This document shows positions 1 to 64,000 of a stretch of 64,000 bases of DNA, piece after piece (the stretch's first letter is position 1; the number at the start of each line of letters is the position of its first letter). A program made the translations under genes and the position numbers. The notes under the pieces are model-generated. The model made no database searches. It was given only the letters and a program-made list of their open reading frames with translations, and was not told the origin of the DNA. The stretch lies in IMG/VR virus record IMGVR_UViG_3300020380_000001, positions 124,001-188,000 of that record; one strand, given 5' to 3'.

Positions 1-660
1 AATTACAAAGTCTGACAGTATTTTGTTGATGATAACGTCGTCATCATCTTCCGTTACTAACGCAAAGTCTGAACCAATGCTACTAATAGTAGCGCCTGGC
101 TCAATAACTGAAACATCACCTGCGTTAATAAAGCTAGGCGACATCTTGAACTCGTCCCATAGAACACTAACTGCGCCACTAAAGTCGGAAACCGTCTTTG
201 GTATTTTAAAGGCACGCCTAATGTACTCGTAATTATTGCATATAGAGAAAAACGTTAGCGCTATTGACGTGTCAATATCGAGTGGCGTTTCTCCCTCGCG
301 GTACTTGAGAATGATACATTCACCGTGTACTCGTCTTAAGTAGGTAGCCGGTACAGTGTCTTTACCGTTTACGTCGTCTACCCATACTGCGCCTGATACG
401 TCGGTGTCCCGTACGAACCTAGCAGTGTCTTCTACCACTCTAGATTGCGGTATAAAATTAGTTGTAGCGACTACGCACGTTTTCTGAGCGCCGTGCTCGA
501 CTACACTTTCTGTTATTTTGCGTGTGTCGGTCGCCCTTACCGTAACTATGTTGTCAGCTAGCTCTGGCATATGTTTTTGCCATTGTGCTTCAACTAAAGC
601 AGACCTTACATTGTCGCCTTTGGGCGACATGTCTAGTAACACTAAAACAACATTATTCAT
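1..660 (-). CDS. hypothetical protein, 3' end runs off the window
   Basis: ATG at 660, overlapping the stop of the 657-1001 ORF; frame stays open to base 1 (MNNVVLVLLDMSPKG...DDDVIINKILSDFVI); absent from the ORF track because it has no stop. Confidence 0.6.
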   Translation of the reverse strand, partial: MNNVVLVLLDMSPKGDNVRSALVEAQWQKHMPELADNIVTVRATDTRKITESVVEHGAQKTCVVATTNFIPQSRVVEDTARFVRDTDVSGAVWVDDVNGKDTVPATYLRRVHGECIILKYREGETPLDIDTSIALTFFSICNNYEYIRRAFKIPKTVSDFSGAVSVLWDEFKMSPSFINAGDVSVIEPGATISSIGSDFALVTEDDDDVIINKILSDFVI

Positions 661-1001
661 TTTTTATAAATATCCTCAACTGATTTGGACGATATTACGC
701 GGTTATAAGCCACGGTATATGCGTTAACAGCCTCACGCTCCTTAGCTATCAAACGCTTGAAGAAGTCTTCGGAATTATGTATCTCAACTGGACGCTGATG
801 ATCATCTAAAATAGTGTATGTTTTGTTGCCCAAGTCGTGCATGGCCTTCGCATAACAAATCAACTCCCTGGTAGCTGCGAAGCATCCGCTCCCGTAATAC
901 AACACACGATCGCGTTCTACTACTTTTTGTAGCTGACGAATTTGCTGATTGGCTGACTTCCGTAAATTGGCCTGTTTGAGTAATGTACCTAGCTTATCCA
1001 T
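657..1001 (-). CDS. hypothetical protein
   Basis: 114-aa ORF; TAAATA motif upstream at 1037-1042 (minus). Confidence 0.7.
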   Translation of the reverse strand: MDKLGTLLKQANLRKSANQQIRQLQKVVERDRVLYYGSGCFAATRELICYAKAMHDLGNKTYTILDDHQRPVEIHNSEDFFKRLIAKEREAVNAYTVAYNRVISSKSVEDIYKK

Positions 1002-1078
1002 ACCTTTAACCTCGTCTATATACTAAAGTATACTTTTATTTATTGTTCGCTAAATCACCTGCTTAAAACTTTTTGTGC

Positions 1079-1084
1079 TAAATA
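1079..1084 (+). promoter_or_regulatory. TAAATA late-promoter-like motif
   Basis: Same hexamer recurs a short distance upstream of many starts (9451, 14007, 26415 on +; 30331, 32710, 41975, 42758, 44022, 46149, 51892, 55293, 56282, 60765, 63674 on -); resembles T4 late promoter TATAAATA. Confidence 0.6.
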
Positions 1085-1115
1085 CCAATAAACCAAAATC
1101 GTGAGGTAATACAAA

Positions 1116-1682
1116 ATGGGTAGACCAGTTAAATCTACATACTTCGGAAAACCTACCGGCAAACAGGCACAGATTGCATATACCGTGTCTAATTCTGGTA
1201 AGATACAGCCAATCATTAAAGAAGCTGGCGAAGGCTATAATAGCAAATTTAAGCTAGAATTAAAAGCTAAAGATGAAGAAGGCGAAGACGTATTGGCAGA
1301 ACTTTCTGTTTCTGTTAAAGACGGCGCAGTGTCTGAAGTATCTGTAGCGCAAACAGGTGAGTTTCCTGCCAACAAGAAACACACTGCACTAGACGGTATC
1401 CCTGCACCTGTTTCTGGTGGCGGTGTTATTGTTGGCAAGGGCGTTATTGACGAAAAGATCGGCGTTGAGGATGTGTTCATCATCAAACAACGTGGCCAGC
1501 GCAAATATGCAATTGGCGCAGTAGCAGACGAAACCCGCACCGGAGTTGGTAGCCTTGTAGAAAAAGCTGAGTCACTTGGCGACTTTGAAGTATCTGCAGG
1601 TGACGCAAAAGTGCATACAATCCAACAGTATCAAGTAAAGACTTTCGGTGGTGAAATCAAACCAATTTCCGATATACTTTAA
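1116..1682 (+). CDS. putative virion structural protein
   Basis: 188-aa ORF, SD GAGG, TAAATA upstream, beta-rich composition; function inferred only. Confidence 0.55.
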   Translation: MGRPVKSTYFGKPTGKQAQIAYTVSNSGKIQPIIKEAGEGYNSKFKLELKAKDEEGEDVLAELSVSVKDGAVSEVSVAQTGEFPANKKHTALDGIPAPVSGGGVIVGKGVIDEKIGVEDVFIIKQRGQRKYAIGAVADETRTGVGSLVEKAESLGDFEVSAGDAKVHTIQQYQVKTFGGEIKPISDIL

Positions 1683-1711
1683 TTGACAAAGTTTGCAAGA
1701 TCTGTTATCGT
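1683..1711 (+). promoter_or_regulatory. sigma70-type promoter
   Basis: TTGACA-17 nt-TATCGT upstream of the 1745 ORF. Confidence 0.5.
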
Positions 1712-1744
1712 ATTGGTAATCATAATAACGATAATGGATCTTGC

Positions 1745-2032
1745 ATGGAAACCTTTATAGATGTTGTACTCCAAGCCTTAGTGGCACTCGCTGCTATTGG
1801 CGTCTCAGACGGCGCACGTAGGAAGATGTATGCCTGCGCACGTGACATAGAAACAGACGACCCCAAATTTAACGATGCGTATCGTGAGTTTCTAGACTAT
1901 AACAAAGGCATTGTGTCGCGTGACACACTTATCATATTCGTCGCTGCAATAGTCGCTATCCAATTTATTGGCATGGTGCCTACCTCTTGTGTTATTGTTG
2001 CTTGGTACATGTGGTTCACGAGAAACCTATGA
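1745..2032 (+). CDS. small membrane protein
   Basis: 95 aa with hydrophobic stretches at both ends. Confidence 0.7.
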   Translation: METFIDVVLQALVALAAIGVSDGARRKMYACARDIETDDPKFNDAYREFLDYNKGIVSRDTLIIFVAAIVAIQFIGMVPTSCVIVAWYMWFTRNL

Positions 2033-2334
2033 TTTCAAGACTACTAGAAGAACACGGCCTACTAAATCGCAACATAGGCGCAGCACGAACCATTAACGAC
2101 ATTCTTATCGAGTACAAGCGTAACCACAAGTATCGTGAACGTTTGCTTCATACTATCATGGCACATGATAAAGAATCAGATCACGAGGGTGATTACCTAA
2201 AAGGCTTGAAAGCTGCGCTTGCCATGCTTGACGGTTGTGACGATGTTGAAGCCCCTCCCAGTGATGCTGAGATTGAACACAATGCCGTGATGATAGGAAA
2301 TAAATTGCTGCCAACTAAGAAGCGCAATAAGTAA
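2029..2334 (+). CDS. hypothetical protein
   Basis: ATG at 2029 overlaps the previous stop (ATGA); 101 aa. Confidence 0.7.
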   Translation: MISRLLEEHGLLNRNIGAARTINDILIEYKRNHKYRERLLHTIMAHDKESDHEGDYLKGLKAALAMLDGCDDVEAPPSDAEIEHNAVMIGNKLLPTKKRNK

Positions 2335-2354
2335 AAACAAAAAGAGATTTATCA

Positions 2355-3617
2355 ATGACCGAAATCAAATTGTCAGATATTTCAATCGGGTTTATTGGCC
2401 TTGGCAAGTTAGGCTTACCGTGCGCTGAAGTATTTGCCCAGCATCATCCAGTTTATGGCTATGACGTAGTTGACTATAAATCAGCAACAATAAACAAGTG
2501 CGAAGACATTGAAACCGTAGTTAAGCAGAGTGACTATGTCTTTATCGCAGTACCAACACCGCATGCGCCCGGCTACGGCGGCGAAACACCGACTAGCCAC
2601 CTCAAACCAACTGACTTTGATTACAGCATTGTTGACAACGTAATTAAGGAAGCTGTCAAATATACAGCTGGTACTGATACTGTATTAGTACTCATTTCTA
2701 CTGTATTGCCTGGCACTATCAGTGAACGTTGGCAAGACGATTTAAAGGGTACTACTTTCATTTACAACCCGTACTTGATTGCCATGGGCACAGTGGCACA
2801 TGACATGGTTAATCCTGAAATGATTATGATAGGCACAGCTGACGGTGAAACAACCGAACAAGCTGAAGTCCTTGCTGCTATGTACAAGAACATGGCTGAA
2901 GTAGATAACCTGCGCATTGAATACGGTACTCATACTGAGATAGAAGCACTAAAGGTGTTCTACAATACGTGGATCACAATGAAAGTCACTCTTTGTAATA
3001 TGGTACAAGACGTGGCTAACGCTGCCGGCAACATGAATGTTGACGTAGTAACTGGTGCTCTAGCACGTTCTGATTTGCGCATTATGTCAGACAAGTATAT
3101 GACAGCTGGTATGGGCGATGGTGGCGGATGTCACCCTAGAGACAATATTGCACTAAGCCAAATGTCATCCAAGTACAACCTCGGTTACGATATGTTTGGC
3201 GCACTAATTAAAGCACGTGAAGAACAAGCGCGTAATATGGCTGAGTTTCTCATGCAATATGATATGCCTGTCGTAATTGTTGGTAAAGCGTACAAGCCAG
3301 CCGTGCCTTATTGCGAAGGTTCACCGTCACTGTTAGTGGGCCACTATCTGGAAGAAAAGGGTACTGAGCTGTATTACATAGACAGCTTAGCAAGCAGAAC
3401 ACAACCTAAGAACTTTCTCAATAAGAAGGTTGTTTACTTACTTGCACACTCGTACGACGTGACGTATCACAAACAAAAGGCCGCAACAGAAGACTCTGCC
3501 CAAGTGCTGTATATATCACCGGGATCAGTTGTAGTTGATCCTTGGCGCAAATTCAAGTCAATTGACGATCGCGTAACAGTAGTTCACTATGGAGACACTC
3601 GTGGCAAATCACTATGA
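2355..3617 (+). CDS. ugd: UDP-glucose/GDP-mannose dehydrogenase family protein
   Basis: Rossmann IGFIGLGKLG, FIAVPTP, LISTVLPG, YNPYLI, KVFYNTW (catalytic Lys), GGGCHPRD (catalytic Cys). Confidence 0.92.
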   Translation: MTEIKLSDISIGFIGLGKLGLPCAEVFAQHHPVYGYDVVDYKSATINKCEDIETVVKQSDYVFIAVPTPHAPGYGGETPTSHLKPTDFDYSIVDNVIKEAVKYTAGTDTVLVLISTVLPGTISERWQDDLKGTTFIYNPYLIAMGTVAHDMVNPEMIMIGTADGETTEQAEVLAAMYKNMAEVDNLRIEYGTHTEIEALKVFYNTWITMKVTLCNMVQDVANAAGNMNVDVVTGALARSDLRIMSDKYMTAGMGDGGGCHPRDNIALSQMSSKYNLGYDMFGALIKAREEQARNMAEFLMQYDMPVVIVGKAYKPAVPYCEGSPSLLVGHYLEEKGTELYYIDSLASRTQPKNFLNKKVVYLLAHSYDVTYHKQKAATEDSAQVLYISPGSVVVDPWRKFKSIDDRVTVVHYGDTRGKSL

Positions 3618-4659
3618 TTTCAAATATGCGGTTGACATTGAGTCAGTCGGCCTTGACTACTGGCGCTGGCTTAACAGCTATAAGAACACGCCTGGACTAA
3701 TCAGTGAGATAAGAGGCTTTCACCGCGCCCGTAGGCCATTTAATATTGTGTGTCCGTACGAAGCGTATGTTGGTATAGACAACCAATACAATTCGTTGCT
3801 TGAAGCAGTAAACGGTGACGCTGACTATATTAAAAACTACGTAACGGTTATTGCTGGGTCTGAACCCCGCAAGAATGCAGAGCGCTATAAACGAGTCGTT
3901 TACGGATCTTTTATCTTTGATTGGATGCAACATGATCCATACAGTGTGCCTGCATATAACGATAAGATACCCGAGCATGACTTCTTGTCGTTTAATCGCA
4001 TTATACGGCCGCACCGTTTGATGTTGATTGCTGCACTTGCGCATATAGGCCTACTCGACAAGAACTTAGTGAGTTACACACTAGCTCAGTTAGAACACTT
4101 TCCTAAGTTTGCATTAGACGGTGTTGCGTGCGTGCCAGATGAACGCGCCAAAAAGATAACAGAAATATTGGCTGAGTTACCTACTGAGCAAAAAGCTGAC
4201 CCGATTACGTGGGATTCTAATTTGTCAGTAATGACAGCGCCAAGTGATCTTTACGAAAATGCCTTTTATAGTCTTGTAACGGAAACCGCATTCTTTGAAG
4301 ATGATCCGTTCTTGACTGAAAAGATCATTAAGCCGCTGACATACGGGCATCCGTTCATTACATTAGCGCCTAAGAACACCCTGTCGCTTCTACAAGCGTA
4401 CGGCTTTAAAACCTACTCAAGTATATTCGATGAATCATACGACACTGTAGACGAAGGCTACGTGCGATTTAGACGCGTGATAAAGGAAGTTGTCCGTATT
4501 GCTAACTTGACACAAGAAGATAAGGCGCATTTGTTCGCGAGTGCACGTGAAATAGGTGAACATAACAGTGCCCACTTTAAAAAGAATGTCAAACAGATAA
4601 TTGAAATGTCTAGTAACATTAATGAGCACTTGGATATCAAGAACAAAGTCTTGCGTTAG
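3589..4659 (+). CDS. putative glycosyltransferase (GT10/fucosyltransferase-like C-terminal motif)
   Basis: YSLVTET...FLTEKIIKP...GHPFI...GFKTYSSIFDESYD resembles the nucleotide-sugar-binding E...Y/FxTEK motif; translationally coupled to ugd. Confidence 0.5.
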   Translation: METLVANHYDFKYAVDIESVGLDYWRWLNSYKNTPGLISEIRGFHRARRPFNIVCPYEAYVGIDNQYNSLLEAVNGDADYIKNYVTVIAGSEPRKNAERYKRVVYGSFIFDWMQHDPYSVPAYNDKIPEHDFLSFNRIIRPHRLMLIAALAHIGLLDKNLVSYTLAQLEHFPKFALDGVACVPDERAKKITEILAELPTEQKADPITWDSNLSVMTAPSDLYENAFYSLVTETAFFEDDPFLTEKIIKPLTYGHPFITLAPKNTLSLLQAYGFKTYSSIFDESYDTVDEGYVRFRRVIKEVVRIANLTQEDKAHLFASAREIGEHNSAHFKKNVKQIIEMSSNINEHLDIKNKVLR

Positions 4660-4703
4660 TGAATGAAGCGTGTTTTAATGTCGTAATACATTAGGGAGAT
4701 AGT

Positions 4704-5519
4704 ATGAAGATTTTATCTAAGTTTTATGATTATTACGACAGTTGCCTCGCAGCTGGTGTAGACACTACTGTTATCTTCAAACGCGAGCAGGAAACAAGTG
4801 ACTACCGTGATATTCTTGACGAATATTATCAGTACAAGACTGCTCGCGAACAGTTTTTCAGTAAGGATAAAAAGCCGCACGTGGTTAGCCGTTACGCTAC
4901 CCGCCTCAAGCACAACAAGAAGCTGATTCTCAGAACCGGTGTTGTTGGCTTTTGTGGTGAGTTTTATCCCTACGCTTATGCTAACATCATGGACTATTTC
5001 GATCACGACTACGAAACCGGCGAGTACTTTTATTCGTACGATGAGTTGGTTGAATATATACGTGGTTATTTCCCTGATTATATACAGCGCGTCAAGGGTA
5101 TTGACATAATAGACATTCCGAACGAGATTCATCGTTACCAAGCTGACGATTTACATAATCACTTCATCGGCAAATACACCAAGCTTGAATCGTTGTTCAG
5201 GGATCGTAATGTGGCGTACTTTGATATATCGCCTAGTCAATCGTTCCATTACGGTGTCGGGTTCGTTAAGTATCCTGAACTTAAGAAACTTAACTTCGCA
5301 CGCGTAGTTGACCCGTTTACTGCGTTCCAAAAAATTGAGCAGTTTATTACTGGCGTGCTAGGTGTAGGCGAGCCCGAAACTGTAGAGATAGGTGACACGT
5401 ACAAACGCGACGCAAAAGGCTTTGATGAGTGGAGTTTCAAAAACCAGCCGCCTATGCCCGGCAAAAGTCGCAAAATACGCAAACAAAAACGTAAACTAAA
5501 AGGCCGCACTGATGGGTGA
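4704..5519 (+). CDS. hypothetical protein
   Basis: 271-aa ORF with SD GGGAG. Confidence 0.8.
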   Translation: MKILSKFYDYYDSCLAAGVDTTVIFKREQETSDYRDILDEYYQYKTAREQFFSKDKKPHVVSRYATRLKHNKKLILRTGVVGFCGEFYPYAYANIMDYFDHDYETGEYFYSYDELVEYIRGYFPDYIQRVKGIDIIDIPNEIHRYQADDLHNHFIGKYTKLESLFRDRNVAYFDISPSQSFHYGVGFVKYPELKKLNFARVVDPFTAFQKIEQFITGVLGVGEPETVEIGDTYKRDAKGFDEWSFKNQPPMPGKSRKIRKQKRKLKGRTDG

Positions 5520-5889
5520 TTTGATTTACGATTATGAATTAGGGAAAGCCTGGGCAAAATGCTACCTGGCTTCCTACTACGGATGGTCTGACCGCAGCAC
5601 TGGTGACGACAAAGAGTTGTTTTTAATTTACAATGCTTTCCGTTCATCAAGGGTAGTGTCTGTTAGGTTCTCACACGTCGATTGCCCGGATAACCGCGAT
5701 AAGGCTAAAAGTCTTGTATTACACTTAGGCCCGAGAACTGAAGACTTAATAGAAGCCTTGCAGATAGAAATATTGCAGTGCCGCTGGCCGCGATCCGGTA
5801 TTACCGGTGTAATCAAAATGATAAAGGCAGAATATGATAAACAATGTAGCACTGAGGCCTGTGCGAGTCATAGTAGAGACGACGAATGA
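5512..5889 (+). CDS. hypothetical protein
   Basis: 125-aa ORF coupled to the previous gene. Confidence 0.7.
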   Translation: MGDLIYDYELGKAWAKCYLASYYGWSDRSTGDDKELFLIYNAFRSSRVVSVRFSHVDCPDNRDKAKSLVLHLGPRTEDLIEALQIEILQCRWPRSGITGVIKMIKAEYDKQCSTEACASHSRDDE

Positions 5890-6271
5890 TTCTTTTTGTA
5901 TCGATGCCTATGTCATTTACGAGGAAGGCGCTGAGACGTTAGCTCTAAGGATTGATCGTGTTGAAGAGCGTGCGCTATTCGAGGAAGTTGCACTGTCTGT
6001 CGAGTTAAGTGGTAACACCTCCTCGCTACTATATGTCGTGAACCACTCCGCCACTTATTTCGGGGAGGATTTTGAGTTGTGGTGTAGTGCCCCGGCCTCT
6101 CCTGAACACTTCAGATATGCATCTCGCGGAATGCGACTGGAACATATGTTAATGAAAGCTGGACTAAAAAACCAATTCAATAACGGTATAATATTGTTTG
6201 AAAACTGGCGCACTCCGGAAGAGCGCGACGAGGCAGTGACTCTTTTAAAATTACAGCACGGTGGCGTATAA
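5834..6271 (+). CDS. hypothetical protein
   Basis: 145-aa ORF; start uncertain. Confidence 0.65.
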   Translation: MINNVALRPVRVIVETTNDSFCIDAYVIYEEGAETLALRIDRVEERALFEEVALSVELSGNTSSLLYVVNHSATYFGEDFELWCSAPASPEHFRYASRGMRLEHMLMKAGLKNQFNNGIILFENWRTPEERDEAVTLLKLQHGGV

Positions 6272-6306
6272 AGTCTTGCGCTTAAACGACAGGCGTGCTG
6301 TAATTA

Positions 6307-7080
6307 TTACCAATGTTTCCAGAACTGCCACCAGGGCGCTTTTTTCTTATCCGGTACACTGTCGGATGGTTCAGAGGGAGCGGGTTTTTCTGGTTCATCG
6401 TCTTGTGGCGGTTGTGTTTGCTCGACTATCTTCTCCTTGAAAACGATACTATCGCTTTCTTGGTCGACTGCACGATCGCCACAAACCTCAACCCCGCCCC
6501 AACCGTCGTCTTTATACAAGTCTTGTAAACTGAATATAATCTTACGTGGATAATGACGGTTTTCTTCCTTAGCCCAATCAGCACGCGCACTGACATCCTC
6601 AACTGAGTTCCAGTATTGATCCCTGCTGCCGCCTTGTTGTTCTACTAAGTTTTTCTCACGGAATATCCACCCAGCCCCGCCGTTATACGCTGCGAGACTA
6701 AAGCCGTAATCGTTGCACTCGTCTATGGCAGAAATGCGTTTCTTCAAGTCACCCATGTAAAGCGCTTGTGCCTTTATAGCCCATTTAGGGTTCATCACAT
6801 CACCATCGTCTAACTCAGGAAACTTGTTGTTGACATAGTCGCGGGTATCGTCGGTGAACTGTGATAGTCCACATGCATATGGCGAGCATACATCAGGACG
6901 CCATGTGCTTTCCTGGTGTATTTGCCCTGCCAGCATACTAACAGGCGCGTCTAAGCCAAAGACGTATTGTGCTTCGGCTATCACAGAACGCTTATAACGG
7001 TAGGCGTTATCTGGTATTGACTGTGCGTTTACTGCAAAGCACAGCACCGCCAGCGCACTAAATGCCCAGCGATACACCAA
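6307..7080 (-). CDS. soluble lytic transglycosylase (SLT) endolysin
   Basis: N-terminal signal-like segment, QIHQES (catalytic Glu), GLSQF, AAYNGG motifs; Pro/acidic C-terminal extension. Confidence 0.88.
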   Translation of the reverse strand: MVYRWAFSALAVLCFAVNAQSIPDNAYRYKRSVIAEAQYVFGLDAPVSMLAGQIHQESTWRPDVCSPYACGLSQFTDDTRDYVNNKFPELDDGDVMNPKWAIKAQALYMGDLKKRISAIDECNDYGFSLAAYNGGAGWIFREKNLVEQQGGSRDQYWNSVEDVSARADWAKEENRHYPRKIIFSLQDLYKDDGWGGVEVCGDRAVDQESDSIVFKEKIVEQTQPPQDDEPEKPAPSEPSDSVPDKKKAPWWQFWKHW

Positions 7081-7414
7081 GTATTACCCCCACAATAATA
7101 ATAGCTCTACGGATCATAGCAGAGCCCGCAAGCTTGCTGAATGTCGCGTGTTTCTCTGTATCAATAGACTCGCGCATATCGGCAGCGATGTTATGTGGCC
7201 TAAAGTTAGGGAACAACATCAAGTCAATACCGTAGCCCAAGACCGCTGCTATCGACACAAGTGATAATTTATAAAGAACTAAAGGTACTTTGACCGGGCT
7301 TAGTAATCCTATGGTTACTAATAATAGTAAAGTTACGACGATGAAAGTTATCCGTCCTTGGTAAACTGGTCTCATTATGTTATGCTCCTTTAAAAGACTA
7401 TAATATTTAGTCAC
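7058..7414 (-). CDS. putative 2/3-TM holin
   Basis: Multiple TM segments, C-terminal RRAIIIVGVILGVSLGI typical of the 2/3-TM holin family, directly upstream of the SLT; likely start 7375. Confidence 0.75.
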   Translation of the reverse strand: MTKYYSLLKEHNIMRPVYQGRITFIVVTLLLLVTIGLLSPVKVPLVLYKLSLVSIAAVLGYGIDLMLFPNFRPHNIAADMRESIDTEKHATFSKLAGSAMIRRAIIIVGVILGVSLGI

Positions 7415-7477
7415 ATGTGGTTCTTAATATGACACGCTTGGTGTGTCACGCACTAAGTAACCATAAAAGAGGTAATT

Positions 7478-7756
7478 ATGAAACAATTAGGAAGACTTGA
7501 CCAATGGTTTCGTGTCGGTGTAGACGGACCGGGCAAATCAGTTATATTCGGTATAATTAGCGGTAGTGATGTTGCGGAAGACGGTGTGAGTTACTGTACC
7601 GGCGCTATACATATCCTTGATCACACAAAGGATATAGCAATAACAGCTGAAGGCCATTTTGCACTTGGCGACAAGAACAATGACGAGGCGATTCTTGATG
7701 AGATACTCAAGAGTTTTAACATTTATGAACACAAGGATTCACTGAGTTACTTATGA
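7478..7756 (+). CDS. hypothetical protein
   Basis: 92-aa ORF, SD GAGG. Confidence 0.75.
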   Translation: MKQLGRLDQWFRVGVDGPGKSVIFGIISGSDVAEDGVSYCTGAIHILDHTKDIAITAEGHFALGDKNNDEAILDEILKSFNIYEHKDSLSYL

Positions 7757-8109
7757 ACTTGGAACCAAGCAACGCTCGTATAGTTTTAGAAGATTTAACG
7801 CCTCCGCTATTGTTTGGCTACGCATGGGGATTCTTCGGTTTATATGTCGAGATGACTTTCGGTCCGTTTCTCACCGGCATACTTGTCACGATACTCGGGT
7901 GCATCGGGCTAGCAAAGTATAGACGATCATTACGCAAGCACTTGAAGCAACTGCGCGACATGTCTAATATTGCGAGAAAGTGCCACGGCAATACATCACT
8001 CACATATTCAATCGACGACGGGCAGTATTACCTACACTCGCAAGAGTACGGCACGATATGGTTTGCTGACGGCGATGGGCAGGGCTTCTCTGTTTATAAC
8101 CGTTTATAA
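7753..8109 (+). CDS. membrane protein
   Basis: Two hydrophobic segments; coupled start. Confidence 0.7.
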   Translation: MNLEPSNARIVLEDLTPPLLFGYAWGFFGLYVEMTFGPFLTGILVTILGCIGLAKYRRSLRKHLKQLRDMSNIARKCHGNTSLTYSIDDGQYYLHSQEYGTIWFADGDGQGFSVYNRL

Positions 8110-8179
8110 AGTTTTCCATCTTGAACATTGACTTGGTAAAAACCGGTGTTATTATGCGGGTTTTACTGGAGGGAATAAG

Positions 8180-8650
8180 ATGGAAAAGGCTAAGGCACTA
8201 TTCAAAATTAAAGATCGCAATCTGATAGCCGATCTGGATGATACTGTTAAACGCTTTGTAACGCGCAAACAAGATGTCAATATTGATGTGACTTGCTGCG
8301 AAGAGGTGGAAAGCATTAAAAAGAAGCTTAAGCCATACCTTCCAGCAAGCGCACTTCGTTCACTTTACATGTACAGTCCAATGGATCTGTCTCAGGGCGT
8401 AATAATGCATGAAGACTGTGAGTTCGTCGAAAGTACACATCTAAAACCAAACGCGTATGTCATTGTTACACATGCAAGTGACGCACCATCAGCTGGGCCG
8501 GACAGTCCGTCGAGTCAACTAATCATTAATTCTGGCAGGCAGCTCTGTGAACTATCAGAAGGCCTCGCATTCAGGTTCAACGCAACAAAGCAACACGGAC
8601 TAATCAACAATTCTACCTTACGTATGCTGGTCCTGTGGTTCGCTAAATAA
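8180..8650 (+). CDS. putative 2OG-Fe(II) oxygenase/cupin-like protein
   Basis: HxD (MHED) and distal His (KQHGL) followed by R (LRML); SD GGAGG; sigma70 promoter at about 8129-8156. Confidence 0.45.
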   Translation: MEKAKALFKIKDRNLIADLDDTVKRFVTRKQDVNIDVTCCEEVESIKKKLKPYLPASALRSLYMYSPMDLSQGVIMHEDCEFVESTHLKPNAYVIVTHASDAPSAGPDSPSSQLIINSGRQLCELSEGLAFRFNATKQHGLINNSTLRMLVLWFAK

Positions 8651-8676
8651 TCACTAAAGCAGTAAGGTTTGAGTAT

Positions 8677-8925
8677 ATGTCACAATGTTGGATCAAGTCA
8701 TCTAATATCACAAAAGCACTCCATAATTTAAACTGGTTTAGAAACACTGGTAAAGTGCCCGTAATAGCCTGGGCAATTGATATGCCACTCGGCTGCCGTC
8801 ATGTATTAATATATGAAGAAGGCAGTGACAAAATTAGAAAAGATCCGCACCGCGCCACCCATAGATTTGAATTTGTGTCTGAAGATGAATTCAGAGATAT
8901 TGTTGAAGAAAAGTTGCTGTCCTAA
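8677..8925 (+). CDS. hypothetical protein
   Basis: 82-aa ORF. Confidence 0.65.
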   Translation: MSQCWIKSSNITKALHNLNWFRNTGKVPVIAWAIDMPLGCRHVLIYEEGSDKIRKDPHRATHRFEFVSEDEFRDIVEEKLLS

Positions 8926-8969
8926 AATTCAGGTGTTATAGTTTGTTTAACCACAAAAAGGATAATACT

Positions 8970-9098
8970 ATGAAAACTATATTACAATGGCTTGAGAGTC
9001 TATCACCCTTTGCTTATATTGTATTACTGGCGATATTGGCGGCTATCGGCTTGACAATCGGTAACCTTATTGCGTTATTTATGACATCAGGGGTTTGA
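8970..9098 (+). CDS. small membrane peptide (42 aa)
   Basis: MKTILQWLESLSPFAYIVLLAILAAIGLTIGNLIALFMTSGV, SD AAGGA; below ORF-track cutoff. Confidence 0.55.
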   Translation: MKTILQWLESLSPFAYIVLLAILAAIGLTIGNLIALFMTSGV

Positions 9099-9418
9099 AT
9101 ATGGAACCGGCTGTTATAAAAGTACTGATAAGCACCGCTGGCCTATTTGTAGGCTTTGTGTTGGCTATGTCTGCGCACCTTTGGCTCCCTAGGCTGTTTA
9201 GGGCTATACTCAAACGAATGCCTCTCGCCCCTGCTAAAAACACAGTAGTTGGTGATACGCCAGATCAACGTGTACGAGAGTTTATTTGTAGAATTGACGG
9301 GTGTATAACCGTTGGGTCATACTACGGTATGGCACAGGCAACCTGTAGACGATGTGGGCATAAAAACGCTTGCGCTGGTACACACGTTCCTGAATGGCGC
9401 GACCCGACACTGGAGTGA
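9095..9418 (+). CDS. membrane-anchored protein with Cys-rich C-terminus
   Basis: N-terminal TM; CxxxxC...CxxC motif. Confidence 0.65.
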   Translation: MNMEPAVIKVLISTAGLFVGFVLAMSAHLWLPRLFRAILKRMPLAPAKNTVVGDTPDQRVREFICRIDGCITVGSYYGMAQATCRRCGHKNACAGTHVPEWRDPTLE

Positions 9419-9481
9419 TTAAAAAATACTAATCCTCACCCTGCTCGTACTAAATATCACTAAAAATAGTATGAGTATCAC

Positions 9482-12400
9482 ATGCAACGAATTCAAAATG
9501 TGGTTGCGCTCGGGACTCCGGGCGAACCCTCCCCTATACCTGAAGTTACACTAGACGACGGCACTGTCGCTGAAGGCTCTGGCACAGGCACATCGCTGCT
9601 GGTGTTTCCTATTCGCTTAACTGCGCCGTCTAATGCGCCAGTACAAGTATCATTTTCCACAGAAGTAACGGGTTCCGCCGCCGATGAAGCAACGCCAGGC
9701 GACGACTATGACGCTGTATCAGGCGCGGTGTACACTATATCTCCCGGCCAAACCCAAGTAAATGCCATGGTTACTGTGAACCGTGACTTTGATGCAGAGT
9801 ATGACGAGTTTGTGCAAGCCCGTATCACATTTGTTTCGGGTCCAGGAAACACTACTATTGCTCGTAGCGTGGCACGTGGCATTATTACAAACGACGACGG
9901 AGAGCCAGGCGATGCGTATACCGTTACATTGTCTGGCGGCACAGTTACTGAAGGCGCACCTGGCGAGAATCCACAATTAGAGTTTGTGGTTGATTTCGGC
10001 GCTGTGACTAATGTGCAGACAAGCTTTGACTTTGAAACATTGCCTACCGGCACTGCTACAGAAGGTGTTGATTATCAGTATACTCAGACTACTGTATTTC
10101 ACCCAAGCGGATCTCGCTTTGCATATGTGTATGTTGATATCATTGGCGATGACGTATTAGAAAGCAACGAAACAGTTGACGCACGTATATATAACCTAGT
10201 AGCGCCTACGGGCTCGACTATAGCTACAGGTACCGCCTCGGGTACAATTACAGATGATGATGTTCAATACGCGATAGACTTAGAGACAGGAACAGGCGAT
10301 CGTCTTGAATCCGATAACGCTGCTGGTGTAGTGAACAACATATTCAGGATACGTGTAATTGGCACTGACGCTAATGCGCCCCGTAGAGCAGGCGGGACTG
10401 TTAAATTCAGAACACTTGCAACAGGGACAGCAACACCTGGCACTGACTTCGAGGCCGTAGATAATTATGTTGTGTCTATCCCGTCCGGTTCTACTGCTGC
10501 ATATGTAGAAATACCTGTCAGAATTTACGGCGACTATGATCCTGAATCGGATGAAACGATTGTTGGTGAGATATATGACTTGGATACTACGGATAACAGA
10601 GCCTACATAAATACGTCTCAGCATTCGGTAACAATATCAGATAACGACCAAGTGGCAAATTATAGGTTGGTTACAACTAGTACGCTATACGATGAAGATG
10701 ATGGTTCGGCTGTGTTTCGTGTAGAAAACATAAATCCAGGATCAAAACCATTTGATGGTGCTACTGTGCAGATCACGTTTGAAACGTTTGTAAAAGGCGT
10801 TGCTAATGAAGCAGTCGCGGGTACTGATTATGTGGCTAAGACCCAAACAGTTACCTTCACTAATTCTTCTGCTACCTTTTTTGACATCCCTGTTTCGCTT
10901 ATAGACAACGAACAGTTAGATGGTGATAGACTGCTATACGCAAGAATTAAAGATATGGTTACTAATGACCCGCGTGCGCAGCTAGCAGGGACAGAAGCCT
11001 ACACAACCATACAAAATGAAGACACTGCATATTTTCCGTTACTAACAGGCTCAAGTCAGTCCGAGAGCTCGTCTAACTTGGTGTTTACTGTGCGAGCGTA
11101 CTTCGAAGACGTGAACGGTAATTATGTTGGATATAGCTCACCGCCTGAGCCTATTACGGGCATGTTTAGAACGTTAGTACCGACACAGGATCAAATAGAT
11201 AATCAGAACTATGCGGAGCCTGGTGTTGACTTTACGGCTGTAGATACAGGTTTTACTTTAACCAGTTCGTCGGTTAACATTAATGTGCCTATTATCTCTG
11301 ACTTGGATATTGAAGGGATAGAAACAGTTATGGCTGAAATTTATAATATCCAGTCAGACTCGCCTCGTGTGATAGTAGACAGGGTGGCTGATCACTCAGC
11401 TACCGGGATGATTACAAACGACGATCAGCCGGTTGTGTTTACTGTTAACCGTTCAGCAACAAACGTGACTGAAGGTGATCCGGGCGACAATATTACTGCG
11501 AGATTTTACGTAACTAGTAACCGCGCCGTAGCGCCCGGTAAAACAATTAACGTGCGACTGGTTACAACGAGCAATGATCGTGGTTTTTCGTACTCTGCAG
11601 GTGATAGACTTGCAGTAGCGGGCACTGACTATACCGCTATAGATCAAACTCTAACGTTTACTAATGCTGATGGTGTAGTAAGCAACTCAAGCAAATTTGT
11701 TGATGTGCCTATTATTGCCGACAACACTGAAGAAGATGATGCATTGGTATTTGTCGAGATTGCAGAGATAACAGGTGATGATCCTCGCGGCCAGTCTACC
11801 GGCACTAATGCATATAACTGGACTCGTATTACAGACGAAGACTTCCCCGCATTGCAAGTAACATGGCCTTACCCGGCTAATACCGGTGAAGAGTACACTG
11901 CAAATCAACAACGAACGTTCTCTGAATCAATATCTATATCAGGCGGTGATGGCAATTATTCTCATGTGTGGTATGTGGACAAACCATCATTTGTGACTGA
12001 ATTTAACGGCGACACACTTACTAACTATGTCGTTCGTATTAATGAGTTCACAGGTGCAGACGAGCTTATAACAGTGGGGCTAGATGTCAGTTCCACAGAT
12101 GGGCAGACAGTAACAAACACAACAACTATTACCGCACTTTCGCAAGGCGCACCAATCACGTATGATAGAATGACTATTGTAGCGAGTGCGTGGCCTTTTG
12201 AAGAAGCTGTGTTTGATGTTAACTCATCCAACCGCAACGCACGAATAGCGGGAAACAAACCGTCATGGAGTGTGCCGCCAACACCTGCTGATAGCACACA
12301 AGCCGCAACAGGCAACGGTATAAGTGTTATTGAGTTTGACTCTGCTATAAACCTGCGCGGCCTTAAGTTCCTAGTAGGCGCTGACGGCGCTGGCGAACCA

Positions 12401-12601
12401 ACTCGTTACAGAGTTAGGTACTGGACCGGTACTGAATGGGCTATAGCGCATAGTGGTAGTTATTTCACGCGAACATCAGGAAATACCGTTCAATCTCTGC
12501 TACTTAACCCAGTAACTACTACTAAGATAGAGATAGCCACCGGTAACGTGGCATCGGGTAATGACTTATTTATGACATATATTGACATATATGGTACTTG
12601 A
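9482..12601 (+). CDS. Calx-beta repeat virion surface/adhesion protein
   Basis: About six repeats with A(T/V/E)xGxD(Y/F) and terminal IxDDD/ITNDD motifs, C-terminal beta-sandwich-like module; TAAATA at 9451. Confidence 0.85.
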   Translation: MQRIQNVVALGTPGEPSPIPEVTLDDGTVAEGSGTGTSLLVFPIRLTAPSNAPVQVSFSTEVTGSAADEATPGDDYDAVSGAVYTISPGQTQVNAMVTVNRDFDAEYDEFVQARITFVSGPGNTTIARSVARGIITNDDGEPGDAYTVTLSGGTVTEGAPGENPQLEFVVDFGAVTNVQTSFDFETLPTGTATEGVDYQYTQTTVFHPSGSRFAYVYVDIIGDDVLESNETVDARIYNLVAPTGSTIATGTASGTITDDDVQYAIDLETGTGDRLESDNAAGVVNNIFRIRVIGTDANAPRRAGGTVKFRTLATGTATPGTDFEAVDNYVVSIPSGSTAAYVEIPVRIYGDYDPESDETIVGEIYDLDTTDNRAYINTSQHSVTISDNDQVANYRLVTTSTLYDEDDGSAVFRVENINPGSKPFDGATVQITFETFVKGVANEAVAGTDYVAKTQTVTFTNSSATFFDIPVSLIDNEQLDGDRLLYARIKDMVTNDPRAQLAGTEAYTTIQNEDTAYFPLLTGSSQSESSSNLVFTVRAYFEDVNGNYVGYSSPPEPITGMFRTLVPTQDQIDNQNYAEPGVDFTAVDTGFTLTSSSVNINVPIISDLDIEGIETVMAEIYNIQSDSPRVIVDRVADHSATGMITNDDQPVVFTVNRSATNVTEGDPGDNITARFYVTSNRAVAPGKTINVRLVTTSNDRGFSYSAGDRLAVAGTDYTAIDQTLTFTNADGVVSNSSKFVDVPIIADNTEEDDALVFVEIAEITGDDPRGQSTGTNAYNWTRITDEDFPALQVTWPYPANTGEEYTANQQRTFSESISISGGDGNYSHVWYVDKPSFVTEFNGDTLTNYVVRINEFTGADELITVGLDVSSTDGQTVTNTTTITALSQGAPITYDRMTIVASAWPFEEAVFDVNSSNRNARIAGNKPSWSVPPTPADSTQAATGNGISVIEFDSAINLRGLKFLVGADGAGEPTRYRVRYWTGTEWAIAHSGSYFTRTSGNTVQSLLLNPVTTTKIEIATGNVASGNDLFMTYIDIYGT

Positions 12602-12611
12602 TTTGTGAATT

Positions 12612-12731
12612 AAAATGCCTTATTATAGATTCTAACAACAAGATTGGATAAAAAATAAAAATTATCCAACGACAAAACGAAAAGCAAGTCCTAAGAGACT
12701 GCCATTAATAAGAATAATAATAAGGCATTTT
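12612..12731 (+). promoter_or_regulatory. structured 5' leader sequestering the SD of the downstream nuclease-like gene
   Basis: 15-bp inverted repeat 12612-12626/12717-12731 enclosing TTGGATAA/TTATCCAA and AGTC/GACT hairpins; 3' arm contains TAAGG just before ATG 12736. Confidence 0.55.
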
Positions 12732-14013
12732 GCACATGACTGACAATACCCCATACGTACCCGATCCATCTGAATTTGCATCCCTCTTTTTAGGCATTGC
12801 GATGAACTTGAAAGAGCGCAAAAAGCAACAAGATGCTGACTATGTTGATGTGTCTAAATTCATTACCATGAATGATCGTGATAATGATTTTGACATATCA
12901 AAACGATCGTCCATGCACTTCTTAGGACACGATGCTCCGAATGGTTTTGATATCCTCCCGGCTGTTGATTTAGGCGGCTTAGCCAACACAGATAAAAACG
13001 GGTACGATATGTTTATGCAGGTAGATGGCAGAATTGTCCCAGCCGAATTAAAGTCAACATCACTTAGCCCAACTGACCGTAATAACGAATATTGCCTAGA
13101 CGTAATGTCGCGACTATGCAAGCGTGTGGCATCCGGTGATTCATTTACGTTAGTGCCGCTTGAACAAGCACTAACTATCAGTTTTAAAATAAAAACCCAC
13201 TCAACCATGATGTTGAAACACTGCGACTGTTACTTGTACTTATTTGACGGTGACGCTCGTTCAGACGTTATCCAAATTTGGAAAGTTGCCGGTGATCGTA
13301 TCCTGGCATTCTTAGAAGAAAGACTTAACTTTGACAGCAAGGGGCGTTTAAAAGGCGGTTCCGGCGCGGTGAGTGTTCCTTTACAGTTCTTCATAGACAA
13401 CGGCATCGTGGTTCCGCCAATGTCAAGTAAGCAGTACGGTTGGGAAAATGCGCTTAAAGTATTACGTGAGCACTGTGACTATGACTTCAGAACAGATCAG
13501 CCAGGCCAGAAAAATGGCGAACAATTTATCAAGTATTTGTCGCCGGCACTAGATAAAGAAACAAACGAAACTTTTAAACAGCTACTAGAGCACCGCGGTC
13601 CGTCTGAGTACGAAACTAAGTTTGCAATTAACAAGCTACTTACTGAACGCGGACTAGACACCAGTCGTGTAATTATGACAGTAGTTAACAAAACCAAAGA
13701 CGGCAAGCGTATGTACTTTATGTCCGGTGCTCTACAAAAGAAAGGCAAACCCGGTGACGTGTTAATGATGCTTATGTACGAAGACATCTCCCAAAAAACA
13801 TATATGGTGGTTGTACCATACCGTGAGTATGTCACTACGTATAACGGCCGCCTCTACCTTAATCAAGCTGACGGCACTTATGCACCTCGCCCAAGACAAT
13901 CTAAAAGAGGCGATACTCTTGAAATGTATAACTTTCTTGTAAAAGATGTACATGACGCACTTGAAAAAATTGAAGTGTATTTGAACGAAGAAGCACCTGC
14001 TTCTGATAAATAA
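12730..14013 (+). CDS. putative PD-(D/E)xK-fold endonuclease
   Basis: GYDMFMQVDGRIVPAELKST fits a D-x(n)-(E)xK nuclease core; likely start 12736. Confidence 0.45.
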   Translation: MHMTDNTPYVPDPSEFASLFLGIAMNLKERKKQQDADYVDVSKFITMNDRDNDFDISKRSSMHFLGHDAPNGFDILPAVDLGGLANTDKNGYDMFMQVDGRIVPAELKSTSLSPTDRNNEYCLDVMSRLCKRVASGDSFTLVPLEQALTISFKIKTHSTMMLKHCDCYLYLFDGDARSDVIQIWKVAGDRILAFLEERLNFDSKGRLKGGSGAVSVPLQFFIDNGIVVPPMSSKQYGWENALKVLREHCDYDFRTDQPGQKNGEQFIKYLSPALDKETNETFKQLLEHRGPSEYETKFAINKLLTERGLDTSRVIMTVVNKTKDGKRMYFMSGALQKKGKPGDVLMMLMYEDISQKTYMVVVPYREYVTTYNGRLYLNQADGTYAPRPRQSKRGDTLEMYNFLVKDVHDALEKIEVYLNEEAPASDK

Positions 14014-14040
14014 AAACTATAAAAAAGAAGGAAACTGAAA

Positions 14041-14313
14041 ATGTCAGACGAAAGACCAAATGTACGCCACTATAACCAGGAAGACAAGGAACGCCTTAAA
14101 AAGCTGGTTAGAGAAGGGGTAGCGGTGAAACAAGAAGTTAAGGATCTTAACGACGGTTTAGCCGACGCGGTAAAGGCAGTTGCTGAGGAACTAGACATTC
14201 CTGCATCGCAGCTAAAGAAAGCGATTACTATTGCGCACAAACAGAACCTAAGTGATGAGCGTGCCAAGTTTGAAGAAGTCGAAGACATCTTAGAAACTAT
14301 AGGATTCAAGTAA
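14041..14313 (+). CDS. dsbA: dsDNA-binding protein, T4 DsbA-like
   Basis: 90-aa helical protein, EDKERLKKLVREG...DAVKAVAEELDIPASQLKKAITIAHK pattern; TAAATA at 14007. Confidence 0.7.
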   Translation: MSDERPNVRHYNQEDKERLKKLVREGVAVKQEVKDLNDGLADAVKAVAEELDIPASQLKKAITIAHKQNLSDERAKFEEVEDILETIGFK

Positions 14314-14314
14314 A

Positions 14315-14650
14315 ATGAGCCAAGACACACAACACACTCTTATCAGTACTGCTGAAGAAATTAAATCGAACCAAGAAGCTGCTGCATTTGCGAGCAAGCT
14401 TTACAGCGACAACGATGACTCTATTGTTGATATTGACTTAACTTTCGATACTCAACGAGTTCTTATCGCGACAAAGCTGAGCGAGTTAATTAGCGAGACG
14501 TCACGACGACATTTCGCAACACAGTTACAAAGACATGGTGATGTGTGTCTTGCAGCCGGTGAAGCGATTCTAAACGAAGCTATTATCGACACACTCCAAA
14601 CCGCGGTTGACAGCGGTATGTTTGAAACAGACGAAGGCAGCGAAGAATGA
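14315..14650 (+). CDS. hypothetical protein
   Basis: 111-aa acidic ORF in operon. Confidence 0.75.
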   Translation: MSQDTQHTLISTAEEIKSNQEAAAFASKLYSDNDDSIVDIDLTFDTQRVLIATKLSELISETSRRHFATQLQRHGDVCLAAGEAILNEAIIDTLQTAVDSGMFETDEGSEE

Positions 14651-15615
14651 GAAAGAACGTACTTGTACTGGGCTTAGGCATAGGTTCAGTTTATGTTGAC
14701 GAATTGTCTAAGACCCATGATGTGGACACTCTTGACAATAATCCAGAGTTAGACACGACATATAATGAGTTGTCCGATCTTGAGGTCATTGATCGCAAGA
14801 AGATGTACGACATTGCTATTGTGTGTTTGCCTAATTTCCTGCACGAACCGGCAATCGAAGCGCTGCGGGATTTAGCTGATATTATCCTTGTAGAAAAGCC
14901 GGGTTTACCGTCTCTTCCTGAATGGCAACGTATGCGTACTGAATGTGAAGTTGAAGGCACACGACTAGTGATGGCCAAGAACAACATGTACAGAAAAGGT
15001 TTAGGTGAGTTCTTTGACTTGGTTGATGTAATGATCGACAACGGCAGTGTCAAAAAGGTCTGTATTAGTTGGGTCAATAACGCACGCATTCCTAATCCCG
15101 GATCATGGTTCACTAATAAAGACAAAGCATGGGGCGGTGTTGGCCGCGATCTTATGCCGCACTTGTTAAACGAACTATACATGACAATGTACACTGATCC
15201 TGCGGATGAGCCATGCGACTGGATCAAGTCCGTAAAACTCACACAACGTTACGATATAGACAGTGCATCAAAGTTATGCAGTGATCCAGAATACGCGAAT
15301 GGTGATGCCACAGGCGTTTATAACGTAGACGATCGCGCTGTGATAGTTGCAGAAGACGACGGCGTGGAATACCACCTCACGGCTGACTGGGCACACGACT
15401 ATGGTGTCGAAGATGTGGGTATCTCGGTTGAGCTTACAGAAGGCTACATGTTGTATCGTTTAGGCCTATGTCCTAACGAGTGCTACGGTGATATGGTAAA
15501 CACGATGCTCGCGTTTATTGACGACCAAACATTCTGGGAAGAACAAGCCGAGATTGACGATTTCACGCTAGGTGCAATCGACTATTTGTATGAAAATGGA
15601 GACAAAAATGTCTGA
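14647..15615 (+). CDS. Gfo/Idh/MocA family NAD(P)-dependent oxidoreductase
   Basis: VLVLGLGIG Rossmann, ILVEKPG, GGVGRDLMPH. Confidence 0.88.
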   Translation: MRKNVLVLGLGIGSVYVDELSKTHDVDTLDNNPELDTTYNELSDLEVIDRKKMYDIAIVCLPNFLHEPAIEALRDLADIILVEKPGLPSLPEWQRMRTECEVEGTRLVMAKNNMYRKGLGEFFDLVDVMIDNGSVKKVCISWVNNARIPNPGSWFTNKDKAWGGVGRDLMPHLLNELYMTMYTDPADEPCDWIKSVKLTQRYDIDSASKLCSDPEYANGDATGVYNVDDRAVIVAEDDGVEYHLTADWAHDYGVEDVGISVELTEGYMLYRLGLCPNECYGDMVNTMLAFIDDQTFWEEQAEIDDFTLGAIDYLYENGDKNV

Positions 15616-16570
15616 GAAGATTAGATACCTACACGCCTACGGTGACAGAAAGATCGTGTTTAGTGAAATAGACAAGCCTTCTTGTCCTGATAACGGTGTA
15701 TTAGTAAAAACCATTATGACTGGCGTGTGTCGTTCAGACGTAGCGCAGTACCTTGGTGATGAAAAGGGTGTGCCGTTCGGTATGTTTGGGCACGAAGGTC
15801 TCGGCGAAGTAGTTGAGATCGGTAAAGATTGTCATAAACCAGGACTAAAAATTGGTTCTATAGTTAGCACATGGAGCGACCCTGCGTATGCTGACTACTA
15901 TCCAGCCAAGATGAATGAGTTTGTTATCGTTCCTGAAGCCGCGCCTAAGTATATCTTACAGCCGGTGGCGTGCGCGATTAACATTCTTATGCAGACTATT
16001 AAATTCATGGAGCGCATGGATTTAGTGGGTGAAGAAATCCTGCTTCTTGGCACCGGCTTTATGAGTACTATTATCGGTGACGCTGCTAAAGCACGCGGGA
16101 TTGACATGACTATTGTTGGTCGCGCTAATACTGAGAAGTGGGATTCGCTTGGTTTTAAACGTTATGACACCAGTGCTGAATTGTGCGACGAAATAAAAAA
16201 TAAAACGCGTAAAAATTTTAGTGTAGTCATAGACTTATCGTCAAAAGAAGAAAACTTCTACGCCATTTCTGAAACCCTTGCCGGTGACGAAGCGTTAATA
16301 TGTTATGCAGGCACTCCTATGAGTGATGTGAAAACAAACTTCTTTGCCAACTGCTGGAAATGTCATACGTTGATTATGCCTAGCCCCAGAAACCGTGACT
16401 TTAATGATAGTATGGCAGAGTCTGCAAAACTTATTGAAGCCGGTGTTCTTGACACAGACAAGCTTTGGACTTGCGGTTATACACGTGATGTTGAAGCTGA
16501 TGTGATTCAAGCATTTGAAGACGGTTCTGACAGAACACCTGATTATATCCGGGGCTATATTAGCTGGTAA
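15608..16570 (+). CDS. zinc-binding (MDR) dehydrogenase
   Basis: GVCRSD and GHE catalytic Zn ligands, LLGTGFMS Rossmann; structural-Zn Cys lobe absent. Confidence 0.88.
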   Translation: MSEKIRYLHAYGDRKIVFSEIDKPSCPDNGVLVKTIMTGVCRSDVAQYLGDEKGVPFGMFGHEGLGEVVEIGKDCHKPGLKIGSIVSTWSDPAYADYYPAKMNEFVIVPEAAPKYILQPVACAINILMQTIKFMERMDLVGEEILLLGTGFMSTIIGDAAKARGIDMTIVGRANTEKWDSLGFKRYDTSAELCDEIKNKTRKNFSVVIDLSSKEENFYAISETLAGDEALICYAGTPMSDVKTNFFANCWKCHTLIMPSPRNRDFNDSMAESAKLIEAGVLDTDKLWTCGYTRDVEADVIQAFEDGSDRTPDYIRGYISW

Positions 16571-16578
16571 GGTAACCA

Positions 16579-19512
16579 ATGTATATTGACGCAATAAAAG
16601 ACGCTAAGAATAATAAAATACACACGGTCAACAGAGTTAACGGCGAGCGAATCTATAAGTCGTACCCAATTGACTGGTCTTTTTATTACGACGATTCAAC
16701 CGGTGAACACATGAGCTGGTATAATACACCAGTTAAGAAAGTGGAGCCGTCAAGCGCTGCTGACCATAAAAAGTTGGTAGGGTCTTTTGGCAACCGCAGA
16801 CTTTATGAGTCTGACGTTAACCACGTGTTTAGATGCTTAGAGCAACATTACCCTGATACAAGTCAGAGTCCCAACTTGCATGTTGCTTTTTTCGATATCG
16901 AGACTGACTTTGACGAAGAAATGGGATATTCGTCACCGACAGAAGCATTTAACCCTATTACGTCAATTGCTGTATACTTGCAATGGTGTAATACTATGGT
17001 GTGTTTGGCTGTGCCGCCTCCTACATTATCGCGGGAAGAAGCAAAAGCCATCGCCGCGCAGGTCCCTGATGTTATACTGTGCGCCACTGAAAAAGAAATG
17101 CTACAAGATTTCCTGAGCATTATTGAAGATGCTGACGTGTTGTCTGGCTGGAACAGCGCAATGTACGATATTCCGTACACTATTCACCGCTTGCAGAAAA
17201 CTATAGGCGGCGAAGCTGCACGACAAATGTGCCTTTGGGGACATATGCCACAGCGCAAGAAAGTGAATCACTTCGGTAAAGAAGAGGTGACATATTCACT
17301 TATAGGCCGTCAGCATTTGGATTATCTTGATCTGTACAAGAAGTACACGTATGAAGAGAAACAAAGTTACAAGCTGAACTCAATTGCAGAAGCCGAGCTT
17401 GGCGAGCAGAAAGTTGAGTACCAAGGTACACTTGATGACCTGTATAAGAAAGACTTTAAAAAGTTTTTAGAGTACAACATTCAAGATACCAAGCTACTTG
17501 ACAGCCTAGACGAAAAGCTAAAGTATATTGACTTAGTTAACACCATTGCACACAACAACCAGGTGCCAATCCAAACAGCGCTAGGCACCGTGTCCATGAT
17601 GGAACAGGTCATCACAGTTGAGGCGCACAACAACGGGTTTATAGTTCCAGACAAACGTAAAGATATTACGGATGATGGACAAGCCGCTGGTGGTTGGGTT
17701 AGTAAGCCTAAGAAGGGATTACATCGCTGGGTAGGCAGCTCGGATTTGAACTCACTTTATCCGTCAGTTATCCGTGCATTTAACATGAGTCCTGAAACGA
17801 TTGTTGGGCAGGTAGATATGTCTTACACTCGTAGTTGTGTTGAAGAATACATCGCTAAAGGATCCAAGTATACGTTCTCTGGCTGGTGGAATGATCGTTT
17901 CAATATTCTTGAAATGGAAGCGTTTTACGATGGCAGCAAGACTACACCTGTTAAACTGCACATTGAAGACAACGGCAAGAAGGGTCCTATCCTTGATATA
18001 ACAGGGCGTGAATTACGCGATGTTATATTCAGTGAAGACCACGACTGGTGTATAAGTGCTAACGGGACTATTTTTGATAATAGTCGTCAAGGCACTGTGC
18101 CTAGCTTGCTTTCAAGATGGTATAACGAACGTAAACAATTACAGAAAGTAATGAAGCGTCTTAAGTTCCTTGCCGCAGCCAACTACGAAGTGCCCAGCGA
18201 TCTAGTTGCGCAATTTGCAGTTGATGAAGAAAAAGAACTTACTAAGAGTGACGTTTACGACTTTCCGCTTGATGCGTTTGACGAGATGGTCAACAACAAA
18301 GACGTTGAGGCACTCAAAAGCTTTATGGACACCTGGGGCTTGACTGTGCATAACGGGCACTTTGCGCCTTGTCCTGCTTGGAAGACTGCGTACACGTATG
18401 CATGTGACTATTGGGATAAACAACAATTAGTTCGTAAGATTAACCTGAACTCGTGTTACGGTGGACTACTGAACGCCCACATGAAGTTCTACGATCAACG
18501 AATTGGTCAGAGTACTACACTAAGCGGGCGCTCAATCACGCGTCACATGACTGCTAAGACTGCCGAGTTGCTAGAAGGCAAATACGACATAGAAGACGTG
18601 AAGTCTATTATCTACAACGATACTGACTCTGTGTATTTCTCAGTATGGCCTGTAATCAAAGACAAGGTAGAAGCGGGCGAAATGGAATGGAACAAAGACA
18701 TAGCTGTGAAGCTGTATGACGATGTATCCGATCAGGTAAGTGACACTTTCCCTGAGTTCCTTAAAACGAAGTTCAATGTGCCTGAGCACCGTGGATCTAT
18801 TATCGCAAGTGGGCGTGAAATTGTTGCTGAGTCTGGATTGTATATTACCAAGAAACGTTATGCTGCACTTGTGTATGACGATGAAGGTGTAAGACGTGAC
18901 ACAGACGGCAAGCCCGGTAAGCTAAAAGCCATGGGTCTTGACTTGAGACGAAGCGACACCCCTGTTTATATCCAGGAATTTTTAAAAGAGATTCTGTTGG
19001 ATACGCTACAAAACAAAGGTGAAAGCTATGTTGTTGACAAGATACTTGACTTTAAGAAAAACGTACAAGGCAAGCTTAAGCCATGGCAACGCGGTGTACC
19101 GAAAGCCGTAAACGGCATGTACAAGTACACCAAAAAGAAAGAACAGCACATCGAGAATCTGATGCGCGGTGTGAAGTCATCCTTGGCTATCCCGGGACAC
19201 GTACAAGCCAGTTTTAACTGGAACGAGTTACTCGAATCCAATGGCGATATGGAGTCTACTAAGATAACAGACGGCACGAAAGTTATTGTGTGTTACTTAA
19301 AGACTAACGAGCGCAACTATACGTCGGTTGCGTACCCGGTGGACCAGTCACGTTTACCTACTTGGTTTACTGATTTGCCATTTGACGTTGATGACATGGA
19401 AGAGCGTGTTCTTGACAAGAAAGTAAGTAACTTACTTTCAGTGCTTAAATGGGACTTAAGCATGGCTAGTAAACAAGGCGAGGTATTTGGTAACTTGTTT
19501 ACTTTTAATTAA
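16579..19512 (+). CDS. gp43: family B DNA polymerase (gp43-like)
   Basis: Exo I FFDIETD, Exo II WNSAMYD, Exo III YNIQD, Pol A DLNSLYPS, B KINLNSCYG, C YNDTDS. Confidence 0.97.
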   Translation: MYIDAIKDAKNNKIHTVNRVNGERIYKSYPIDWSFYYDDSTGEHMSWYNTPVKKVEPSSAADHKKLVGSFGNRRLYESDVNHVFRCLEQHYPDTSQSPNLHVAFFDIETDFDEEMGYSSPTEAFNPITSIAVYLQWCNTMVCLAVPPPTLSREEAKAIAAQVPDVILCATEKEMLQDFLSIIEDADVLSGWNSAMYDIPYTIHRLQKTIGGEAARQMCLWGHMPQRKKVNHFGKEEVTYSLIGRQHLDYLDLYKKYTYEEKQSYKLNSIAEAELGEQKVEYQGTLDDLYKKDFKKFLEYNIQDTKLLDSLDEKLKYIDLVNTIAHNNQVPIQTALGTVSMMEQVITVEAHNNGFIVPDKRKDITDDGQAAGGWVSKPKKGLHRWVGSSDLNSLYPSVIRAFNMSPETIVGQVDMSYTRSCVEEYIAKGSKYTFSGWWNDRFNILEMEAFYDGSKTTPVKLHIEDNGKKGPILDITGRELRDVIFSEDHDWCISANGTIFDNSRQGTVPSLLSRWYNERKQLQKVMKRLKFLAAANYEVPSDLVAQFAVDEEKELTKSDVYDFPLDAFDEMVNNKDVEALKSFMDTWGLTVHNGHFAPCPAWKTAYTYACDYWDKQQLVRKINLNSCYGGLLNAHMKFYDQRIGQSTTLSGRSITRHMTAKTAELLEGKYDIEDVKSIIYNDTDSVYFSVWPVIKDKVEAGEMEWNKDIAVKLYDDVSDQVSDTFPEFLKTKFNVPEHRGSIIASGREIVAESGLYITKKRYAALVYDDEGVRRDTDGKPGKLKAMGLDLRRSDTPVYIQEFLKEILLDTLQNKGESYVVDKILDFKKNVQGKLKPWQRGVPKAVNGMYKYTKKKEQHIENLMRGVKSSLAIPGHVQASFNWNELLESNGDMESTKITDGTKVIVCYLKTNERNYTSVAYPVDQSRLPTWFTDLPFDVDDMEERVLDKKVSNLLSVLKWDLSMASKQGEVFGNLFTFN

Positions 19513-19522
19513 AACGAAATCC

Positions 19523-19554
19523 GACTTGACAAAAACTGTCAAGTCGCGTATAAT
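19523..19554 (+). promoter_or_regulatory. consensus sigma70 promoter overlapped by a 9-bp inverted repeat
   Basis: TTGACA(19526)-17 nt-TATAAT(19549); GACTTGACA-5 nt-TGTCAAGTC at 19523-19545. Confidence 0.75.
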
Positions 19555-19597
19555 ACATCAGATAATAATAATAAGAAGCCTAGGAGCTCACACACAT

Positions 19598-20368
19598 ATG
19601 TCTAAAGTAACCTACGAAGGTCTAAACGATCTTCTTCAATTCACTCACCGTCTTGGTTTCATCCCTGCTGTTAAGCTAACAGGTACAGCGGAAGAGACTC
19701 AGGCAGCGTCTATCCTAGAAGACAAGTCTGTTGTCTTTTTTGGCAAACTGCGCACACCAATCAGCGAACTACAGGGGCAAGTAGTAGGCCTTTCTCGTAT
19801 GAACGTACTTGACGGCTTTATGCGTTATCCTGACTTTACGCCGACTAAAAACGGTACTATCTCGTTCAAGAAAGAAAACCACCCATCCCACGGTGATGTT
19901 GTTAGTGAAGTGCACTTTGAAAGTAAAGCTGGCACGACTGGTAGCTACCGTTTCGTAGGCCGCACTACAATCGAAGAACAGATTCGCGTACCGGAGTTCC
20001 GTGGCGTTAACTGGGACATTACCTACGTACCTACCAAAGAAGACTACGAAGACTTAAAATACCTAGCCGGTATCTTCGCAGCGCAAGAAGCTGTATTCAT
20101 TCCTGAAATTGCAGGCGATGAACTTGTATTCAGCATCGGTACCCAAGCTAGTGACCGCACACAGATTCACTTAAACACTGGTGAACTTACTGTGGAAAAC
20201 ACGTTGAAAGGTAATTTGAGCTGGCCGCTAGATAAGGTACTAACTATTCTAGCTAAAGGCATGGACGCAGAGTGTAAGATGTTTATTTCTTCAGCCGGCG
20301 CGCTTAAGATTGAGATCGACACTGGTGTTGGCCTTTACGAGTACATCCTGACAGCGAAGCCTGTTTAA
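19598..20368 (+). CDS. probable DNA polymerase sliding clamp (gp45/PCNA-like)
   Basis: 256 aa from ATG 19598 (SD AGGAG), directly after polB, alternating alpha/beta pattern and PCNA-like C-terminus (FISSAGALKIEIDTGVGLYEYILTA). Confidence 0.6.
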   Translation: MSKVTYEGLNDLLQFTHRLGFIPAVKLTGTAEETQAASILEDKSVVFFGKLRTPISELQGQVVGLSRMNVLDGFMRYPDFTPTKNGTISFKKENHPSHGDVVSEVHFESKAGTTGSYRFVGRTTIEEQIRVPEFRGVNWDITYVPTKEDYEDLKYLAGIFAAQEAVFIPEIAGDELVFSIGTQASDRTQIHLNTGELTVENTLKGNLSWPLDKVLTILAKGMDAECKMFISSAGALKIEIDTGVGLYEYILTAKPV

Positions 20369-20397
20369 TACAACAATAACAAACACACGAGGCTCGA

Positions 20398-22137
20398 ATG
20401 AGTAGAGAAAATCACGATTTGAGTGCCGAGTTTGATGAGCAGAATTACGCGGTCTACTTGCCCGCGTTATCTGGCTTTTATACTCAGTCACTTGCTAAGG
20501 TTAAAGACAAACCTGAAACCATGCGTAAAGACGGTCCGCCTAAGGGATTCGAATACGGCTTTGAAGGCTTAGACTTCTTGAGAAAAGAAGACAATTACTT
20601 TAGGTACCGTTATGCGCTATACTCTGCAGGTCACGCGCAACTGGACTTAGAAAAAGCTAACGCTGACTCACCTATGGTGCACGAACGTCCAGACGATACT
20701 ATTATTGTTGGCGACTCGGGCGGGTTCCAGCTTGCAACTGGTGTAATTAAAATGAACTGGGAAAATGCAAAGTCTGCAAATGACCCAGAGCGCGAAAAGT
20801 TGTGTGAGAAAATCCTGCGTTGGCTAGAGCATACTGCTGACTGGTCAATGACACTGGATGTGCCAGCCCTAGCGGCAGCGCCACCACTAAACAAAAAGAC
20901 TGGTTTAACAAGTTTCCAAGATACATTAGATATTACTCTTCTGAATCTTGATTACTTTATGAAGAACCGTGTGCCTGGTGCGACTAAGTTCTTGAACGTG
21001 CTTTCTGGCTCCACACAAACCGATCTTAAGCGTTGGTATGACGCGGTAATAAAGTACTCAGATCCCGAGCAGGTAAAGGCTATGGGCTATACAGAAGACC
21101 GTACGCTGGAAGGCTTTGCTTACGCCGGTATTAACGCACTTAATATTGGATCTGCGCTTGAGACAACGTGTCGACTAATAGACGACGGCATGCTTAAAGA
21201 GTGTGAGTGGATTCACATACTAGGCATCGGGCGTACTGACTACGCGTGTTATATCAACTCACTGCAACGTGAACTGAATAAACACCACGCGCCTAAACTT
21301 AAGATTAGTTACGATGCGGCAAGTCCGTTTGTATCTACTGCATATGGCCAGTTTTACGGTGACGGCACGTACACCAAACACCGCATTGGTTACAACATGG
21401 GCAAGGCGCCAGACGACAAGCGCTTAGCGTTCTGTGAAGATCGCATGCCGTGGAACAACCCTATTATGAACCGCTGTCGTATTAATGACATTTGTGTTCG
21501 TAAGCCTGCGTATGCTGAGGTCAACGGTGAACTACTATTCCCGCGCCAAAGCAAGTTTAAAGACAAGAAGAAAGCTGAAGCTGAAAACGAAGTGTTCCTT
21601 GCTGAGTTTGAAGATCAGATTAATGACTTGCGCGAAGCAGGGGTAGAAGCAACGTTTTATCCGCCAGAGCTTAATCGCCAGGATAAAGAAACACGTACTT
21701 CTTGGGATATTGGTTCTTACATGATTATGATGGGTCACAACGTGTGGACACACATTGACTCAGTAACACAAGCGATCCGCTTAGGTAAGCTTGAAGCACA
21801 TAATTATCGTGATGTGTCGTGGCGCGACTGGATGCCAGGCAAGGGCAAGAGTTCAACTAACGCTTTTGCCGAATACGTGCCTGGATCAGTTATCTACTTT
21901 GATAGCTTATGTCGTGACTTGTTTGACCCAGCGCGTACTAGTGAAGAACGTATGCAAATTCTTAAAGAAGCGCAACCGTTCCTGAACACCATTAACGCAC
22001 GTAACTTGGGATCAGGCAACGTGTTCGATAGCTTATTCGATATAGGCGACGAAGGCGCTACTGACCCTGAAAGCTCTTACGCTAGTCTGGATGACGAAAA
22101 GATGGTAAATCTGGAACAGAATCAAGACGATTTGTAA
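20398..22137 (+). CDS. tRNA-guanine transglycosylase-fold protein (DpdA/TGT-like 7-deazaguanine insertase)
   Basis: GDSGGFQ (catalytic Asp), MTLDVP, HILGIG, SYDAASP motifs of TGT; adjacent to queE. Confidence 0.8.
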   Translation: MSRENHDLSAEFDEQNYAVYLPALSGFYTQSLAKVKDKPETMRKDGPPKGFEYGFEGLDFLRKEDNYFRYRYALYSAGHAQLDLEKANADSPMVHERPDDTIIVGDSGGFQLATGVIKMNWENAKSANDPEREKLCEKILRWLEHTADWSMTLDVPALAAAPPLNKKTGLTSFQDTLDITLLNLDYFMKNRVPGATKFLNVLSGSTQTDLKRWYDAVIKYSDPEQVKAMGYTEDRTLEGFAYAGINALNIGSALETTCRLIDDGMLKECEWIHILGIGRTDYACYINSLQRELNKHHAPKLKISYDAASPFVSTAYGQFYGDGTYTKHRIGYNMGKAPDDKRLAFCEDRMPWNNPIMNRCRINDICVRKPAYAEVNGELLFPRQSKFKDKKKAEAENEVFLAEFEDQINDLREAGVEATFYPPELNRQDKETRTSWDIGSYMIMMGHNVWTHIDSVTQAIRLGKLEAHNYRDVSWRDWMPGKGKSSTNAFAEYVPGSVIYFDSLCRDLFDPARTSEERMQILKEAQPFLNTINARNLGSGNVFDSLFDIGDEGATDPESSYASLDDEKMVNLEQNQDDL

Positions 22138-22152
22138 GATTAAAACATTTTA

Positions 22153-22180
22153 AAAAAGCGCCAAACAGGCGCTTTTTTTG
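22153..22180 (+). terminator. Rho-independent terminator
   Basis: AAAAAAGCGCC-aaaca-GGCGCTTTTTT. Confidence 0.8.
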
Positions 22181-22246
22181 TTGCAATTTTTGGTAGTTCT
22201 GCTATACTACTTAAAACCGTAGAATAAAAATTATAAGGTTGTGTAA

Positions 22247-23152
22247 ATGTCTAAAGAATATAGATATACTGAGATTTTTAGAAGTTTGCAGGGTGAAGGC
22301 ATGTACACCGGCGTTAACACCGCTTGGCTACGTTTCTTTATGTGTAACTTGGAGTGCCGTGGTTTTGGACAACCAGAGCCAGCTAATCCAGAGTCTTACT
22401 ACCCTGTGGGCCAGACTATTGATATTACTGATATCACTAGCTTAGATGATGTGCCGGTACACGAGTACGGCTGTGATAGTGCGTACTCTGTTGCCAAACA
22501 GTACAGAAACCTTGCTATGAAAGGTACTGCTGCTGAAATTGCAGACAAAATAACTGCGATGCTGGCTAACGACTTTAATCCGGATGGGTTGTTTTTAAAT
22601 CCGCATACAGGATTAGATACGCATATGGCATTCACTGGTGGTGAGCCCATGATGCAACAACCAGCTATGATTGACATTATGGAAGAGTTTAATCACAGAA
22701 GCAACCCTATCCGTTACATGACTATTGAGACAAATGGCACACGTAACTTAGATGGGAAGTTTGGGTCTTATATTGCGGAGCAACTTCTCTGTTCAGAATT
22801 ACAAGAAGTGTTCTGGTCAATTAGTCCTAAACTAAAGCACGTATCGGGCGAGGATCCTAAGAAAGCGATCAAGCCAGCAGTGTTGGCAGCTTACGCAGAT
22901 ACGTACGATCACGGACAGTTAAAGTTCGTGTTAAACAACGATCCCACAGCATGGCGTGAACTGCATTTGGCAATTAAAAAGTTCCGTGATGTTGGTGTTG
23001 ATTGGCCAGTATACATTATGCCGGTTGGTGGTCTTAAAGAAGACCAAGAATGTGACGCAACACGTAGAGTAGTTGAACGCGCATTATATGAAGGGTTCCA
23101 TGTAAGTGGGCGCTTGCACGCGCACATCTTTGGTAACGAACACAACACGTAA
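22247..23152 (+). CDS. queE: 7-carboxy-7-deazaguanine synthase (radical SAM)
   Basis: EIFRSLQGEG, LRFFMCNLEC...GCDS, FTGGEP, TIETNG, SISPKL, RLHAHIFG. Confidence 0.9.
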   Translation: MSKEYRYTEIFRSLQGEGMYTGVNTAWLRFFMCNLECRGFGQPEPANPESYYPVGQTIDITDITSLDDVPVHEYGCDSAYSVAKQYRNLAMKGTAAEIADKITAMLANDFNPDGLFLNPHTGLDTHMAFTGGEPMMQQPAMIDIMEEFNHRSNPIRYMTIETNGTRNLDGKFGSYIAEQLLCSELQEVFWSISPKLKHVSGEDPKKAIKPAVLAAYADTYDHGQLKFVLNNDPTAWRELHLAIKKFRDVGVDWPVYIMPVGGLKEDQECDATRRVVERALYEGFHVSGRLHAHIFGNEHNT

Positions 23153-23164
23153 TAAGGACGAGGT

Positions 23165-23371
23165 ATGGCCATGTTTTACGACGATGTTAGCTACGATGTA
23201 CTTAACGAGTCAGGCGGCAGAATTGACTGGCTCGAGGAAGACTTACAGAAAGCAGAGGAGCAAAATAAAAAGCTCATGGAAAAATTAGAGTTTATATTGG
23301 CGAATTCTGAAGAAGCACGCGCCCTCGCAAACGCCTGGGACGGTTCAGTCATAATACAGAAAGGTGGTTAA
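23165..23371 (+). CDS. small coiled-coil protein
   Basis: 68 aa, SD GAGG. Confidence 0.65.
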   Translation: MAMFYDDVSYDVLNESGGRIDWLEEDLQKAEEQNKKLMEKLEFILANSEEARALANAWDGSVIIQKGG

Positions 23372-23372
23372 T

Positions 23373-23525
23373 ATGATGTTCGAAGAAGATGGTCCTGACA
23401 CTGTTTTTAAAGGTAGTAAAACAAACCACGACCTTGAAGAAGAAAACCGGGAGTTGAAAGCACAACTCGACGCACTTACTGAGAGACTCGACAAGCTTGA
23501 GGAGAGGATTCAAAATGAACGATGA
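23373..23525 (+). CDS. small coiled-coil protein (50 aa)
   Basis: MMFEEDG...LEERIQNER fills the gap between neighbours; below track cutoff. Confidence 0.55.
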   Translation: MMFEEDGPDTVFKGSKTNHDLEEENRELKAQLDALTERLDKLEERIQNER

Positions 23526-23880
23526 TGACGTTTTCAATCCTGGTAATATCTGGAAAAGATCCCTGGAAAAAGCAAGTGATAGTTTTGACCCATGGACTAA
23601 CCAGCGTGCTAGTGATCATATTTCGGAAGCCCTAAGAAAACAACGGGATAAGGATTTTAAGGATTTCCTGTTAAACGGTTTGTACAAGTCCGAAGACAGC
23701 GCGGGAATCAAACGTGCGAAAGAAGCAGAAGAGCGCTACCAACGCCTGCACCGTGATTTAAAAGACCTTTTGGATATGTGTCCGGAAGCGCAGGACGCTT
23801 GGAATAAGCTAATGGGAATCAGACGTTTACAAGGCGAGGACGAGTACAATGACAGTATATCCAAAAGAGCCGGAGGATAA
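23515..23880 (+). CDS. hypothetical protein
   Basis: ATG 23515 with SD GAGG. Confidence 0.7.
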   Translation: MNDDDVFNPGNIWKRSLEKASDSFDPWTNQRASDHISEALRKQRDKDFKDFLLNGLYKSEDSAGIKRAKEAEERYQRLHRDLKDLLDMCPEAQDAWNKLMGIRRLQGEDEYNDSISKRAGG

Positions 23881-24169
23881 GCCGGGCATAAGTATCGGTG
23901 GCTACATCAACGTACTCGGTTTCATGATGAGTTACGACAACGAATACGGTATTGCTGATTACATAAAATCCATAGAAGATCAGCAAAAGCCTGCTATGAT
24001 AGCAATCAAAAAGGCTTGCGCTAAGTTTATCCCTGTTCTTAAAAACGAAAACCGTTTTTACACAGACTGGGCAGCTTACGTGATTGGCAAGAAACAAAAC
24101 AGCCAGTCCGCATTAACCGTTGAATCTCTTCAATCAGCGTTTCGATACATGGATAGTTTTGATGGATGA
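23849..24169 (+). CDS. hypothetical protein
   Basis: 106-aa ORF in tight operon. Confidence 0.65.
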   Translation: MTVYPKEPEDKPGISIGGYINVLGFMMSYDNEYGIADYIKSIEDQQKPAMIAIKKACAKFIPVLKNENRFYTDWAAYVIGKKQNSQSALTVESLQSAFRYMDSFDG

Positions 24170-24452
24170 TAAACATGTAGAGCGATATACTCGTTTAGTT
24201 GAATGGTTTGCGAGTCGCTACCGTATTTGTCAGTATAACCGCAACAACCTTATAGCCTTTCAGATATGGTCGTTGTCGCACTTAGAGCACGAGCAATGCC
24301 TTACTAATGCTGTGGCTGTATCACGCGAAGCTAATGTCCTAGAGAAACAAGCTAAGAAGACTAAATGCGAAAGAGTATCTCCCTTTTGGGCAGAAAGACG
24401 TGCTCTTACCGCACTATTCAGGAGGTTTTTAGAAAAGTATGGCAAGAAATAA
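24162..24452 (+). CDS. hypothetical protein
   Basis: Coupled start at 24162. Confidence 0.6.
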   Translation: MDDKHVERYTRLVEWFASRYRICQYNRNNLIAFQIWSLSHLEHEQCLTNAVAVSREANVLEKQAKKTKCERVSPFWAERRALTALFRRFLEKYGKK

Positions 24453-24645
24453 TATGGGCGAAGCTCAACGAATCCGACAAGAAAAAGCCATTTTTGACAC
24501 TGCGCGTGACCTGTTAATCAGTTACACCCGAAGCGGTAAGATTGCTATCCCGCTGCATGTTGATGAGATTTACGAGAGTGCTGAAAAACTGCACAAGAAG
24601 TTTCAAGATAGAATGGAAGCAAGTGAGGACTGGAAAGATGACTAA
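24439..24645 (+). CDS. hypothetical protein
   Basis: 68-aa ORF. Confidence 0.65.
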   Translation: MARNNMGEAQRIRQEKAIFDTARDLLISYTRSGKIAIPLHVDEIYESAEKLHKKFQDRMEASEDWKDD

Positions 24646-24868
24646 GAAAGCATTCCAGCCGGCTGCGCCTATAATGAGTGTTGATATGGCACTAGGCGAA
24701 GCACCGGGCCTAAATAAATTAGAGATATTTACTCTTCACATTGCTAGTGGATTGACTTCTGCGAACCAGCAGGCAATCAATAGCATGGCAGCTAGGCAAA
24801 TAGTATCCAGCGCGGTTAATTTATTAAATGCTGTAGAAGAAAAAGAAAAAGAACTACGAGGCGAGTAA
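24638..24868 (+). CDS. hypothetical protein
   Basis: Coupled start at 24638. Confidence 0.6.
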   Translation: MTKKAFQPAAPIMSVDMALGEAPGLNKLEIFTLHIASGLTSANQQAINSMAARQIVSSAVNLLNAVEEKEKELRGE

Positions 24869-24869
24869 C

Positions 24870-25403
24870 ATGGGATTATTTTGGCTGTGGCCAAGGCATT
24901 GGGGATTGCGCGGTCGCGACAGAAAAGAAGCACGTATTAGATACAATGCTAAGTCTGACTACGATGCTGAACTGGAAATCATTAAGTTGGATTTCCCGCA
25001 ATTGTTTGATGAAAATCTCGAACAAGACGAGGACGAAGATTTCATCGCAGCTGAACAACGTGCGTATGACGAAGCTGTTCTTGATGTGCAACTGAAGCAC
25101 GGCAAGATACGCAAGAAAGAATACGACGAAAAAATGAAAGACATGTCAGGCGAAGGCTGGGTTAAAGTAATCGGGGTAGAGTATAACCCCGATAAACCCG
25201 AGCAAGCAGGCATGGTGCTGGACTATAACGAGCAGTTTGTTATAGACTTACGGGCTGCTGGTTACGAAGGCCAAACAGATGACGACGTAGTGTCACAATG
25301 GCTGGACCATTTATTCCTTAGTTCTCTTGTAGAGGACGTTGATTTGGAAATCGCAAGCGACATAAAAACACAACTAGAAGCCGCTAGACGGGGGAAACGA
25401 TGA
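24870..25403 (+). CDS. hypothetical protein
   Basis: 177-aa acidic ORF coupled to rnh. Confidence 0.8.
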   Translation: MGLFWLWPRHWGLRGRDRKEARIRYNAKSDYDAELEIIKLDFPQLFDENLEQDEDEDFIAAEQRAYDEAVLDVQLKHGKIRKKEYDEKMKDMSGEGWVKVIGVEYNPDKPEQAGMVLDYNEQFVIDLRAAGYEGQTDDDVVSQWLDHLFLSSLVEDVDLEIASDIKTQLEAARRGKR

Positions 25404-26404
25404 GCAAAAAGAGACTTTACATACTCGTAGACACTATGAACATGGCGTTCAGGGCACGACACGGCGGTAGCAAAGCTGCCGATATTGATCAACAAATAGG
25501 CATGAGCATGCATATTATGCTGACTTCTATCGCGTCCTGTGTGCACCGCTTCGGGCAAGACACAGAAGCAAGGGTTGTGTTCAACTTCGAGGGGAAGTCC
25601 TGGCGTAAGAAGGTTAGTGCGCAATACAAAGCAAACCGTGACTTAAAGAAACTAGAACGCACACCGCGTGAAGTGGAAGAAGACGAATTGTTTATCGAAG
25701 CAGTAGAAAGCTTCAAAGAGTTTGTCACTGAAAAGACTAACGCGATTTGTCTTCAACACGACGAGTTAGAAGCTGACGACTTTATTGCATTTTGGATTCA
25801 GCACCACCCGGATGATGACCACATTATCGTGAGTACCGACTCTGACTATAAACAGCTTATTGCAGAGAATGTTGATCTGTTCGATGGCGTCCGTGACTAT
25901 ATGTACACAATAGACGGCGTGTTTGATAACAAGGGTCGTCCCGTAGAAAAGAAAGGCGTGCCACTTACTGTTGAACCTGAATACGAATTGTTTATGAAGT
26001 GCATACGCGGCGACAAGTCGGACAATATCTTCTCTGCATATCCCGGTGTCAGAGAAAAAGGCACTAAGAACAAAGTGGGTATTCGTGAGGCATTTGAAGA
26101 CCGTCACGACAAGGGTTACAACTATAACAATTTTATGTTACAGCGCTGGACTAACCACGAGGGCGAGGAAGTAAGAGTAAAAGACGCCTACGCCATGAAC
26201 CGCCTTTTAATTGACTTAACTGCACAGCCGGAAGAGTACAAAGTCAAAGGTGCGATTGCTATTGAAAATGCCAAGAATGCCGACCCAATCCCGGCTGCAT
26301 CAATTGGTTTTAACTTCATGAAGTTCTGTCAAATGTGGGCACTAAACCGCATTGGTGAGAAAACAGACTTCTTTGCTGGACTGTTGAGCAAAGGCTACAA
26401 GTAA
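25400..26404 (+). CDS. rnh: T4-type RNase H / 5'-3' flap exonuclease
   Basis: ILVDTMN, YKANR, LEADDFI, IIVSTDSDYKQL, GDKSDNI acidic motifs of the FEN-like family. Confidence 0.92.
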   Translation: MSKKRLYILVDTMNMAFRARHGGSKAADIDQQIGMSMHIMLTSIASCVHRFGQDTEARVVFNFEGKSWRKKVSAQYKANRDLKKLERTPREVEEDELFIEAVESFKEFVTEKTNAICLQHDELEADDFIAFWIQHHPDDDHIIVSTDSDYKQLIAENVDLFDGVRDYMYTIDGVFDNKGRPVEKKGVPLTVEPEYELFMKCIRGDKSDNIFSAYPGVREKGTKNKVGIREAFEDRHDKGYNYNNFMLQRWTNHEGEEVRVKDAYAMNRLLIDLTAQPEEYKVKGAIAIENAKNADPIPAASIGFNFMKFCQMWALNRIGEKTDFFAGLLSKGYK

Positions 26405-26452
26405 ACTTTTCCATTAAATACATACCTATAATAAAAACAATAAAGGTACACA

Positions 26453-26965
26453 ATGACAAGCAAGTTTTATCAAGTTGAAGAAAATGCGTTAATGGTTGTT
26501 GACGGTGAAGAAACCCGTCTTATTGTCGAAAACCCGGGCATCGGCCTCGTGTTTATGGGCAATGACTCTGTTGAGTTATACAACGACCGAACATCCTTTA
26601 CAAAAGCAACCGGCGTAGAACTAAGCAACGTTCGCACTAAAACGCTTCCTGAAAAATCTCAGCTGTATATTCGCGGTGTTAAGATGCCTGCAACTGGCGA
26701 ATTTTATTTGCCGACACCCGAGTATTCAAGTAAATATAACTTGCCGTTATTTAGGAAAAACGAAGTTACTGACATCCACTTTGTTGCGGGTATCTACCTG
26801 CTTAAAGAAGGTGAGGGCAAAGTAACGCCTAAAGATACCCCGAAATTAGACACGCTACTTGACGCGGCTGAAGGATACGAAGGCCCGTTTAAAGATATGC
26901 GTAAAGCTCGTGATAGAGCGATGGTTCTACGAAAAGAATACAAAAAAAGGACTAGAAACACATGA
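26453..26965 (+). CDS. hypothetical protein
   Basis: 170-aa ORF; TAAATA at 26415. Confidence 0.75.
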   Translation: MTSKFYQVEENALMVVDGEETRLIVENPGIGLVFMGNDSVELYNDRTSFTKATGVELSNVRTKTLPEKSQLYIRGVKMPATGEFYLPTPEYSSKYNLPLFRKNEVTDIHFVAGIYLLKEGEGKVTPKDTPKLDTLLDAAEGYEGPFKDMRKARDRAMVLRKEYKKRTRNT

Positions 26966-27186
26966 ATAAAATTGTAGTATACACCAAAGACAATTGCGGA
27001 TTCTGCACTAAAGCCAAAGAGCTATTAGAGTCACGTGGATTAGAATATGATGAAATCAGTTTTAATGACCCGGGCGTACTAGCAGAGTTCAAAGAAAAGT
27101 ACCCAATGGCGCGCACTGCACCTCAGATCCTCATCGATGGTGAGCGTATCGGCGGACACAAAGAACTGGTTCAGCTTTTGGACTAA
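26962..27186 (+). CDS. glutaredoxin
   Basis: YTKDNCGFC, TAPQI, IGG. Confidence 0.93.
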   Translation: MNKIVVYTKDNCGFCTKAKELLESRGLEYDEISFNDPGVLAEFKEKYPMARTAPQILIDGERIGGHKELVQLLD

Positions 27187-27189
27187 TTA

Positions 27190-28863
27190 ATGACAATACG
27201 TGATGCTATAACAACGCATACGAGCAAGCCGGGCGATGCGTGGGCGAGATCTAATATCTTACCTACGAAGCCTGGCTTCGTTCTTTTTATGCACGACTCA
27301 AAACCAGACCTCGAACACCTTGACTTTAGGCATGCTAATGTAACACTGAAGGCAGGTCGCCACCTTAAACCAGACAAACATGGCCACCGAGCTTTATCCG
27401 CAGCATGTGGACAGTACGGCACAGCATGTGATATTGAGGTTGACTTCTACGCATTTGACCGTAACAGTATTACTGAATTACTCGCGTCGTTTGAAATGTT
27501 AGTTCATGATGCGATCCGCGACCCGAGACGAGTTGCGGTTTCTGTTAACTGGCAAATCACTGACGCAGTGTACGCAGAAAATGCAGATCGTTTAGACTAC
27601 TGTTTTAGGACACTTGCTAACGCGAATGTGCCTGTATTTGTCGCCGCTGGTAACATGGGCACGGATCTAGTCATGTACCCGTGTAACCACAAGTCGGTAA
27701 TAATCACAGGCTCCCATGACAAAGATGGTATGATCAGTCTGTTTAACAACACGCCTGAATTAATACGTGTGTTTGCACTAGGCAAAGATGTTCGTGTCGC
27801 GTCCTTAGACAGCCGTACAGGGTACACAACTGATAGTGGTACTAGCTTTAGTAATTCAGCAGTGGCTGCGGCTATGGCTTATTATGATACTGTAGACGAG
27901 TTGTTGGCTGCGACGATACAAAATACATTGAACTGGAAACGAGCGAGTCTAAACAAACTAACATCCAGAGCATTGTTTTGTGGTGATCTTGATAGAACGC
28001 GATCAGTCAATAACGTAACGCACGGCAACACTGAACTCAAATACGAGGACGGCCTGCAGATTATCGTGCACGACTTCAACACAAGTGATTATTCAAGTGA
28101 CAAGACGCATGTTGAATACTGTGTTGATCACATAAACGAAAAGCTTGCTGGCGAAAACGTTTGGATACCTATGTCCGGCGGCCTTGATAGTGAGTATGTG
28201 ATGCATTGTGCTCTGCAATCAGAAGCGAGAGTTCGCCCTGTAATTATGCGCTACATGTCTGACTTCGGTAAGCCACTTAACGAATATGATTACAAGAACG
28301 CCATAGCCTATTGCGAAGCAAACAACTTAGAACCACGCTTCATTGATGCAAAGATACGTGAGTTGTTTGATAATGGCGAGTACTGGTATTTTGTTAAGAA
28401 GTTTATTACCCGTAGTCCACAACTCGCAGCGCATCTGTGGATGATCAATCAACTAGATGCCAACTGTATTTTGCCGGGAGATCCACTAACGCTACATGGT
28501 TCTGGCAACATAGGCATACAACCGTATGACTATTACTGCTATGATAGGATGTTCCATAGCAAGCGCATGACGAACAGTATAGCTAGGCTACACACTGCAT
28601 CTGGCAACATAGTTAAAAAGAGTTTAGAAATTACAGCGAGCTTGGATCCTGCTATGGCACCTGCAGAAAGAAAGCATGAGTTCTATTCTCGTTGCGGCAT
28701 GCCTGATACTGCGCCAAGGATAAAGTACACTGGCTTCGAAAAAGTGCGCGAGGAGTACGACAAAAAGTACAGCGCGATTGATTATTTTAATCGCAAGTTT
28801 AGGATGCCAGCAAAGCACCTTCACACCTACGGGAGTAAGTTTTTCTATGACGGACTTGACTAA
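27190..28863 (+). CDS. subtilisin-like (S8) protease fused to a PP-loop (SGGLDS) adenine-nucleotide alpha-hydrolase domain
   Basis: FMHDS (Asp), KHGH (His), AAGN, SGTSFS (Ser) in N-half; PMSGGLDSE in C-half. Confidence 0.75.
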   Translation: MTIRDAITTHTSKPGDAWARSNILPTKPGFVLFMHDSKPDLEHLDFRHANVTLKAGRHLKPDKHGHRALSAACGQYGTACDIEVDFYAFDRNSITELLASFEMLVHDAIRDPRRVAVSVNWQITDAVYAENADRLDYCFRTLANANVPVFVAAGNMGTDLVMYPCNHKSVIITGSHDKDGMISLFNNTPELIRVFALGKDVRVASLDSRTGYTTDSGTSFSNSAVAAAMAYYDTVDELLAATIQNTLNWKRASLNKLTSRALFCGDLDRTRSVNNVTHGNTELKYEDGLQIIVHDFNTSDYSSDKTHVEYCVDHINEKLAGENVWIPMSGGLDSEYVMHCALQSEARVRPVIMRYMSDFGKPLNEYDYKNAIAYCEANNLEPRFIDAKIRELFDNGEYWYFVKKFITRSPQLAAHLWMINQLDANCILPGDPLTLHGSGNIGIQPYDYYCYDRMFHSKRMTNSIARLHTASGNIVKKSLEITASLDPAMAPAERKHEFYSRCGMPDTAPRIKYTGFEKVREEYDKKYSAIDYFNRKFRMPAKHLHTYGSKFFYDGLD

Positions 28864-29254
28864 AGAAAAGGTACACGAGTTACTAGGCGGCGAAAACGAT
28901 TTTAGTATTTTTGCCAGTCAGGATTCTTGGTTATTAACACCCGCAGCGTTTCATGCGTTGCGGGAGAAGATAACAGCATATAAGCTAGAGTCAGATCCTA
29001 GTATGGTACTGATTAATCGTGATGTGATACGTTTGTCACGCACAATGCGCGAGCCGTATTATATCCAGTACCCAAATGACAAGCGTAGAACAGTGACATA
29101 TGGCAGACGCAACGGTAAATTAGCTAGGATATATTCTGGTGTTGATGATAATGAAAAACAAAGTGCCGCGGTGTGGGTGTTTAACTTTAATATGGCAGCA
29201 ACGGCAAAAGTAATGGGCGATTTCCGCCCATTACTTGATCAATTAGACTATTGA
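28847..29254 (+). CDS. hypothetical protein
   Basis: ATG 28847; last + strand gene before the strand switch. Confidence 0.7.
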   Translation: MTDLTKEKVHELLGGENDFSIFASQDSWLLTPAAFHALREKITAYKLESDPSMVLINRDVIRLSRTMREPYYIQYPNDKRRTVTYGRRNGKLARIYSGVDDNEKQSAAVWVFNFNMAATAKVMGDFRPLLDQLDY

Positions 29255-30301
29255 TAATATTAGTGTTTCTCTTGTAAGCTTGCCGTTCATTCTAGCGTCA
29301 AGCTTATCTACTCCCTTGTAGTACTTCTTTAATTCCTTAGCATCAGTGACCCCAGACATCTTTTTCTTGTAGTCTTTTAAGTCAACACGCTTACTTCTTG
29401 ATTCAGTACTAAAGCTGATTAGACTGGATCCCTTTACACTTAGTCCGTTCGCATCCTCGGCATAGTACACACCCAGTTTATTAAGACGAGTATCAAATAC
29501 CCACACTTCCTTGGAACCGATAAGCGTTTTTAAGTCTGCACTCTTAACACCAATCTCACTCCAACCAGGCCTAACTTTAAGTGATTTTATTAACTGAGCA
29601 GGATCCTTAGGCGTTACTTGTTTGCTGTATAAGTATCTAACGTCAGTTAACAACTTGTCGTACACCTTAGCCAAGCGTTTGGCGTTCATACGAGTAAAGT
29701 TATCACCTATAAGTTCATAGTCGCTATCGGCTTCTATGGCGTTATTAACATTAGCAAGTTCTTCACCATAAACTGCGATTAGCATCTCTAGGGCTTTTGC
29801 TTTGGGGTCGTGTGGCGCAAGGATAGTGACAAAGTCGTACTTGGGGTCAAGTAAAGTCGTATCAATGATCATACCATCAATGACATTATCAATCTCGCCT
29901 GAAATTTGTTCTACTTGCTTTTGAGCAATTTGCTCAGCTGAAGGCTTTTTTACCTTTGGTTTGCTGTCCTCCTCGACAGCGACTATAGACTGTGACTTTT
30001 CGATAACTTGATCAACATATTTCCACAGGGAGCCGTATTTGTCGGGGAGTTCCGCGCCGCTATTAAGTGCGTAAAGGTATTTGCCTATTACTGCGAATTC
30101 GTAATCGGGTAGCTGGTCCAAGTCTTTGGTTACAGACGTACCTTTATTCTCTCTAGCCCAGCGAAGGGTTTCGGTTTTAAGTTTCTTTTCCAGCACTTCG
30201 GACTGAGCCCAGTGTAGCCAATGTCGCCATTGTTTAAGGCATTCAGGGCTATTAAGCTCAGTCTTGGTGAAGCGCGGTTTTGTTTGTAATACTTTTGCCA
30301 T
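29243..30301 (-). CDS. hypothetical protein
   Basis: 352-aa ORF; TAAATA at 30331-30336. Confidence 0.85.
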   Translation of the reverse strand: MAKVLQTKPRFTKTELNSPECLKQWRHWLHWAQSEVLEKKLKTETLRWARENKGTSVTKDLDQLPDYEFAVIGKYLYALNSGAELPDKYGSLWKYVDQVIEKSQSIVAVEEDSKPKVKKPSAEQIAQKQVEQISGEIDNVIDGMIIDTTLLDPKYDFVTILAPHDPKAKALEMLIAVYGEELANVNNAIEADSDYELIGDNFTRMNAKRLAKVYDKLLTDVRYLYSKQVTPKDPAQLIKSLKVRPGWSEIGVKSADLKTLIGSKEVWVFDTRLNKLGVYYAEDANGLSVKGSSLISFSTESRSKRVDLKDYKKKMSGVTDAKELKKYYKGVDKLDARMNGKLTRETLILSIV

Positions 30302-30343
30302 AATTTCCGTCTGTGTGTTTTAATTATAGTTATTTACGATGTG

Positions 30344-31288
30344 CTATGATGCTCGTTCTCTAAACATAGTCACATAAGCAAACAATTTCCAGTCATTGCC
30401 CGACTCACTGTGCGCTGATAACTCGATCGTATAGCCTTTACGTAGGCGAATACAATCCCAGTTATCAAACGTTTCGTAGCCGTGACTGTCACCGTATACT
30501 GGTATTTTGTTCATGAATATTGCGTACACTGCTTCACGATCAAAGTAGATGTCAGCGTTGCCGTCGCCAGCTGGTGCCGGTGTTAGATCCATTGTTTCGG
30601 ATAAGTTCCAGTAACCATCATGGTCGTGGTTTCTTACAGGACAAGGCGTTTGTGCGAACCCGTGTGTGCCTGCGCCCATACCGGCATATACCACTCTGCC
30701 GTCCTCCGTTAAGGTGTAATCCAAGTTTACTGCGGTTTGCATAACAGCTCTACTCGCAATACATCTAGCAGTAACGTAGTCACCTACACCCGCGCCGGAC
30801 CACATAAGCTGGGCCTGTTGCACGTAAATAGGATCCATATCGTTAAGACCGTGATAGAACTCCAGCTTCTTAGTAGCCACTGGCGTAGCGGCACTAGGCT
30901 CCATGATTAATAAGTCGCCAGAACCTAGTTCACTAGTTGTCTCGCCGGCGCCAGTCCAGTAAACGTAAATCGTCCTGCCTTCTTTTTCCGGTCGTGGCGA
31001 ATTGTGAGTCCACACTTTGTTGCCCGTTGCATAAGAAGACTGTGCGATTGTTGACTTGACTTCTGTGCCGTTTAGGATGTTCCATGCGGCAACTGGTTCT
31101 AAGTCACCGCTCTGATCAGATATAACGATACTACCGTCAGCTAGCTTTTCGAATAATACATCGTTATTTGCTAATCCGTCTATCTTTCCAGGGTCGCTGA
31201 TGTTCCTAGACGCGTTTGGTGAAAACACGATGCCTGATATAGCGATGTGCTCGTCAGTCGTGTTGGTTACAGTTATAGATACACTCAT
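30344..31288 (-). CDS. putative virion structural protein
   Basis: 314 aa, beta-rich, in late-promoter operon. Confidence 0.6.
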   Translation of the reverse strand: MSVSITVTNTTDEHIAISGIVFSPNASRNISDPGKIDGLANNDVLFEKLADGSIVISDQSGDLEPVAAWNILNGTEVKSTIAQSSYATGNKVWTHNSPRPEKEGRTIYVYWTGAGETTSELGSGDLLIMEPSAATPVATKKLEFYHGLNDMDPIYVQQAQLMWSGAGVGDYVTARCIASRAVMQTAVNLDYTLTEDGRVVYAGMGAGTHGFAQTPCPVRNHDHDGYWNLSETMDLTPAPAGDGNADIYFDREAVYAIFMNKIPVYGDSHGYETFDNWDCIRLRKGYTIELSAHSESGNDWKLFAYVTMFRERAS

Positions 31289-32032
31289 TTATACATTCCA
31301 ATAGTTGCCGTACCAAGGTCTAAATATTTGCCCTGATGTGTTTCTGTTGTGCGTCAATACCCCGTTCTCGCCTAGATCATCAATATCAGCGGTGTAGTAC
31401 AATGACACAACCGCGTCATTCATATCTCGTCTATCCTCGCGGTAGAACACTGCTATGCGATCTTGCTGGTCAATCCTTACGTTCAGGCCAGTGTGTATTA
31501 TCTCTTGTTGATCATAAACCCGTACTGAATATAACAAGTCGGGCGCTGAATAGATACTTCTGTCAACCGGCATGCGTAATATCCACAAGTACCCGTCGGC
31601 GCCGTTTTGTCTATGGTTTATAGTGACAGCTTTTAGGATAGAGTTGTACGGCGATATCCACGCTATTCTATCATTTGAAATGCTACTTGCACCTGTCAAC
31701 TGCAAGAACTCGTCAGAAACTGTATTTGGTCCTGAATATGATATACACCAAGACGGGCAAGAGTTAGTAAATGTCTCTCTAGTAACGGCCTTGCCTTTTT
31801 GTTTTCCGGTACACCATACACTTAGACTTTCATAGTTAGAAAGTATGTAATCTATTTCGCCAATCTCAGACGTTGAAAGGTCGCCGTCATAATACAAGGC
31901 AACTTGTGAAACATCGGTGTATTCTATGTACTTTAATGGCGTGGTGATGCCCTCTGCGTTTTCCAGCAATAGCTGTAGACAGGATGGATCCACGCCTTCT
32001 TTATGTCTTACTAGACTAGGTAACTGCGCCAC
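31289..32032 (-). CDS. putative virion structural protein
   Basis: 247 aa, coupled in the same operon. Confidence 0.55.
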   Translation of the reverse strand: MAQLPSLVRHKEGVDPSCLQLLLENAEGITTPLKYIEYTDVSQVALYYDGDLSTSEIGEIDYILSNYESLSVWCTGKQKGKAVTRETFTNSCPSWCISYSGPNTVSDEFLQLTGASSISNDRIAWISPYNSILKAVTINHRQNGADGYLWILRMPVDRSIYSAPDLLYSVRVYDQQEIIHTGLNVRIDQQDRIAVFYREDRRDMNDAVVSLYYTADIDDLGENGVLTHNRNTSGQIFRPWYGNYWNV

Positions 32033-32684
32033 CGTTTATTCTCCATATGTAAAGTGAATAATTCCATATAGAGGCCTTGGAACCAGCTAAGCCGGCCCGT
32101 AGTTGTATATCAATGGTGTGCGTGCCTTCGGCCAATGTTAATATAGAAAAATCATTGTAGCCGCGCTTGAGAGCAGTTCCCGTAGACAGATAGTCGCCTA
32201 AAACAAGTCCGTCGTTATTATCGGCAATCTCGTTTAAGTCTATAGTTGAATCCAGTTGTACTTTCCAACCCGCGGCATTTTGCGAATCGCTACAATTGTA
32301 ATTAAACCTATAGCCTACAAAGTAAGTACCGCCCCCGGCAGGGACACTGAAAGTACTTGACGGACCCGTTGACCATGTAGCTGAGGTAACGGTAGTTAGT
32401 GTTGGGTCACTGAAATAATTAAACCCGGTAAGTTCTTGAAACTCGAGTGAAGCGATGGCGTTATTGACGAATTCTTGCGTGGCACTTGAGGCGCTAGCAA
32501 GGTCTAACCAATCGGTGTTCAGCTCGTTCCTGAATTTTATTGCGCGTGTGGTTGAGTTAATCCAGACACTTCCAGCGATGACACTAGTAGGTTCTATAGG
32601 AGTGTGGTAAATTTTCGGGCTTTTAGATCCGATCTGTATTTCGGATTTAACTGTCCCAGTAAAAGCAAGGAATTTATCACTCAT
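32016..32684 (-). CDS. putative tail-fibre/virion protein
   Basis: GSVWINSTTRAIKF...W pattern common in fibre proteins; TAAATA at 32710. Confidence 0.55.
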   Translation of the reverse strand: MSDKFLAFTGTVKSEIQIGSKSPKIYHTPIEPTSVIAGSVWINSTTRAIKFRNELNTDWLDLASASSATQEFVNNAIASLEFQELTGFNYFSDPTLTTVTSATWSTGPSSTFSVPAGGGTYFVGYRFNYNCSDSQNAAGWKVQLDSTIDLNEIADNNDGLVLGDYLSTGTALKRGYNDFSILTLAEGTHTIDIQLRAGLAGSKASIWNYSLYIWRINGGAVT

Positions 32685-32976
32685 ATCACATTTATTCTTT
32701 TTGTTCTTATATTTATCGTGTTCTAGACCTTGCAGAGCGCGGGTTATACTAAAGTATAATCAACTAGGCAGAGGCCGAACAGGAATACGGTTTTTCGAGA
32801 GTTTGTCTTTGAGATTTGTCTTTTTATGTTGTATGCACTTACCACAAGCCGTACCAACCAAATCCTTTTTGCTAGGCGGGTCACTTTCCTTAACTGCATG
32901 ACAAATACAAAGGTATGCCATTTTATTCCTCTCTTATTGTTATTTAATACCAACGTGGTTGTAGCTGTGTCAGAAA

Positions 32977-33774
32977 TTATTCACTTAAGTACAGGTCTTC
33001 TTCCAACTCTGCTCTGTATTCTGGATCTCTAATTGCACGGGCGTATCTGTCCGGGTCGTACGAACTGACTTTGCCTGCCAAATAATAATGATGGGCCTTT
33101 ATGTTTGCTAACTTGCGAGTAACCCGGCCTTCAGATACCATACCGGTATGGTGATAATGTGATTTTTCCATATACCTCAGTACATGATCAAGTATCATCG
33201 GCGTGTACAGTATGCGGTTTCGGGTTGCTGTATGGATCAAATGTCCGAAACTAACTTCTCGTTTATGTGCATTTCCAAGTGGTCTTGAAACAGTCACATA
33301 GCGCTTTATATAAAAGCTCTTGTGTAGGCGATCGGTATTGTTCTTTACTATAGTTTCATATGCACATTGCATGAGATTCGCAAAAAACTTGGCGCGGTCA
33401 CCTGCAATGCCATGATACGGACCGTCAAGCCTTATTATCTTTTTTGACATGAACTGGGAAAATTCAACTTCGTCAAGTATCAAGTACTCACCGACGTGAC
33501 AGTAGTATGGTATGCCTATTCCCTTCTTCGCTATAGAAGCAAGAGCGTTGGCTGTCTTTACCATTTCTTTAGGACTAGGGATATAACCGTCACTTATGGT
33601 ATCAATGTCCAGATCCGGTGTGCATAGTGTAGTGGCTAGGCGCATTGCTTGCCAATGTTGGTGATTGCTACCTGACACGTAATAGGAATTGGCCTGCGAT
33701 TCAGATCTACACAACCGAGCTTTCGCCGCGGCTATATCGATGCCGACTTTCTCGAATAGTTCACGATATGTCAT
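32977..33774 (-). CDS. hypothetical protein
   Basis: 265-aa ORF. Confidence 0.8.
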   Translation of the reverse strand: MTYRELFEKVGIDIAAAKARLCRSESQANSYYVSGSNHQHWQAMRLATTLCTPDLDIDTISDGYIPSPKEMVKTANALASIAKKGIGIPYYCHVGEYLILDEVEFSQFMSKKIIRLDGPYHGIAGDRAKFFANLMQCAYETIVKNNTDRLHKSFYIKRYVTVSRPLGNAHKREVSFGHLIHTATRNRILYTPMILDHVLRYMEKSHYHHTGMVSEGRVTRKLANIKAHHYYLAGKVSSYDPDRYARAIRDPEYRAELEEDLYLSE

Positions 33775-33777
33775 GTA

Positions 33778-33972
33778 TTACACTCTGTTATGAATAGCTT
33801 GGCTAAAAACACTTAATAAAAATGCCTTTAGCCAAGAATCTTCACGACCCTTGTGTTTGCGCTTTCTGTTATACTTGGTAGCGTCTTCTTCAACACGCTT
33901 CCTAAACATCGGCGTTCTTACCACTTGTTTAATGGCGCTTGGTTGGCTATGTTTAACTTTCTTCTTGCCCAT
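33778..33972 (-). CDS. arfA: alternative ribosome-rescue factor A homologue
   Basis: SAIKQVVRTPMFRKRVEEDATKYNRKRKHKG aligns with the E. coli ArfA core NAIEALLHDPLFRQRVE...SYMRKGKH; hydrophobic C-tail; SD GGAGG. Confidence 0.78.
   Translation of the reverse strand: MGKKKVKHSQPSAIKQVVRTPMFRKRVEEDATKYNRKRKHKGREDSWLKAFLLSVFSQAIHNRV
33798..33836 (-). promoter_or_regulatory. 17-bp mRNA hairpin in 3' coding region of arfA (candidate RNase III site)
   Basis: CUUGGCUAAAGGCAUUU-uuauu-AAGUGUUUUUAGCCAAG, three G-U pairs possible only on the coding strand. Confidence 0.65.
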
Positions 33973-34014
33973 AATTTCCTCCTGGCGTTAGAAGAGGGCA
34001 TTGTATTAATGCCC

Positions 34015-34290
34015 TTACATTAGAACTGGTATGATCATCAAAGTCAACATCAAAGCGTAGAAAATTATCCGTAGGTAGACATTAGTCTTGTGCTTGAATG
34101 CGTCGAACCTTTCCAGATACTCAGCCACATTGCGTGCTGACGGCAGTGCTAATAACACCGCAATAATACCCACAAAAGCTTCTAGATACACCGTTAGCAC
34201 TACGGCAGCGATACAGAGTACCACAACAATAATACCATGGCCTATACAGTCTACGGTTTCTTCGTCTAAGTCGCTGAATAAATGATTCAT
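34015..34290 (-). CDS. membrane protein
   Basis: Three hydrophobic segments. Confidence 0.75.
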   Translation of the reverse strand: MNHLFSDLDEETVDCIGHGIIVVVLCIAAVVLTVYLEAFVGIIAVLLALPSARNVAEYLERFDAFKHKTNVYLRIIFYALMLTLMIIPVLM

Positions 34291-34419
34291 AATTAGCCCA
34301 GTTCTTCTACTAGGTTGCTATAATGCATAACTGTTTTTGCATGAAGCAACGCGTTTTCAATACTAAATGAGTAGCATTCCAAAAAGGCCACTGCATATAT
34401 GTATATATCCATAACAAGA

Positions 34420-34749
34420 TCACTCCATCGGCGGCACGGTTATTTTTCCCTGGAACGCAAGTAGGGCAATGGTTTCTGGCTCTATCTTAACAAACGTTTC
34501 ACGGGTTTTATTAGACGCACGCTCATGTCGTCCTGGTGTGCCTACGCGCACTGATGATCCTATCCACATAGAAGCACCGGAGGCTGTAGGCTTTTTAATA
34601 CGGCCTAGCTTTAAGCCTGACGACTTATAAACACTCACAGCAACAATGTCGCCTGCACGTATTTCATTTCCGAGACAGTCAGTCCCTACTTCATCTGATG
34701 TATCTGACATAAGTTCCTCTACTTTTTGGCGATATGATTTCTGCGTCAT
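34420..34749 (-). CDS. hypothetical protein
   Basis: 109-aa ORF. Confidence 0.7.
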   Translation of the reverse strand: MTQKSYRQKVEELMSDTSDEVGTDCLGNEIRAGDIVAVSVYKSSGLKLGRIKKPTASGASMWIGSSVRVGTPGRHERASNKTRETFVKIEPETIALLAFQGKITVPPME

Positions 34750-35081
34750 TACTCTTCTTTAAGATTCAAGAGGACAGGTGTGTCAAACCCGCCTCGTTTT
34801 TCTCTCTTGTACTTACGCTTATCTTCAATGCCGGTTTCAGAAACCTTACCAATTTTGATAATTGCTGCCAAAACTTCAAACACGTCTGCTAGTTCTTCTT
34901 CAAGCGCTTCGGTATCACCTCGATAAATCTCAGCTAGAACTTCTTCGACTTCTTCGTGTGCTTTGTCACAAAGTAAGGCAAGGTGATCTTGAGTGGTAAG
35001 CTCGTCTACGGGAAGTAGGGGCAGTGGGTCAGATGCAATATCGGGGATTTTATCCCTGATCAATTTGTGTGGGTACTTCAT
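34749..35081 (-). CDS. MazG-like/phosphoribosyl-ATP pyrophosphohydrolase family NTP pyrophosphatase
   Basis: KLIRDKIP, EEVEE, EELADVFEVL, KREKRGGF. Confidence 0.85.
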   Translation of the reverse strand: MKYPHKLIRDKIPDIASDPLPLLPVDELTTQDHLALLCDKAHEEVEEVLAEIYRGDTEALEEELADVFEVLAAIIKIGKVSETGIEDKRKYKREKRGGFDTPVLLNLKEE

Positions 35082-35134
35082 CAGATGTTCCTCTTGTTAT
35101 TATCTCCGTATTATAAGGCAAGAGGATGTCAAAA

Positions 35135-35386
35135 TCAAGACTTAGATGAAAACTTTCCGGAAAATGTGTCTTCGTGTAACGAGTTTGTGAGGTGACTAAT
35201 ATACGCCATATCAGCCGCACGCACTGCGATCATGTTTTCGACATAGTCGCGCATGTCGTGGGCATCGATGGCTTGATCTAAGGTGCCTGCGAAGCTGCTA
35301 ATCATAGGTATGGTGGACACCCCCGTATAGACAGCGACTCTGGCTTGATCTTTAAATTGTTGCGCTACCTTTATACCATCAGCCAT
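35135..35386 (-). CDS. hypothetical protein
   Basis: 83-aa ORF. Confidence 0.6.
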   Translation of the reverse strand: MADGIKVAQQFKDQARVAVYTGVSTIPMISSFAGTLDQAIDAHDMRDYVENMIAVRAADMAYISHLTNSLHEDTFSGKFSSKS

Positions 35387-35744
35387 CGTTGTCTCCTTGC
35401 TTGTCGGATAAAAATCCGGGTATCAGATCCAGGTATGCGTTGGTGATAGGACACCCTAACAACCTTAAGCGAGCAACTGTTTCGGTATTCATCTTCATTG
35501 CGCCTTTACCCTTCCAATTATCGTACTCGTCATCTACCATACAAAACGGCAGATACTTTTTCCAGCGCATATATTCATCAACATCGTGTCTGATAGCCGG
35601 GTGCATCAGAGGTTTCAACTCGTCAGCACTCATTTTACCGCGCAATAAGGCTTCCGTAAAAGATCCTGGACTCACACCGTAAATCCAGAACATTTCGACA
35701 GCCGAACAAATGTTTGTGTCTAAACTAAATTTTAAATCGCCCAT
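35379..35744 (-). CDS. hypothetical protein
   Basis: 121-aa coupled ORF. Confidence 0.7.
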   Translation of the reverse strand: MGDLKFSLDTNICSAVEMFWIYGVSPGSFTEALLRGKMSADELKPLMHPAIRHDVDEYMRWKKYLPFCMVDDEYDNWKGKGAMKMNTETVARLRLLGCPITNAYLDLIPGFLSDKQGDNDG

Positions 35745-36208
35745 GTGAACTCCAGATCACTATCAGAAATCGGTGCGCCGTTCTCGTGCATCATCTTGAT
35801 GATTTTAACGTAATCCTCACGCAGCTTTTTCAGTTTGTCCAGGCATTCTTCGCGTATAATAGATATAGTCTCGTCGAGATTAGATTCCAAAACGCCTGTG
35901 GCCATAGTCCAATAATTTCTCTCTATAAAACGATCGCGCACCCAGCGAAGTGACTCTGATTCTGTTACCCCTACTTTGAAATGCTCGCCATAATGCTCAC
36001 GTAATGCGGCTAGGCGTGCTGTAAGTGTATCAGCTATGGCTTTGTCAATAAACATCATCGTGTCAGCAACAACTTCTAAACTAAGAATACTTGTGCTTCG
36101 GGAATATTCGTATTCACCGTCCTTTTCAATCATACCAAGTATAAAATGCAAGTTATCCATGTCTTTATGGATTAAGCTCACATACGGGTTTAACGGATCA
36201 TTGCTCAT
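35732..36208 (-). CDS. hypothetical protein
   Basis: 158-aa coupled ORF. Confidence 0.7.
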   Translation of the reverse strand: MSNDPLNPYVSLIHKDMDNLHFILGMIEKDGEYEYSRSTSILSLEVVADTMMFIDKAIADTLTARLAALREHYGEHFKVGVTESESLRWVRDRFIERNYWTMATGVLESNLDETISIIREECLDKLKKLREDYVKIIKMMHENGAPISDSDLEFTWAI

Positions 36209-36644
36209 TGATTTGCTCCGTTACACCGTCAGTTAATGTTTGTTTAATTTTGACAGCCAAGTTCCAATATTTCTCTGCTAGTTGCTGTTCCAACGCATTG
36301 TGTTTCAACGTGTAGAGGTCTTTTTTTATTACCTGCTTGCGCAGTGTCTCTATCATTCCGGCACTTCTTCTGAGGTCAAGGTGGTGTCGGCGTGTCACCA
36401 CTTCCGGCGAACCCTCTTTGGCACTGCGCATTACCAAGACATCGGAGTATGCATCATACAAGTCAATATAGGCACGAATCGCGTCAATTGTCTCTTGCCA
36501 TTTTAGGGTGTAATCGAGGTTTTCAATCAAAGTTACTTTGAACGGTGCAGATGCAAATATGTTGTCGCTACGGTTTACGTCATCAATATTCGAAACCATG
36601 GCAAGCGCATTTATCAGATCGGCTCTCAGCTTTTTAGCATTCAT
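36198..36644 (-). CDS. hypothetical protein
   Basis: 148-aa coupled ORF. Confidence 0.7.
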   Translation of the reverse strand: MNAKKLRADLINALAMVSNIDDVNRSDNIFASAPFKVTLIENLDYTLKWQETIDAIRAYIDLYDAYSDVLVMRSAKEGSPEVVTRRHHLDLRRSAGMIETLRKQVIKKDLYTLKHNALEQQLAEKYWNLAVKIKQTLTDGVTEQINEQ

Positions 36645-37321
36645 GATCGTGCCATTCCTTCTTCTACTATTTTATCAGCCAGCGTTCGTACTTCGTTAGT
36701 CAACACTTCATGCTTGAGTGTCCATTCGCCATCCGACATTAGTTTTTTCATTGCAATTGAAACCAACAGATACGTAGACGTAGGTGATATACGAGTTTCA
36801 AGACGCTTGCATAGTAAAGCAGGATCGCCAAGCACGCCGTTTTCAAGCATATTCAACTCACCAAGCAACGACTTACATGTTTTGTCAAATGTGGCAACAT
36901 CAACCCCGCGCCCGTGTCGTGTAAGGTCCGGGTAAGTTTTGACGACATAGTCAACATAAGGCTGTACTGCGAATAAGTCATAGCCAATCGGATCAAGTGG
37001 TCGGTTAAATTTATGCCGCGCTATTTGCAACGCGCACATATCAACCATCATATCAGATGAGTGTGCGCGTACTTTACGCCGCATTTCGAGTCCATAGCCG
37101 TACAGCTTGCCGAGTCGCTCACATAATCGATCGGCGTTATAGGCGGCTATACGAAACCGGGCTTGTCCTGATATGAGGTGGGTATTGTCGCGCCTGACGT
37201 CGTCAATCAATTCACGGTCTTCGGCTGTGAGTTTTTTATACTCAGATGGGGTGTCGTATAACCACCCCAACATAGAGTCGACGAACACCAGCAAGGTGTG
37301 CCGGTATGGCCTTTTAGACAT
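36641..37321 (-). CDS. hypothetical protein
   Basis: 226-aa coupled ORF. Confidence 0.75.
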   Translation of the reverse strand: MSKRPYRHTLLVFVDSMLGWLYDTPSEYKKLTAEDRELIDDVRRDNTHLISGQARFRIAAYNADRLCERLGKLYGYGLEMRRKVRAHSSDMMVDMCALQIARHKFNRPLDPIGYDLFAVQPYVDYVVKTYPDLTRHGRGVDVATFDKTCKSLLGELNMLENGVLGDPALLCKRLETRISPTSTYLLVSIAMKKLMSDGEWTLKHEVLTNEVRTLADKIVEEGMARS

Positions 37322-37589
37322 TTGCGCTTTCCTTCAATACAGAGTTGATGTGTGCTACTGCCTCTTCAACTTGCTCGTCAACGGTGCCGTTGCACTTGCC
37401 TTGTTTGCGTAGTTCAACAACTAAGTCATACCGTTCCATAGGTTGTAGATGATTAATCCAAATAGAATACGCCGGGTCAACTAAATCAACCGGCGTGCCT
37501 AACTCTTCAAACAATTTTTGATCAACTGCTTTGCGTGCTTTCTCTGCACTAAGTATTCTGTCTTTAAAAATCATCTTATCACCTTTCAT
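37314..37589 (-). CDS. hypothetical protein
   Basis: 91-aa ORF. Confidence 0.65.
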   Translation of the reverse strand: MKGDKMIFKDRILSAEKARKAVDQKLFEELGTPVDLVDPAYSIWINHLQPMERYDLVVELRKQGKCNGTVDEQVEEAVAHINSVLKESANV

Positions 37590-37621
37590 CTATTAAGCAA
37601 GAATTAAGTTTCTCACTACTG

Positions 37622-38401
37622 TTAGATATTATAGGGTAACTCAGTTAGAATAGCAAATTTATTTTCAACAAGGTCTTCTATTAATTTAACTCTTTCTTTT
37701 TTAATTTCACGGATAGCTTTTTCTATAACTGCATCAAGCTTTTGGCGGCCTAACTCCATCTGTAATGTCCAACCACCGTCAGTGCCAAAGTCAACCAAGT
37801 CCCTACAAAAGTTACCAGTATACGGCATGTCTGATTCAAACATGAAGTCAATAAACTCAGAACAGCCGCTTATTATATCAGCTGACAGTTGAGCGTACTT
37901 TGTGCGGTTTAAAAAAGACCATGAACACAAGTCGTAATTTATTTGATCGTAGTCGTAATAGCCGTCGTGTTTGGTTTCAAGCCTGGATATTAACGTGGCA
38001 TACGCTATCTCATGCCGTGCTATCCGACAAGCGCGTCTGAATTGTGGCGAGCCGTATTCATCAACCAGTGCCTGTGTTGCTTTGGCGATAGTCCCGAATG
38101 CTAGATCATTTGACAGAATAAGATCATTCTTGACTTCCTTTTTCACCACCGAGCCCCATGTAGGAAACGTGCCGCTTGCGTTTGAGCTTGATACATGATT
38201 CATCAGACGAAGAATGGTATACGCTTTGTTTTCGAAATTGCGTCTTATCACACACCCGGGATTGACCTTCCCTGCGTAAAAGTGCAAATAGCGAATATAC
38301 CAAAACACGCGATCATTGGCCCAACATACCATAGGTGATGGATCGAAACGATTTAAGTTTCCTAGATTAAGTACTAATAACTTATGTTTTTGGACGTTCA
38401 T
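37622..38401 (-). CDS. hypothetical protein
   Basis: 259-aa ORF. Confidence 0.75.
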   Translation of the reverse strand: MNVQKHKLLVLNLGNLNRFDPSPMVCWANDRVFWYIRYLHFYAGKVNPGCVIRRNFENKAYTILRLMNHVSSSNASGTFPTWGSVVKKEVKNDLILSNDLAFGTIAKATQALVDEYGSPQFRRACRIARHEIAYATLISRLETKHDGYYDYDQINYDLCSWSFLNRTKYAQLSADIISGCSEFIDFMFESDMPYTGNFCRDLVDFGTDGGWTLQMELGRQKLDAVIEKAIREIKKERVKLIEDLVENKFAILTELPYNI

Positions 38402-38945
38402 TATATCGTGGCAACCCTAGTGTGGCAAGCATACGATCGATTTCATCTTCCGACATCTCTCCCATATCCTCGGCAGACGGAATGTAAATCTCATCAACAA
38501 AATACTTGATATGATCTCGCTCGCGCTTTTTTGACTTAAGCAAATGGTCGTTATCGCGTACAAGTATAGTCCTACGACCACGTGATGTTATCCAGTTACG
38601 TGTGCGCTTATGTACATTAGACGAGAGCATCGCTAAGCTCGTGTATCCGCGATTTGCAAGCCTGACAGAATCAAACGCACCTTCACTTAAAAATATAACG
38701 TCTGGACTCCAGTGAAAGGTCTCCATACCGAATAACGGCACCATGCCTTCCTTACTTGAACTCGAAAAGTACTTGCTGTTTTGATCGGTGGTATCCTTAG
38801 AGCCAAGCGGGTAATATTGCAATATGCCAGCGAGTTGCATCCGATCATTAGCCAGCCAAAAGGTGACTTTGTCGGCTTCGTCATCAACATGACAGTGATA
38901 CATATCCACGTCAAGGTGCCGTTGTTTCAAATGTGTTCTTATCAT
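38382..38945 (-). CDS. small Toprim-domain (primase-like) protein
   Basis: IFLSEGAFD and ILVRDND Toprim motifs, EDMGEM tail; no N-terminal Zn finger. Confidence 0.75.
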   Translation of the reverse strand: MIRTHLKQRHLDVDMYHCHVDDEADKVTFWLANDRMQLAGILQYYPLGSKDTTDQNSKYFSSSSKEGMVPLFGMETFHWSPDVIFLSEGAFDSVRLANRGYTSLAMLSSNVHKRTRNWITSRGRRTILVRDNDHLLKSKKRERDHIKYFVDEIYIPSAEDMGEMSEDEIDRMLATLGLPRYNERPKT

Positions 38946-39523
38946 TCCAATCCTAACTCTTCGGATAGTTTTAGTTGGTCAATTAATTTGCGCATACGTT
39001 CCTTAGGTCGCAGCTCAGAAACTTTTACTTCAGTACGTTCGTCCTGTAATTGATTACCGCGATGGATGTACAGTAGCGACTTGTTTTTGTCGTAGTAAAC
39101 ATCGTGAGTATCATAGTGCATGAGAAACTCAACATCCTGCCATGTGGCGTACTTATTGCCGAAATTAGGCGTGCGCTTGCCCCTGCGATACATGTTTACT
39201 GCGATCTCGTTTAACTGTCGTGCATAGCGACATATTCTAGGAGCGCCATTGACTTCTTTAGTCCAGTAACGGACTTGACCCGGCGTAAGTGTTCTATACT
39301 TTAAAAAGTACTCGGCATGTTGCGTACCGATAAAAGAATCGAACGATGTAAACCCGCGACCGTTATGCTCAACGGTGGTGGCGGCTTCTTTCTCGTCTTC
39401 AGTTTGACGGTTGTACAGATTTACGAGTGCTTTGCCTATATAGACGGCGACATAGTTGGTACCCTTAGTCGACAATACCAACGCCATGCTTTCGCGGCTA
39501 ATAATAGTGTGTTTGACTGCCAT
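38942..39523 (-). CDS. hypothetical protein
   Basis: 193-aa ORF. Confidence 0.75.
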   Translation of the reverse strand: MAVKHTIISRESMALVLSTKGTNYVAVYIGKALVNLYNRQTEDEKEAATTVEHNGRGFTSFDSFIGTQHAEYFLKYRTLTPGQVRYWTKEVNGAPRICRYARQLNEIAVNMYRRGKRTPNFGNKYATWQDVEFLMHYDTHDVYYDKNKSLLYIHRGNQLQDERTEVKVSELRPKERMRKLIDQLKLSEELGLE

Positions 39524-39922
39524 AGTTTATACCTATTAAAATGATTGTTTATCAAAGTGTAAGGCATAAAGTGGCCAAAGTAAAGAAAAGATTGAATAAA
39601 AAATGGCACACAAGGTAAAAGTAAAAAATCAATAATCAAGGGCTAGGCCTTCAACGGCTCACACCCACAACCCAAAGCATACTATCAACTAATCAAAGGA
39701 CATCATTATCGATCAAAAATCACATGTATTGGCTTGCAATATTCTATATTCGATTTATCAATATCCGTCGGAAAAGTAGTAATCTTCATTTAGTCAACTC
39801 GTTTACGAGTAATGGGTTTTTACTTTTATTATTCCTAGTGTGCCAAGTTCGGGGCCAGAAACGATCGAAATCACGCCCCTATCTAACAAGGTGCCTAAGC
39901 CTAAGCACCCCGTGAGAATTCT

Positions 39923-40546
39923 TTAAATTATTTCAAAATCACGTAGTGTGTCAATAACGTCGTCTGACAGCGTGATTTTGTTTGCGAGGTTTAACTCAAG
40001 AAGCTGTTCGTCAATTTCGCGAAGTCTGCGCTTTTTCGAGTTAATAATATCACTTATACGGCCTTCATGATCTTCTGACATAACAACTACGTCAGCAGTT
40101 CCGGAACGGTAGTTGAACTCATCCGAGTTGGAGCGCTCTGCTTTTGACTTGATACGCTCTTCTAATTCATCAGGGCCCGATATTAGTGGCTGATGTACAT
40201 GGCGCACATCAAAGCGCTGCAACATTTTGATTACTTCTTTTGCTTCGTTATACTCAGATAACAAATCAGCAACACCGCAACTGGCATTCGCCCGGGCTAG
40301 TTCTTTACGGATGAAAAACATTGCTGATGTTACTACTTCAATTTTTTCGATGGTTTCCCAGATGCCGTCTGATGCCTTTTGAGCGGCTTTCACTGCTTGG
40401 TCTGGACTGTCAAGTGAAATTGACTTAGATGTAGCGAAGTTAGTGTTGTGTAACTCAGCTGACAGTAGCTTCGCCAGGGCTGAAGCCTTCTTTAGATTTA
40501 CTTGCATCGGATTTCCTTCCTTTATAATGAATGTTGAATCGCACAT
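39923..40546 (-). CDS. hypothetical helical protein
   Basis: 207-aa track ORF, likely start about 40507 (MQVNL, SD AGGA). Confidence 0.75.
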   Translation of the reverse strand: MCDSTFIIKEGNPMQVNLKKASALAKLLSAELHNTNFATSKSISLDSPDQAVKAAQKASDGIWETIEKIEVVTSAMFFIRKELARANASCGVADLLSEYNEAKEVIKMLQRFDVRHVHQPLISGPDELEERIKSKAERSNSDEFNYRSGTADVVVMSEDHEGRISDIINSKKRRLREIDEQLLELNLANKITLSDDVIDTLRDFEII

Positions 40547-40694
40547 GGTTTCTGCGAATTACTTTCTTTTTCATTTAATTTTCCTTATTATACATTATTA
40601 TTTTTCAGTTGCAAGACCTTTTTGGACAATTCTTATAAGAAAAGTGAGTAGGGAATCTGACTTGCTACCTACTCACTACCCGGTTTGTGAATTA

Positions 40695-41108
40695 CTACTG
40701 CGCAGGATTAGTGTACGCTTCACGTTTTCCGAACATGATACGTGTGCTATCTCTGCGCTCATAGAAACGTCCATTTTCTGGGTTGCGTTCGACCAAAATT
40801 GGTCCGTTAGATTTCATTTTAAATACATGTTTTTCACCGCTTTTGTTGCGTGTGATTTTGTATTCTTGATTAGTTGCATGTTTACCATTTCGGTCAGTTC
40901 TCGATGCGCGGTCTTCTTGAACCACTACATAAGAAAATCGTCCATGAGTAAACACGTCTATTACCGTGGCTGGCGTCTTGCCTTTCCACGTAACTAAGGT
41001 TGCCGGCTCGCCTACTTCGCGACCCTGTACAGGATCAGGTCTCGGCTGCATCGGTGCTTTCATAGCTACCCCCACACCCTTAACTACATTTACTCGAATA
41101 TTAGACAT
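40695..41108 (-). CDS. hypothetical protein
   Basis: 137-aa ORF, SD GGGG, sigma70-like promoter upstream. Confidence 0.75.
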   Translation of the reverse strand: MSNIRVNVVKGVGVAMKAPMQPRPDPVQGREVGEPATLVTWKGKTPATVIDVFTHGRFSYVVVQEDRASRTDRNGKHATNQEYKITRNKSGEKHVFKMKSNGPILVERNPENGRFYERRDSTRIMFGKREAYTNPAQ

Positions 41109-41269
41109 ACAAAAAATTTCCCCGTGTTGTGTTAATTACACCGAGATTATTATACAGAAACGGTCATAAGTCAACAAATTTCCTTAAAATAATTAAAAAA
41201 ACTTCGAAGACAAATTACGTAATGTTAACTTTGATTATTTGTAGTCATGAGCCAGCGCACCAAAAAAGT

Positions 41270-41411
41270 TCTTAAAAGTTTGTGTTTATTATTGCTTTTC
41301 ACAAACTTAATACTACCAAGTCCCTTATCGATCTTGTCCCAATGCTAGCTTTTACTGGGAGCGCCTACGGTGTGCGCTCGAATAATACAAAAGTAGCATC
41401 CCTGGACAACG
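41270..41411 (-). ncRNA. candidate stand-alone small RNA (long interrupted hairpin plus terminator)
   Basis: Promoter TTGCAA(41441-46)-17-TATATT(41418-23); nested stems TTGTCC/GGACAA, ATGCTA/TAGCAT, CTTTT/AAAAG, GAGCGC/GCGCTC (41334-41409); 9-bp terminator 41276-41308; no ORF. Confidence 0.55.
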
Positions 41412-41481
41412 TGATATAATATACGAAAGTATACTAGGCCTTGCAAGCGTTTTTTGCATATTTTACAAGGCCGTGTATAAA

Positions 41482-41964
41482 TTACACTCTACGTCTTATA
41501 GATAGTGTAAGGCCGCTCGGTTTTACTTTGTGCCACGCACGCACTGCCCAGTAATATAACTTAGCCATGCTGAAGTTTAAGTCCTCCAACATCTCTTTAA
41601 AGATTATATCAATCTGTTTAGTAGTAACCCATTCCATCTCTTTAGGATGCTCGTTTTTAATTTGAAGAAGAACGTCATGCACCAACGTAGCGCGCCACAG
41701 TTCTGGCCTTCCAATACTAGTGTCCCACTTACCATCCCAAGTACCAATAATCATTGGACCTATTCTAAATTTAGGCGATGCGCCATCCCATGCGTATCCT
41801 GGATATACAGTAAGCTCACCGGCTTTTGTTAAGGTTGCTAGAACTTTTGTACCATCGTCCGACATAACGTTGAGATCAGTATAAGGTTCTATATCGAAGC
41901 TCTCAGAGACAACTTCTGTGAGAGTGTAAAAGTAATTTTTAGACATACCACTTTCCTTAGTCAA
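41482..41964 (-). CDS. DUF1353-like protein
   Basis: PGYAWDGAS, ATLVHDVL, IDIIFKEML motifs; likely start 41946. Confidence 0.7.
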   Translation of the reverse strand: MTKESGMSKNYFYTLTEVVSESFDIEPYTDLNVMSDDGTKVLATLTKAGELTVYPGYAWDGASPKFRIGPMIIGTWDGKWDTSIGRPELWRATLVHDVLLQIKNEHPKEMEWVTTKQIDIIFKEMLEDLNFSMAKLYYWAVRAWHKVKPSGLTLSIRRRV

Positions 41965-42005
41965 GTACTAGTGATATTTACGTAGATATGAAAATTGGGG
42001 CGGTT

Positions 42006-42314
42006 TTAATCCCAACCCCAAGGATCCTCCCAGCGCTTGTTAGGTTTAAACTCGTAACAAGTAGTGGGGTCAATTGCCATTTTACGACACGCATTTCGTT
42101 CATAACAGCGGCGTGCACGATTGTCGTAATGTTTTACATAGCGCAAATAACCGCGCCAGTGTCCAATATCACGAGTGTAAGTTCTCATGTAAAACTTTTC
42201 GTCAAAGTCATAATACCAATAAGAATCGCGACTCTTATTAAGTTGACGTTCGATGTGGGCCTTTAGCTCACCTTTCGTTTTACAGTAATGGCGCTTACGC
42301 ACAGTTCTAGACAT
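42006..42314 (-). CDS. basic hypothetical protein
   Basis: 102 aa, SD GGAGG. Confidence 0.75.
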   Translation of the reverse strand: MSRTVRKRHYCKTKGELKAHIERQLNKSRDSYWYYDFDEKFYMRTYTRDIGHWRGYLRYVKHYDNRARRCYERNACRKMAIDPTTCYEFKPNKRWEDPWGWD

Positions 42315-42369
42315 TGTATCCTCCGTTGAAAATTAATTCAACGGAAAACTAGTGCTGGTCCTAACATAA

Positions 42370-42726
42370 TTATGCCTCTTTAGATGATTCCGGAACAGGG
42401 AAAGTAGCGTAAAACATGCCATCGCCTTTAGTCTGTAACTCAGAGCCAAGGTCGCTTAGCTTTACGTATAAACCCGATTCACCGGATATTGTGTACGCTG
42501 TAATAGTGCGCATTGTAATGCCAAAAAGTTGGCTGTGATATTCAAGAGTGCAACGTTGCGACCCTGTAATATCAGTTAACAGCACCGGTGCCATTTTCAC
42601 ATTAGCGTCCGCTCGTAGCGTAGTGCCAATCAAACCGTCTTCGATTACTACTGCCGGGAAGGCATTTAAGTCGTAATCAATTTGTACTTCTTGCTCTTCC
42701 GCTACCGTTGCTACCACTTCTGTCAT
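42370..42726 (-). CDS. hypothetical protein
   Basis: 118 aa; TAAATA at 42758. Confidence 0.7.
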   Translation of the reverse strand: MTEVVATVAEEQEVQIDYDLNAFPAVVIEDGLIGTTLRADANVKMAPVLLTDITGSQRCTLEYHSQLFGITMRTITAYTISGESGLYVKLSDLGSELQTKGDGMFYATFPVPESSKEA

Positions 42727-42796
42727 GTTAAATCCTACGTGTTTGTTAATGTATAGGTATTTAACGTGCGGTACTCAGTGTTGCGTCAAAAAGTAC

Positions 42797-43045
42797 TCAT
42801 TTTGTTCGCTTGCGTGATTTTTCGCGTACTGCTTTGTAATACGCCCTTTCATCTGCCTTGCTGGCAAATACGGTGCGGTAGCCAATGCCGCGAGTTGAAG
42901 CAGTCATTTTGCCGTTATAAATGGCAAGATTACGCGCTTTTGCGCGTAACCTGGCATATTGCTTTCTGCCTGCATGAGTCCTTATCTCTGGCACAACCGA
43001 CAATAATATTTGCCGGTTAAACCATTTTCGGATGCACCGCAGCAC
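42797..43045 (-). CDS. basic hypothetical protein
   Basis: 82-aa ORF. Confidence 0.55.
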   Translation of the reverse strand: MLRCIRKWFNRQILLSVVPEIRTHAGRKQYARLRAKARNLAIYNGKMTASTRGIGYRTVFASKADERAYYKAVREKSRKRTK

Positions 43046-43215
43046 TAGAACTCTCGTGAGCGATCAGTCAAAATGATAATCGCATCAGGGTCTGCAAGCT
43101 CTGGTTTAGACTCTCGGCCACTTACAAATTGCATCTCATTGACACGGCGCAAATAATCCGGCTTGTCTACATGAGAGTTAATTTCGCTTATTAAGTCGTC
43201 GAGTAATTGATCCAT
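43045..43215 (-). CDS. small hypothetical protein (56 aa)
   Basis: MDQLLDDLISEINSHV...SREF; below track cutoff. Confidence 0.5.
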   Translation of the reverse strand: MDQLLDDLISEINSHVDKPDYLRRVNEMQFVSGRESKPELADPDAIIILTDRSREF

Positions 43216-43234
43216 TTTGTCTAAACCTTTAAAG

Positions 43235-43435
43235 TGGTGCCCGGCTTCATTTTATGTATTCTATCCACTAACACCAAAGCCTCCAAGCGCTATGACTAGT
43301 ATTAGCAACTAACGCAAGCCCATCCCCGTAAGCACTATGTATTATATTATGGTCCACAGTCAATTCACTACTCGGGGTAGAGCGTGCTAAGCATTTAATG
43401 ATCGTCGTGGACGGGCAGTTGTAAACCCGCCGGGC
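43235..43435 (-). ncRNA. 201-nt tRNA-like ncRNA (acceptor stem plus ACCA)
   Basis: GCCCGGC/GCCGGGC 7-bp terminal stem then ACCA; own promoter TTGCAA(43476-81)-16-TACAAT(43454-59); several internal helices. Confidence 0.6.
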
Positions 43436-43488
43436 GTTGTTAATTAAGCCGTGATTGTAACAAACCAAATCACACTTGCAAGGTGTTT

Positions 43489-43719
43489 TTAGGAAATTTT
43501 GTATTTCAATATCTTGTCTAAGTGAGAACTCATTTGGTTATAAGCTTTGACACTAATGCCGTCGGTGTTACTGCCGATCGCATCGTCTAGCGCCTTTATT
43601 GCTAAGCCTAGCTCAACAGGCACACCAAGCTTTGTCGCTTGTGCTTGTCTTTTTGCTGCTAGCTCTGCAGCGACTTCTTCCGCGTGCTTGTCGTGCCAAT
43701 ATTGTTGTCCCGAACTCAT
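43489..43719 (-). CDS. hypothetical protein
   Basis: 76 aa, SD GGAG. Confidence 0.7.
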   Translation of the reverse strand: MSSGQQYWHDKHAEEVAAELAAKRQAQATKLGVPVELGLAIKALDDAIGSNTDGISVKAYNQMSSHLDKILKYKIS

Positions 43720-43723
43720 AAGT

Positions 43724-43999
43724 TCATTCTCCTATTATATCACTCACATTCAATGTTTTGACTCTACCACGTCTTTCGTAGAGTATGATCTCTACGCCTA
43801 TTTCGTGCAGTAATTTGACACACTCCAAATAGGCATCGCGCGTTAGGTTCTCACCATGTGCGCCTGAAATATACGCTGTCGTATCCGAAATATGCTGTAT
43901 TGTAAAAATACCCGTATACGGCTTACGTTCGTCATATCCGTCTGAATCCTCGTATACCCTAATTTGACTAACTAACCTACTTATGTGTGCACCGTACAT
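43724..43999 (-). CDS. hypothetical protein
   Basis: 91 aa; TAAATA at 44022. Confidence 0.65.
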   Translation of the reverse strand: MYGAHISRLVSQIRVYEDSDGYDERKPYTGIFTIQHISDTTAYISGAHGENLTRDAYLECVKLLHEIGVEIILYERRGRVKTLNVSDIIGE

Positions 44000-44031
44000 A
44001 AATCATCTCCTATTATAGAGATATTTACAGG

Positions 44032-44316
44032 TTACTCACTCGGGTTCCAAATCCAGAGCATTACTTTTTTGGAAGCTTTGTACTCAGTCCATCCTTTCGG
44101 TATGTCACCGACCCTGCCATTTTTACGCGCTTCGGATGTTGACTTTACCACCTTTAATTCTTTCAACAAGTTGGGTATCGGCATATCATCCACGAAGATA
44201 ACTTCTTCGTCACCGTACAAGATGTCGAGATCGTTTTGTGTCCATGGACTTGATCTTACTACTACATTCATTGATCCATGCGCCTGAAGTGTTTGGCTAA
44301 ACTGCGAGTCCTGCAC
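44032..44316 (-). CDS. hypothetical protein
   Basis: 94-aa track ORF; start uncertain. Confidence 0.55.
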   Translation of the reverse strand: MQDSQFSQTLQAHGSMNVVVRSSPWTQNDLDILYGDEEVIFVDDMPIPNLLKELKVVKSTSEARKNGRVGDIPKGWTEYKASKKVMLWIWNPSE

Positions 44317-44600
44317 TCTGACAGGTATCGTCTCAGTTTTGATACTTTTACGTGGAACTTGTTAGCGGCCTCGGAATCAGTACAGTCGTGTTCGTTAAGA
44401 TACTTAGCTGCTCTGCGTACTGCATTACAGTGACGTCTGTACTGTCGTGCCACTTCTTTTTCGGTGTGATTAAACTTTTCGGCAATGCTTTTTGAACACG
44501 TTACTACTACAGGATCAGAATCGTTTAAGATTGATATACCCGTTGCGCTCAATACCAGGCGTTCCATTTCCCTGTTTGCTTGGTAATATTTTCCTGGCAT
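44268..44600 (-). CDS. hypothetical protein (possible HTH at C-terminus)
   Basis: 110 aa, SD GGAGG; DSEAANKFHVKVSKLRRYL resembles an HTH. Confidence 0.65.
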   Translation of the reverse strand: MPGKYYQANREMERLVLSATGISILNDSDPVVVTCSKSIAEKFNHTEKEVARQYRRHCNAVRRAAKYLNEHDCTDSEAANKFHVKVSKLRRYLSECRTRSLAKHFRRMDQ

Positions 44601-44613
44601 ACATCCTCCGTGT

Positions 44614-44868
44614 TTACTTCACGCCCATTATGCCCTCGATTTCTTTCTTAGACATCATGACATATGTGTTGTCAATTACCTTGCACCATTTGCCGTTGAT
44701 TTTGGTAGCCACTTCAGTGCGATATTGGTTACAGCAAGGATCGTGACCATCAGGGAATCGCGCATTGAGGCTCACTTTTTCACGATCATGTGGATACGTC
44801 GAAGCGTGGTAAACCTCGCCTCGTTTAATCCCTAGTCTCGTGTCGTTCTTCAGAATCATTACTTCCAC
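44614..44868 (-). CDS. hypothetical protein
   Basis: 84-aa ORF. Confidence 0.65.
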   Translation of the reverse strand: MEVMILKNDTRLGIKRGEVYHASTYPHDREKVSLNARFPDGHDPCCNQYRTEVATKINGKWCKVIDNTYVMMSKKEIEGIMGVK

Positions 44869-45226
44869 TGGGTATTCCTTTTTCTAGAGCTTGAATTTCA
44901 CCGGTATCAGTGTCTAATACGTAGACAAATACACGGCAGTATGAACGTATTGTTGCGATGCGGCACTGTCTACGGTCTGACTGAGAAACTAGTTGCTCGC
45001 AGCCTGACAATGTGGTGTTAAATGCAATGCGGTCCTGGCCGCTCACATTAGTACAATCTTGTTCAGTAAATGGTTGGAATCGGGAACAACCGGTGATAAA
45101 CAGTAATGGGACTAACACACCTAATAGTTTTCGCATACTTCGTTGCTCCGTTATAAATAAGGCCCGGGCGCTTTGAGCAGAACAGACGGCCAGTGCTGTA
45201 TCTACCCATAACGCCCTTGAAGGCAT
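44825..45226 (-). CDS. putative lipoprotein
   Basis: Internal MRKLLGVLVPLLFITGC lipobox suggests a true start near 45136. Confidence 0.55.
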   Translation of the reverse strand: MPSRALWVDTALAVCSAQSARALFITEQRSMRKLLGVLVPLLFITGCSRFQPFTEQDCTNVSGQDRIAFNTTLSGCEQLVSQSDRRQCRIATIRSYCRVFVYVLDTDTGEIQALEKGIPSGSNDSEERHETRD

Positions 45227-45323
45227 AGAATCATCCCTCTATATGTTTTTTGCGCACGGCATACGCGCCGTGGTGGGATTTGCGCCCAAATGAAGCATGC
45301 CAACCAATTTAACTGGTTGAAAA

Positions 45324-45446
45324 GGGTGGAGAGTAAGGAATCGAACCAAATCCGCCGGCTTGGGTTTAATGAAAACTTGCTGTTAGAATACTAATACAGT
45401 ATTCGTTTCATTCGGGGCCGGAGTGCAACCATTACACTTCATCTCC
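45324..45446 (-). ncRNA. tRNA-like gene with structured insert in the anticodon loop (degenerate scaffold)
   Basis: D arm GTGT/GCAC, anticodon stem CCGGC/GCCGG, TTCGATT T loop, imperfect acceptor, ends ACCC; insert carries the 27-nt core at 45378-45404. Confidence 0.65.
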
Positions 45447-45466
45447 ATATTCGCTATTATACGTTT

Positions 45467-45703
45467 TTACTTGTTAGTGTCAAGTAGTTTTAGCAAATTT
45501 TTTAAAAATTCTGGATCTTGTTGTTGGACTGGCGCAGTAGTTGGAATTGGAACGGCGCGTACAAACTCGGGTTCTTTATTTCGTTTGCATGACATGACAC
45601 ATCCGCATGTCATATCAAAAGCAGATTCACCAAAACCGTGACTCACGATGTCTTCTACTTCAGTGACACAGTTGCAATTGGTGCATATTATTATTTCATT
45701 CAT
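45467..45703 (-). CDS. small Zn-ribbon-like protein
   Basis: CxxCxC...CGCxxxC. Confidence 0.6.
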   Translation of the reverse strand: MNEIIICTNCNCVTEVEDIVSHGFGESAFDMTCGCVMSCKRNKEPEFVRAVPIPTTAPVQQQDPEFLKNLLKLLDTNK

Positions 45704-45752
45704 TATAGTTGCTCATATAACAGATGGGCCAAAGGTATCGCGGATAGCAGGG

Positions 45753-46124
45753 CTAAAGGTACTCTATGTCTATTACCTTAGCACTAGGCACAGTGAACTC
45801 AGTCTCACGATCAGTTATATTACCAAAAATGATATCGTTTGGGTTGAACTCAAACGTTACCAGTATTTCTTCTTCTGCTAGGCCGCTATAATAGTCAAGC
45901 ACATAATCACGGTCAAGTGACATGTAAATGCCGTTACCGGGCATTCGCATCGTATCGCCTTTCTTTATATCAAGCACTATGCGATTGTTGGCGCCTGCTA
46001 CTACTTTGCCGTTTTCTATGGCCATGACTTTATAGCCGGTCATAGTTTGATTTCCGGCAATGTTTTCAGCCATGCTACGTAGTACAGCCGATACATCATC
46101 CTGAAAAAGTTCATCTAAAATCAT
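45753..46124 (-). CDS. late protein, possible ADP-ribosyltransferase fold
   Basis: GNGIYMS...YY...ETEF pattern; TAAATA at 46149. Confidence 0.45.
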   Translation of the reverse strand: MILDELFQDDVSAVLRSMAENIAGNQTMTGYKVMAIENGKVVAGANNRIVLDIKKGDTMRMPGNGIYMSLDRDYVLDYYSGLAEEEILVTFEFNPNDIIFGNITDRETEFTVPSAKVIDIEYL

Positions 46125-46175
46125 ACAAGTTCCCGTTAGTTGTTACACTATTTATATGATTTTAGTTGAACGCTT

Positions 46176-46433
46176 TCAATCCTGTGCGGGAAAGCGAACA
46201 GCAACCTGATTGCCATTTGTGTCAATACCATTGACAGACCAGGTTTTGTTAATATGATTTTGACGCACCATGGCAGTCAATGTCACAGATTCACCAGTTG
46301 TGAACTCCACGAGCATCTTACACATATGGGTGTCAACAAATTGCAGATCATCAAAGTCCACAGATTCGACAACGCGGGTGTCATACCCGCGATATCGTTT
46401 ACTAAACCATTTGAGTGTTATTACTTCCATCAA
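46176..46433 (-). CDS. hypothetical protein
   Basis: 85 aa. Confidence 0.65.
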   Translation of the reverse strand: MMEVITLKWFSKRYRGYDTRVVESVDFDDLQFVDTHMCKMLVEFTTGESVTLTAMVRQNHINKTWSVNGIDTNGNQVAVRFPAQD

Positions 46434-46810
46434 CCTCTCGCTTGTTTCATTGCTTCAATATCATCTTCGTCGTACAAATACGCATCACCAACAGCGTCGT
46501 GGGCTGGGCTACCGTAACGCGGCGCTACAGCGTACCATAAATCTGAACGGTGTAATTTGGGATAGCGGCCTTCTTCAGAAATTTTATGACGCATAATGTT
46601 TAAGCGCTCACGTTGCAAGTTCAAATCTTCGCTTGCAGCAACATGGCGATAACGCTTACCGTTGAATAATTCAACTTGGAAATAATAAACATCAACGATG
46701 ACGTTTTCACCGTCTTCAGTGTAATGACCAGCTTTATATTGCTTATCAGAAACAATCTCAAGCGAATGTATTTGAACGCCTTCTAGGGCTTTGGTGTACT
46801 TGTCTGTCAT
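46430..46810 (-). CDS. hypothetical protein
   Basis: 126 aa, strong promoter upstream. Confidence 0.75.
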   Translation of the reverse strand: MTDKYTKALEGVQIHSLEIVSDKQYKAGHYTEDGENVIVDVYYFQVELFNGKRYRHVAASEDLNLQRERLNIMRHKISEEGRYPKLHRSDLWYAVAPRYGSPAHDAVGDAYLYDEDDIEAMKQARG

Positions 46811-46845
46811 ATCGTTTTACCTTGTTTTGTTAGTTTACAATAGAT

Positions 46846-46873
46846 ATGATAGCGCCTTGAGCGTCAATGTCAA
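46846..46873 (-). promoter_or_regulatory. early sigma70 promoter with UP element
   Basis: TTGACA-16-TATCAT, A/T tract upstream. Confidence 0.7.
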
Positions 46874-47129
46874 GGCCTTTTTGAAGAAAAATTAAAAATT
46901 ATTCTTATTCAGCTTAGCTCTGCACGAGTCGCTGCGTCAAGCAAGTCAGTGATAGTTTTCAAGTAGCCTAGACGCAAGTTAACACCGTGGCCGTCGCAAT
47001 CATTGCCAACGTAGCGCGCCATTTCTTCTCTCAGTGCTGCCGCCGACATGTTTTGTAATTTTTCAAATGCTTTGTTTTTCATGATATTACCTTATTAATT
47101 GGGAGGAAGGGAGGGTTGTTAAACAACCC

Positions 47130-47402
47130 TTAGCGTAAGTAAGTTTGCTTCAAACTGTCAATCCAGTTTGTCATGCTTACTAGTTGCTTCTGAGTCATGC
47201 GCTCAGTGCCTGCCAATTCAAGCACTTCGTCTAACATGTAACCAATTTGGTCGCTGTTAGCGTAGTAAGGATTATTTTTGCTTAACACATAACCAGTGTT
47301 ACGTGTACGACGCTTAACGAAATTTTTAAGGTCAGCCACAGTGTGCTTTGGCTTTTCAATCAACGCTAGCTGTTCTTTTTTAATGCTGTTCAAAGTGTTC
47401 AT
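47130..47402 (-). CDS. hypothetical protein
   Basis: 90 aa, SD AAGGT; terminator hairpin right after the stop. Confidence 0.75.
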   Translation of the reverse strand: MNTLNSIKKEQLALIEKPKHTVADLKNFVKRRTRNTGYVLSKNNPYYANSDQIGYMLDEVLELAGTERMTQKQLVSMTNWIDSLKQTYLR

Positions 47403-47443
47403 AGTGTCTTACCTTTGTTTGTTAAATGTCGTCTTCAGTATCT

Positions 47444-47471
47444 ATATTACTACCTTGACGACCAAAGTCAA
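47444..47471 (-). promoter_or_regulatory. early sigma70 promoter with UP element
   Basis: TTGACT-16-TAATAT, A/T tract upstream. Confidence 0.65.
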
Positions 47472-47507
47472 CACCTATTTGAAAAAAATTTCAATTATTT
47501 TTCGACA

Positions 47508-47951
47508 CTACTTTAGGAAGCATTTTGACATTAAGCTGCCGGCAGGTATAATAATATAGTACACCGCGTTGTCACCGTGTCCCATTTCATTCCAAAAAAA
47601 CAACACATAATCACCTGAGTTTATTTCCTGGATTACTAACGACTCACCGTGCATTTCGTTAATGCTAAACGGATCAAGGTTAGTGTTGTATTGCACCGGC
47701 GCGGATATAAATTCCAAACCATCTCGCTCTACGCCAATTAAATCAGCTATCACTGACTCATCAGCGTCAACAATATAAAGGTAAAAACCTTCCACGCTAG
47801 GGTCAAGATTTATAATACCGTTGCACAGCACGTTTGATACCATGCCCGGAGGGATAGGGGTATGTAACACAGAACCAGGGCGTATAAAAGAAAGTGATGA
47901 AAGTCCCGATCTAACAATGCCGTCAACGGTGTTTGCGATTAAGTGAGTCAT
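47508..47951 (-). CDS. hypothetical protein
   Basis: 147 aa. Confidence 0.7.
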   Translation of the reverse strand: MTHLIANTVDGIVRSGLSSLSFIRPGSVLHTPIPPGMVSNVLCNGIINLDPSVEGFYLYIVDADESVIADLIGVERDGLEFISAPVQYNTNLDPFSINEMHGESLVIQEINSGDYVLFFWNEMGHGDNAVYYIIIPAGSLMSKCFLK

Positions 47952-48004
47952 ACTATTGCCTTTTTAAGAATTAGTTCAAAGACAGTATTACATGGTGTGA
48001 GATT

Positions 48005-48176
48005 GAAAACAAGACTATTCGCGAGTTGTCTTGCCGGTCATTTGTTCCTACCTTCTAATTGCCATTTAGTAAGGCTGACCCCGGACCTTCCCCTAACAAG
48101 TTAGGCTAGCTGGTTAAGTAGCTGGCTGGGCTACACAGCACATACGGCTCCAGTTTGTCGCGATCCGGTCTTTTTC
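48005..48176 (-). ncRNA. candidate structured ncRNA
   Basis: ORF-free about 170 nt with CCTAAC/GTTAGG, CCTT(A)CTAA/TTAGAAGG and CAAGAC/GTCTTG hairpins, and possible GACC-GGA/TCC-GGTC pairing. Confidence 0.4.
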
Positions 48177-48178
48177 GT

Positions 48179-48457
48179 TTAATCCTTGGATGTCTTTTCA
48201 ACATCCTCGATATTCTGCATTACATCCTGTCTGAATGCTTTATACGCGCTCGCTAGTACATCAGGTCGCGTTAAACCAATCCACCACGACATAATGTTAT
48301 TGATTCTATTTGAATCGTCAGACGGTGCCTGTGGCGTTTTAAACCAATGAAATACAGTTAGCATACCTAGCAGGGTAAAGAATATACCGCCAACTGAGAG
48401 TAAAAATAAGAATAGTGACAGAATCATAGAATCTCCTTTTCTTTTATTTACTCTCAC
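48179..48457 (-). CDS. small membrane protein
   Basis: N-terminal TM; likely start at MILSLF. Confidence 0.7.
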   Translation of the reverse strand: MRVNKRKGDSMILSLFLFLLSVGGIFFTLLGMLTVFHWFKTPQAPSDDSNRINNIMSWWIGLTRPDVLASAYKAFRQDVMQNIEDVEKTSKD

Positions 48458-48941
48458 CGACTGCTGACTTTATCAGTTCTGCCTCGCCGCTTGCGACGAT
48501 GTCAAATTCAGCTTGCGCTTTCTTGAATGCTCGTTGCTTTTTCTCTTTGAGTGCGGTTATTTCGTCGGCATACGCATTAATAAAGTGCGCTTTGCCTTCC
48601 GGGTTTAGTAAGTTCCATAAGTAGAAAACTGACACGAAATCGTTATACGGGTTGTCAAGCTTGGCACGCAATACTTGTACTGAATTAAAGTACTCAACCC
48701 CACGAAGTTCGCGCGGGTATGCGCCACTTATTTCGATATTGTATTCTTTATTTTCGTGACGAGTCCAGCCATTACTTTTGCCAAGAAAATCGCCCTCGAC
48801 TTCAGTGAATTCAATATCAAAGTATGACATGAATGTTTTCATTTCAATGCGTGCTGGTTTCTTGAAGTTGATTGTATTTCTATCAACGGCCGCGGCAATG
48901 GTTTCAATACCAGGCGACAGGATAAAAGCTTCTTTCATCAC
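48444..48941 (-). CDS. hypothetical protein
   Basis: 165 aa. Confidence 0.75.
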   Translation of the reverse strand: MMKEAFILSPGIETIAAAVDRNTINFKKPARIEMKTFMSYFDIEFTEVEGDFLGKSNGWTRHENKEYNIEISGAYPRELRGVEYFNSVQVLRAKLDNPYNDFVSVFYLWNLLNPEGKAHFINAYADEITALKEKKQRAFKKAQAEFDIVASGEAELIKSAVGESK

Positions 48942-48955
48942 TTACTCAATAAGGT

Positions 48956-49032
48956 TGGAGCACACTGCGGGATTCGAACCCGCGTAATCTGGATTTGCAA
49001 TCCAGTGCCTATATCCACTCGGCCAAGCGTGC
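48956..49032 (-). tRNA. tRNA-Cys(GCA)
   Basis: Full cloverleaf, CTGGA-TTGCAAA-TCCAG, U73, encoded CCA. Confidence 0.95.
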
Positions 49033-49039
49033 TTTATAT

Positions 49040-49279
49040 TTAAGAACAAGAAGTTGCAACAAGCGCAACGGCGTCAACTAGTGCAAGAATTTCATTTTCA
49101 GTTTTGTTTTCTAAACTCTCAAAACATATGTCCATTGACGTACAATCAACGAACTGGAGTTCGAACGAGTCAGTCATTGTCGGAATTACGCCGACGTGAA
49201 ACATAATCGGTGCCTTGTCGCGAATACGTGCAGACAATTCGTTAAAGAATTCTTTTGAAATAATCTTCTTGTTTGTCAT
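49040..49279 (-). CDS. hypothetical protein
   Basis: 79 aa. Confidence 0.65.
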   Translation of the reverse strand: MTNKKIISKEFFNELSARIRDKAPIMFHVGVIPTMTDSFELQFVDCTSMDICFESLENKTENEILALVDAVALVATSCS

Positions 49280-49287
49280 CTTTTTTC

Positions 49288-49866
49288 CTAGTATGTACTT
49301 ACGTCTTGTGCGAACTCGTCGCCAAATCCAACCAATAACTCAGTCATGTTTTGGCAATCAAGGTAGTTGGCAGCGTGCACATCTGCAAAAACAGCAACGT
49401 CACCGCGCTCGCGGGGCTCTAGCATTTCTGTCGATCTAGCTAAAGTTTCGACGTCCATTTCATAATGTGATTTGATGTACGCACCGTTTACAATGCTACC
49501 CAGACGCTGTCCATCTGCGTTGCCGCCATATACCATGAATTCTTCCACGATATAGTTACCAATTGGCATTGAGAATGATTCACTGTCAATCACTGCGATA
49601 CGGTATTCACCGATTTCGCACACTAACACACCTTCAAGCCCAGTAGCACCTTCGTGCTTTACTAGATCAGGCGTTTTAAGCATAGATATAACTTCGTCTA
49701 TGTGTTCTTGACCTTTGCATAGTGCAAGGCTTGTGCCGTCAGAGCCGCTAATATCGAGTTCAATACAAGCCGGTGGTGTTACGCTTGATTGGCAGTAAAA
49801 TGTACCTTCGAGGTTAAGTTTACTGCCCGGGTAGTGGATTTCTACCTTGTGCGGTACGAGTTCCAT
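49288..49866 (-). CDS. hypothetical protein
   Basis: 192 aa, SD GGAG. Confidence 0.75.
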   Translation of the reverse strand: MELVPHKVEIHYPGSKLNLEGTFYCQSSVTPPACIELDISGSDGTSLALCKGQEHIDEVISMLKTPDLVKHEGATGLEGVLVCEIGEYRIAVIDSESFSMPIGNYIVEEFMVYGGNADGQRLGSIVNGAYIKSHYEMDVETLARSTEMLEPRERGDVAVFADVHAANYLDCQNMTELLVGFGDEFAQDVSTY

Positions 49867-49956
49867 GATCGTTCTCCGTTACGTAAAGTCCAATTACTCT
49901 ACTTCGTGCATTATAACACCGGATCCAAATCAGTCAACTGTTTTGTGAAAAATGAT

Positions 49957-50100
49957 TTATTTCTTTTTCTTCTTGTCTTTTTTGGCTGGTGTTGCTTTTT
50001 CTTCAACTTTTACTTTAGGTACGCTAACTGCTTGAGGTTCAATGTTATTTGCAAACACTGATTCTATTAGTTCAACAAACCATATTCCGTTTTTTCCCAT
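49957..50100 (-). CDS. small Lys-rich peptide (47 aa)
   Basis: SD GGAGG; MGKNGIWFVEL...KKDKKKKK. Confidence 0.55.
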   Translation of the reverse strand: MGKNGIWFVELIESVFANNIEPQAVSVPKVKVEEKATPAKKDKKKKK

Positions 50101-50238
50101 ATATCCTCCGTTATTATGATGATGGTGACCCTAGTGAAAATTAAACAAGCTTGATGGCGAGGTTAGATTCAGAAGGAGACGGTCTTATAAGTATATACTA
50201 GAAAATTTCATTAATTACCGGCATGCGGTGTAAAGAAG

Positions 50239-50359
50239 TGGTAGGGAGTGCAGGACTCGAACCTGCGACCAACGGCTTATCAGGCAAAAAGGATATGCTG
50301 TTAGAATACTAATACAGTATTCATTTTTACGTTGCTCTACCCAACTGAGCTAACTCCCT
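50239..50359 (-). tRNA. tRNA-Ile(GAT) interrupted by a 44-nt insert (50286-50329) between positions 29 and 30
   Basis: Removing the insert gives a perfect 77-nt cloverleaf: AGGGAGT/ACTCCCT, GCTC/GAGC, ACGGC-CTGATAA-GCCGT, GCAGG-TTCGAGT-CCTGC, ACCA. Confidence 0.85.
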
Positions 50360-50570
50360 AGAAGTTTCTAATGAACTGTCTTAAGTCTTTGACACCTCCA
50401 CATCCGAGTATTATTAACCCACCTAGTGGCAACATGCTAAAAATACCTGCGAGTGCGTTAAACGCGAAGCAGTATATGATGGCCATTACTAAACCAATAT
50501 TAAGGGTTAGTATACCAGCCATCAAAAGCATTGCACAAAAACGGGCTAATGTTTTAAATGTTGTTTCCAT
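50358..50570 (-). CDS. membrane protein
   Basis: 70 aa, two TM segments. Confidence 0.7.
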   Translation of the reverse strand: METTFKTLARFCAMLLMAGILTLNIGLVMAIIYCFAFNALAGIFSMLPLGGLIILGCGGVKDLRQFIRNF

Positions 50571-50591
50571 TTTCTTAGTATGAACCCAAGT

Positions 50592-50867
50592 TTACTTTTT
50601 GTCAAGGAATTTTTTAAAATCGCTGTAAATTTCTATACCGGCTTCATCAACTTCTGATTGTGTCAAAAACGCCGAGTCCGAGTACAATGTGCCGTCGCGT
50701 TTAATGAAGTAAAACCGATCATCGACTTTGCCCAACACAGCACCCCGTTCCAAAAGTCCAGGCACCATATCAATCAAAGAGTCTGCGCCAAACACGGTGC
50801 CCTTAAACAATTCAGCATCAGGCACTACACCAATCAAAACGCTGGTAACATCATCTATTGTTGCCAT
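50592..50867 (-). CDS. hypothetical protein
   Basis: 91 aa, SD GAGG. Confidence 0.7.
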   Translation of the reverse strand: MATIDDVTSVLIGVVPDAELFKGTVFGADSLIDMVPGLLERGAVLGKVDDRFYFIKRDGTLYSDSAFLTQSEVDEAGIEIYSDFKKFLDKK

Positions 50868-50868
50868 G

Positions 50869-51216
50869 TTAACCTCGCTTACATTTAACGGGTAGCGTTA
50901 AATAATTCCCTGTATCGAACTCTGCGATGCGCATGAGGAACTTGCGCTCCGCGATGATGCCGCGCTTTTTGCCTTTGACGGAAAGTTGGCAGCGATAGTG
51001 ACCATCCCAGAGTTTGCGTTGGAGTTTCTTTAGTTCGCCGGACTTGATTGAGTACACTTCTTCGCGCTCAATAGAAACATAGTAACCTGGCGCTTTTGCT
51101 ATTGGGTATAGTAGATCTGATTTGTCTAATTCGACGGCATCACGGGGCGGGGATAAATGTTGCTCGTTAAGCCGGTCTAGCGCCGCTAGTACAGCTTCTT
51201 TAATTCTTTTAATCAT
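50869..51216 (-). CDS. NUMOD4-like (homing-endonuclease-associated) basic protein
   Basis: YPIAKAPGYYVS...VYSIKSG..LKK...GHYRCQL pattern; no HNH motif seen. Confidence 0.45.
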   Translation of the reverse strand: MIKRIKEAVLAALDRLNEQHLSPPRDAVELDKSDLLYPIAKAPGYYVSIEREEVYSIKSGELKKLQRKLWDGHYRCQLSVKGKKRGIIAERKFLMRIAEFDTGNYLTLPVKCKRG

Positions 51217-51235
51217 AGTAACCTCAAGTTAAGGT

Positions 51236-51340
51236 TGCCGGGCCAAGGAATCAAACCTCGTTCGGGTGCGTACTTGCGAAGTTTGCTGCGACAAATCTAA
51301 TACAGACTTGATGGAGTTCCCTCAGAATCATTCACCCGGC
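51236..51340 (-). ncRNA. tRNA-like gene carrying a variant of the 27-nt core
   Basis: GCCGGGT/GCCCGGC acceptor, CGAGG-TTTGATT-CCTTG T arm; CAAGTC-TGTATTA-GATTTG-TCGCAGCA at 51284-51310. Confidence 0.6.
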
Positions 51341-51384
51341 ATAATAGGTACGTAAAAGTTAGCACCTATTTGATTAAAAGTCTA

Positions 51385-51855
51385 CTAGTTTCCTGGATGT
51401 CTACGATGCCATTCACGCTCTTGTTCAGCTTCAGCGTCATCTTGCCATTGCTGTTTTTCGTCACTAGTTGCTTCAAACTCAATCTCGGAGCCGTTCACAT
51501 CATATGTAACTTTGTCGAAATACTTCTCGTTTGCGTCGAAGAATTCCTGAACGTGATCCGGGCTTGCCGCGTGCTTTGCCTCGCTAGCAAGTCGTTGGAT
51601 TTCTTTGTCAGTGATGTAGTCGTTTGGTCCAAACGAATCAGAGTTGGCGATTTCACGATCCATATAAATCTCAACTGGATCCTTGGTGCCTGCCATCTTA
51701 TTGAGATAACGCAGAATGGCTACTAGTAGTTCAGCCACTGCCATGTTTTGACACAGGTAAAATTGATCGTCTACGCTGTGGTCAATAACTAGAGCAAGGT
51801 CTACGTTTAAAGAGCTCTCCATGAGCTTTGCTGATTTGGTGATTTTATCAAACAT
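51385..51855 (-). CDS. acidic late protein (candidate internal head protein)
   Basis: TAAATA at 51892; leader MFDKITKSAKLMES. Confidence 0.7.
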   Translation of the reverse strand: MFDKITKSAKLMESSLNVDLALVIDHSVDDQFYLCQNMAVAELLVAILRYLNKMAGTKDPVEIYMDREIANSDSFGPNDYITDKEIQRLASEAKHAASPDHVQEFFDANEKYFDKVTYDVNGSEIEFEATSDEKQQWQDDAEAEQEREWHRRHPGN

Positions 51856-51930
51856 TATGAATTACGCCTTGTCGTTGTGTTTTAACGTGTGTATTTAGCA
51901 CTCATTAAAACACAACGTCAAGATCTTTAA

Positions 51931-52875
51931 TCATCGTTTCGATTTCTTTTTAGGTTTTGGTTTATATGTAGGCTTTGGTTTCGGCTTATACTTTGGTTTC
52001 GGCGCGTAAGTCGATTTCGGCTTTGGTGTAAAAGAACTTGTGCTGGCCTTAGGAACCGGCTTACGGGTAGTTATTGTCTGATTAGCTTTAGGCGTCTGGG
52101 TAGTGGTAGACGATGCTGCCTTGGCATTAGCGTTAGCCGCAGCGCGGTTTTTCTTACAGGTCGTAGTCGTGCAGTTATTCCACGCGCTGTCTTTGTTGCC
52201 CGTCTTCTTGCTACCCCATCCACCTTGCGCTACTGAGCTCGATTGTGTTTTGGGCTTCGTGTCGGTTGTCTTTGGCTTTGATTTGATCTTAGACGACACT
52301 GTCTGTTTAGTTTCGGTATACTTGCGCTTGCGCACATTATACATGGCATCGCTTGACGACTTACGTCTACGATAGTCAGCCTCTGAGATTGACTTACCGT
52401 CCGACGACGTGTAGTTATTAACAGTGACGTTTGTAGTGCGCCATCCGCCTGGGTTAGAACTTTCCCAGCTGTTACGGGTTAATGCATATGCCGCTGATGC
52501 TGCTAGTACGCCGGTTGCTATTTGATACGACACGTAGTTTCTAGACTGCTGGGCATAGATGCTATTAGGGTCATGCCATTCCCAGTTACCAAACGCGTTC
52601 CAGTGGCCGTACTGCAAATTACCGCGGTAATCAACATAAGCGCCCGGCGCTACGGGGCGGTTGTAATACGCCATTCTTTCTTCATGTCTGGATTTGTTTA
52701 GTTGCTCATAGTAGCCTGACTCAATTCTTGCCAGCTCTAATTCATGCTGACGAGCGCGGCGTAACTCTTTTTCTTCAGCTGTTTCGCAACCACTTAAGCT
52801 GCTACCAACCAATACAATACACAGTGCCACTACCACGGTGGTTATTGTATTCCTTACCGATTTACTGATTTTCAT
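51931..52875 (-). CDS. lipoprotein with Lys/Ser/Thr/Pro-rich disordered tail
   Basis: Signal peptide with LSGC lipobox; KPK repeats at C-terminus. Confidence 0.8.
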   Translation of the reverse strand: MKISKSVRNTITTVVVALCIVLVGSSLSGCETAEEKELRRARQHELELARIESGYYEQLNKSRHEERMAYYNRPVAPGAYVDYRGNLQYGHWNAFGNWEWHDPNSIYAQQSRNYVSYQIATGVLAASAAYALTRNSWESSNPGGWRTTNVTVNNYTSSDGKSISEADYRRRKSSSDAMYNVRKRKYTETKQTVSSKIKSKPKTTDTKPKTQSSSVAQGGWGSKKTGNKDSAWNNCTTTTCKKNRAAANANAKAASSTTTQTPKANQTITTRKPVPKASTSSFTPKPKSTYAPKPKYKPKPKPTYKPKPKKKSKR

Positions 52876-52894
52876 GCTCTTTCCTTATGTGGTG

Positions 52895-52912
52895 AATGGG
52901 GCCGAAGCCCCA
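52895..52912 (-). terminator. GC hairpin (probable terminator)
   Basis: GGGGC-TTCG-GCCCC between SPFH gene and lipoprotein. Confidence 0.45.
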
Positions 52913-52927
52913 AACGGTTTGATTACA

Positions 52928-54913
52928 TTACTCGCCTTTCTTATCCGTAGATAGGAACTGTGCAATGTTGTTGGTCGTGCCAAGTAATGTGGCTGCCGCT
53001 GTGGTACTTTCGCCACCGTCGCCGCCTACAAATACAGTAGCAGTTTTAACCATTTCTGGGTTCTTAACAGCACCGTCTACAGCCATTTTAAATAACACCT
53101 GCTCTTGTACTTTCTCTTCACCCATTACAGCTACTAGCTCGCGCTGACCTTTCGCAGCTTCAATATCACGGTCACGCATACCCTCACCCTCTTTCTTAAG
53201 TTCATAAGCGCGGGCATCAGCTAGCTTTTCACGTTCGGACTTGATCTTGTCAGCCGCTTGGTCACGTAGTTCAGCAGTAACAACAATCTTCTGATTTTCT
53301 GCTTCTACACGGGCTGCCTCTGAGTCTTTACGTTGCTCGTAGGTAGCTTGCTCTTCCTTAAACGTGTTTTGTAACTGTCGAGCATAGTTAGCACGCATAC
53401 GCGGGATAAGAGACTCAACTGGTAAGTTAGGATGACCCATAGTCTGGATGTTAATTCCCAGACCGTAGTCAGAAACAAACTCGTTAAGTGCTGTAATGCT
53501 TTCCGATTCAATCTCTGCGCGGTTGTTGATCAAGTCAAATAAACGTCGACTTTCGTCAACACATTCTTGATCCTTATACGTGCCCGCAGCGTACTTGAGC
53601 TTTTTGCCTTCGTACACATCGTTTTCGTACACAGCACAGCGCATGATATCCTGGCCTTGTGCTGCAATACGGAACGTACTTTCAATTGGGTTTTTAAGGA
53701 ACTGCTCCACAGCGTGTAAGCCTGTGTTTCTGTCTTGCACGAAGTCACCGATTGTTGCAACTACCAGAGGCGCGTCAACAACTTGGTATTTCGTTTTCAA
53801 ATCAATAGGCACTGTCCAGCCTTCTACCACTACATCAATGGCTTCGCCTTCCGCGTTAGCTGGTTTAGTGATAGTGTCAGATCCAATGATGTTTTTGATC
53901 TTACCGTCATCTTCCATTTCAAACGATACGGTTTTCTTAACGTATCCGCCGAAACGGTCAAAGTCTTGCTGGCGAGTAGGTACGTGGGTAATCGTATACA
54001 CTTTAGGGTGGAAACGATACGTTTTAGGCTCAAGGTGTTCGTTCCATACGCCAGCACAGCCCTTAGGCACTAAGTAAGTAACCGCACCATTAAACGAACG
54101 TACTTCTCTACGATTATCATTACAAAATTCACTAGGCAAGTCGTCTGTAGCTGAACGCACAACGCCTACTTCACCAGTTCTAATGTCTTCCGCAGGGTAG
54201 TTTTTAAAGCTGTATAGGATTTTGTTTGCCATGATCACACCGCCTGTTACTAGCGTTGACTGATCACCGCGGTAACCAAGCTTGTTGCCGTTGCTGTCAG
54301 TTTTAGATAGGAATGTCGCAGCATCAAGGAATTCGTTTTGGTCCTGCCATTTTGGCGCAAGGATCATGTCGTCTGACATTGGACGGCCATCACGTGTATT
54401 CACGATAGCGAAGTGGTTCGCAGGAATGCTGTGAGGCTTAGTCAAGTCAATTTCAGTACCGTTGATCTCAATCTCGTCTAGCTCTGTATACAAGACATCA
54501 ATTAACGGGAACCATTTAAAACCAGGTGTGAATACTGTCGCTTGTGGGCCTTTCATGCCACCGAACGGGTTCGCTGTCATTGGCTTAGTTGCAACATAGT
54601 GTCCAACTGGGAGTGGTTCACCACCGTATACACGAGAGAAGTGTTTGATTTCACCGTCACTAACGTATACTGAGTTGAGGTCAACCATCAACACAATTAC
54701 CAACACCGTCGCGATTACTGCCGGAAACTTGGAAACGACACGAACAATGCTCTTAGCTACTTTTGCATGGGGCGATTCGTTTCGTCTACCGTACTGATCT
54801 TGTTGCGATGAATGTTGCTCTGATTGTTTTTGAAGTTTTTCTCGCTTCTTGCGCGTCAGTGCGAAATACACGAGATAGATTATTCCTACGAGTAGGAGTA
54901 GTAACTTGAACAT
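52928..54913 (-). CDS. SPFH/band-7 (flotillin-like) membrane protein
   Basis: N-terminal TM segments, repeated beta region (GEVGVVRS, GVWNEHLEPKTYRFHP), SPFH-like core and C-terminal coiled coil. Confidence 0.75.
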   Translation of the reverse strand: MFKLLLLLVGIIYLVYFALTRKKREKLQKQSEQHSSQQDQYGRRNESPHAKVAKSIVRVVSKFPAVIATVLVIVLMVDLNSVYVSDGEIKHFSRVYGGEPLPVGHYVATKPMTANPFGGMKGPQATVFTPGFKWFPLIDVLYTELDEIEINGTEIDLTKPHSIPANHFAIVNTRDGRPMSDDMILAPKWQDQNEFLDAATFLSKTDSNGNKLGYRGDQSTLVTGGVIMANKILYSFKNYPAEDIRTGEVGVVRSATDDLPSEFCNDNRREVRSFNGAVTYLVPKGCAGVWNEHLEPKTYRFHPKVYTITHVPTRQQDFDRFGGYVKKTVSFEMEDDGKIKNIIGSDTITKPANAEGEAIDVVVEGWTVPIDLKTKYQVVDAPLVVATIGDFVQDRNTGLHAVEQFLKNPIESTFRIAAQGQDIMRCAVYENDVYEGKKLKYAAGTYKDQECVDESRRLFDLINNRAEIESESITALNEFVSDYGLGINIQTMGHPNLPVESLIPRMRANYARQLQNTFKEEQATYEQRKDSEAARVEAENQKIVVTAELRDQAADKIKSEREKLADARAYELKKEGEGMRDRDIEAAKGQRELVAVMGEEKVQEQVLFKMAVDGAVKNPEMVKTATVFVGGDGGESTTAAATLLGTTNNIAQFLSTDKKGE

Positions 54914-55003
54914 ATATGCTCCTTGTGTGTGTATGAGTATGTTCGGTTAGGTTTTACATTATAGTCATTTAGGCATTCTGTCTAGATAACTATGAATTTT
55001 TTA

Positions 55004-55270
55004 TTAATACGAACGTCGCTGGCCGGCTCTTATTTGTGAATATCCTGACTTGGACTTTACTTCGCCAATAGCATCAACACAATGGTTTATTGACTTGTCA
55101 AGGCTGCGGCCTAGTTCATCCAACTCTTCGTAGTCGCCGAGTTTGGGCTCGTGTATCTTGTTAAATCTTTCTTTAATGCGTGTGAGGTCTCTGTGGATAG
55201 ACTCCAGTACGCCCAAGTCGCCTGGAGATTCTAAAAGTAGTGCTATTTGTTTGAAATCTTGATTTTTCAT
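55004..55270 (-). CDS. late protein (candidate internal head protein)
   Basis: TAAATA at 55293; leader MKNQDFKQIALLLES. Confidence 0.7.
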   Translation of the reverse strand: MKNQDFKQIALLLESPGDLGVLESIHRDLTRIKERFNKIHEPKLGDYEELDELGRSLDKSINHCVDAIGEVKSKSGYSQIRAGQRRSY

Positions 55271-55328
55271 TTGTTATCCTCAATTGGCACAGTATTTAAT
55301 TAACTGCGCACGGATAACACCATATCAA

Positions 55329-55613
55329 TTACCAATCAATATGTAAGTCAAGCATTTCGCTGTATACGAAACCGTCTTCTTCGTCATACGAATCGTTAAG
55401 CTCAGAAGTATACAAATTAATTTCTTCTTCTTCGAAGCCAGCACGCTTCATGACATCAGCAATTGCGTCAATCGCTTCTTGCTTATTTTTGCACTCAACA
55501 AAGCCGTCTTCAACTGATAAAATCATTTCAAGATCATAGCTACCATCGTTTGGCAGGTCTAAAATAATAGCGTCAGTGGCGTCAATAATTTTAAACGTAT
55601 TCGGTTGTGCCAT
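55329..55613 (-). CDS. acidic hypothetical protein
   Basis: 94 aa; early promoter upstream. Confidence 0.75.
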   Translation of the reverse strand: MAQPNTFKIIDATDAIILDLPNDGSYDLEMILSVEDGFVECKNKQEAIDAIADVMKRAGFEEEEINLYTSELNDSYDEEDGFVYSEMLDLHIDW

Positions 55614-55646
55614 AATTTCTTGCCTTGTTTTGTTAAGTTCGTATAC

Positions 55647-55674
55647 ATTATAGCGTTTTGAAGTTCAATGTCAA
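55647..55674 (-). promoter_or_regulatory. early sigma70 promoter with UP element
   Basis: TTGACA-16-TATAAT, A/T tract upstream. Confidence 0.75.
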
Positions 55675-55754
55675 CATCTATTTGAAAATAATTTCAAAAA
55701 TAGATACAAAAAGAGCCCTGTTATTAACAGAGCTCAGCGTAACACGAAGTTATA

Positions 55755-55946
55755 TCACGCAAGTGTTATGACGTTACCTTTACGGACTGCTAGGCCTTCG
55801 TCCAAAACACGATGCACCCAGCGTATTGCTGTTTTTTCAGTGCAACCAAACTTCGCGCTAACTAGGCCACGTACTTGCCAGTCAAAAGCCGCAAACTCGG
55901 TTTCTGACAAAAACTTCGCTACAGCTTGTGGATTAAATTTAGCCAT
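55755..55946 (-). CDS. small winged-HTH-like protein
   Basis: True start ATG 55946 (SD AGGTG); promoter at about 55977-56006; terminator GAGCTCTG/CAGGGCTC-TTTT follows. Confidence 0.6.
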   Translation of the reverse strand: MAKFNPQAVAKFLSETEFAAFDWQVRGLVSAKFGCTEKTAIRWVHRVLDEGLAVRKGNVITLA

Positions 55947-56017
55947 TTTGACACCTTGTGTTGTTAAGTTCACATACATTATAGCAAGGCGAATATCAAA
56001 CACAAGGCCTGTTTGGA

Positions 56018-56257
56018 TTATTTCTTCTGCATATATTTGTATATCGCAGCGCACTTGCCGAGCACTTCTTCTATTTGGTTATCGAGTTCAACCAAAGCGC
56101 GATCAAGGTTAGGGTCTGCAAGGTCGGGCATGTCGTTTTCAAGCTTTTGTTTGGCCGCTTTGATAGACATGTAGGCGTTTCGAATTGGCGCGGTGGCCTT
56201 GGTTACTGCTGTCGTAGTGTTTGGTGACGAGCGTTCAGTAATACTGCTAATTTTCAT
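56018..56257 (-). CDS. late protein (candidate internal head protein)
   Basis: ATG 56257 with SD GGAG; TAAATA at 56282; leader MKISSITE. Confidence 0.65.
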   Translation of the reverse strand: MKISSITERSSPNTTTAVTKATAPIRNAYMSIKAAKQKLENDMPDLADPNLDRALVELDNQIEEVLGKCAAIYKYMQKK

Positions 56258-56301
56258 GGGGTACTCCAATCTTATGTGCAGTATTTAGCCCCCGGCTCGT
56301 A

Positions 56302-56493
56302 TTACCAGACAAATCGCACGCCAGGCACAAGGGTAGGCTCTAGCGCGTCAGTGTCATCATTTGCATCTTGTTCAGCGGCAGTGATATAAGCGTCAACCAC
56401 CTCTAAGTCAACGCCGTTGCCTAGCATTTCAATTGCTAGAGTATCAAGAGCTTCTTGCTTTGTTTTGAATTTACGTTCTTTCATAATCTTCAC
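56302..56493 (-). CDS. hypothetical protein
   Basis: 63 aa. Confidence 0.65.
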   Translation of the reverse strand: MKIMKERKFKTKQEALDTLAIEMLGNGVDLEVVDAYITAAEQDANDDTDALEPTLVPGVRFVW

Positions 56494-56552
56494 CTTTCTT
56501 TTTTAGTTACGTGAAGAATATAACACCTATCAAACAGGCAATCAAGATGATT

Positions 56553-56993
56553 TTAAAAATAATAAGACTCGTCGTCTTCGCGATAGTTTTTAAGACCAGG
56601 AAGTATTTTGCCGTCGTTATAGTTCTCAGTGATTTCCTTTTTATGACCCATAGCACCAGCACAATAGAAACTATCATCAACACATAATAGGAAATTGTTA
56701 AGGAAGAACGGCTTCAGCACACGGTCACCGTTGTGCCACTGCTGAGTTTCAATGTACCCGGCGCTTTCAAGGTGACTGCGCAGTGTCTGGAATGCAGGGT
56801 GGTAGTCAAATGACACGGTTCCGAATGATGCTTGTTTTGAATCATAATACTTTATGCCAGAAAAGACATCACACAAGTATTCCGGCTTAATGAAATAATA
56901 AGGCGGACAGTCTAAATCAAGCTCAAGCTGATAATATACGCCCTGACTTACAGCAATATCGTGAATTAAACCTATTGAGACGGCGCCGAACAT
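56553..56993 (-). CDS. hypothetical protein
   Basis: 146 aa. Confidence 0.7.
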   Translation of the reverse strand: MFGAVSIGLIHDIAVSQGVYYQLELDLDCPPYYFIKPEYLCDVFSGIKYYDSKQASFGTVSFDYHPAFQTLRSHLESAGYIETQQWHNGDRVLKPFFLNNFLLCVDDSFYCAGAMGHKKEITENYNDGKILPGLKNYREDDESYYF

Positions 56994-57298
56994 TCTTCTA
57001 CCCCGGATACTAAATCTAGCATTGCAGCAAGGAACCTTTCAACATCACACAAGTGCCACATATTGATATCGACATTTGCGGTGTACATGTTCTGTCCTGC
57101 GAATACCCATTTCTCAGACACCATGTTGTCTATTTTGCTTATGTTTTGTTTATTGGTTGTAACTGAAAGCGAGCCACTAGACGTGACGTTTATGATAACA
57201 GAGTTTTCGTACAAACGAGATATTACAGTTTCGCCCTGTGGGTCAGGATAAAAGAATTCTCCCAGATAAATAGGACGGATGAGGTTTGCTACGAGCAT
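56972..57298 (-). CDS. hypothetical protein
   Basis: 108 aa, SD AAGGG. Confidence 0.65.
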   Translation of the reverse strand: MLVANLIRPIYLGEFFYPDPQGETVISRLYENSVIINVTSSGSLSVTTNKQNISKIDNMVSEKWVFAGQNMYTANVDINMWHLCDVERFLAAMLDLVSGVEECSAPSQ

Positions 57299-57320
57299 AA
57301 ATCCCTTCTTGTTATAATAG

Positions 57321-57528
57321 TGGCGCCCCGTGAGTCGTTAGACTCATTAATGAAACGACAGGTTTATTGTACTGCCACGCTTAGGAGGCCACCACAGCCG
57401 TACCCCTAGGTGATCAACGTCCTACTTATGCAGACAGTACATGAGTGGTTAGTCCATATAGCGGCCTGCATACTTTCAAACTCAACAGTGACCAGAGAGA
57501 TCATTTCATAAGTGCCATGCACCGGGGC
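57321..57528 (-). ncRNA. 208-nt tRNA-like ncRNA (acceptor stem plus GCCA)
   Basis: GCCCCG/CGGGGC + G + CCA; D-like GTGC/GCAC; T-like TGAGTC/GACTCA; long-range TTATGAAA/TTTCATTAA. Confidence 0.6.
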
Positions 57529-57665
57529 ATAGAACTTTTACGACTTACCGTCGTTTTGTTTCTTTTCTAACTCTTCAACACGTTTTGTTAACTCTTTAAC
57601 CTGTTCTATTAATTTAGATACAGGATCTACACCGGCTGTGATTGTTAACATACTTTGTCTCTATT

Positions 57666-57752
57666 TGGCAGTGGGTGTGGGATTCGAACCCACGTGCCCC
57701 GAAGGACAATTGCTTTCCAGGCAATCGCGTTAGACCGCTCCGCCAACCCACT
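57666..57752 (-). tRNA. tRNA-Ser(GGA)
   Basis: Cloverleaf with long variable arm, G73, CCA. Confidence 0.95.
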
Positions 57753-57772
57753 AAAATTCGGATATAAACTTA

Positions 57773-58075
57773 CTACGCTTTAACCACATAAGTGATTGAC
57801 ATGTTACTGTTAATCATTGTGGGCGTTCTGTGCTTGGTGCGCTTAAGGTCACCTTTCTTTAACAACCGTTTCAAGTCTGGATCCTTGTCCAGCACAATAC
57901 AACCACGGAAATTTACAGGAATAGCCATACCTTCTTTACAATATGCAAGGATACGGTCTCTGCGTTCTTTACCGTACGGCGCTCTATAAAGCCATTGCTG
58001 TACTTCTTCTTTCACCTCGAAGCTTGCGGCTTTGAGCCACGCATCGGGGTTACTGATGGTTTCTGCGGTCATCAT
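57773..58075 (-). CDS. hypothetical protein
   Basis: 100 aa, SD GGGAG. Confidence 0.7.
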   Translation of the reverse strand: MMTAETISNPDAWLKAASFEVKEEVQQWLYRAPYGKERRDRILAYCKEGMAIPVNFRGCIVLDKDPDLKRLLKKGDLKRTKHRTPTMINSNMSITYVVKA

Positions 58076-58095
58076 AGACTCCCTTAAGTGTTAAC

Positions 58096-58216
58096 CATTT
58101 TGTGTAATACCTCATGGTAGGACCTGATCCCTACTTCGTCAAGCCAAGCTTGATTTACCGGTACCTTTAAACCTGCCTTTCCTCGAGTAAACGAGCACAA
58201 AGTATTACACAAAATG
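58096..58216 (-). ncRNA. candidate multibranch ncRNA closed by a perfect 15-bp stem
   Basis: CATTTTGTGTAATAC/GTATTACACAAAATG enclosing TCAAGC/GCTTGA, GTAGG/CCTAC and CTCG/CGAG hairpins. Confidence 0.55.
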
Positions 58217-58220
58217 ACAC

Positions 58221-58445
58221 CAGCACCCCGCCGCATTCACAACGCTTATCTGGCTTATCCGCTCCGCATTCAGCGCAGAGACTTACAAGGTGATTACTGC
58301 AACGGTTGACGGGATTAGTAGGATTCCCGGGGTATCCACACCCCGCCCGTCATTGCTCGCCTGCATGGTGCGGTTCTATTAATCCTAGCGATTGAAATCC
58401 CGTGGACTGAATTAATCACCAATAGACGCTCGATACCGCATCGTT
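58221..58445 (-). ncRNA. candidate GC-rich structured ncRNA
   Basis: ORF-free; GGTGATTA/TAATCACC, TGACGGG/CCCGTCA, CGGGGT/ACCCCG, TAGGATT/AATCCTA, TGCGGT/ACCGCA complementarities. Confidence 0.45.
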
Positions 58446-58457
58446 ACAATAATTCGG

Positions 58458-59069
58458 TTACAAGTCGTTTACTTCAACGACTCGTGCAAAGTCAACAATA
58501 AATTGTACAATATAATCCCAAGAATGACCGTTTTCGATGTTGTATTCAGCAATACGACACAGCGCGTCGAGCGTAGCTTCGTATTCTTCATCATCATCGC
58601 CGTCAACGGTGCACGTCCCTTCGTCGTACATTTCTTTGGCTGCTTCAAAATCCATTTCCAAGTCGTGTACAAGCATTGAAGCCAAGTCACAATCATGGAT
58701 GGCAACATCGTCCATTTCAGCACCGAAACAAACCATGTGTTCGTGTACGAACTCGCTAAGCTCAGGACTTAGTGATTCACTATCAGTAAACAAAATGAAG
58801 TAGTCAGCCACTTCAAATACGATAATCTCGTCGGAACCAATACTGTCGCGCAGTGACTCGATATCACTTTCATCTAGCATACCCAGGAAAGTTTGGATAT
58901 CAGACTCGTTAGACGTCACGTAAACACTAGCGTAATCGCTACCAGTCAAAAAAGACGTATCGTCTACGTCACCGCGCACGGTGTCAGAGTCAGTAGGCAA
59001 GTATGATGTATATTCAACATCAAGCGTTTCGTGTACTAACTTACGTTTTTCGGTGGTGAATTCCATCAC
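58458..59069 (-). CDS. highly acidic hypothetical protein
   Basis: 203 aa, D/E-rich, SD GGAGG. Confidence 0.75.
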   Translation of the reverse strand: MMEFTTEKRKLVHETLDVEYTSYLPTDSDTVRGDVDDTSFLTGSDYASVYVTSNESDIQTFLGMLDESDIESLRDSIGSDEIIVFEVADYFILFTDSESLSPELSEFVHEHMVCFGAEMDDVAIHDCDLASMLVHDLEMDFEAAKEMYDEGTCTVDGDDDEEYEATLDALCRIAEYNIENGHSWDYIVQFIVDFARVVEVNDL

Positions 59070-59082
59070 GCCTCCAAAGAAA

Positions 59083-59158
59083 TGGTGCCCCTAACTGGAT
59101 TCGAACCAGTGACCTAACGATTATGAGTCGTCCGCTCTGCACACTGAGCTACAGGGGC
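59083..59158 (-). tRNA. tRNA-CAT (Ile2-like, or elongator Met)
   Basis: GACGA-CTCATAA-TCGTT, GCCCCTG/TAGGGGC, ACCA; resembles ileX-type tRNA. Confidence 0.88.
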
Positions 59159-59252
59159 TTTAAATAACTTCTTAAAACTTGTGTCTATTATACAACCATT
59201 TAGGTTGCTTGCAAGAAAAACTTTTAATTATTTTCCACATTGACACGGTGAT

Positions 59253-59327
59253 TGGAGCGGATAAGGGGAGTCGAACCCCTTCACTACGGCTTGGAAGGCC
59301 GAGGGCGTCACCAGTGAGCTTACCCGC
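59253..59327 (-). tRNA. tRNA-Gly(TCC)
   Basis: GCGGGTA/TATCCGC, CTTCCAA loop, U73, CCA; D arm imperfect. Confidence 0.85.
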
Positions 59328-59338
59328 GTATTTTGTTA

Positions 59339-59788
59339 CTAAGCATGATTCACATAAGCCGTACTAATAATACAAGCAGTGTGATAATCAGCTTCCTGTT
59401 TAAAAGCGTTAAAGAGTTCAGCGTACTGTTCTTTAACAGATAATTCTTGATCCATGTCAGTAATGTGGAAACGACATTTATGACCACATAGCTTTTTACT
59501 AATTGAACGGCCGATGTCAGTTTTTGGATTACTGTCACAGTAAACGTAAAGGCCGATACGTTCTAGTGCAATGCCGCCGCCCCATTCTACGACTAGGCGA
59601 TACGTGTTATCAATTGCATTACCGCGTATGTTAAGGAAACAACGGGTACTTCTGAACGTAGTGTCAACGTCGACATTGTACTTTTGCTTGAGTTGCTCAA
59701 CATAATCGACTAACTGTGCCTTTATAAAAGCAAAGCTGTCAAGTTCTTTAACAGCCTCGCCCATACTAATCATGCCTGGTAATCTCAT
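59339..59788 (-). CDS. hypothetical protein
   Basis: 149 aa. Confidence 0.75.
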   Translation of the reverse strand: MRLPGMISMGEAVKELDSFAFIKAQLVDYVEQLKQKYNVDVDTTFRSTRCFLNIRGNAIDNTYRLVVEWGGGIALERIGLYVYCDSNPKTDIGRSISKKLCGHKCRFHITDMDQELSVKEQYAELFNAFKQEADYHTACIISTAYVNHA

Positions 59789-59853
59789 CTTTGTAACCTT
59801 CTTTCTTAAAGTTCACAAAGAGTATAACAAACGATTACCAGTTTACAAGACTT

Positions 59854-60414
59854 TTAAGATACTACTTTGACCCACTGGTTATAAAACGCATCGCGTCCAA
59901 ACCCAAGGTACATATCGTCACCAACTAACACAAGAGCTACTTCACGAGAACTTGTTTTAGATGCAGACGGATTAGGCGCAGCAAGATATCTGCTCCAGTC
60001 AGCACTAACGATACCATGTTTGTCAAGAAGGCTTTCGATATCTTCATAATGAACAACGTTATTGCCGCGGCCTATTTGGCGCCAATTTGAAGGTTTAGTG
60101 TTCCACTCTGCACCCAAGTCATGTAACGCTTGGTAAATTTCACCAACTGCATCTAAGTCAGTAGCATAGCCGTCGCCTGATTCAAGAATGGCTTGGATAC
60201 GACTTGCTCTTGACGACGGGCGAGCACTTTCCATTATCTCGCCTATTTCTTCAGCCATTTTGTCTTCAAAGTTCATAAGCTTATCCATGATTCTGTCATA
60301 GAATGCTTTGATTTTATCAGCTGATGCTTGGTCGTCGACCTGAAGCATTAAGTAATTGCGCTCTTTAGTCAGAGCAGTGTAAGTGGCGTTAGCCAATGAG
60401 TTAAATTTTGACAT
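59854..60414 (-). CDS. hypothetical protein
   Basis: 186 aa, SD AGGA. Confidence 0.75.
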   Translation of the reverse strand: MSKFNSLANATYTALTKERNYLMLQVDDQASADKIKAFYDRIMDKLMNFEDKMAEEIGEIMESARPSSRASRIQAILESGDGYATDLDAVGEIYQALHDLGAEWNTKPSNWRQIGRGNNVVHYEDIESLLDKHGIVSADWSRYLAAPNPSASKTSSREVALVLVGDDMYLGFGRDAFYNQWVKVVS

Positions 60415-60451
60415 ATTAGAATCCTATTCTTTTGTTTTTGTTATTAGGATT

Positions 60452-60527
60452 TGGAGCGGGTAACGGGGTTCGAACCCGTGGCCTCTACCTTGGCAAGGTA
60501 GCGCTCTACCAACTGAGCTACACCCGC
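60452..60527 (-). tRNA. tRNA-Gly(GCC)
   Basis: Canonical 76-nt cloverleaf, U73, CCA. Confidence 0.96.
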
Positions 60528-60535
60528 ATAAATGG

Positions 60536-60742
60536 TTATTCGCCTACGTACTCGAGATGTCTTTCGCAATGGCGATCTGAACAAGTCTGGTCAGTGTAAG
60601 TCATAGTACCGCAATCGGGACAAGGAATACTTCCTTCTCTCCCTTCGCGCACTTTGGATTCGCTTCTGCGAGAACGGCGCTTAACTGAACTTTCTGTCAG
60701 TTTACTTAGTAGTTTTTTGTTAGTTTTATCATACTTTGACAT
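60536..60742 (-). CDS. small late protein with C-terminal Zn ribbon (candidate internal head protein)
   Basis: TAAATA at 60765; leader ending KLTES; CPDC...CxxxxC. Confidence 0.65.
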   Translation of the reverse strand: MSKYDKTNKKLLSKLTESSVKRRSRRSESKVREGREGSIPCPDCGTMTYTDQTCSDRHCERHLEYVGE

Positions 60743-60763
60743 AATAGTTTCCTTGTATTACGA

Positions 60764-61174
60764 CTATTTAGCATGTCGTTCAAGGTCTGTTCTATTATCT
60801 TTATCAACTGAATGCTTGGCTCTGCGTGCTTCTGATTCAGAGCGCATACTCACCAAGTGCTTGCCCGGCGTACCCAATACTACATCGTGGATTGGTTCTA
60901 TGCGAATAGTGTTTACCATTTGGCGATAGCGCTTTTTAGTGTCGTCGCTTAACTCAGTATACTCTGTGCGAGTACCGAAAAAGAAATTAGAGCGCTTGGT
61001 AGGTGACCCGGCAATTAGCCACTTTAGATGATTTACTGTCTTACCGATTCTTTCAACTAAATGCCCGTAGTCAGACCCTGCGACTATTTCACTATTATCC
61101 AATAAAAACTGGGTGTCGCCATTCTCTAAAGTGAACACAACAACATATATTTTAGCTGCATGCATTTTGACCAT
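60764..61174 (-). CDS. hypothetical protein
   Basis: 136 aa. Confidence 0.7.
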   Translation of the reverse strand: MVKMHAAKIYVVVFTLENGDTQFLLDNSEIVAGSDYGHLVERIGKTVNHLKWLIAGSPTKRSNFFFGTRTEYTELSDDTKKRYRQMVNTIRIEPIHDVVLGTPGKHLVSMRSESEARRAKHSVDKDNRTDLERHAK

Positions 61175-61194
61175 GCCAGAACCTCATTATAAAA

Positions 61195-61346
61195 TGGACG
61201 AGCCGCCGGGATTCGAACCCGGGAATACAGAATACTTCCGCTATTTGCATTTCGCTTGGCATTGTCTGTACCTTTAAACCCCTCATACCAATACTTGGCT
61301 TAAAGAACCGATGCACCGATTCTTAAAGTTGCAAGGAGTCAGCCCG
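61195..61346 (-). ncRNA. 152-nt tRNA-like ncRNA with canonical T arm and expanded core
   Basis: CGGGCTG/CGGCTCG acceptor (G3-U70 type pair), CCGGG-TTCGAAT-CCCGG, TCCA end; starts 10 nt after tRNA-Trp. Confidence 0.65.
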
Positions 61347-61356
61347 ATTGTTAAAA

Positions 61357-61436
61357 TGGCGCAGGTGTAGGGAGTCGAACCCTCAAGTCTCTCGACACGG
61401 TTTTGGAGACCGCTTTGCTCGCCAATGCGCACCTAC
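61357..61436 (-). tRNA. tRNA-Trp(CCA) with unusual variable-arm hairpin
   Basis: GTAGGTG/CACCTGC, GCGGT-CTCCAAA-ACCGT, G73, CCA; GTC-GAGA-GAC extra arm, weak D stem. Confidence 0.8.
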
Positions 61437-61625
61437 TTAATTCAAATTACCTAGTATCGCAGTAAGCACGATACCGACTTCTAGTCCCAGTAAAACGCCT
61501 ACACAAGCGCAGGGAATCATATAACGGTATTCACCCTGCCGTGCATGGACAGGTTTTCTTGCATAGAACGCCAACGGCGCAGCCATGCCTAATAACATTC
61601 CGATAATACCGCATACGATTAGCAT
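61437..61625 (-). CDS. small membrane protein
   Basis: 62 aa, two TM segments. Confidence 0.65.
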   Translation of the reverse strand: MLIVCGIIGMLLGMAAPLAFYARKPVHARQGEYRYMIPCACVGVLLGLEVGIVLTAILGNLN

Positions 61626-61641
61626 ATTTTCACCTAATAAT

Positions 61642-61726
61642 TGGTACGGATGGAGAGACTTGAACTCTCACGCCTTGCGGCACTGGAACCTAAATCCAGC
61701 GTGTCTACCAATTCCACCACATCCGC
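61642..61726 (-). tRNA. tRNA-Leu(TAG)
   Basis: Cloverleaf with long variable arm, A73, CCA. Confidence 0.95.
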
Positions 61727-61730
61727 GTTG

Positions 61731-61991
61731 TTACTTTTTAACTTTCTCGCCGAGCGGAAGATCGTCTAGCGCATACGCATCGTAATCGCCGAGCACTGTT
61801 TCTGCGTGCTCTATTGCATCTTCCACTGACCAAAACGGTTTAGGCGGTATATCATCTTCATGATCACCTACCCCTTTTGCTACGTACCGTCTTGTATCTA
61901 ACATTAGGTACACATTAAAGCGCTCATACGGGTCTTTGTATTCTATGAATGCCTTGAACTCGTATAAAGGCAATAAATCGTCTAACAGCAT
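61731..61991 (-). CDS. hypothetical protein
   Basis: 86 aa, SD AGGA. Confidence 0.7.
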   Translation of the reverse strand: MLLDDLLPLYEFKAFIEYKDPYERFNVYLMLDTRRYVAKGVGDHEDDIPPKPFWSVEDAIEHAETVLGDYDAYALDDLPLGEKVKK

Positions 61992-62033
61992 ATTCGTACA
62001 TCCTTATGGTATACGAATATTTATGCATTTGAT

Positions 62034-62330
62034 TTAATGCTCGAAAATATCGTCGCAGGTTATTTCACCATCAATTACGGCTCTAACTAGCGCACGTTTT
62101 TCGTCAGCTTTTCCAATAACAGGACAACCAGCAGTTTCAAAGTAAAAATCACACTTATTGCAGCCTGCGTTGGTTGAGCCTGATACAAAATCTTCGAACG
62201 TTGGTGTCATCATGGCCAGCGCTTGCTCGCGCTGCATATCATACGAAGCAACAACCTTATCAATAGCGGTTGCTAGATGATTGATGAACCATGCTCGTAG
62301 ATCATCTGAAATCTTTATGCCTTTACGCAT
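62034..62330 (-). CDS. hypothetical protein
   Basis: 98 aa, SD GAGG. Confidence 0.7.
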   Translation of the reverse strand: MRKGIKISDDLRAWFINHLATAIDKVVASYDMQREQALAMMTPTFEDFVSGSTNAGCNKCDFYFETAGCPVIGKADEKRALVRAVIDGEITCDDIFEH

Positions 62331-62406
62331 AAGTAAACCTCATATGCTATCTAAACATAGTCTTAGTATAAGGCCTTTTTTAGTATTGTAAAGACTTATC
62401 TGACAT

Positions 62407-62440
62407 AAAAAATGCGGCTAACTTTCGTTGCCGCATTTTT
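62407..62440 (-). terminator. bidirectional-type Rho-independent terminator
   Basis: AAAAATGCGGC...GCCGCATTTTT. Confidence 0.7.
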
Positions 62441-62459
62441 GTGAACTGCTTAAGTTAAA

Positions 62460-62870
62460 TTAACGTGCAGTACGCATAATTGTGGCATAAATTTCTAACA
62501 AGTCGTTGAGTTGGAAAACTTCTTCTTGTAGAAAGTCGATTGCTTCCATAGCAACGTCATTGCCGTAGCCTACGCGCTTAGCCCAATCAAAAAAGTACTG
62601 CTCAACAGCACGGTATTGATCGTCGCTAGCTGAACCGAAGTTAGTAACACCGAATTGCTTAAGGAAGCGGCCAGGACGGCGGCGTTTCATTTCAGCTGTG
62701 ATTTCCCACGCTACGTGAACGATTTGCTCAGGTGAACCATAGTCGCTTGCAGCGTCCATAACTTCGTCAGAATCAAGTGTTGCGCCAGGTAGGGCAGCAA
62801 TGTCAGCAGCATATTGGCCAACTTCTGAGTCGTCTTCAGTCATAAGGTTCATAATTTTTCTCATATCCAT
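62460..62870 (-). CDS. late protein (candidate internal head protein)
   Basis: SD AGGAG; TAAATA at 62939; leader MDMRKIMNLMTE. Confidence 0.7.
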   Translation of the reverse strand: MDMRKIMNLMTEDDSEVGQYAADIAALPGATLDSDEVMDAASDYGSPEQIVHVAWEITAEMKRRRPGRFLKQFGVTNFGSASDDQYRAVEQYFFDWAKRVGYGNDVAMEAIDFLQEEVFQLNDLLEIYATIMRTAR

Positions 62871-63049
62871 AAAGCTGTCTCCTTTAAAATGCTAATTGGA
62901 ATGTTTGTCGCTTGCATATTTCGCATAACTTACAAGAGTATTTAGTAAAGTTCTATCGTTGTCGATAATTAACGGTTCAATTTACTCTTTTTGTATTACT
63001 ATCTAAAGTAACGTATTTAGTGCCTTGTTACAAAGCAAGCTTCAATTAT

Positions 63050-63250
63050 TTATCGCCTTATCAGTTCTATGCTACATTTTCGCTTTATTTTGGCAGAAAG
63101 TTTTCTTGCTTTAGTCTGTAAGCGATGCCACTCAATGGCAATTTCGTTATCGTGGTCACTTTCTATATGCAACATTCTTTCTTCAAGTTCACCGATGCGA
63201 TCGAAAACTTTGGCTTCTTTCTTAAGCAGTTTCAGGAGTTTATGTGACAT
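63050..63250 (-). CDS. small coiled-coil protein
   Basis: 66 aa. Confidence 0.65.
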   Translation of the reverse strand: MSHKLLKLLKKEAKVFDRIGELEERMLHIESDHDNEIAIEWHRLQTKARKLSAKIKRKCSIELIRR

Positions 63251-63265
63251 GATGTGCCTATAATA

Positions 63266-63342
63266 TGGCAGGTGCGGCAGGATTCGAACCTGCGACCCTT
63301 GGCTTAGAAGGCCAATGCTCTATCCAGCTGCGCTACGCACCC
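63266..63342 (-). tRNA. tRNA-Arg(TCT)
   Basis: TTGGC-CTTCTAA-GCCAA, full cloverleaf, CCA. Confidence 0.95.
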
Positions 63343-63354
63343 ATTAAAGATGGT

Positions 63355-63648
63355 TTAATCAAACGGCCAGTTCGGGTCTCGTTCTGAGAATTCCATCATA
63401 GAGCCATGGAATTCAAGGTTAATTGAACCTACCTTAGCTTCATGGTAAAATATCCCTATCACCGAGTCGTCTTGGTTGTATATCACCTCAACACGGTGCC
63501 CGTCAATTTCTGACTGTTCGATGTCGTCGCTACTAACCTCCATAGTGAGGTCTTCCCAACGACTGTAATTAACTTTTTTGAAGTTTCCGGATTCAGTAAG
63601 TGGCTTACCTTCCATCACGTTCATAAATCCACGCATTGTATCTGACAT
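63355..63648 (-). CDS. late protein (candidate internal head protein)
   Basis: TAAATA at 63674; leader MSDTMRGFMNVMEGKPLTES. Confidence 0.7.
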   Translation of the reverse strand: MSDTMRGFMNVMEGKPLTESGNFKKVNYSRWEDLTMEVSSDDIEQSEIDGHRVEVIYNQDDSVIGIFYHEAKVGSINLEFHGSMMEFSERDPNWPFD

Positions 63649-63706
63649 ATTGAGTTATCCTATATAATGTACGTATTTAGTGACAGAGGCTTCTTCACTG
63701 TATAAT

Positions 63707-63868
63707 TCAAAGATTAAAGTAGCGGTTTCTATCTTCAATACTAGGGGTCAGTTTACGCGTGGTTTCGCGAAACTTTTCTTCTTGTTCACGCACACTGCGC
63801 CAAAACTCTAGACCCTCTTCTTTAGTGGGTTCATGTTCAGAAAGTGCTTTCAGTAACTCGTCATCCAT
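63707..63868 (-). CDS. small hypothetical protein (53 aa)
   Basis: MDDELLKALSEHEPTKEEG...RYFNL, coupled to upstream stop (TAATG). Confidence 0.6.
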   Translation of the reverse strand: MDDELLKALSEHEPTKEEGLEFWRSVREQEEKFRETTRKLTPSIEDRNRYFNL

Positions 63869-63999
63869 TATTTCGACTCACTCTCGTGTATCTTCTTCCA
63901 CTGTTCAACAGCATCAAAAAACAAGTCACTCACGGCATCAGCGCCGGCATCAGCAATAGATATCATTGTTTCCGAGTCGTTCCACTGCGAAAGCCACTT
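63868..63999 (-). CDS. 3' end of a gene starting beyond the window
   Basis: Open frame KWLSQWNDSETM...HESESK* from the window edge. Confidence 0.55.
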   Translation of the reverse strand, partial: KWLSQWNDSETMISIADAGADAVSDLFFDAVEQWKKIHESESK

Positions 64000-64000
64000 C

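Follow-up and report, generated by a model that had tools for sequence, protein, structure and literature searches.

The stretch of DNA analysed here (the window) covers 64,000 nucleotides of a complete 306.5-kb jumbo phage genome (positions 124,001 to 188,000 of the IMG/VR record IMGVR_UViG_3300020380_000001), and contains a replication module in which the genes for a DNA polymerase, a sliding clamp, a very divergent TGT/DpdA-like protein and a QueE-like enzyme follow each other in this order on the same strand. The features that can be distinguished in this region are the following:

16579..19512, plus strand, family-B (T4-like) DNA polymerase of 977 aa.
19483..19509, plus strand, C-terminal clamp-docking peptide of the polymerase (VFGNLFTFN), assigned by analogy with the C-termini of T4 gp43 and RB69 that bind gp45 (PMC6212786).
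19526..19554, plus strand, perfect sigma-70 consensus promoter-like site (TTGACA, 17 nt, TATAAT; 12 of 12 matches) upstream of the clamp gene, with an inferred function; AGGAG at 19583-19587 precedes the ATG at 19598.
19598..20368, plus strand, sliding clamp of PCNA/gp45 type, 256 aa.
20398..22137, plus strand, divergent TGT/DpdA-like transglycosylase of 579 aa (P0003).
22021..22038, plus strand, predicted clamp-docking motif VFDSLF in the disordered linker of the TGT-like protein.
22078..22116, plus strand, second conserved tail element (YASLDDEKMVNLE; consensus [FY]A[DS]x[ND]DEK[LM]xxLE), with an unknown partner, seen in many but not all homologs.
22158..22179, plus strand, intrinsic-terminator-like hairpin (GCGCC, AAACA, GGCGC, then seven T) directly after the stop codon of the TGT-like gene.
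22247..23152, plus strand, QueE-like radical-SAM enzyme (7-carboxy-7-deazaguanine synthase type) of 301 aa.

The polymerase was recognized by Pfam DNA_pol_B and DNA_pol_B_exo1 and by phrog_262 at E 1e-194. The clamp, which matches phrog_12062 and whose homologs are annotated PCNA or clamp in phages PAC2 and Phosso, gave an AF2 model with a pLDDT of 93 that aligns over its full length with PCNA (3p91, VIA Z 18.5) and T4 gp45 (6drt, VIA Z 15.9). The QueE-like enzyme matches phrog_2076 at E 1e-43, whereas its N-terminal matches to the QueE NCBIfam models lie below their cut-offs, and homologs occur in nt-1, KVP40-like phages, PA5oct and CP220. The promoter-like site and the terminator-like hairpin together bracket the clamp and TGT-like genes, which are inferred to form a single unit. 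The order polymerase, clamp, TGT-like is kept in 76 of 80 related viral contigs.

In contrast to its neighbours, the 579-aa protein gave no sequence hit in Pfam, PHROG, NCBIfam, PADLOC or PDB. However, its AF2 model (pLDDT 89.5) displays a TGT fold, since the top 50 Foldseek hits in the PDB are all TGT, ArcTGT or DpdA, with a VIA Z of 17-18 over about 300 aligned residues. The nearest viral models include the 'tRNA guanine transglycosylase' of the Achromobacter phage Motura (E 2e-11) and the DpdA2 of nt-1 (E 2e-8). All three TGT active-site Asp positions (D106, D154 and D306), together with the DSGGFQ, LGxG and SxDAASPF blocks, are invariant in 30 diverse homologs, and DSGGFQ is equally invariant in bacterial TGTs. 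An hhalign comparison of the family with a bacterial TGT profile aligns the blocks FLNVLSGS, EGYAFAG, HxLGxG and SFD306AASPF with LFGIIQGS, DGYAVGG, YLMGVG and FD264CVMP (E 4e-4), D306 being thus aligned with the nucleophile Asp, although the homology at the profile level remains weak, with hhalign probabilities of 36% to TGT and 65% to DpdA3. The preliminary description, which had found no evident CxCxxC zinc site and large insertions in the protein, was correct in both respects: only D364-x-C366, H447 and H452 are conserved in place of the zinc site, and a large variable insertion, lacking in most homologs, occurs at about residues 367-435. Taking into account the loss of the zinc site, the insertions, the additional acidic tail element and the absence of recognition by any sequence library, a catalytically altered TGT-fold protein using the clamp for another purpose, e.g., as a DNA glycosylase-like repair factor or as a regulator competing with the polymerase for the clamp, might be considered. 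This seems quite unlikely in view of the invariant active-site residues and of the co-occurrence of the family with QueE, QueC, QueF and FolE.

The preliminary description had also noticed that the polymerase and the TGT-like protein share a short hydrophobic peptide, and this observation is confirmed. Translation of 19474-19512 gives QGEVFGNLFTFN followed by the stop codon, which places VFGNLF at 19483-19500, and translation of 22009-22137 gives GSGNVFDSLFDIGDEG followed by an acidic tail, which places VFDSLF at 22021-22038, corresponding to residues 542-547 of 579. Residues 536-556 of the model exhibit a pLDDT below 50, and the motif accordingly lies in a disordered linker between the globular domain and the acidic tail. 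Within this single genome the match is not beyond chance, since a loose phi-x-x-[LFIM]-F pattern in the last 14 residues occurs in 11 of 389 ORFs, against 11.9 expected from shuffles. The significance comes from the comparison with other genomes: 80 of 83 distinct homolog tails keep an [LIFM]F core (shuffled mean 29.6, maximum 44), and 49 of 83 keep the stricter phi-x-x-[LIFM]-F form (shuffled mean 6.6, maximum 13).

In addition, the polymerases of 78 related loci carry a phi-x-x-[LF]-F motif at the same position as the one found here, and the flavour of the enzyme motif (LF, FF, or D-L/I-F) matches that of the polymerase in 60 of 61 genomes, with a single discordant genome (L059) in the LF versus FF comparison. 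Examples of pairs from the same genome, polymerase first, are EVMDNFFEF with EEVMDTFFEF (both ending at the stop codon), TFHSLFDFDD (at the stop codon) with TTFGSLFETEE, FIDDLFS (at the stop codon) with KSKDIFDT, and NNTDLFDW with NNNDLFGW (both at the stop codon). The enzyme follows both LF/FF switches of the polymerase on the tree. However, this co-variation rests on very few independent events, namely two LF/FF switches and one D switch, and the independent-pairs sign test cannot reach significance. Phosso keeps a C-terminal GLF although the gene lies 175 kb from the polymerase and clamp genes. As a natural control, five bacterial homologs without polymerase or phage clamp lack the motif, whereas two MAG contigs with polymerase and clamp possess it.

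Modelling of the complex docks the motif in the canonical peptide pocket of the clamp, with ipSAE values of 0.76, 0.76 and 0.78 and a best control of 0.02, a mark reached by 58 of 80 solved complexes and by 2 of 110 mismatched pairs. The runs agree in at least 63% of the contacts. The predicted interface associates residues 539-550 of the enzyme with clamp residues 43, 46, 130-137, 233-235 and 250-255, i.e., the connector loop and the C-terminus; the second tail element lay mostly outside the modelled peptide. The score may partly reflect the memory that the model has of PIP-box and gp45-peptide complexes, the calibration holds only roughly because our own alignments were used, and the fold of the partner itself is uncertain (pLDDT about 50, at least 49). 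It is possible, but rather unlikely, that the enzyme acts on DNA free of the clamp, the shared peptide being a lineage-inherited or coincidental hydrophobic patch, or binding some other replisome protein also contacted by the polymerase tail. In this respect, the motif is short, the co-variation events are few and phylogenetically confounded, known DpdA enzymes work without a clamp in E. coli (PMC6884629), and the DpdA2 of nt-1 shows no such tail. This reading has to be weighed against the near-universal occurrence of the motif in a linker otherwise free to vary, its agreement with the polymerase in both LF/FF switches, its loss in the clamp-less bacterial homologs, the specificity of the predicted interface for the canonical pocket (controls at 0.02 or below), and the established role of family-B polymerase C-termini as clamp binders (PMC6212786).

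With respect to the modified base, QueE is adjacent to the enzyme, FolE and a QueD-like protein are encoded elsewhere in the genome, and the genome encodes neither a QueC nor a canonical TGT. In Vibrio phage 2.275.O, the homolog sits between the polymerase and clamp genes and those for QueF, a YhhQ-like transporter, QueC, GAT and FolE. The closest cultured relative, PA5oct, has restriction-resistant DNA, ascribed by the authors of the study to a modified G, and they list QueE and PTPS but no transglycosylase (PMC12191111). DNA rather than tRNA as the target is supported only indirectly, by the position in the replication module, the adjacent 7-deazaguanine genes and the G-modified DNA of PA5oct. 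A tRNA-guanine transglycosylase that would modify phage or host tRNAs (Asp, Asn, His, Tyr) to tune translation agrees with the fold and the catalytic motifs, and the phage does encode 23 tRNAs, including Asp-GUC, Asn-GUU and His-GUG, with the GUN anticodons of the classical TGT substrates. This alternative nevertheless appears very improbable, since a clamp-docking peptide has no role for a tRNA enzyme, the gene is fixed between the clamp and the replication genes in 76 of 80 loci and sits beside primase and helicase in Phosso, the TGT zinc site is lacking, and all phage 7-deazaguanine systems studied so far modify DNA (PMC10516641).

The preliminary description had proposed that the enzyme is loaded on the clamp for a replication-coupled exchange of DNA bases rather than acting on tRNA, and this interpretation is supported by every part of it that could be tested in silico. 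With moderate confidence, and on computational evidence only, in the absence of any experiment on this phage, the protein is best regarded as a DNA-acting member of the tRNA-guanine transglycosylase (TGT)/DpdA superfamily that would exchange guanine in phage DNA for a 7-deazaguanine made by the FolE, QueD-like and QueE enzymes of the phage, the base being probably 7-carboxy-7-deazaguanine or a derivative, because no QueC is encoded. The peptide of the flexible linker, mimicking the C-terminal peptide of the polymerase, would dock in the hydrophobic pocket under the interdomain connector loop of the clamp, which would carry the enzyme along newly replicated duplex DNA as a 'tool-belt' client and make the modification replication-coupled and efficient. 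Physical binding, the DNA substrate, the inserted base and the coupling to replication remain inferences. According to the published view, the insertion of 7-deazaguanine is post-replicative (PMC10516641), which is compatible with an action behind the fork but does not require a clamp.

Among the known systems, the phage DpdA enzymes (DpdA1 of phage 9g, DpdA2 of Vibrio phage nt-1, DpdA3 of Cellulophaga phiST and Campylobacter CP220, DpdA4 of HVTV-1) similarly consist of a TGT-superfamily barrel with the Asp motifs and are encoded with FolE, QueD and QueE. Like DpdA2 and DpdA3, the present enzyme is invisible to ordinary HMM searches, the phiST gene also lies between the CDG genes and the polymerase (PMC10516641), and the gene set stops at CDG as in DpdA3 phages. 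However, it comprises 579 aa against 259 aa for DpdA3 and 464 aa for DpdA2, the hhalign similarity to DpdA3, over 100 columns, is only weak, an HMM of the family finds nothing in CP220 or nt-1, and it carries a clamp-docking linker and an acidic tail that are lacking in the nt-1 DpdA2 sequence. No paper linking DpdA to a sliding clamp was found in the literature searched. Bacterial and archaeal tRNA-guanine transglycosylases (TGT, PF01702) share the fold, DSGGFQ and the nucleophile Asp in an aligned FD/SxD block, but the present protein gives no Pfam hit even at E 10, lacks the CxCxxC...H zinc site, possesses about 200 extra residues and occurs in the context of a replication module. The tether itself finds a precedent in the T4 DNA ligase bound to the gp45 clamp (PDB code 6DRT), a non-polymerase DNA enzyme carrying a flexible peptide that resembles the C-terminus of the polymerase (EGLDFLFD against ASLDFLFG in gp43), as confirmed by ITC (Kd about 11 uM) and by a crystal structure (PMC6212786), and the same clamp pocket is predicted here. 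In the ligase, the motif belongs to a loop inside the NTase domain, whereas here it occurs in a C-terminal linker, or at the very C-terminus in some lineages, and the client is a base-modifying enzyme instead of a replication or repair enzyme.

The window covers bases 124001-188000 of a complete 306.5-kb jumbo-phage genome with direct terminal repeats, recovered from a metagenome (IMG/VR UViG 3300020277_000001), for which no close cultured relative exists at the DNA level. The genes and sites relevant to the present analysis occur in the following order:

14647-16570, two oxidoreductase-like genes (GFO/IDH/MocA and ADH_N) of unknown role, directly upstream of the polymerase
16579-19512, family-B DNA polymerase of 977 aa (Pfam DNA_pol_B, phrog_262)
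19522-19554, hairpin containing a perfect sigma-70 consensus site (19526-19554)
19598-20368, predicted sliding clamp of PCNA/gp45 type, 256 aa
20398-22137, P0003, the divergent TGT/DpdA-like protein of 579 aa
22078-22116, second conserved tail element of P0003 (residues 561-573)
22158-22179, GC hairpin followed by seven T's
22247-23152, QueE-like radical-SAM gene (phrog_2076)

The polymerase ends in QGEVFGNLFTFN followed by the stop codon, whereas P0003 reads GSGNVFDSLFDIGDEG and then continues into an acidic tail. The positions given for the two peptides in the preliminary description, 19483-19500 for VFGNLF in the polymerase and 22021-22038 for VFDSLF in P0003, are exact. The ORF located between these two genes most likely starts at the ATG at 19598, which is preceded by AGGAG. 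A TTGACA, 17 nt, TATAAT site matching the sigma-70 consensus at 12 of 12 positions lies between the polymerase stop and the clamp start, and the GC hairpin with its seven T's directly follows the P0003 stop, so that clamp and enzyme look like one bicistronic unit, as inferred from consensus matches only. In some relatives (loci L001:2590-7816, L035, L062 and L067) the polymerase gene is split and, in PA5oct, a Hef-like homing endonuclease sits between the two halves.

P0003 gave no hit in Pfam, PHROGs, NCBIfam or PADLOC, nor in PDB sequences searched by phmmer and by profile, and the fold had to be approached by structure prediction. In particular, no match to the Pfam TGT family PF01702 was found for the protein or in the six-frame translated genome at E 10, and the same family also found nothing in PA5oct or in CP220, whose DpdA3 is likewise missed. 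A word-based search nevertheless found more than 3,200 homologs in the protein database, none of them with a Pfam domain. An AlphaFold2 model built on 30 diverse homologs is confident (pLDDT 89.5) except for residues 536-556, where pLDDT falls below 50. All of the top 50 Foldseek matches in the PDB are TGT, archaeosine TGT or DpdA, and VIA-align gives Z 17-18 and an rmsd of about 4.4 A, with about 300 aligned residues spanning model residues 12-500, consistent with a (beta/alpha)8 TGT barrel. Residues invariant among the 30 homologs include G-D106-S-G-G-F-Q, D154, the L-G-x-G strand and S-x-D306-A-A-S-P-F. With hhalign, the LSGS, EGYAFAG, LGxG and D306 blocks align with the QGS, DGYAVGG, MGVG and nucleophile-Asp (E. 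coli D264) blocks of a bacterial TGT profile, with an E value of 4e-4 but a probability of only 36%. The hexapeptide DSGGFQ, which contains the general acid/base Asp (E. coli D89), is identical and also invariant in the bacterial TGT alignment. However, this block lies outside the stretch aligned by hhalign, so the equivalence rests on the motif and on the range of the structural superposition. In contrast, the zinc site CxCxxC...H of TGT is lacking, since no CxCxxC is present and only D364-x-C366, H447 and H452 are conserved in that region, and a variable insertion at about residues 367-435 is missing from most homologs. A non-canonical function of the protein is nevertheless considered very unlikely.

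The 256-aa protein encoded between polymerase and P0003 is predicted to fold with pLDDT 93. Over its full length the modelled monomer matches PCNA (Z 18.5) and T4 gp45 (6drt, Z 15.9), and its homologs are annotated as PCNA or sliding clamp in two phage records.

With respect to the supply of the base, QueE lies adjacent to P0003 and occurs within 10 kb in many of the related loci. A thymidylate synthase, FolE and a long QueD-like protein of 335 aa sit together elsewhere in the genome, at genome positions 88998-91696 (locus L094:4998-7696). The QueD-like protein has no Pfam hit (phrog_14221, "unknown function"), but it carries a CxxxHGH motif (CQNIAHGH) and is 34% identical to the nt-1 PTPS-like protein. 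Neither QueC nor a canonical TGT is encoded, and the phage's own genes therefore stop at 7-carboxy-7-deazaguanine, as in DpdA3 phages (PMC10516641). In Vibrio phage 2.275.O, a cultured relative, the homolog lies between pol-clamp and QueF, a YhhQ-like transporter, QueC, an amidotransferase and FolE (L096:8738-13946), and different members of the family probably insert different 7-deazaguanines, preQ1-type there and CDG-type here. PA5oct-like Pseudomonas jumbo phages possess a 44% identical homolog in the same pol, clamp, X order, with QueE downstream. The DNA of PA5oct is restriction-resistant and G-modified, which supports DNA as the substrate only indirectly, and the authors who ascribe this to a modified G list QueE and a PTPS but no transglycosylase (PMC12191111). 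Iyer et al. 2021 (PMC7824862) mention a "deazaguanine synthesis/incorporation system" in PA5oct, and it is not excluded that the PA5oct homolog (QCG76197) was already listed there as a transglycosylase. Action on tRNA rather than on DNA appears very unlikely, although the phage does possess Asp, Asn and His tRNAs with GUN anticodons. These belong to a cluster of 23 phage tRNAs, seven of which lie in the window (48956-63342, minus strand), and within which ARAGORN also calls a 97-nt tRNA with anticodon UUA (reads UAA, labelled "Stop") at genome positions 189501-189597, about 1.5 kb beyond the window end.

Within this genome alone, the peptide shared by polymerase and enzyme is not more than expected by chance, since a loose C-terminal pattern occurs in 11 ORFs against 11.9 expected from shuffles. 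Two further ORFs ending in a similar motif, at genome positions 195937-196488 and 252437-252808, were considered as possible gp55- or gp33-like clamp clients, but one has no family and the other is a gp31-like head-morphogenesis protein, and neither was retained. Comparison with other genomes changes the picture. In 80 IMG/VR loci the order pol, clamp, TGT-like is essentially fixed. Among 83 distinct tails, 80 carry an [LIFM]F core directly after the last helix of the globular domain (shuffled mean 29.6, maximum 44) and 49 carry the stricter phi-x-x-[LIFM]-F form (shuffled mean 6.6, maximum 13), whereas a few tails have an M-W variant. In addition, the flavour of the motif matches the polymerase C-terminus of the same genome, as illustrated by the following pairs.

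Table. Polymerase C-termini and TGT-like tails of the same genomes; (stop) marks the end of the protein.
Polymerase C-terminus; TGT-like tail; remark
EVMDNFFEF (stop); EEVMDTFFEF (stop); both C-terminal
TFHSLFDFDD (stop); TTFGSLFETEE
FIDDLFS (stop); KSKDIFDT
HLETLFDFS..; TTFESLFG
HFDSLFGW (stop); NSFNSLFDVD; PA5oct
NNTDLFDW (stop); NNNDLFGW (stop); Vibrio phage 2.275.O
TFNDLFTF (stop); KIVEGLF (stop); Phosso, genes 175 kb apart

On a tree built from the globular domain only, the polymerase core changes between LF and FF twice and the enzyme follows both times, while a D at position -2 appears once in both proteins, and 60 of 61 genomes agree. These events are too few for a sign test, which finds only one or two independent pairs, and the co-variation is accordingly reported as qualitative only. 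Predicted pocket residues of the clamp also differ systematically between the motif classes, at residues 132, 235 and 250 (19991-19993, 20300-20302 and 20345-20347), with P, A, I in class LF, I, L, L in class FF, and R, A, then L or I in class D-L/I-F, which is consistent with co-evolution but cannot be separated from phylogeny.

Bacterial chromosomal homologs of the TGT-like core, 27-34% identical and 445-495 aa long, provide a natural control. The five homologs, from Reyranella massiliensis, Azospirillum, Devosia and two MAGs (loci L101:5914-7251, L104:5950-7395, L102, L099 and L103), lack the polymerase, the clamp and the motif, whereas two MAG contigs that do carry pol-clamp have the motif. 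In the Reyranella and Azospirillum loci the homologs lie beside a DEAD helicase and an AAA_21 ATPase, respectively. Devoid of any PADLOC hit and of the phage tail, these proteins may belong to an unrecognised cellular modification or defence system.

To assess whether the motif could dock on the clamp, the clamp and P0003 residues 530-565 were folded together three times, each with its alignment. The ipSAE values reached 0.76, 0.76 and 0.78, whereas the best of three controls gave 0.02. The mark was reached by 58 of 80 solved complexes and 2 of 110 mismatched pairs, counts that hold only roughly because alignments built for this analysis were used. The runs agree in at least 63% of contacts, and the pLDDT of the partner is at least 49. 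The confident contacts involve peptide residues 539-550 (V542, F543, L546, F547), which touch clamp residues 43, 46, 130-137 (the interdomain connector), 233-235 and 250-255 (the C-terminus), corresponding to the canonical PIP/gp45-peptide pocket. Such a result may reflect likeness to solved complexes, and it supports binding but does not show it. The alternative that the enzyme acts on DNA independently of the clamp is regarded as unlikely.

It is proposed that the clamp, once loaded at primer-template junctions, retains the enzyme on freshly replicated duplex through the linker peptide, and that the TGT-type active site (D106 and D306) there exchanges G for the phage-made 7-deazaguanine base. 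The fold, the motifs, the clamp identity, the synteny, the conservation, the co-variation and the modelled interface all rest on computation, while DNA as substrate, the nature of the base, the binding and the coupling to replication are inferred. A second conserved tail element, [FY]A[DS]x[ND]DEK[LM]xxLE, lies after the clamp motif in many homologs, including PA5oct, but is absent from lineages whose protein ends at FFEF, and its partner is unknown. A more far-reaching possibility, which remains tentative, is that the whole family of over 3,200 homologs, scattered through metagenome and viral-contig collections, some of them marine, consists of true clients of the phage sliding clamp that replace G processively on nascent duplex DNA directly behind the polymerase, with the acidic second tail element as a further, unknown replisome contact. 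This would be the first DNA hypermodification enzyme shown to be part of a replisome tool-belt.

Modification of DNA by 7-deazaguanine is a major phage counter-defence, of which DpdA is regarded as the signature enzyme, and insertion is described as post-replicative without a known recruiting mechanism. In this respect, the family supplies a candidate for the transglycosylase that the restriction-resistance study of PA5oct did not name, PA5oct-like phages being candidates for therapy whose G-modified DNA is sensed by END nucleases. Docking on the sliding clamp through a polymerase-like peptide would, if true, explain how a base-exchange enzyme can modify a 300-kb genome efficiently. In addition, the association of a TGT barrel without a Pfam hit, a position after pol-clamp and a phi-x-x-[LF]-F linker would allow thousands of hypothetical proteins from public genome and metagenome collections to be annotated.

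Among predicted viral structures, the nearest to P0003 are the Vibrio phage 2.275.O homolog (E 3e-26), the Achromobacter phage Motura "tRNA guanine transglycosylase" (E 2e-11), nt-1 DpdA2 (YP_008125322, E 2e-8) and, weakly, phiST DpdA3 (CGPG_00065, E 2e-2). The comparison with phiST DpdA3 by hhalign gives a probability of 65% (E 6e-5) over only 100 columns, for proteins of 259 aa against 579 aa. The motif blocks HVDSGGLQ, HMLGFG and ISYDSS are shared with nt-1 DpdA2, although hhalign to this single sequence gives a probability of 1.7%. A profile HMM of the family found nothing in CP220 or nt-1, but HMMs are too insensitive here for these blanks to be evidence against homology. P0003 is therefore a TGT/DpdA-superfamily enzyme, but not a demonstrable member of any named DpdA subfamily. 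In the literature searched, no paper was found that links DpdA or 7-deazaguanine insertion to a sliding clamp, nor one that names DpdA subfamilies beyond DpdA4. P0003 is viewed as a DpdA-like enzyme of an unnamed, very large, phage-borne subfamily, which differs by an added, predicted clamp-docking module. A precedent for such a module exists in T4 DNA ligase, which was found to bind gp45 because a flexible loop resembles the gp43 C-terminus, as confirmed by ITC and a crystal structure (PMC6212786).

What the first reader, a model, noticed from the sequence alone, without database searches (positions are those of the whole stretch)
33778..33972. Phage-encoded ArfA homologue retaining a coding-region hairpin like the RNase III/tmRNA control switch
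Seen: an ArfA-like core, a hydrophobic C-tail (WLKAFLLSVF), and a 17-bp mRNA hairpin (33798-33836) over those tail codons whose G-U pairs work only on the coding strand. Established: E. coli arfA mRNA is cut by RNase III in a 3' coding hairpin, giving a nonstop message that tmRNA destroys, so active ArfA is made only when trans-translation is saturated. Inference: the phage carries a sensor-coupled ribosome-rescue backup, useful against host defences that cleave mRNA or tRNA and stall ribosomes. This fits the unusual tRNA-like repertoire.
Basis: partly seen in the sequence, partly recalled or inferred. Interest (0 to 1): 0.72.

Follow-up and report, generated by a model that had tools for sequence, protein, structure and literature searches.

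The report
Phage ArfA gene with regulatory hairpin
A 306-kb marine jumbo phage carries a small gene of the ArfA ribosome-rescue family. The gene keeps the strong hairpin over its last codons that bacteria use to make ArfA only when the main rescue system (tmRNA) is overloaded, so this is a new phage member of a known system, not a new kind of system.

Summary
ORF 33778-33972 (- strand, 64 aa, AGGAGG ribosome-binding site) has an ArfA-like core and a hydrophobic tail.

**Hairpin**
- A 17-bp hairpin with three G-U pairs and a 5-nt loop lies at 33798-33836 on the coding strand.
- It folds at -24.7 kcal/mol, z = -6.9.
- Only 1 of 5000 synonymous recodings is as stable.
- It has no U-run after it.

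**Homology**
- The single sequence is below the Pfam cut-offs: DUF7230 23.1 bits, ArfA 16.6 bits.
- A profile of its relatives hits E. coli ArfA at E = 1.9e-9, and hhalign gives 96.9%.
- The RF2-contacting strand (PMFRKRVE) and the basic KH segment are conserved.
- E. coli Ala18 is Gln here.

**Comparison with relatives**
- The hairpin starts at the Trp codon that aligns with the start of the E. coli arfA hairpin.
- Of 14 family genes examined, ten of the 11 with a C-terminal extension carry a strong hairpin there, each of different sequence. The eleventh has only a weak 10-bp one.
- The three short forms, two of them from isolated phages, stop right after the core and have no hairpin.

**Transcripts**
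Marine metatranscriptome contigs of a relative cover arfA codons 1-39 and end 18 nt before the hairpin. This is suggestive only.

RNase III cutting, tmRNA coupling, RF2 dependence and any anti-defence role remain inferred.

The parts
33778..33972 (-). arfA-like coding sequence, 64 codons plus a TAA stop at 33778-33780
   Evidence: ORF list and translation. A 98% identical protein occurs on 5 other marine contigs and on a 310-kb IMG/VR relative.
33978..33983 (-). Shine-Dalgarno AGGAGG, 5 nt upstream of the ATG
   Evidence: Read directly from the sequence. Invariant in relatives.
33847..33945 (-). ArfA-like core, residues 10-42. It holds the PMFRKRVE strand and the basic YNRKRKHKG segment with the KH motif (K39-H40, 33853-33858).
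   Evidence: phmmer alignment to E. coli ArfA chains. Profile match E = 1.9e-9. hhalign 96.9%. Roles of the strand and the KH motif come from PMC8012679.
33805..33834 (-). Hydrophobic tail codons W47-F56 (WLKAFLLSVF), encoded by the hairpin arms
   Evidence: Translation. E. coli ArfA likewise has a hydrophobic, poorly conserved tail that makes the full-length protein unstable (PMC8012679 and PMC3989581).
33798..33836 (-). Main mRNA hairpin: 5' arm 33820-33836, loop 33815-33819, 3' arm 33798-33814. It has 17 pairs including 3 G-U and no U-run after it.
   Evidence: Folds. Synonymous recoding test, 1 of 5000. Genome-wide rarity. No terminator call. No Rfam family.
33790..33845 (-). Extended structure: outer 5-bp stem GUGAA/UUCAU around a 4x3 internal loop, about 22 pairs in all
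   Evidence: Fold. In relatives the single C-to-U change in the outer stem keeps a G-U pair.
33854..34274 (-). Stretch covered by metatranscriptome contigs of a ~97% identical relative. Both runs end exactly at 33854, which is arfA codon 40, 18 nt upstream of the hairpin.
   Evidence: read laying pieces, records 6 and 10. Nothing is laid on 33003-33853.
32977..33774 (-). Downstream gene of 265 aa and unknown function. Its ATG lies 4 nt after the arfA stop, so a cut in the hairpin would also separate it from arfA.
   Evidence: ORF list. No Pfam, PHROG or Atlas match.
34015..34290 (-). Upstream gene of 91 aa, a predicted membrane protein (weak DUF2975 match), followed by a small 7-bp hairpin in the 42-nt spacer before arfA

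Best explanation
The gene encodes a phage copy of the alternative ribosome-rescue factor ArfA, from the branch that Pfam files as DUF7230, and it is wired like bacterial arfA.

**Proposed mechanism**
1. The last third of the reading frame is an RNA hairpin.
2. The transcript is most likely truncated in or at this hairpin, so the message has no stop codon. Host RNase III would do this: there are about 22 pairs counting the outer stem, no U-run, and no phage RNase III.
3. Ribosomes that translate it stall at the 3' end. Host tmRNA tags the product for degradation, and any full-length protein carries a destabilising hydrophobic tail.
4. Only when trans-translation is saturated does untagged, truncated ArfA accumulate, ending near residues 47-52.
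5. Its basic KH-containing segment would then occupy the empty mRNA channel of other stalled ribosomes. Its PMFRKRVE strand would recruit host RF2 to release the peptide, returning ribosomes to phage protein synthesis.

**Shown here:** homology, the hairpin and its position, codon-level tuning, the family-wide link between tail and hairpin, the absence of a terminator, and RNA contigs that stop before the hairpin.

**Inferred:** the cut, the tmRNA coupling, the RF2 dependence and the benefit to the phage.
For: **Homology**
- The top six PDB sequence hits are all ArfA.
- The profile of 24 relatives hits ArfA chains at E = 1.9e-9.
- 16 of 24 relatives match Pfam ArfA (best 1.5e-12) and 21 of 24 match DUF7230.
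- hhalign against enterobacterial ArfA gives 96.9%, E = 1.6e-10.

**Conserved functional segments** (with roles from PMC8012679)
- PLFRQRVE in E. coli against PMFRKRVE here.
- Y-x-R-K-x-K-H with the KH motif.

**Hairpin**
- -24.7 kcal/mol, z = -6.9, strand-specific.
- 1 of 5000 synonymous recodings is as stable.
- It is one of 6 such stems on that strand in 306.5 kb.
- It starts at Trp47, aligned with Trp51, where the E. coli hairpin starts.

**Family survey**
- Ten of the 11 genes with 18 or more residues after the core have a strong hairpin there, with different sequences (z from -3.0 to -5.3). The eleventh, P0021, has only a 10-bp stem (z = -1.5).
- The three short forms have none.
- The window and P0007 share the loop and inner stem but have different, still complementary, outer arms.

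**Other**
- No U-run and no terminator call.
- The phage lacks RNase III, release-factor, SmpB and tmRNA genes, so host factors would be used.
- RNA contigs from two runs of one marine metatranscriptome end at 33854, with nothing over the hairpin, tail, stop or next gene.
- The E. coli mechanism is taken from PMC3989581 and PMC8012679.
Against: - The single sequence is below the curated cut-offs of both Pfam families: 23.1 bits against 27, and 16.6 against 25.5. NCBIfam has no hit.
- E. coli Ala18, where A18T blocks RF2 activation by steric hindrance (PMC8012679), aligns with Gln16 here. The position is variable in the family, with Lys, Arg and Ala all occurring. RF2 activation may therefore differ or be absent.
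- The main stem has 17 pairs, shorter than the 21-25 pairs of E. coli arfA.
- The RNA evidence rests on assembled contigs of one sample at low depth. Other contig breaks are also shared between the two runs, so the end at 33854 may be an assembly break.
- Near-identical relatives give no covariation within the hairpin.
- The host is unknown.
- The hairpin lies in a polycistronic message 60 nt before the next gene's start. It could therefore serve operon processing instead.
Confidence: 0.6

Rival explanations
1. The hairpin is mainly an operon-processing or stability element. It would be an RNase III site of the phage T7 type, or a barrier to 3' exonucleases, that separates arfA from the 265-aa gene behind it. 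Truncation of arfA would be a side effect, or ArfA would be made constitutively as the 64-aa form.
For: - arfA's stop lies only 4 nt before the next ATG, so the two genes share a transcript.
- The structure of upper stem, asymmetric internal loop and lower stem resembles phage RNase III sites (own knowledge).
- RNA contigs show no coverage of the downstream gene.
Against: - The same kind of hairpin sits in the tail of relatives with quite different downstream neighbours, including convergent genes.
- Its start coincides with the E. coli arfA hairpin start.
- A pure processing site would not need to lie inside the reading frame, 18 nt before the stop.
Confidence: 0.15
2. The hairpin and tail are passengers. 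The phage recently captured a host arfA-type gene, and the regulatory hairpin persists by descent without being used during infection.
For: - The family is mostly bacterial, and bacteria-like contigs carry the closest hairpin-bearing forms.
- The phage copies from isolated phages all use the short, hard-stop form. P0004, on a phage-like contig, does the same.
- Only near-identical phage relatives are available, so purifying selection on the stem cannot be measured.
Against: - The closest non-identical homologue is only 68% identical, so capture is not very recent. The stem is nevertheless perfect, and codon choice is tuned to it at 1 in 5000.
- The gene has its own strong ribosome-binding site inside a phage operon.
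Confidence: 0.1
3. The protein binds stalled ribosomes but does not rescue them through RF2. As a DUF7230-type protein with a bulky residue at the Ala18 position, it might block the A site or mRNA channel against tmRNA-SmpB, or work with another partner.
For: - Gln16 aligns with Ala18, where even Thr abolishes RF2 activation in E. coli.
- The best Pfam match is DUF7230, not ArfA.
- No literature exists on DUF7230.
Against: - The RF2-contacting strand is almost identical to E. coli's.
- The family grades continuously into canonical ArfA, with 16 of 24 members matching both.
- Bacteria-like members keep the arfA-type hairpin, which makes sense only for a tmRNA back-up.
Confidence: 0.1
4. The hairpin is an intrinsic transcription terminator inside the coding region, as in some bacterial arfA genes, and gives the non-stop mRNA without any nuclease.
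For: - Premature termination at the stem-loop contributes in E. coli and other bacteria (PMC8012679 and PMC3989581).
- The relatives P0011 and P0009 have a U-run right after their hairpins.
Against: - Here the stem is followed by CUAUUCAUAAC, not a U-run.
- The terminator scan finds nothing at this site.
- The stem is A/U-rich with three G-U pairs.
Confidence: 0.05

Closest known systems
E. coli ArfA / arfA (YhdL; PDB 5U4I, 5MDV, 5H5U, 5MGP)
   Same: - Small basic protein with the P-[LM]-F-R-x-R-V-E strand and the Y-x-R-K-x-K-H segment with the KH motif.
- Poorly conserved hydrophobic tail.
- Strong hairpin over the tail codons that begins at the aligned Trp codon.
   Different: - About 30% identity over the core.
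- A 3-residue deletion in the KKGKGS loop.
- Gln in place of Ala18.
- Stem of 17(+5) pairs against 21-25.
- 64 aa against 72 aa.
- Sits inside a phage operon with another gene 4 nt downstream.
- No experimental data.
Pfam DUF7230 (PF23876)
   Same: It is the best-scoring family for this protein. 21 of 24 relatives match it, and they share the consensus VRTPMFRMRVE-DKTKYNRK-KHK.
   Different: The window protein is 4 bits under the cut-off. The family has no described function and no literature. My analysis indicates it is a branch of the ArfA superfamily.
Phage arfA-like genes: Pseudoalteromonas phage J2-1 (annotated ArfA), Citromicrobium phage RXM g10 (annotated ArfA), Salmonella phage Arash gp99c (annotated 'ribosomal protein L2'), Pseudomonas phage pf16 (unannotated ORF)
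   Same: Phage-borne ArfA-superfamily cores.
   Different: J2-1, Arash and pf16 end at a stop codon right after the basic core. J2-1 and Arash were folded and have no hairpin; pf16 was only translated. They would be made constitutively. The window phage keeps the tail and hairpin. I did not examine RXM's sequence.
arfA genes that become non-stop by premature transcription termination (described for some proteobacteria), and B. subtilis BrfA
   Same: A rescue factor made from a message that lacks a stop codon, so that tmRNA represses it. The KH motif is shared with BrfA (PMC8012679).
   Different: This hairpin has no U-run. BrfA is not homologous apart from the KH motif.

Membership tests
ArfA (PF03889) | Single-sequence match to the family HMM above the curated cut-off | tested here: not met
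   16.6 bits against a cut-off of 25.5, E = 0.005. 14.1 bits in the six-frame search. No NCBIfam hit.
ArfA (PF03889) | Homology at profile level to experimentally characterised ArfA | tested here: met
   The profile of 24 relatives against the PDB finds only ArfA chains, best E = 1.9e-9. hhalign gives 96.9%, E = 1.6e-10. 16 of 24 relatives match PF03889, best 1.5e-12.
ArfA (PF03889) | Strand that adds to the RF2 beta-sheet (E. coli P23-E30, PLFRQRVE) | tested here: met
   PMFRKRVE at residues 21-28, aligned without a gap. Its role is taken from PMC8012679.
ArfA (PF03889) | Basic C-terminal segment with the KH motif that fills the empty mRNA channel | tested here: met
   YNRKRKHKGR at residues 34-43, with K39-H40 aligned to E. 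coli K44-H45. Its role is taken from PMC8012679.
ArfA (PF03889) | Small residue at the Ala18 position (A18T abolishes RF2 activation) | tested here: not met
   Gln16 aligns with Ala18. The position is Lys, Arg, Gln or Ala among relatives. It is invariant Ala in enterobacterial ArfA.
ArfA (PF03889) | Hairpin in the 3' coding region over a poorly conserved hydrophobic tail | tested here: met
   It occupies the same aligned start as in E. coli.
ArfA (PF03889) | mRNA truncated (RNase III or termination) to a non-stop message that tmRNA represses | tested here: inconclusive
   Metatranscriptome contigs end 18 nt before the hairpin in two runs of one sample, but these are assembled contigs at low depth.
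ArfA (PF03889) | RF2-dependent peptidyl-tRNA hydrolysis on non-stop ribosomes | not testable with these tools
   The complex prediction with E. coli RF2 gave no verdict. The interaction forms on the ribosome.
DUF7230 (PF23876) | Match to the family HMM above the curated cut-off | tested here: not met
   23.1 bits against a cut-off of 27, E = 8e-5. It is the best-scoring Pfam family. 21 of 24 relatives match at E up to 0.1.
Intrinsic (rho-independent) terminator | G+C-rich stem followed directly by a U-run | tested here: not met
   The stem is followed by CUAUUCAU. The consensus scan gives no call at this site.

The most novel reading that the evidence does not exclude
The phage uses the host's own tmRNA load as a sensor of trouble during infection. 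Ribosomes may pile up on broken messages because of host mRNA decay by the phage, RNA- or tRNA-cleaving abortive-infection systems, or read-through by a possible phage UAA-reading tRNA. The hairpin-gated phage ArfA would then switch on and free ribosomes. Phages would thus have evolved two strategies: gated (this one) and always-on (J2-1, Arash, pf16). The DUF7230 branch, with a bulky residue at the Ala18 position, may engage the release factor in a way that differs from E. coli ArfA.
Probability: 0.2. Interest if true: 0.7.

Novelty: new member of a known kind. Interest (0 to 1): 0.45.

Why it matters
Ribosome rescue has been studied almost only as a bacterial housekeeping function.

A jumbo phage carries its own rescue factor and keeps the feedback hairpin that ties its synthesis to tmRNA saturation. 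This suggests that stalled ribosomes limit phage production, and that phages tune rescue and do not simply boost it.

The contrast between hairpin-gated and hard-stop phage copies gives a simple, testable pair of designs.

The analysis also gives the uncharacterised Pfam family DUF7230 a likely function, as an ArfA branch with the same mRNA architecture.

None of this changes the known mechanism. It extends that mechanism to phages and to a new sequence branch.

Tried and rejected
- **Complex prediction.** The phage core (residues 1-47, with an alignment of relatives) was folded against E. coli RF2. The result was no verdict, score 0.00, partner pLDDT 32-38. This is not evidence either way. 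That row was left out, not altered.
- **Nucleotide and protein searches of the phage collection.** The region found nothing. A 1039-aa neighbour found nothing. P0004 found nothing. No isolated relative or host could therefore be named.
- **Related loci.** A scan of IMG/VR found only one 98% relative. The scan of reference genomes found one truncated hit in a Gammaproteobacteria MAG.
- **Near-identical relatives.** They give no covariation in the stem.
- **Motif and family scans.** Rfam had no family. The promoter and terminator scan found nothing at the hairpin.
- **Downstream 265-aa gene.** No Pfam, PHROG or Atlas lead.
- **J2-1 downstream sequence.** The hydrophobic in-frame sequence after the J2-1 stop codon looked like a relic tail. 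It is the out-of-frame reading of the next gene, so I rejected it as evidence.
- **Structure prediction.** I did not fold the protein alone, because ArfA is disordered off the ribosome.

Full report
**What is there**

The window is bases 124001-188000 of a 306.5-kb virus record with direct terminal repeats. The record carries 23 tRNA genes and occurs in many marine metagenomes.

On the - strand, 33778-33972 is a 64-codon ORF, MGKKK...IHNRV. AGGAGG lies 5 nt before its ATG. It sits in a run of - strand genes.
- Upstream is a 91-aa membrane-like protein.
- Downstream is a 265-aa protein of unknown function whose ATG is 4 nt after the arfA stop.
- A 98% identical protein is found on five other marine contigs and on a 310-kb IMG/VR relative.

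**The hairpin**

The - strand RNA of 33798-33836 forms 17 uninterrupted pairs, three of them G-U, around a 5-nt loop. A 5-bp outer stem across a 4x3 internal loop extends the structure to 33790-33845.
- Energy is -24.7 kcal/mol, z = -6.9 against dinucleotide shuffles.
- The + strand keeps only 10 pairs.
- The same stem dominates the fold of the whole message.
- Only six stems of this length occur on that strand of the whole genome.
- Recoding codons 43-62 with synonymous codons at the phage's own usage gives -11.5 +/- 3.4 kcal/mol. One of 5000 recodings reaches the native value. Codon choice is therefore tuned to the structure.
- There is no U-run after the stem, no terminator call and no Rfam match.

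**Is the protein ArfA?**

On its own the sequence is sub-threshold.
- DUF7230 scores 23.1 bits against a cut-off of 27.
- ArfA scores 16.6 bits against a cut-off of 25.5.
- NCBIfam finds nothing, and PHROGs give only unnamed families.

Against PDB sequences, however, the six best hits are all ArfA.

An exhaustive HMMER search of 1.8 billion representatives gave 23 hits. One is a 3345-aa protein that I set aside as a probable lysine-rich, low-complexity match. The other 22 are small proteins with the consensus VRTPMFRMRVE-DKTKYNRK-KHK.
- A profile of these plus the J2-1 phage protein hits E. coli ArfA chains at E = 1.9e-9 and hits nothing else.
- 16 of the 24 match Pfam ArfA (best 1.5e-12) and 21 match DUF7230.
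- hhalign against enterobacterial ArfA gives 96.9%.

The alignment conserves the two segments that structures show to matter (PMC8012679).
- The strand that pairs with the RF2 beta-sheet: PLFRQRVE in E. coli, PMFRKRVE here.
- The basic segment with the KH motif that fills the vacant mRNA channel.

One feature is not conserved. Ala18, where A18T blocks RF2 activation, aligns with Gln16, and the position varies in this branch.

I therefore place the protein in the ArfA superfamily, on the DUF7230-like branch. There is a caveat about how, or whether, it activates RF2.

**Is the hairpin the arfA hairpin?**

In E. coli the arfA stem-loop is cut by RNase III. Failing that, it causes premature termination. 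Either way the result is a non-stop message that tmRNA represses, and full-length ArfA is unstable because of its hydrophobic tail (PMC3989581, PMC8012679).

I fetched E. coli arfA. Its hairpin begins at the Asn50/Trp51 codons. The phage hairpin begins at Trp47, which the protein alignment pairs with Trp51.

I then fetched DNA for further family members and folded the region after the conserved Y-x-R motif. Fourteen genes, counting the window's own and E. coli arfA, were folded in the final survey.

| Group | Genes | Result |
|---|---|---|
| 18 or more residues after the motif (11 genes) | window, E. coli, P0007, P0006, P0011, P0016, P0015, P0013, P0019, P0009, P0021 | All have a hairpin there. 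Ten are strong (z from -3.0 to -5.3), with unrelated stem sequences. P0021's is only 10 bp (z = -1.5). |
| Short forms (3 genes) | phage J2-1, P0004 from an 80-kb phage-like contig with Rnl2 and ThyX, phage Arash gp99c | All stop right after the core and have no hairpin. |

- The unannotated pf16 ORF also stops right after the core. It was not folded.
- Two bacterial-type members have a U-run after the stem, so they look like terminators.
- In others the stop codon lies in the loop or in the 3' arm.
- The window and its closest hairpin-bearing relative, P0007, share the loop and inner stem but have different, still complementary, outer arms.

This is the pattern expected if the 'tail' is essentially the translation of a selected RNA structure.

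**Transcript evidence**

Two metatranscriptome runs of one marine sample hold a ~97% identical relative.
- Their contigs cover the upstream gene and arfA down to exactly 33854 in both runs. This is codon 40, 18 nt before the stem.
- Nothing is laid on the hairpin, tail, stop codon or the whole downstream gene.
- This fits a message that ends at or in the hairpin.
- These are assembled contigs at low depth, and other breaks are also shared between the runs. I count it as suggestive only.

**Mechanism**

The phage has no RNase III, release-factor domain, SmpB or tmRNA. Every partner would therefore be the host's.

The most likely reading, at 0.6, is the E. coli scheme transplanted.
1. Truncation at the hairpin. 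I favour RNase III because there is no U-run and because about 22 pairs are available with the outer stem.
2. tmRNA tagging while trans-translation has spare capacity.
3. Accumulation of truncated, active ArfA when it does not.

Rivals:
- an operon-processing or stability hairpin (0.15);
- a passenger relic of recent capture (0.1);
- a ribosome binder that does not act through RF2 (0.1);
- an intrinsic terminator (0.05).

A role against RNA-cleaving host defences is plausible but untested. The genome offers little supporting context.
- It has one RNA-ligase-domain ORF.
- It has no RtcB, Pth or CCA-adding enzyme.

**Novelty**

The arfA hairpin switch is textbook for E. coli.

Phage arfA genes have been annotated in passing, in J2-1 in GenBank and in RXM g10 (PMC8953757). 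Others go unrecognised, namely Arash gp99c and pf16. I found no study of any of them, and no paper on DUF7230.

Three things are new here:
- a phage copy that keeps the regulatory hairpin;
- the contrast with hard-stop phage copies;
- the assignment of DUF7230 to the ArfA superfamily with the same mRNA architecture.

This is a new member of a known kind, of moderate interest.

Noticed in passing
G000:C1 189501-189597 (- strand), about 1.5 kb beyond the window's right end: ARAGORN calls a 97-nt 'tRNA-Stop' with anticodon UUA between two tRNA-Ser genes. The drawn anticodon stem has three G-U pairs and the long extra arm is unpaired, so the call is doubtful. The phage's 23 tRNAs lack Tyr, Phe, Trp and Val. 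A real UAA reader would send ribosomes to mRNA 3' ends and raise the need for rescue.
   Followed up: partly
L020:1-2692 (P0015 locus); L023:1292-2665 and L015:272-1531 (P0009 and P0011 loci): Bacteria-like ArfA/DUF7230 genes lie next to the RNA-repair genes RtcB/RtcR in one contig. In two others they lie next to a Ribosomal_S30AE (hibernation factor) gene.
   Followed up: no
L022:120-281 (P0019) and family members P0018, P0020, P0014: Several family members end in LAA, VAA or RAA, like the end of the ssrA degradation tag. In P0019 the stop codon sits in the hairpin loop. This could be an encoded degron doing the job of the hydrophobic tail.
   Followed up: no
L013:598-741 (Salmonella phage Arash gp99c); L014, about 590-735, + strand of the locus (Pseudomonas phage pf16): Arash gp99c is annotated 'ribosomal protein L2', but its C-terminal part is a canonical ArfA core (KKGKGSYRR). 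pf16 has an unannotated ArfA-like ORF that overlaps an annotated opposite-strand gene.
   Followed up: partly
window 33973-34014: The 42-nt spacer before arfA holds a small 7-bp hairpin (GGGCAUU...AAUGCCC) followed by UCUUCU, directly upstream of the AGGAGG site. It may be a weak terminator or a processing site.
   Followed up: no
window 34749-35081 (- strand): A MazG-type nucleotide pyrophosphohydrolase gene lies three genes upstream of arfA (29.3 bits). A MazG gene is also mentioned in the RXM phage that carries an annotated ArfA.
   Followed up: no
G000:C1 195136-195195 (- strand) and 105071-105130 (+ strand): These are the two strongest local hairpins of the genome, at about -30 kcal/mol with 20 or more pairs. 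One lies inside the tRNA gene cluster. Neither was examined.
   Followed up: no

What the first reader, a model, noticed from the sequence alone, without database searches (positions are those of the whole stretch)
43235..43435. 201-nt RNA with a perfect tRNA acceptor stem and ACCA, its own promoter and a pseudoknotted core
Seen: GCCCGGC...GCCGGGC-ACCA termini; D-like GGGU/GCCC hairpin; GUCCAC/GUGGAC helix; CUAC/GUAG hairpin whose CCCCG segment is complementary to a downstream CGGGG; AGCAC/GUGCU; sigma70 promoter with TGn-TACAAT upstream. There is no canonical T loop, no G3-U70 and no tag ORF, so it is not a normal tmRNA. Inference: a tRNA-mimic ncRNA matured by RNase P-like processing.
Basis: partly seen in the sequence, partly recalled or inferred. 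Interest (0 to 1): 0.7.

Follow-up and report, generated by a model that had tools for sequence, protein, structure and literature searches.

The report
Orphan tRNA-ended small RNA in jumbo phage
A conserved 273-base non-coding gap in an uncultured 306-kb marine phage probably encodes a 201-nt RNA whose paired ends and CCA tail copy a tRNA's amino-acid arm, but it has no T arm or anticodon, no relatives outside one phage species group, and its processing and function are unproven.

Summary
They fill a 273-nt gap between two small minus-strand ORFs of a 306.5-kb T4-polymerase-type marine jumbo phage.

The gap is non-coding: a 1-nt indel and a new stop break its only ORF in relatives. It is under purifying selection: 5.5% divergence, against roughly 20% at synonymous sites next door.

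The layout matches the phage's real tRNAs: same strand, encoded CCA, and the next gene's ribosome site directly behind. Two deep metatranscriptomes hold, across 5.5 kb, only contigs lying wholly inside the RNA.

Against the reading:
- No Rfam or ARAGORN match, even at E<=10.
- No T arm, no G3-U70, no conserved tag, so it is not a tRNA or tmRNA.
- No compensatory covariation; only two haplotypes exist.
- Folding z-scores are weak (-2.0, -1.6, and -0.7 with flanks).
- Other RNA-seq contigs cross both proposed ends.
- No homolog in more distant phages.

Verdict: a plausible new tRNA-end-mimicking stable RNA. Its nearest analogues are the T4 species 1 and 2 RNAs, whose function is also unknown. 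Confidence about 0.45. A structured mRNA leader is the main rival.

The parts
43454..43481 (-). Sigma-70-like promoter: TTGCAA, 16-nt spacer, extended -10 TG-n-TACAAT. Predicted start is near 43445-43447.
   Evidence: 9 of 12 matches, TG present. Identical in all relatives. Consensus match only; not statistically enriched.
43436..43447 (-). Predicted 5' leader of about 10-12 nt (..AAUUAACAAC) that RNase P would remove.
   Evidence: Inferred from the promoter position. TAATTAACA also follows the -10 box of another promoter-like site at 41130-41138.
43235..43435 (-). Candidate mature 201-nt RNA.
43429..43435 (-). 5' strand of the terminal (acceptor-like) helix, GCCCGGC (RNA 1-7).
   Evidence: Invariant in relatives.
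43239..43245 (-). 3' strand of the terminal helix, GCCGGGC (RNA 191-197).
   Evidence: Invariant.
43235..43238 (-). ACCA: discriminator-like A plus an encoded CCA (RNA 198-201).
   Evidence: All 7 tRNAs of the window also encode CCA.
43413..43428 (-). Hairpin in the D-arm position (RNA 8-23): GGGU/GCCC stem with loop UUACAACU. It can stack coaxially on the terminal helix to give an 11-bp stack.
   Evidence: The stacking is inferred.
43407..43412 (-). 5' strand of the long-range helix P2 (RNA 24-29, GUCCAC).
   Evidence: Pairs with 168-173 in every fold.
43263..43268 (-). 3' strand of P2 (RNA 168-173, GUGGAU).
   Evidence: Invariant.
43389..43400 (-). 5' strand of helix P3 (RNA 36-47).
   Evidence: C45U keeps the pair with G156 as a wobble.
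43272..43282 (-). 3' strand of helix P3 (RNA 154-164).
   Evidence: G162A turns U38-G into U38-A.
43316..43388 (-). Core (RNA 48-120) holding the competing or pseudoknot-capable pairings AGCAC/GUGCU, GCUC/GGGC, CUAC/GUAG and CCCCG/CGGGG. Eight of the 11 variable sites lie here.
   Evidence: The topology is unresolved.
43287..43315 (-). Invariant hairpin (RNA 121-149). Positions 126-134 are complementary (8 bp with one bulge) to the loop of the D-position hairpin.
   Evidence: The loop-loop contact was read from the sequence and is untested.
43246..43262 (-). 17-nt A/U-rich unpaired segment (RNA 174-190) where a tRNA or tmRNA would have its 17-nt T arm.
43489..43719 (-). Upstream ORF P0001 (76 aa, no family).
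43045..43215 (-). Downstream ORF P0002 (56 aa, no family). Its AGG ribosome site and ATG follow the CCA by 19 nt.

Best explanation
The gap encodes a phage small RNA of about 201 nt with the overall plan of a tmRNA or tRNA but without their working parts. Its features are:
- a 7-bp G/C helix joining the two ends, followed by ACCA;
- a hairpin in the D-arm position;
- a long helix (P2/P3) in the anticodon-arm position that carries a branched insert of about 105 nt;
- an unpaired 17-mer in place of the T arm.

Proposed life cycle (inferred):
- Host RNA polymerase transcribes it from its own promoter and also by read-through from upstream genes.
- Host RNase P cuts about 10 nt after the start, guided by the terminal helix stacked on the first hairpin and by the 3' RCCA.
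- Host 3' nucleases trim back to the encoded CCA. This also releases the mRNA of the next gene.
- The RNA then accumulates as a stable species.

With no anticodon arm, T loop or tag it cannot decode. The most likely role is to present a tRNA 3' end to a host or phage factor that reads acceptor ends, as a decoy, sponge or substrate. This would be analogous to the still unexplained species 1 and 2 RNAs of the T4 tRNA cluster.
For: Non-coding:
- Gene callers leave the gap empty in every relative.
- The only ORF (66 aa, TTG start) is frameshifted by a G-run indel.
- That ORF also gains a UGA through G162A in the other haplotype.

Constrained:
- The RNA shows 10 substitutions plus 1 indel in 201 nt (5.5%).
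- The first 44 nt are invariant.
- The last 83 nt carry 2 changes.
- The promoter and leader show 0 changes in 53 nt.
- By comparison, P0001 differs by 7.4% and the next ORF by 13%.
- One haplotype has 9 changes in the 171 nt of P0002, a protein whose sequence is identical in every relative fetched, so the changes are presumed synonymous. The adjacent RNA 3' part of that haplotype is unchanged.

Structure-compatible change:
- All 4 substitutions that fall in candidate helices are transitions that keep a pair: U38-G162 to U-A, C45-G156 to U-G, G53-C118 to G-U, and C50-G103 to U-G.
- The other 6 substitutions lie in unpaired stretches, and the G109 indel shortens the CCCCG/CGGGG pairing from 5 to 4 bp.

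Same layout as the tRNAs:
- All 23 tRNAs lie on this strand, starting 5.5 kb upstream.
- All 7 tRNAs in the window encode CCA and are wedged between ORFs, with the next ribosome site right behind.

Statistics:
- An all-G/C 7-bp helix plus NCCA is expected about 0.04 times per window (hand calculation).

Expression:
- Metatranscriptomes X27 and X28 (two samples, about 1.1 billion bases each) hold only contigs 43261-43414 and 43246-43404 within 40800-46300.
- Both contigs lie inside the RNA.

Precedent:
- RNase P is known to cut non-tRNA phage RNAs (M3 RNA, C4 RNA) and uses the RCCA contact (PMC11143913).
Against: - No family match in Rfam, even at E<=10 on the RNA alone, and none by ARAGORN.
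- No T loop, so the usual contact with the RNase P specificity domain is missing.
- Folding energy is barely better than shuffles (z -2.0 and -1.6), against -4.6 for T4 rnaC.
- With flanks the best fold pairs CCGGC with a GCCGG inside P0002 instead (z -0.7).
- No compensatory double change. Only two haplotypes plus recombinants exist.
- RNA-seq contigs of X18/X19, X20 and X25/X26 cross both proposed ends.
- In X25/X26 the depth is lower than on the neighbouring genes.
- The runs were found using the RNA itself as bait, so X27/X28 are a biased sample.
- No homolog in the 46%-polymerase relative or in four GenBank jumbo phages.
- No partner gene (SmpB, CCA-adding enzyme, Ro, RtcB, Rnl1) in the phage.
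Confidence: 0.45

Rival explanations
1. The region is a structured 5' leader of the mRNA for P0002 and the genes behind it, acting as a stabiliser or translational control element. It stays attached to the message, and the ACCA is merely the linker before the ribosome site.
For: - There is no terminator between the RNA and P0002; the ATG follows 19 nt later.
- Contigs of X20 and X25/X26 run from the RNA into P0002.
- A sister promoter-like site with the same TAATTAACA start region leads straight into an ORF.
- With flanks, the fold involves P0002 sequence.
Against: - X27 and X28 contigs stop inside the RNA, and neither run has a contig on P0002.
- The phage's true tRNAs have the same 'CCA then ribosome site' layout and are certainly cut out.
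- A G/C terminal helix plus encoded CCA is unexplained by a leader role.
Confidence: 0.25
2. It is a decayed descendant of a tRNA- or tmRNA-type gene. It survives only as an RNase P 'punctuation' signal that cuts the polycistronic transcript, and the excised piece has no role of its own.
For: - tmRNA-like order of elements: end helix, hairpin, long helix with insert, then exactly 17 nt where the T arm would be.
- The position at the end of the tRNA region.
- The weak thermodynamic signal.
Against: - Sequence constraint extends over the whole 201 nt, including the invariant 121-149 hairpin, not only the ends.
- It has its own promoter-like site, which a mere cutting signal would not need.
- No residual similarity to tRNA or tmRNA models.
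Confidence: 0.13
3. The terminal helix and the CCA are coincidental. The gap is conserved for another reason, such as the promoter and regulatory DNA sites, or simply too little divergence time.
For: - Perfect 7-bp helices followed by NCCA are common by chance, about 40 per window (hand calculation).
- The GCCCGGC heptamer is over-represented in the window.
- z-scores are marginal.
- There are only two haplotypes.
Against: - All-G/C helices of this kind are expected about 0.04 times per window.
- Divergence is about 4-fold below the neighbouring synonymous rate.
- The helix brackets almost exactly the space between the predicted start and the next ribosome site.
- RNA-only contigs occur in X27/X28.
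Confidence: 0.13
4. The gap encodes the 66-aa protein read from TTG 43468 to 43268.
For: The frame is open in the window's haplotype.
Against: - The start is TTG with no ribosome site, and it lies within the promoter.
- The 1-nt G-run indel shifts the frame.
- G162A adds a stop in the commoner haplotype.
- No gene was called there on any contig.
Confidence: 0.02

Closest known systems
Bacteriophage T4 species 1 and species 2 RNAs (rnaC, rnaD)
   Same: - Small stable RNAs encoded on the tRNA strand at the end of a phage tRNA region.
- rnaC pairs its ends, and rnaD ends in CACCA.
- Their function is still unknown (PMC3014915, PMC9697503).
- The host phage carries a T4-type DNA polymerase.
   Different: - No sequence or model similarity: R1 finds nothing in the T4 region.
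- rnaC keeps a canonical T arm (CCGGG-UUCGAAU-CCCGG); this RNA has none.
- The T4 RNAs lie head to tail with tRNA-Arg in one precursor, whereas this RNA has its own promoter-like site and sits 5.5 kb from the nearest tRNA.
- This RNA is longer (201 nt against 139 and 119 nt).
tmRNA (SsrA)
   Same: - The same order of elements: a 7-bp acceptor helix closing the molecule, a long helix in the anticodon-arm position carrying a large and possibly pseudoknotted insert, and a 3' ACCA.
- tmRNA is also matured by RNase P.
   Different: - No T arm and no G3-U70.
- No conserved tag frame: the only Ala-initiated frame (121-168) changes length through G162A.
- No Rfam or ARAGORN match.
- No SmpB gene in the phage.
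- About half the usual size.
Non-tRNA RNase P substrates of phages (P1/P7 C4 antisense RNA, phi80 M3 RNA)
   Same: Short phage RNAs released from longer transcripts by RNase P, through a helix plus a 3' RCCA-type end (PMC11143913).
   Different: Those RNAs are smaller. C4 acts by antisense pairing within its own operon; no target complementarity was looked for or shown here. There is no sequence relationship.
Bacterial and phage Y-like RNAs (YrlA)
   Same: Non-coding RNAs of about 100-200 nt that mimic tRNA (PMC4201824).
   Different: - YrlA carries its tRNA-like module (with a T arm) at the far end from the paired termini.
- YrlA works with Ro/Rsr, and there is no TROVE gene in this phage.
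- No Rfam match.
T-arm-lacking mitochondrial tRNAs
   Same: An acceptor helix plus a D-type hairpin, with an unpaired replacement loop instead of the T arm (from general knowledge).
   Different: Those retain a normal anticodon arm and decode. This RNA has a 138-nt insert there.

Membership tests
tRNA (Rfam RF00005) | Cloverleaf with a T arm (GTTCRANYC loop) and an anticodon arm, scoring above the model threshold. | tested here: not met
   Seven tRNAs were found elsewhere in the window, but nothing here at gathering threshold or at E<=10. ARAGORN finds none.
tRNA (Rfam RF00005) | 7-bp acceptor helix, single discriminator base, 3' CCA. | tested here: met
   GCCCGGC/GCCGGGC plus ACCA. This is the same encoded CCA as in the phage's own tRNAs.
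tmRNA | tRNA-like domain with a T arm and the G3-U70 alanine identity pair. | tested here: not met
   Pair 3-70 is C-G. A 17-nt unpaired stretch stands in place of the T arm. There is no tmRNA model match.
tmRNA | A conserved tag reading frame after a pseudoknot. | tested here: not met
   The frame GCG121..UAG166 is cut short by G162A (UGG to UGA) in relatives, and upstream frames are shifted by the G-run indel.
tmRNA | The SmpB partner protein. | tested here: not met
   No PF01668 match in the 306.5-kb phage genome. A host SmpB cannot be excluded.
T4 species 1 / species 2 RNA | Sequence or structure homology to rnaC or rnaD. | tested here: not met
   Model R1 finds nothing in T4 69000-74000. 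rnaC has a T arm and this RNA does not.
T4 species 1 / species 2 RNA | A stable, processed small RNA from a phage tRNA region. | tested here: inconclusive
   It lies on the tRNA strand at the edge of the tRNA region. X27/X28 give RNA-only contigs, but other runs give contigs that cross both ends.
RNase P non-tRNA substrates | A helix ending in a 3' RCCA with a single-stranded 5' leader. | tested here: met
   A 7-bp helix (11 bp if stacked on the first hairpin), ACCA, and a predicted leader of about 10 nt.
RNase P non-tRNA substrates | Actual cleavage by RNase P at position +1. | not testable with these tools
   This needs an in vitro cleavage assay or read-end mapping. Only assembled contigs were available.
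YrlA / Y RNA | An Ro (TROVE) partner and a match to the Y RNA model. | tested here: not met
   No PF05731 match in the phage. No Rfam match.

The most novel reading that the evidence does not exclude
This is the first example of a phage-made 'acceptor-end decoy': a T-arm-less RNA that shows only the CCA-bearing arm of a tRNA. It is matured by host RNase P and either soaks up or is modified by a factor that reads tRNA 3' ends, such as a defence toxin that targets the CCA end, an aminoacyl-tRNA synthetase, or EF-Tu. It would therefore define a new functional class alongside phage tRNAs.
Probability: 0.15. Interest if true: 0.75.

Novelty: new variant of a known kind. Interest (0 to 1): 0.48.

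Why it matters
Phages carry tRNAs partly to survive host attacks on the tRNA pool. The tRNA-cluster RNAs of T4 have remained unexplained for 50 years. A second, unrelated phage RNA that keeps only the acceptor helix and CCA would point to the 3' end itself as the functional part of such RNAs. It would also offer a small, testable model for what RNase P, CCA-end enzymes or defence nucleases need in order to recognise a tRNA. If it is only an mRNA leader, it is an ordinary feature of a compact phage genome.

Tried and rejected
- Rfam at gathering threshold and at E<=10, on 701 nt and on the RNA alone: only noise (Ref66 at 18.9 bits, a CRISPR repeat model).
- ARAGORN for tRNA and tmRNA: nothing here.
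- A re-run of ARAGORN with relaxed and intron options failed because the script machine was lost. The planned genome-wide count of helix-plus-CCA candidates and a scan for antisense targets could not be run either.
- blastn against 50,697 phage records: no match.
- Searches with the flanking proteins in IMG/VR, in the 5.8-billion-protein set and in JGI metagenomes: only relatives at 89% identity or more, giving two RNA haplotypes plus recombinants.
- Exact 23-mer scan of IMG/VR: only the same relative.
- Covariance model R1 on the phage's own genome, on a 213-kb relative with 46% polymerase identity and three shorter relative contigs of 26-37 kb, on Vibrio phage 2.275.O, Atu_ph07, SCTP-2 and Phosso, on the T4 tRNA region, and on the rest of this phage's tRNA cluster: only a tRNA-sized match, a terminator and noise.
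- Partner genes in the phage (SmpB, CCA-adding enzyme, Ro/TROVE, RtcB, T4 Rnl1): none. The Rnl1 control did not ring in any genome, so that negative result carries no weight.
- Pfam on ten neighbouring ORFs: nothing informative.
- The shared TAACAAC leader with tRNA-Leu(UAG): rejected as a processing signal. In the tRNA-Leu case it is the stop codon of the upstream ORF plus 4 nt.
- tmRNA tag reading: rejected (see the membership test).
- The 66-aa ORF: rejected because of the indel.
- The two neighbouring gaps, 41109-41481 and 45227-45466, were read for similar RNAs. They have no CCA-ended helix and no Rfam match of note.

Full report
WHAT IS THERE

The feature lies on the minus strand. Read 5' to 3' it runs from window 43435 to 43235, 201 nt. 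In RNA numbering, position p equals window 43436-p.

- GCCCGGC (1-7) pairs perfectly with GCCGGGC (191-197), followed by ACCA.
- GGGU/GCCC (8-11/20-23) forms a hairpin immediately after the terminal helix.
- GUCCAC lies at 24-29.
- CUAC/GUAG, CCCCG/CGGGG and AGCAC/GUGCU are present.
- A TTGCAA-16-TG-n-TACAAT promoter-like site lies at 43481-43454.
- There is no T loop, and pair 3-70 is C-G.

The RNA fills a 273-nt gap between two small minus-strand ORFs: 43489-43719 (P0001, 76 aa) and 43045-43215 (P0002, 56 aa). The predicted start lies about 10 nt before G1. The ATG of P0002 follows the CCA by 19 nt.

GENOME CONTEXT

- The window is bases 124001-188000 of a 306.5-kb IMG/VR virus record with direct terminal repeats.
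- The DNA polymerase is of the T4 gp43 type. It is about 40% identical to those of Atu_ph07, Vibrio phage 2.275.O and the RaK2-like jumbo phages.
- Sequencing runs that hold the locus are marine.
- ARAGORN finds 23 tRNAs, all on the minus strand, between genome positions 172956 and 197011.
- The RNA lies at genome positions 167235-167435, 5.5 kb downstream of the last tRNA on the same strand.
- All seven tRNAs in the window encode their CCA. They are wedged between ORFs, with the next gene's ribosome site directly behind. The candidate RNA has the same layout.

IS IT MORE THAN CHANCE?

These are hand calculations from 43.4% GC.
- A perfect 7-bp helix followed by NCCA at 60-400 nt spacing is expected about 40 times per window, so that alone is nothing.
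- An all-G/C helix of that kind is expected about 0.04 times.
- The heptamer is itself over-represented (9 copies against 2.8 expected), but only here do two copies face each other.
- The promoter is a consensus-level match that is not enriched over shuffles.

CODING OR NOT?

The gap is not protein-coding.
- It holds one ORF (66 aa, TTG start).
- In the commoner haplotype that ORF is frameshifted by a 1-nt deletion in the G run 109-112 and gains a UGA through G162A.
- No gene was called in the gap on any of the contigs fetched.

CONSERVATION

- Every search for relatives returned the same species-level cluster: two haplotypes plus recombinants.
- Between the haplotypes the RNA differs at 10 positions plus the indel, which is 5.5%. 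The first 44 nt are invariant, and the last 83 nt carry two changes.
- The 53 nt of promoter and leader are invariant.
- P0001 differs by 7.4% and the ORF upstream of it by about 13%.
- A third haplotype, seen in run X20, has 9 substitutions in the 171 nt of P0002, whose protein is identical in every relative fetched, so they are presumed synonymous. It has none in the adjacent 79 nt of the RNA.
- The non-coding sequence therefore evolves several-fold more slowly than nearby synonymous sites. It is functional as sequence.

STRUCTURE

All folds agree on an outer frame:
- the terminal helix;
- the 8-23 hairpin;
- P2 (24-29/168-173);
- P3 (36-47/154-164);
- an invariant hairpin at 121-149;
- a 17-nt unpaired stretch at 174-190, exactly where a tRNA or tmRNA has its 17-nt T arm.

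The order of elements is that of a tmRNA. Other points:
- The four substitutions that fall in candidate helices are all transitions that keep a pair as a wobble or a Watson-Crick pair. The other six substitutions fall in unpaired stretches.
- This pattern is compatible with the structure but is not covariation. No pair changes on both sides.
- The core 48-120 can be drawn nested or pseudoknotted, and the data cannot decide between them.
- From the sequence I note that loop 12-19 is complementary, with one bulge, to positions 126-134 of the invariant hairpin. This could give a tRNA-elbow-like contact. It is untested.

The thermodynamic support is weak: z is -2.0 and -1.6 for the two haplotypes. 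With flanks the best fold uses a GCCGG inside P0002 instead, with z -0.7. T4 rnaC gives -4.6.

EXPRESSION

Only assembled contigs of public runs could be laid on the locus.
- In two deep metatranscriptomes from one study (X27 and X28), the only contigs within 40800-46300 are 43261-43414 and 43246-43404. Both lie wholly inside the RNA, and both carry exactly the known haplotype differences. This is what a stable RNA outlasting its neighbours' mRNAs would give.
- These runs were found by searching with the RNA itself, so the sample is biased.
- In X18/X19, X20 and X25/X26 the contigs cross the 5' end, the 3' end or both.
- In X25/X26 the depth over the RNA (7-8) is below that of the neighbouring genes (19-57). 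Read-through transcripts, or DNA carry-over, therefore exist.
- No ends were mapped.

KNOWN FAMILIES

- Rfam gives nothing, even at E<=10 on the RNA alone. ARAGORN gives nothing.
- It fails the defining tests for tRNA: no T arm and no anticodon arm.
- It fails those for tmRNA: no T arm, no G3-U70, no conserved tag, and no SmpB gene in the phage.
- It fails those for Y-like RNA: no Ro gene.
- The closest analogues are the T4 species 1 and 2 RNAs. These are stable RNAs at the end of the T4 tRNA cluster whose function is still unknown (PMC3014915, PMC9697503). There is no homology, and rnaC keeps a T arm.
- RNase P is known to release other non-tRNA phage RNAs through a helix plus RCCA (PMC11143913). 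The features needed for that are present here.

DISTANT HOMOLOGS

- A covariance model built from the five sequences found only itself in the phage's own genome.
- It found nothing credible in a 213-kb relative with 46% polymerase identity.
- The same held for four GenBank jumbo phages. The best hit there is a terminator between tail genes.
- It found nothing in the rest of this phage's tRNA cluster or in the T4 tRNA region.
- The RNA is an orphan of one phage species group.

VERDICT

- Best reading, about 0.45: a processed tRNA-end-mimicking stable RNA with a tmRNA-like plan that lacks the T arm, anticodon and tag. It would be matured like the phage's tRNAs.
- Main rival, about 0.25: a structured leader of the P0002 message.
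- Smaller shares go to a relic kept only as a cutting signal and to coincidence.
- The function is inferred only: an acceptor-end decoy or substrate.

The script machine was lost. Because of that, the genome-wide statistics and a descriptor scan of other phages could not be run.

Noticed in passing
Own genome 189501-189597, minus strand (L029 1501-1597); outside the window: ARAGORN calls a 97-nt 'tRNA-Stop' with anticodon UUA. It has a good T arm, a 7-bp acceptor helix (ACUAGGU/ACCUGGU) and ACCA. Rfam's tRNA model does not reach threshold on it. It may be an ochre suppressor or a second odd tRNA-like RNA.
   Followed up: partly
Own genome 194154-196658 (L029): Several tRNAs are unusually long for their class by ARAGORN: Asn 92 nt, Glu 85 nt, Lys 85 nt. 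Rfam also finds three tRNAs that ARAGORN misses (L029 1899-1970, 3057-3132, 8762-8833).
   Followed up: no
Window 41109-41481, minus strand: This is a 373-nt gap with two promoter-like sites (TTGCAA-17-TATATT and TTGACT-17-TATAAT). Between them lies a long imperfect hairpin (UUGUCCAGGGAUGCUA ... UAGCAUUGGGACAA), possibly another small RNA. A metatranscriptome contig covers 41347-41544.
   Followed up: partly
Window 45227-45466, minus strand: This is a 240-nt gap containing a T-loop-like GGTTCGATTCC and a GGG-CGCAAAU-CCC hairpin followed by ACCA. No tRNA is called and Rfam gives only noise. The fold z-score is -1.9.
   Followed up: partly
Window 43438-43446 and 41130-41138, minus strand: The 9-mer TAATTAACA follows the -10 box at both promoter-like sites. 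These are its only two copies in the window (1.06 expected). It may be a shared start region of this phage's early promoters.
   Followed up: partly
Whole window: The heptamer GCCCGGC/GCCGGGC occurs 9 times against 2.8 expected. None of 100 shuffles reaches 9. The reason is unknown.
   Followed up: no
Relatives L021-L023, L027, L028: Near-identical phage genomes of 307-313 kb recur in Tara Oceans and JGI marine assemblies. One copy of the P0001 protein is filed in NCBI under a Sphingobium MAG, which is probably a binning error.
   Followed up: no
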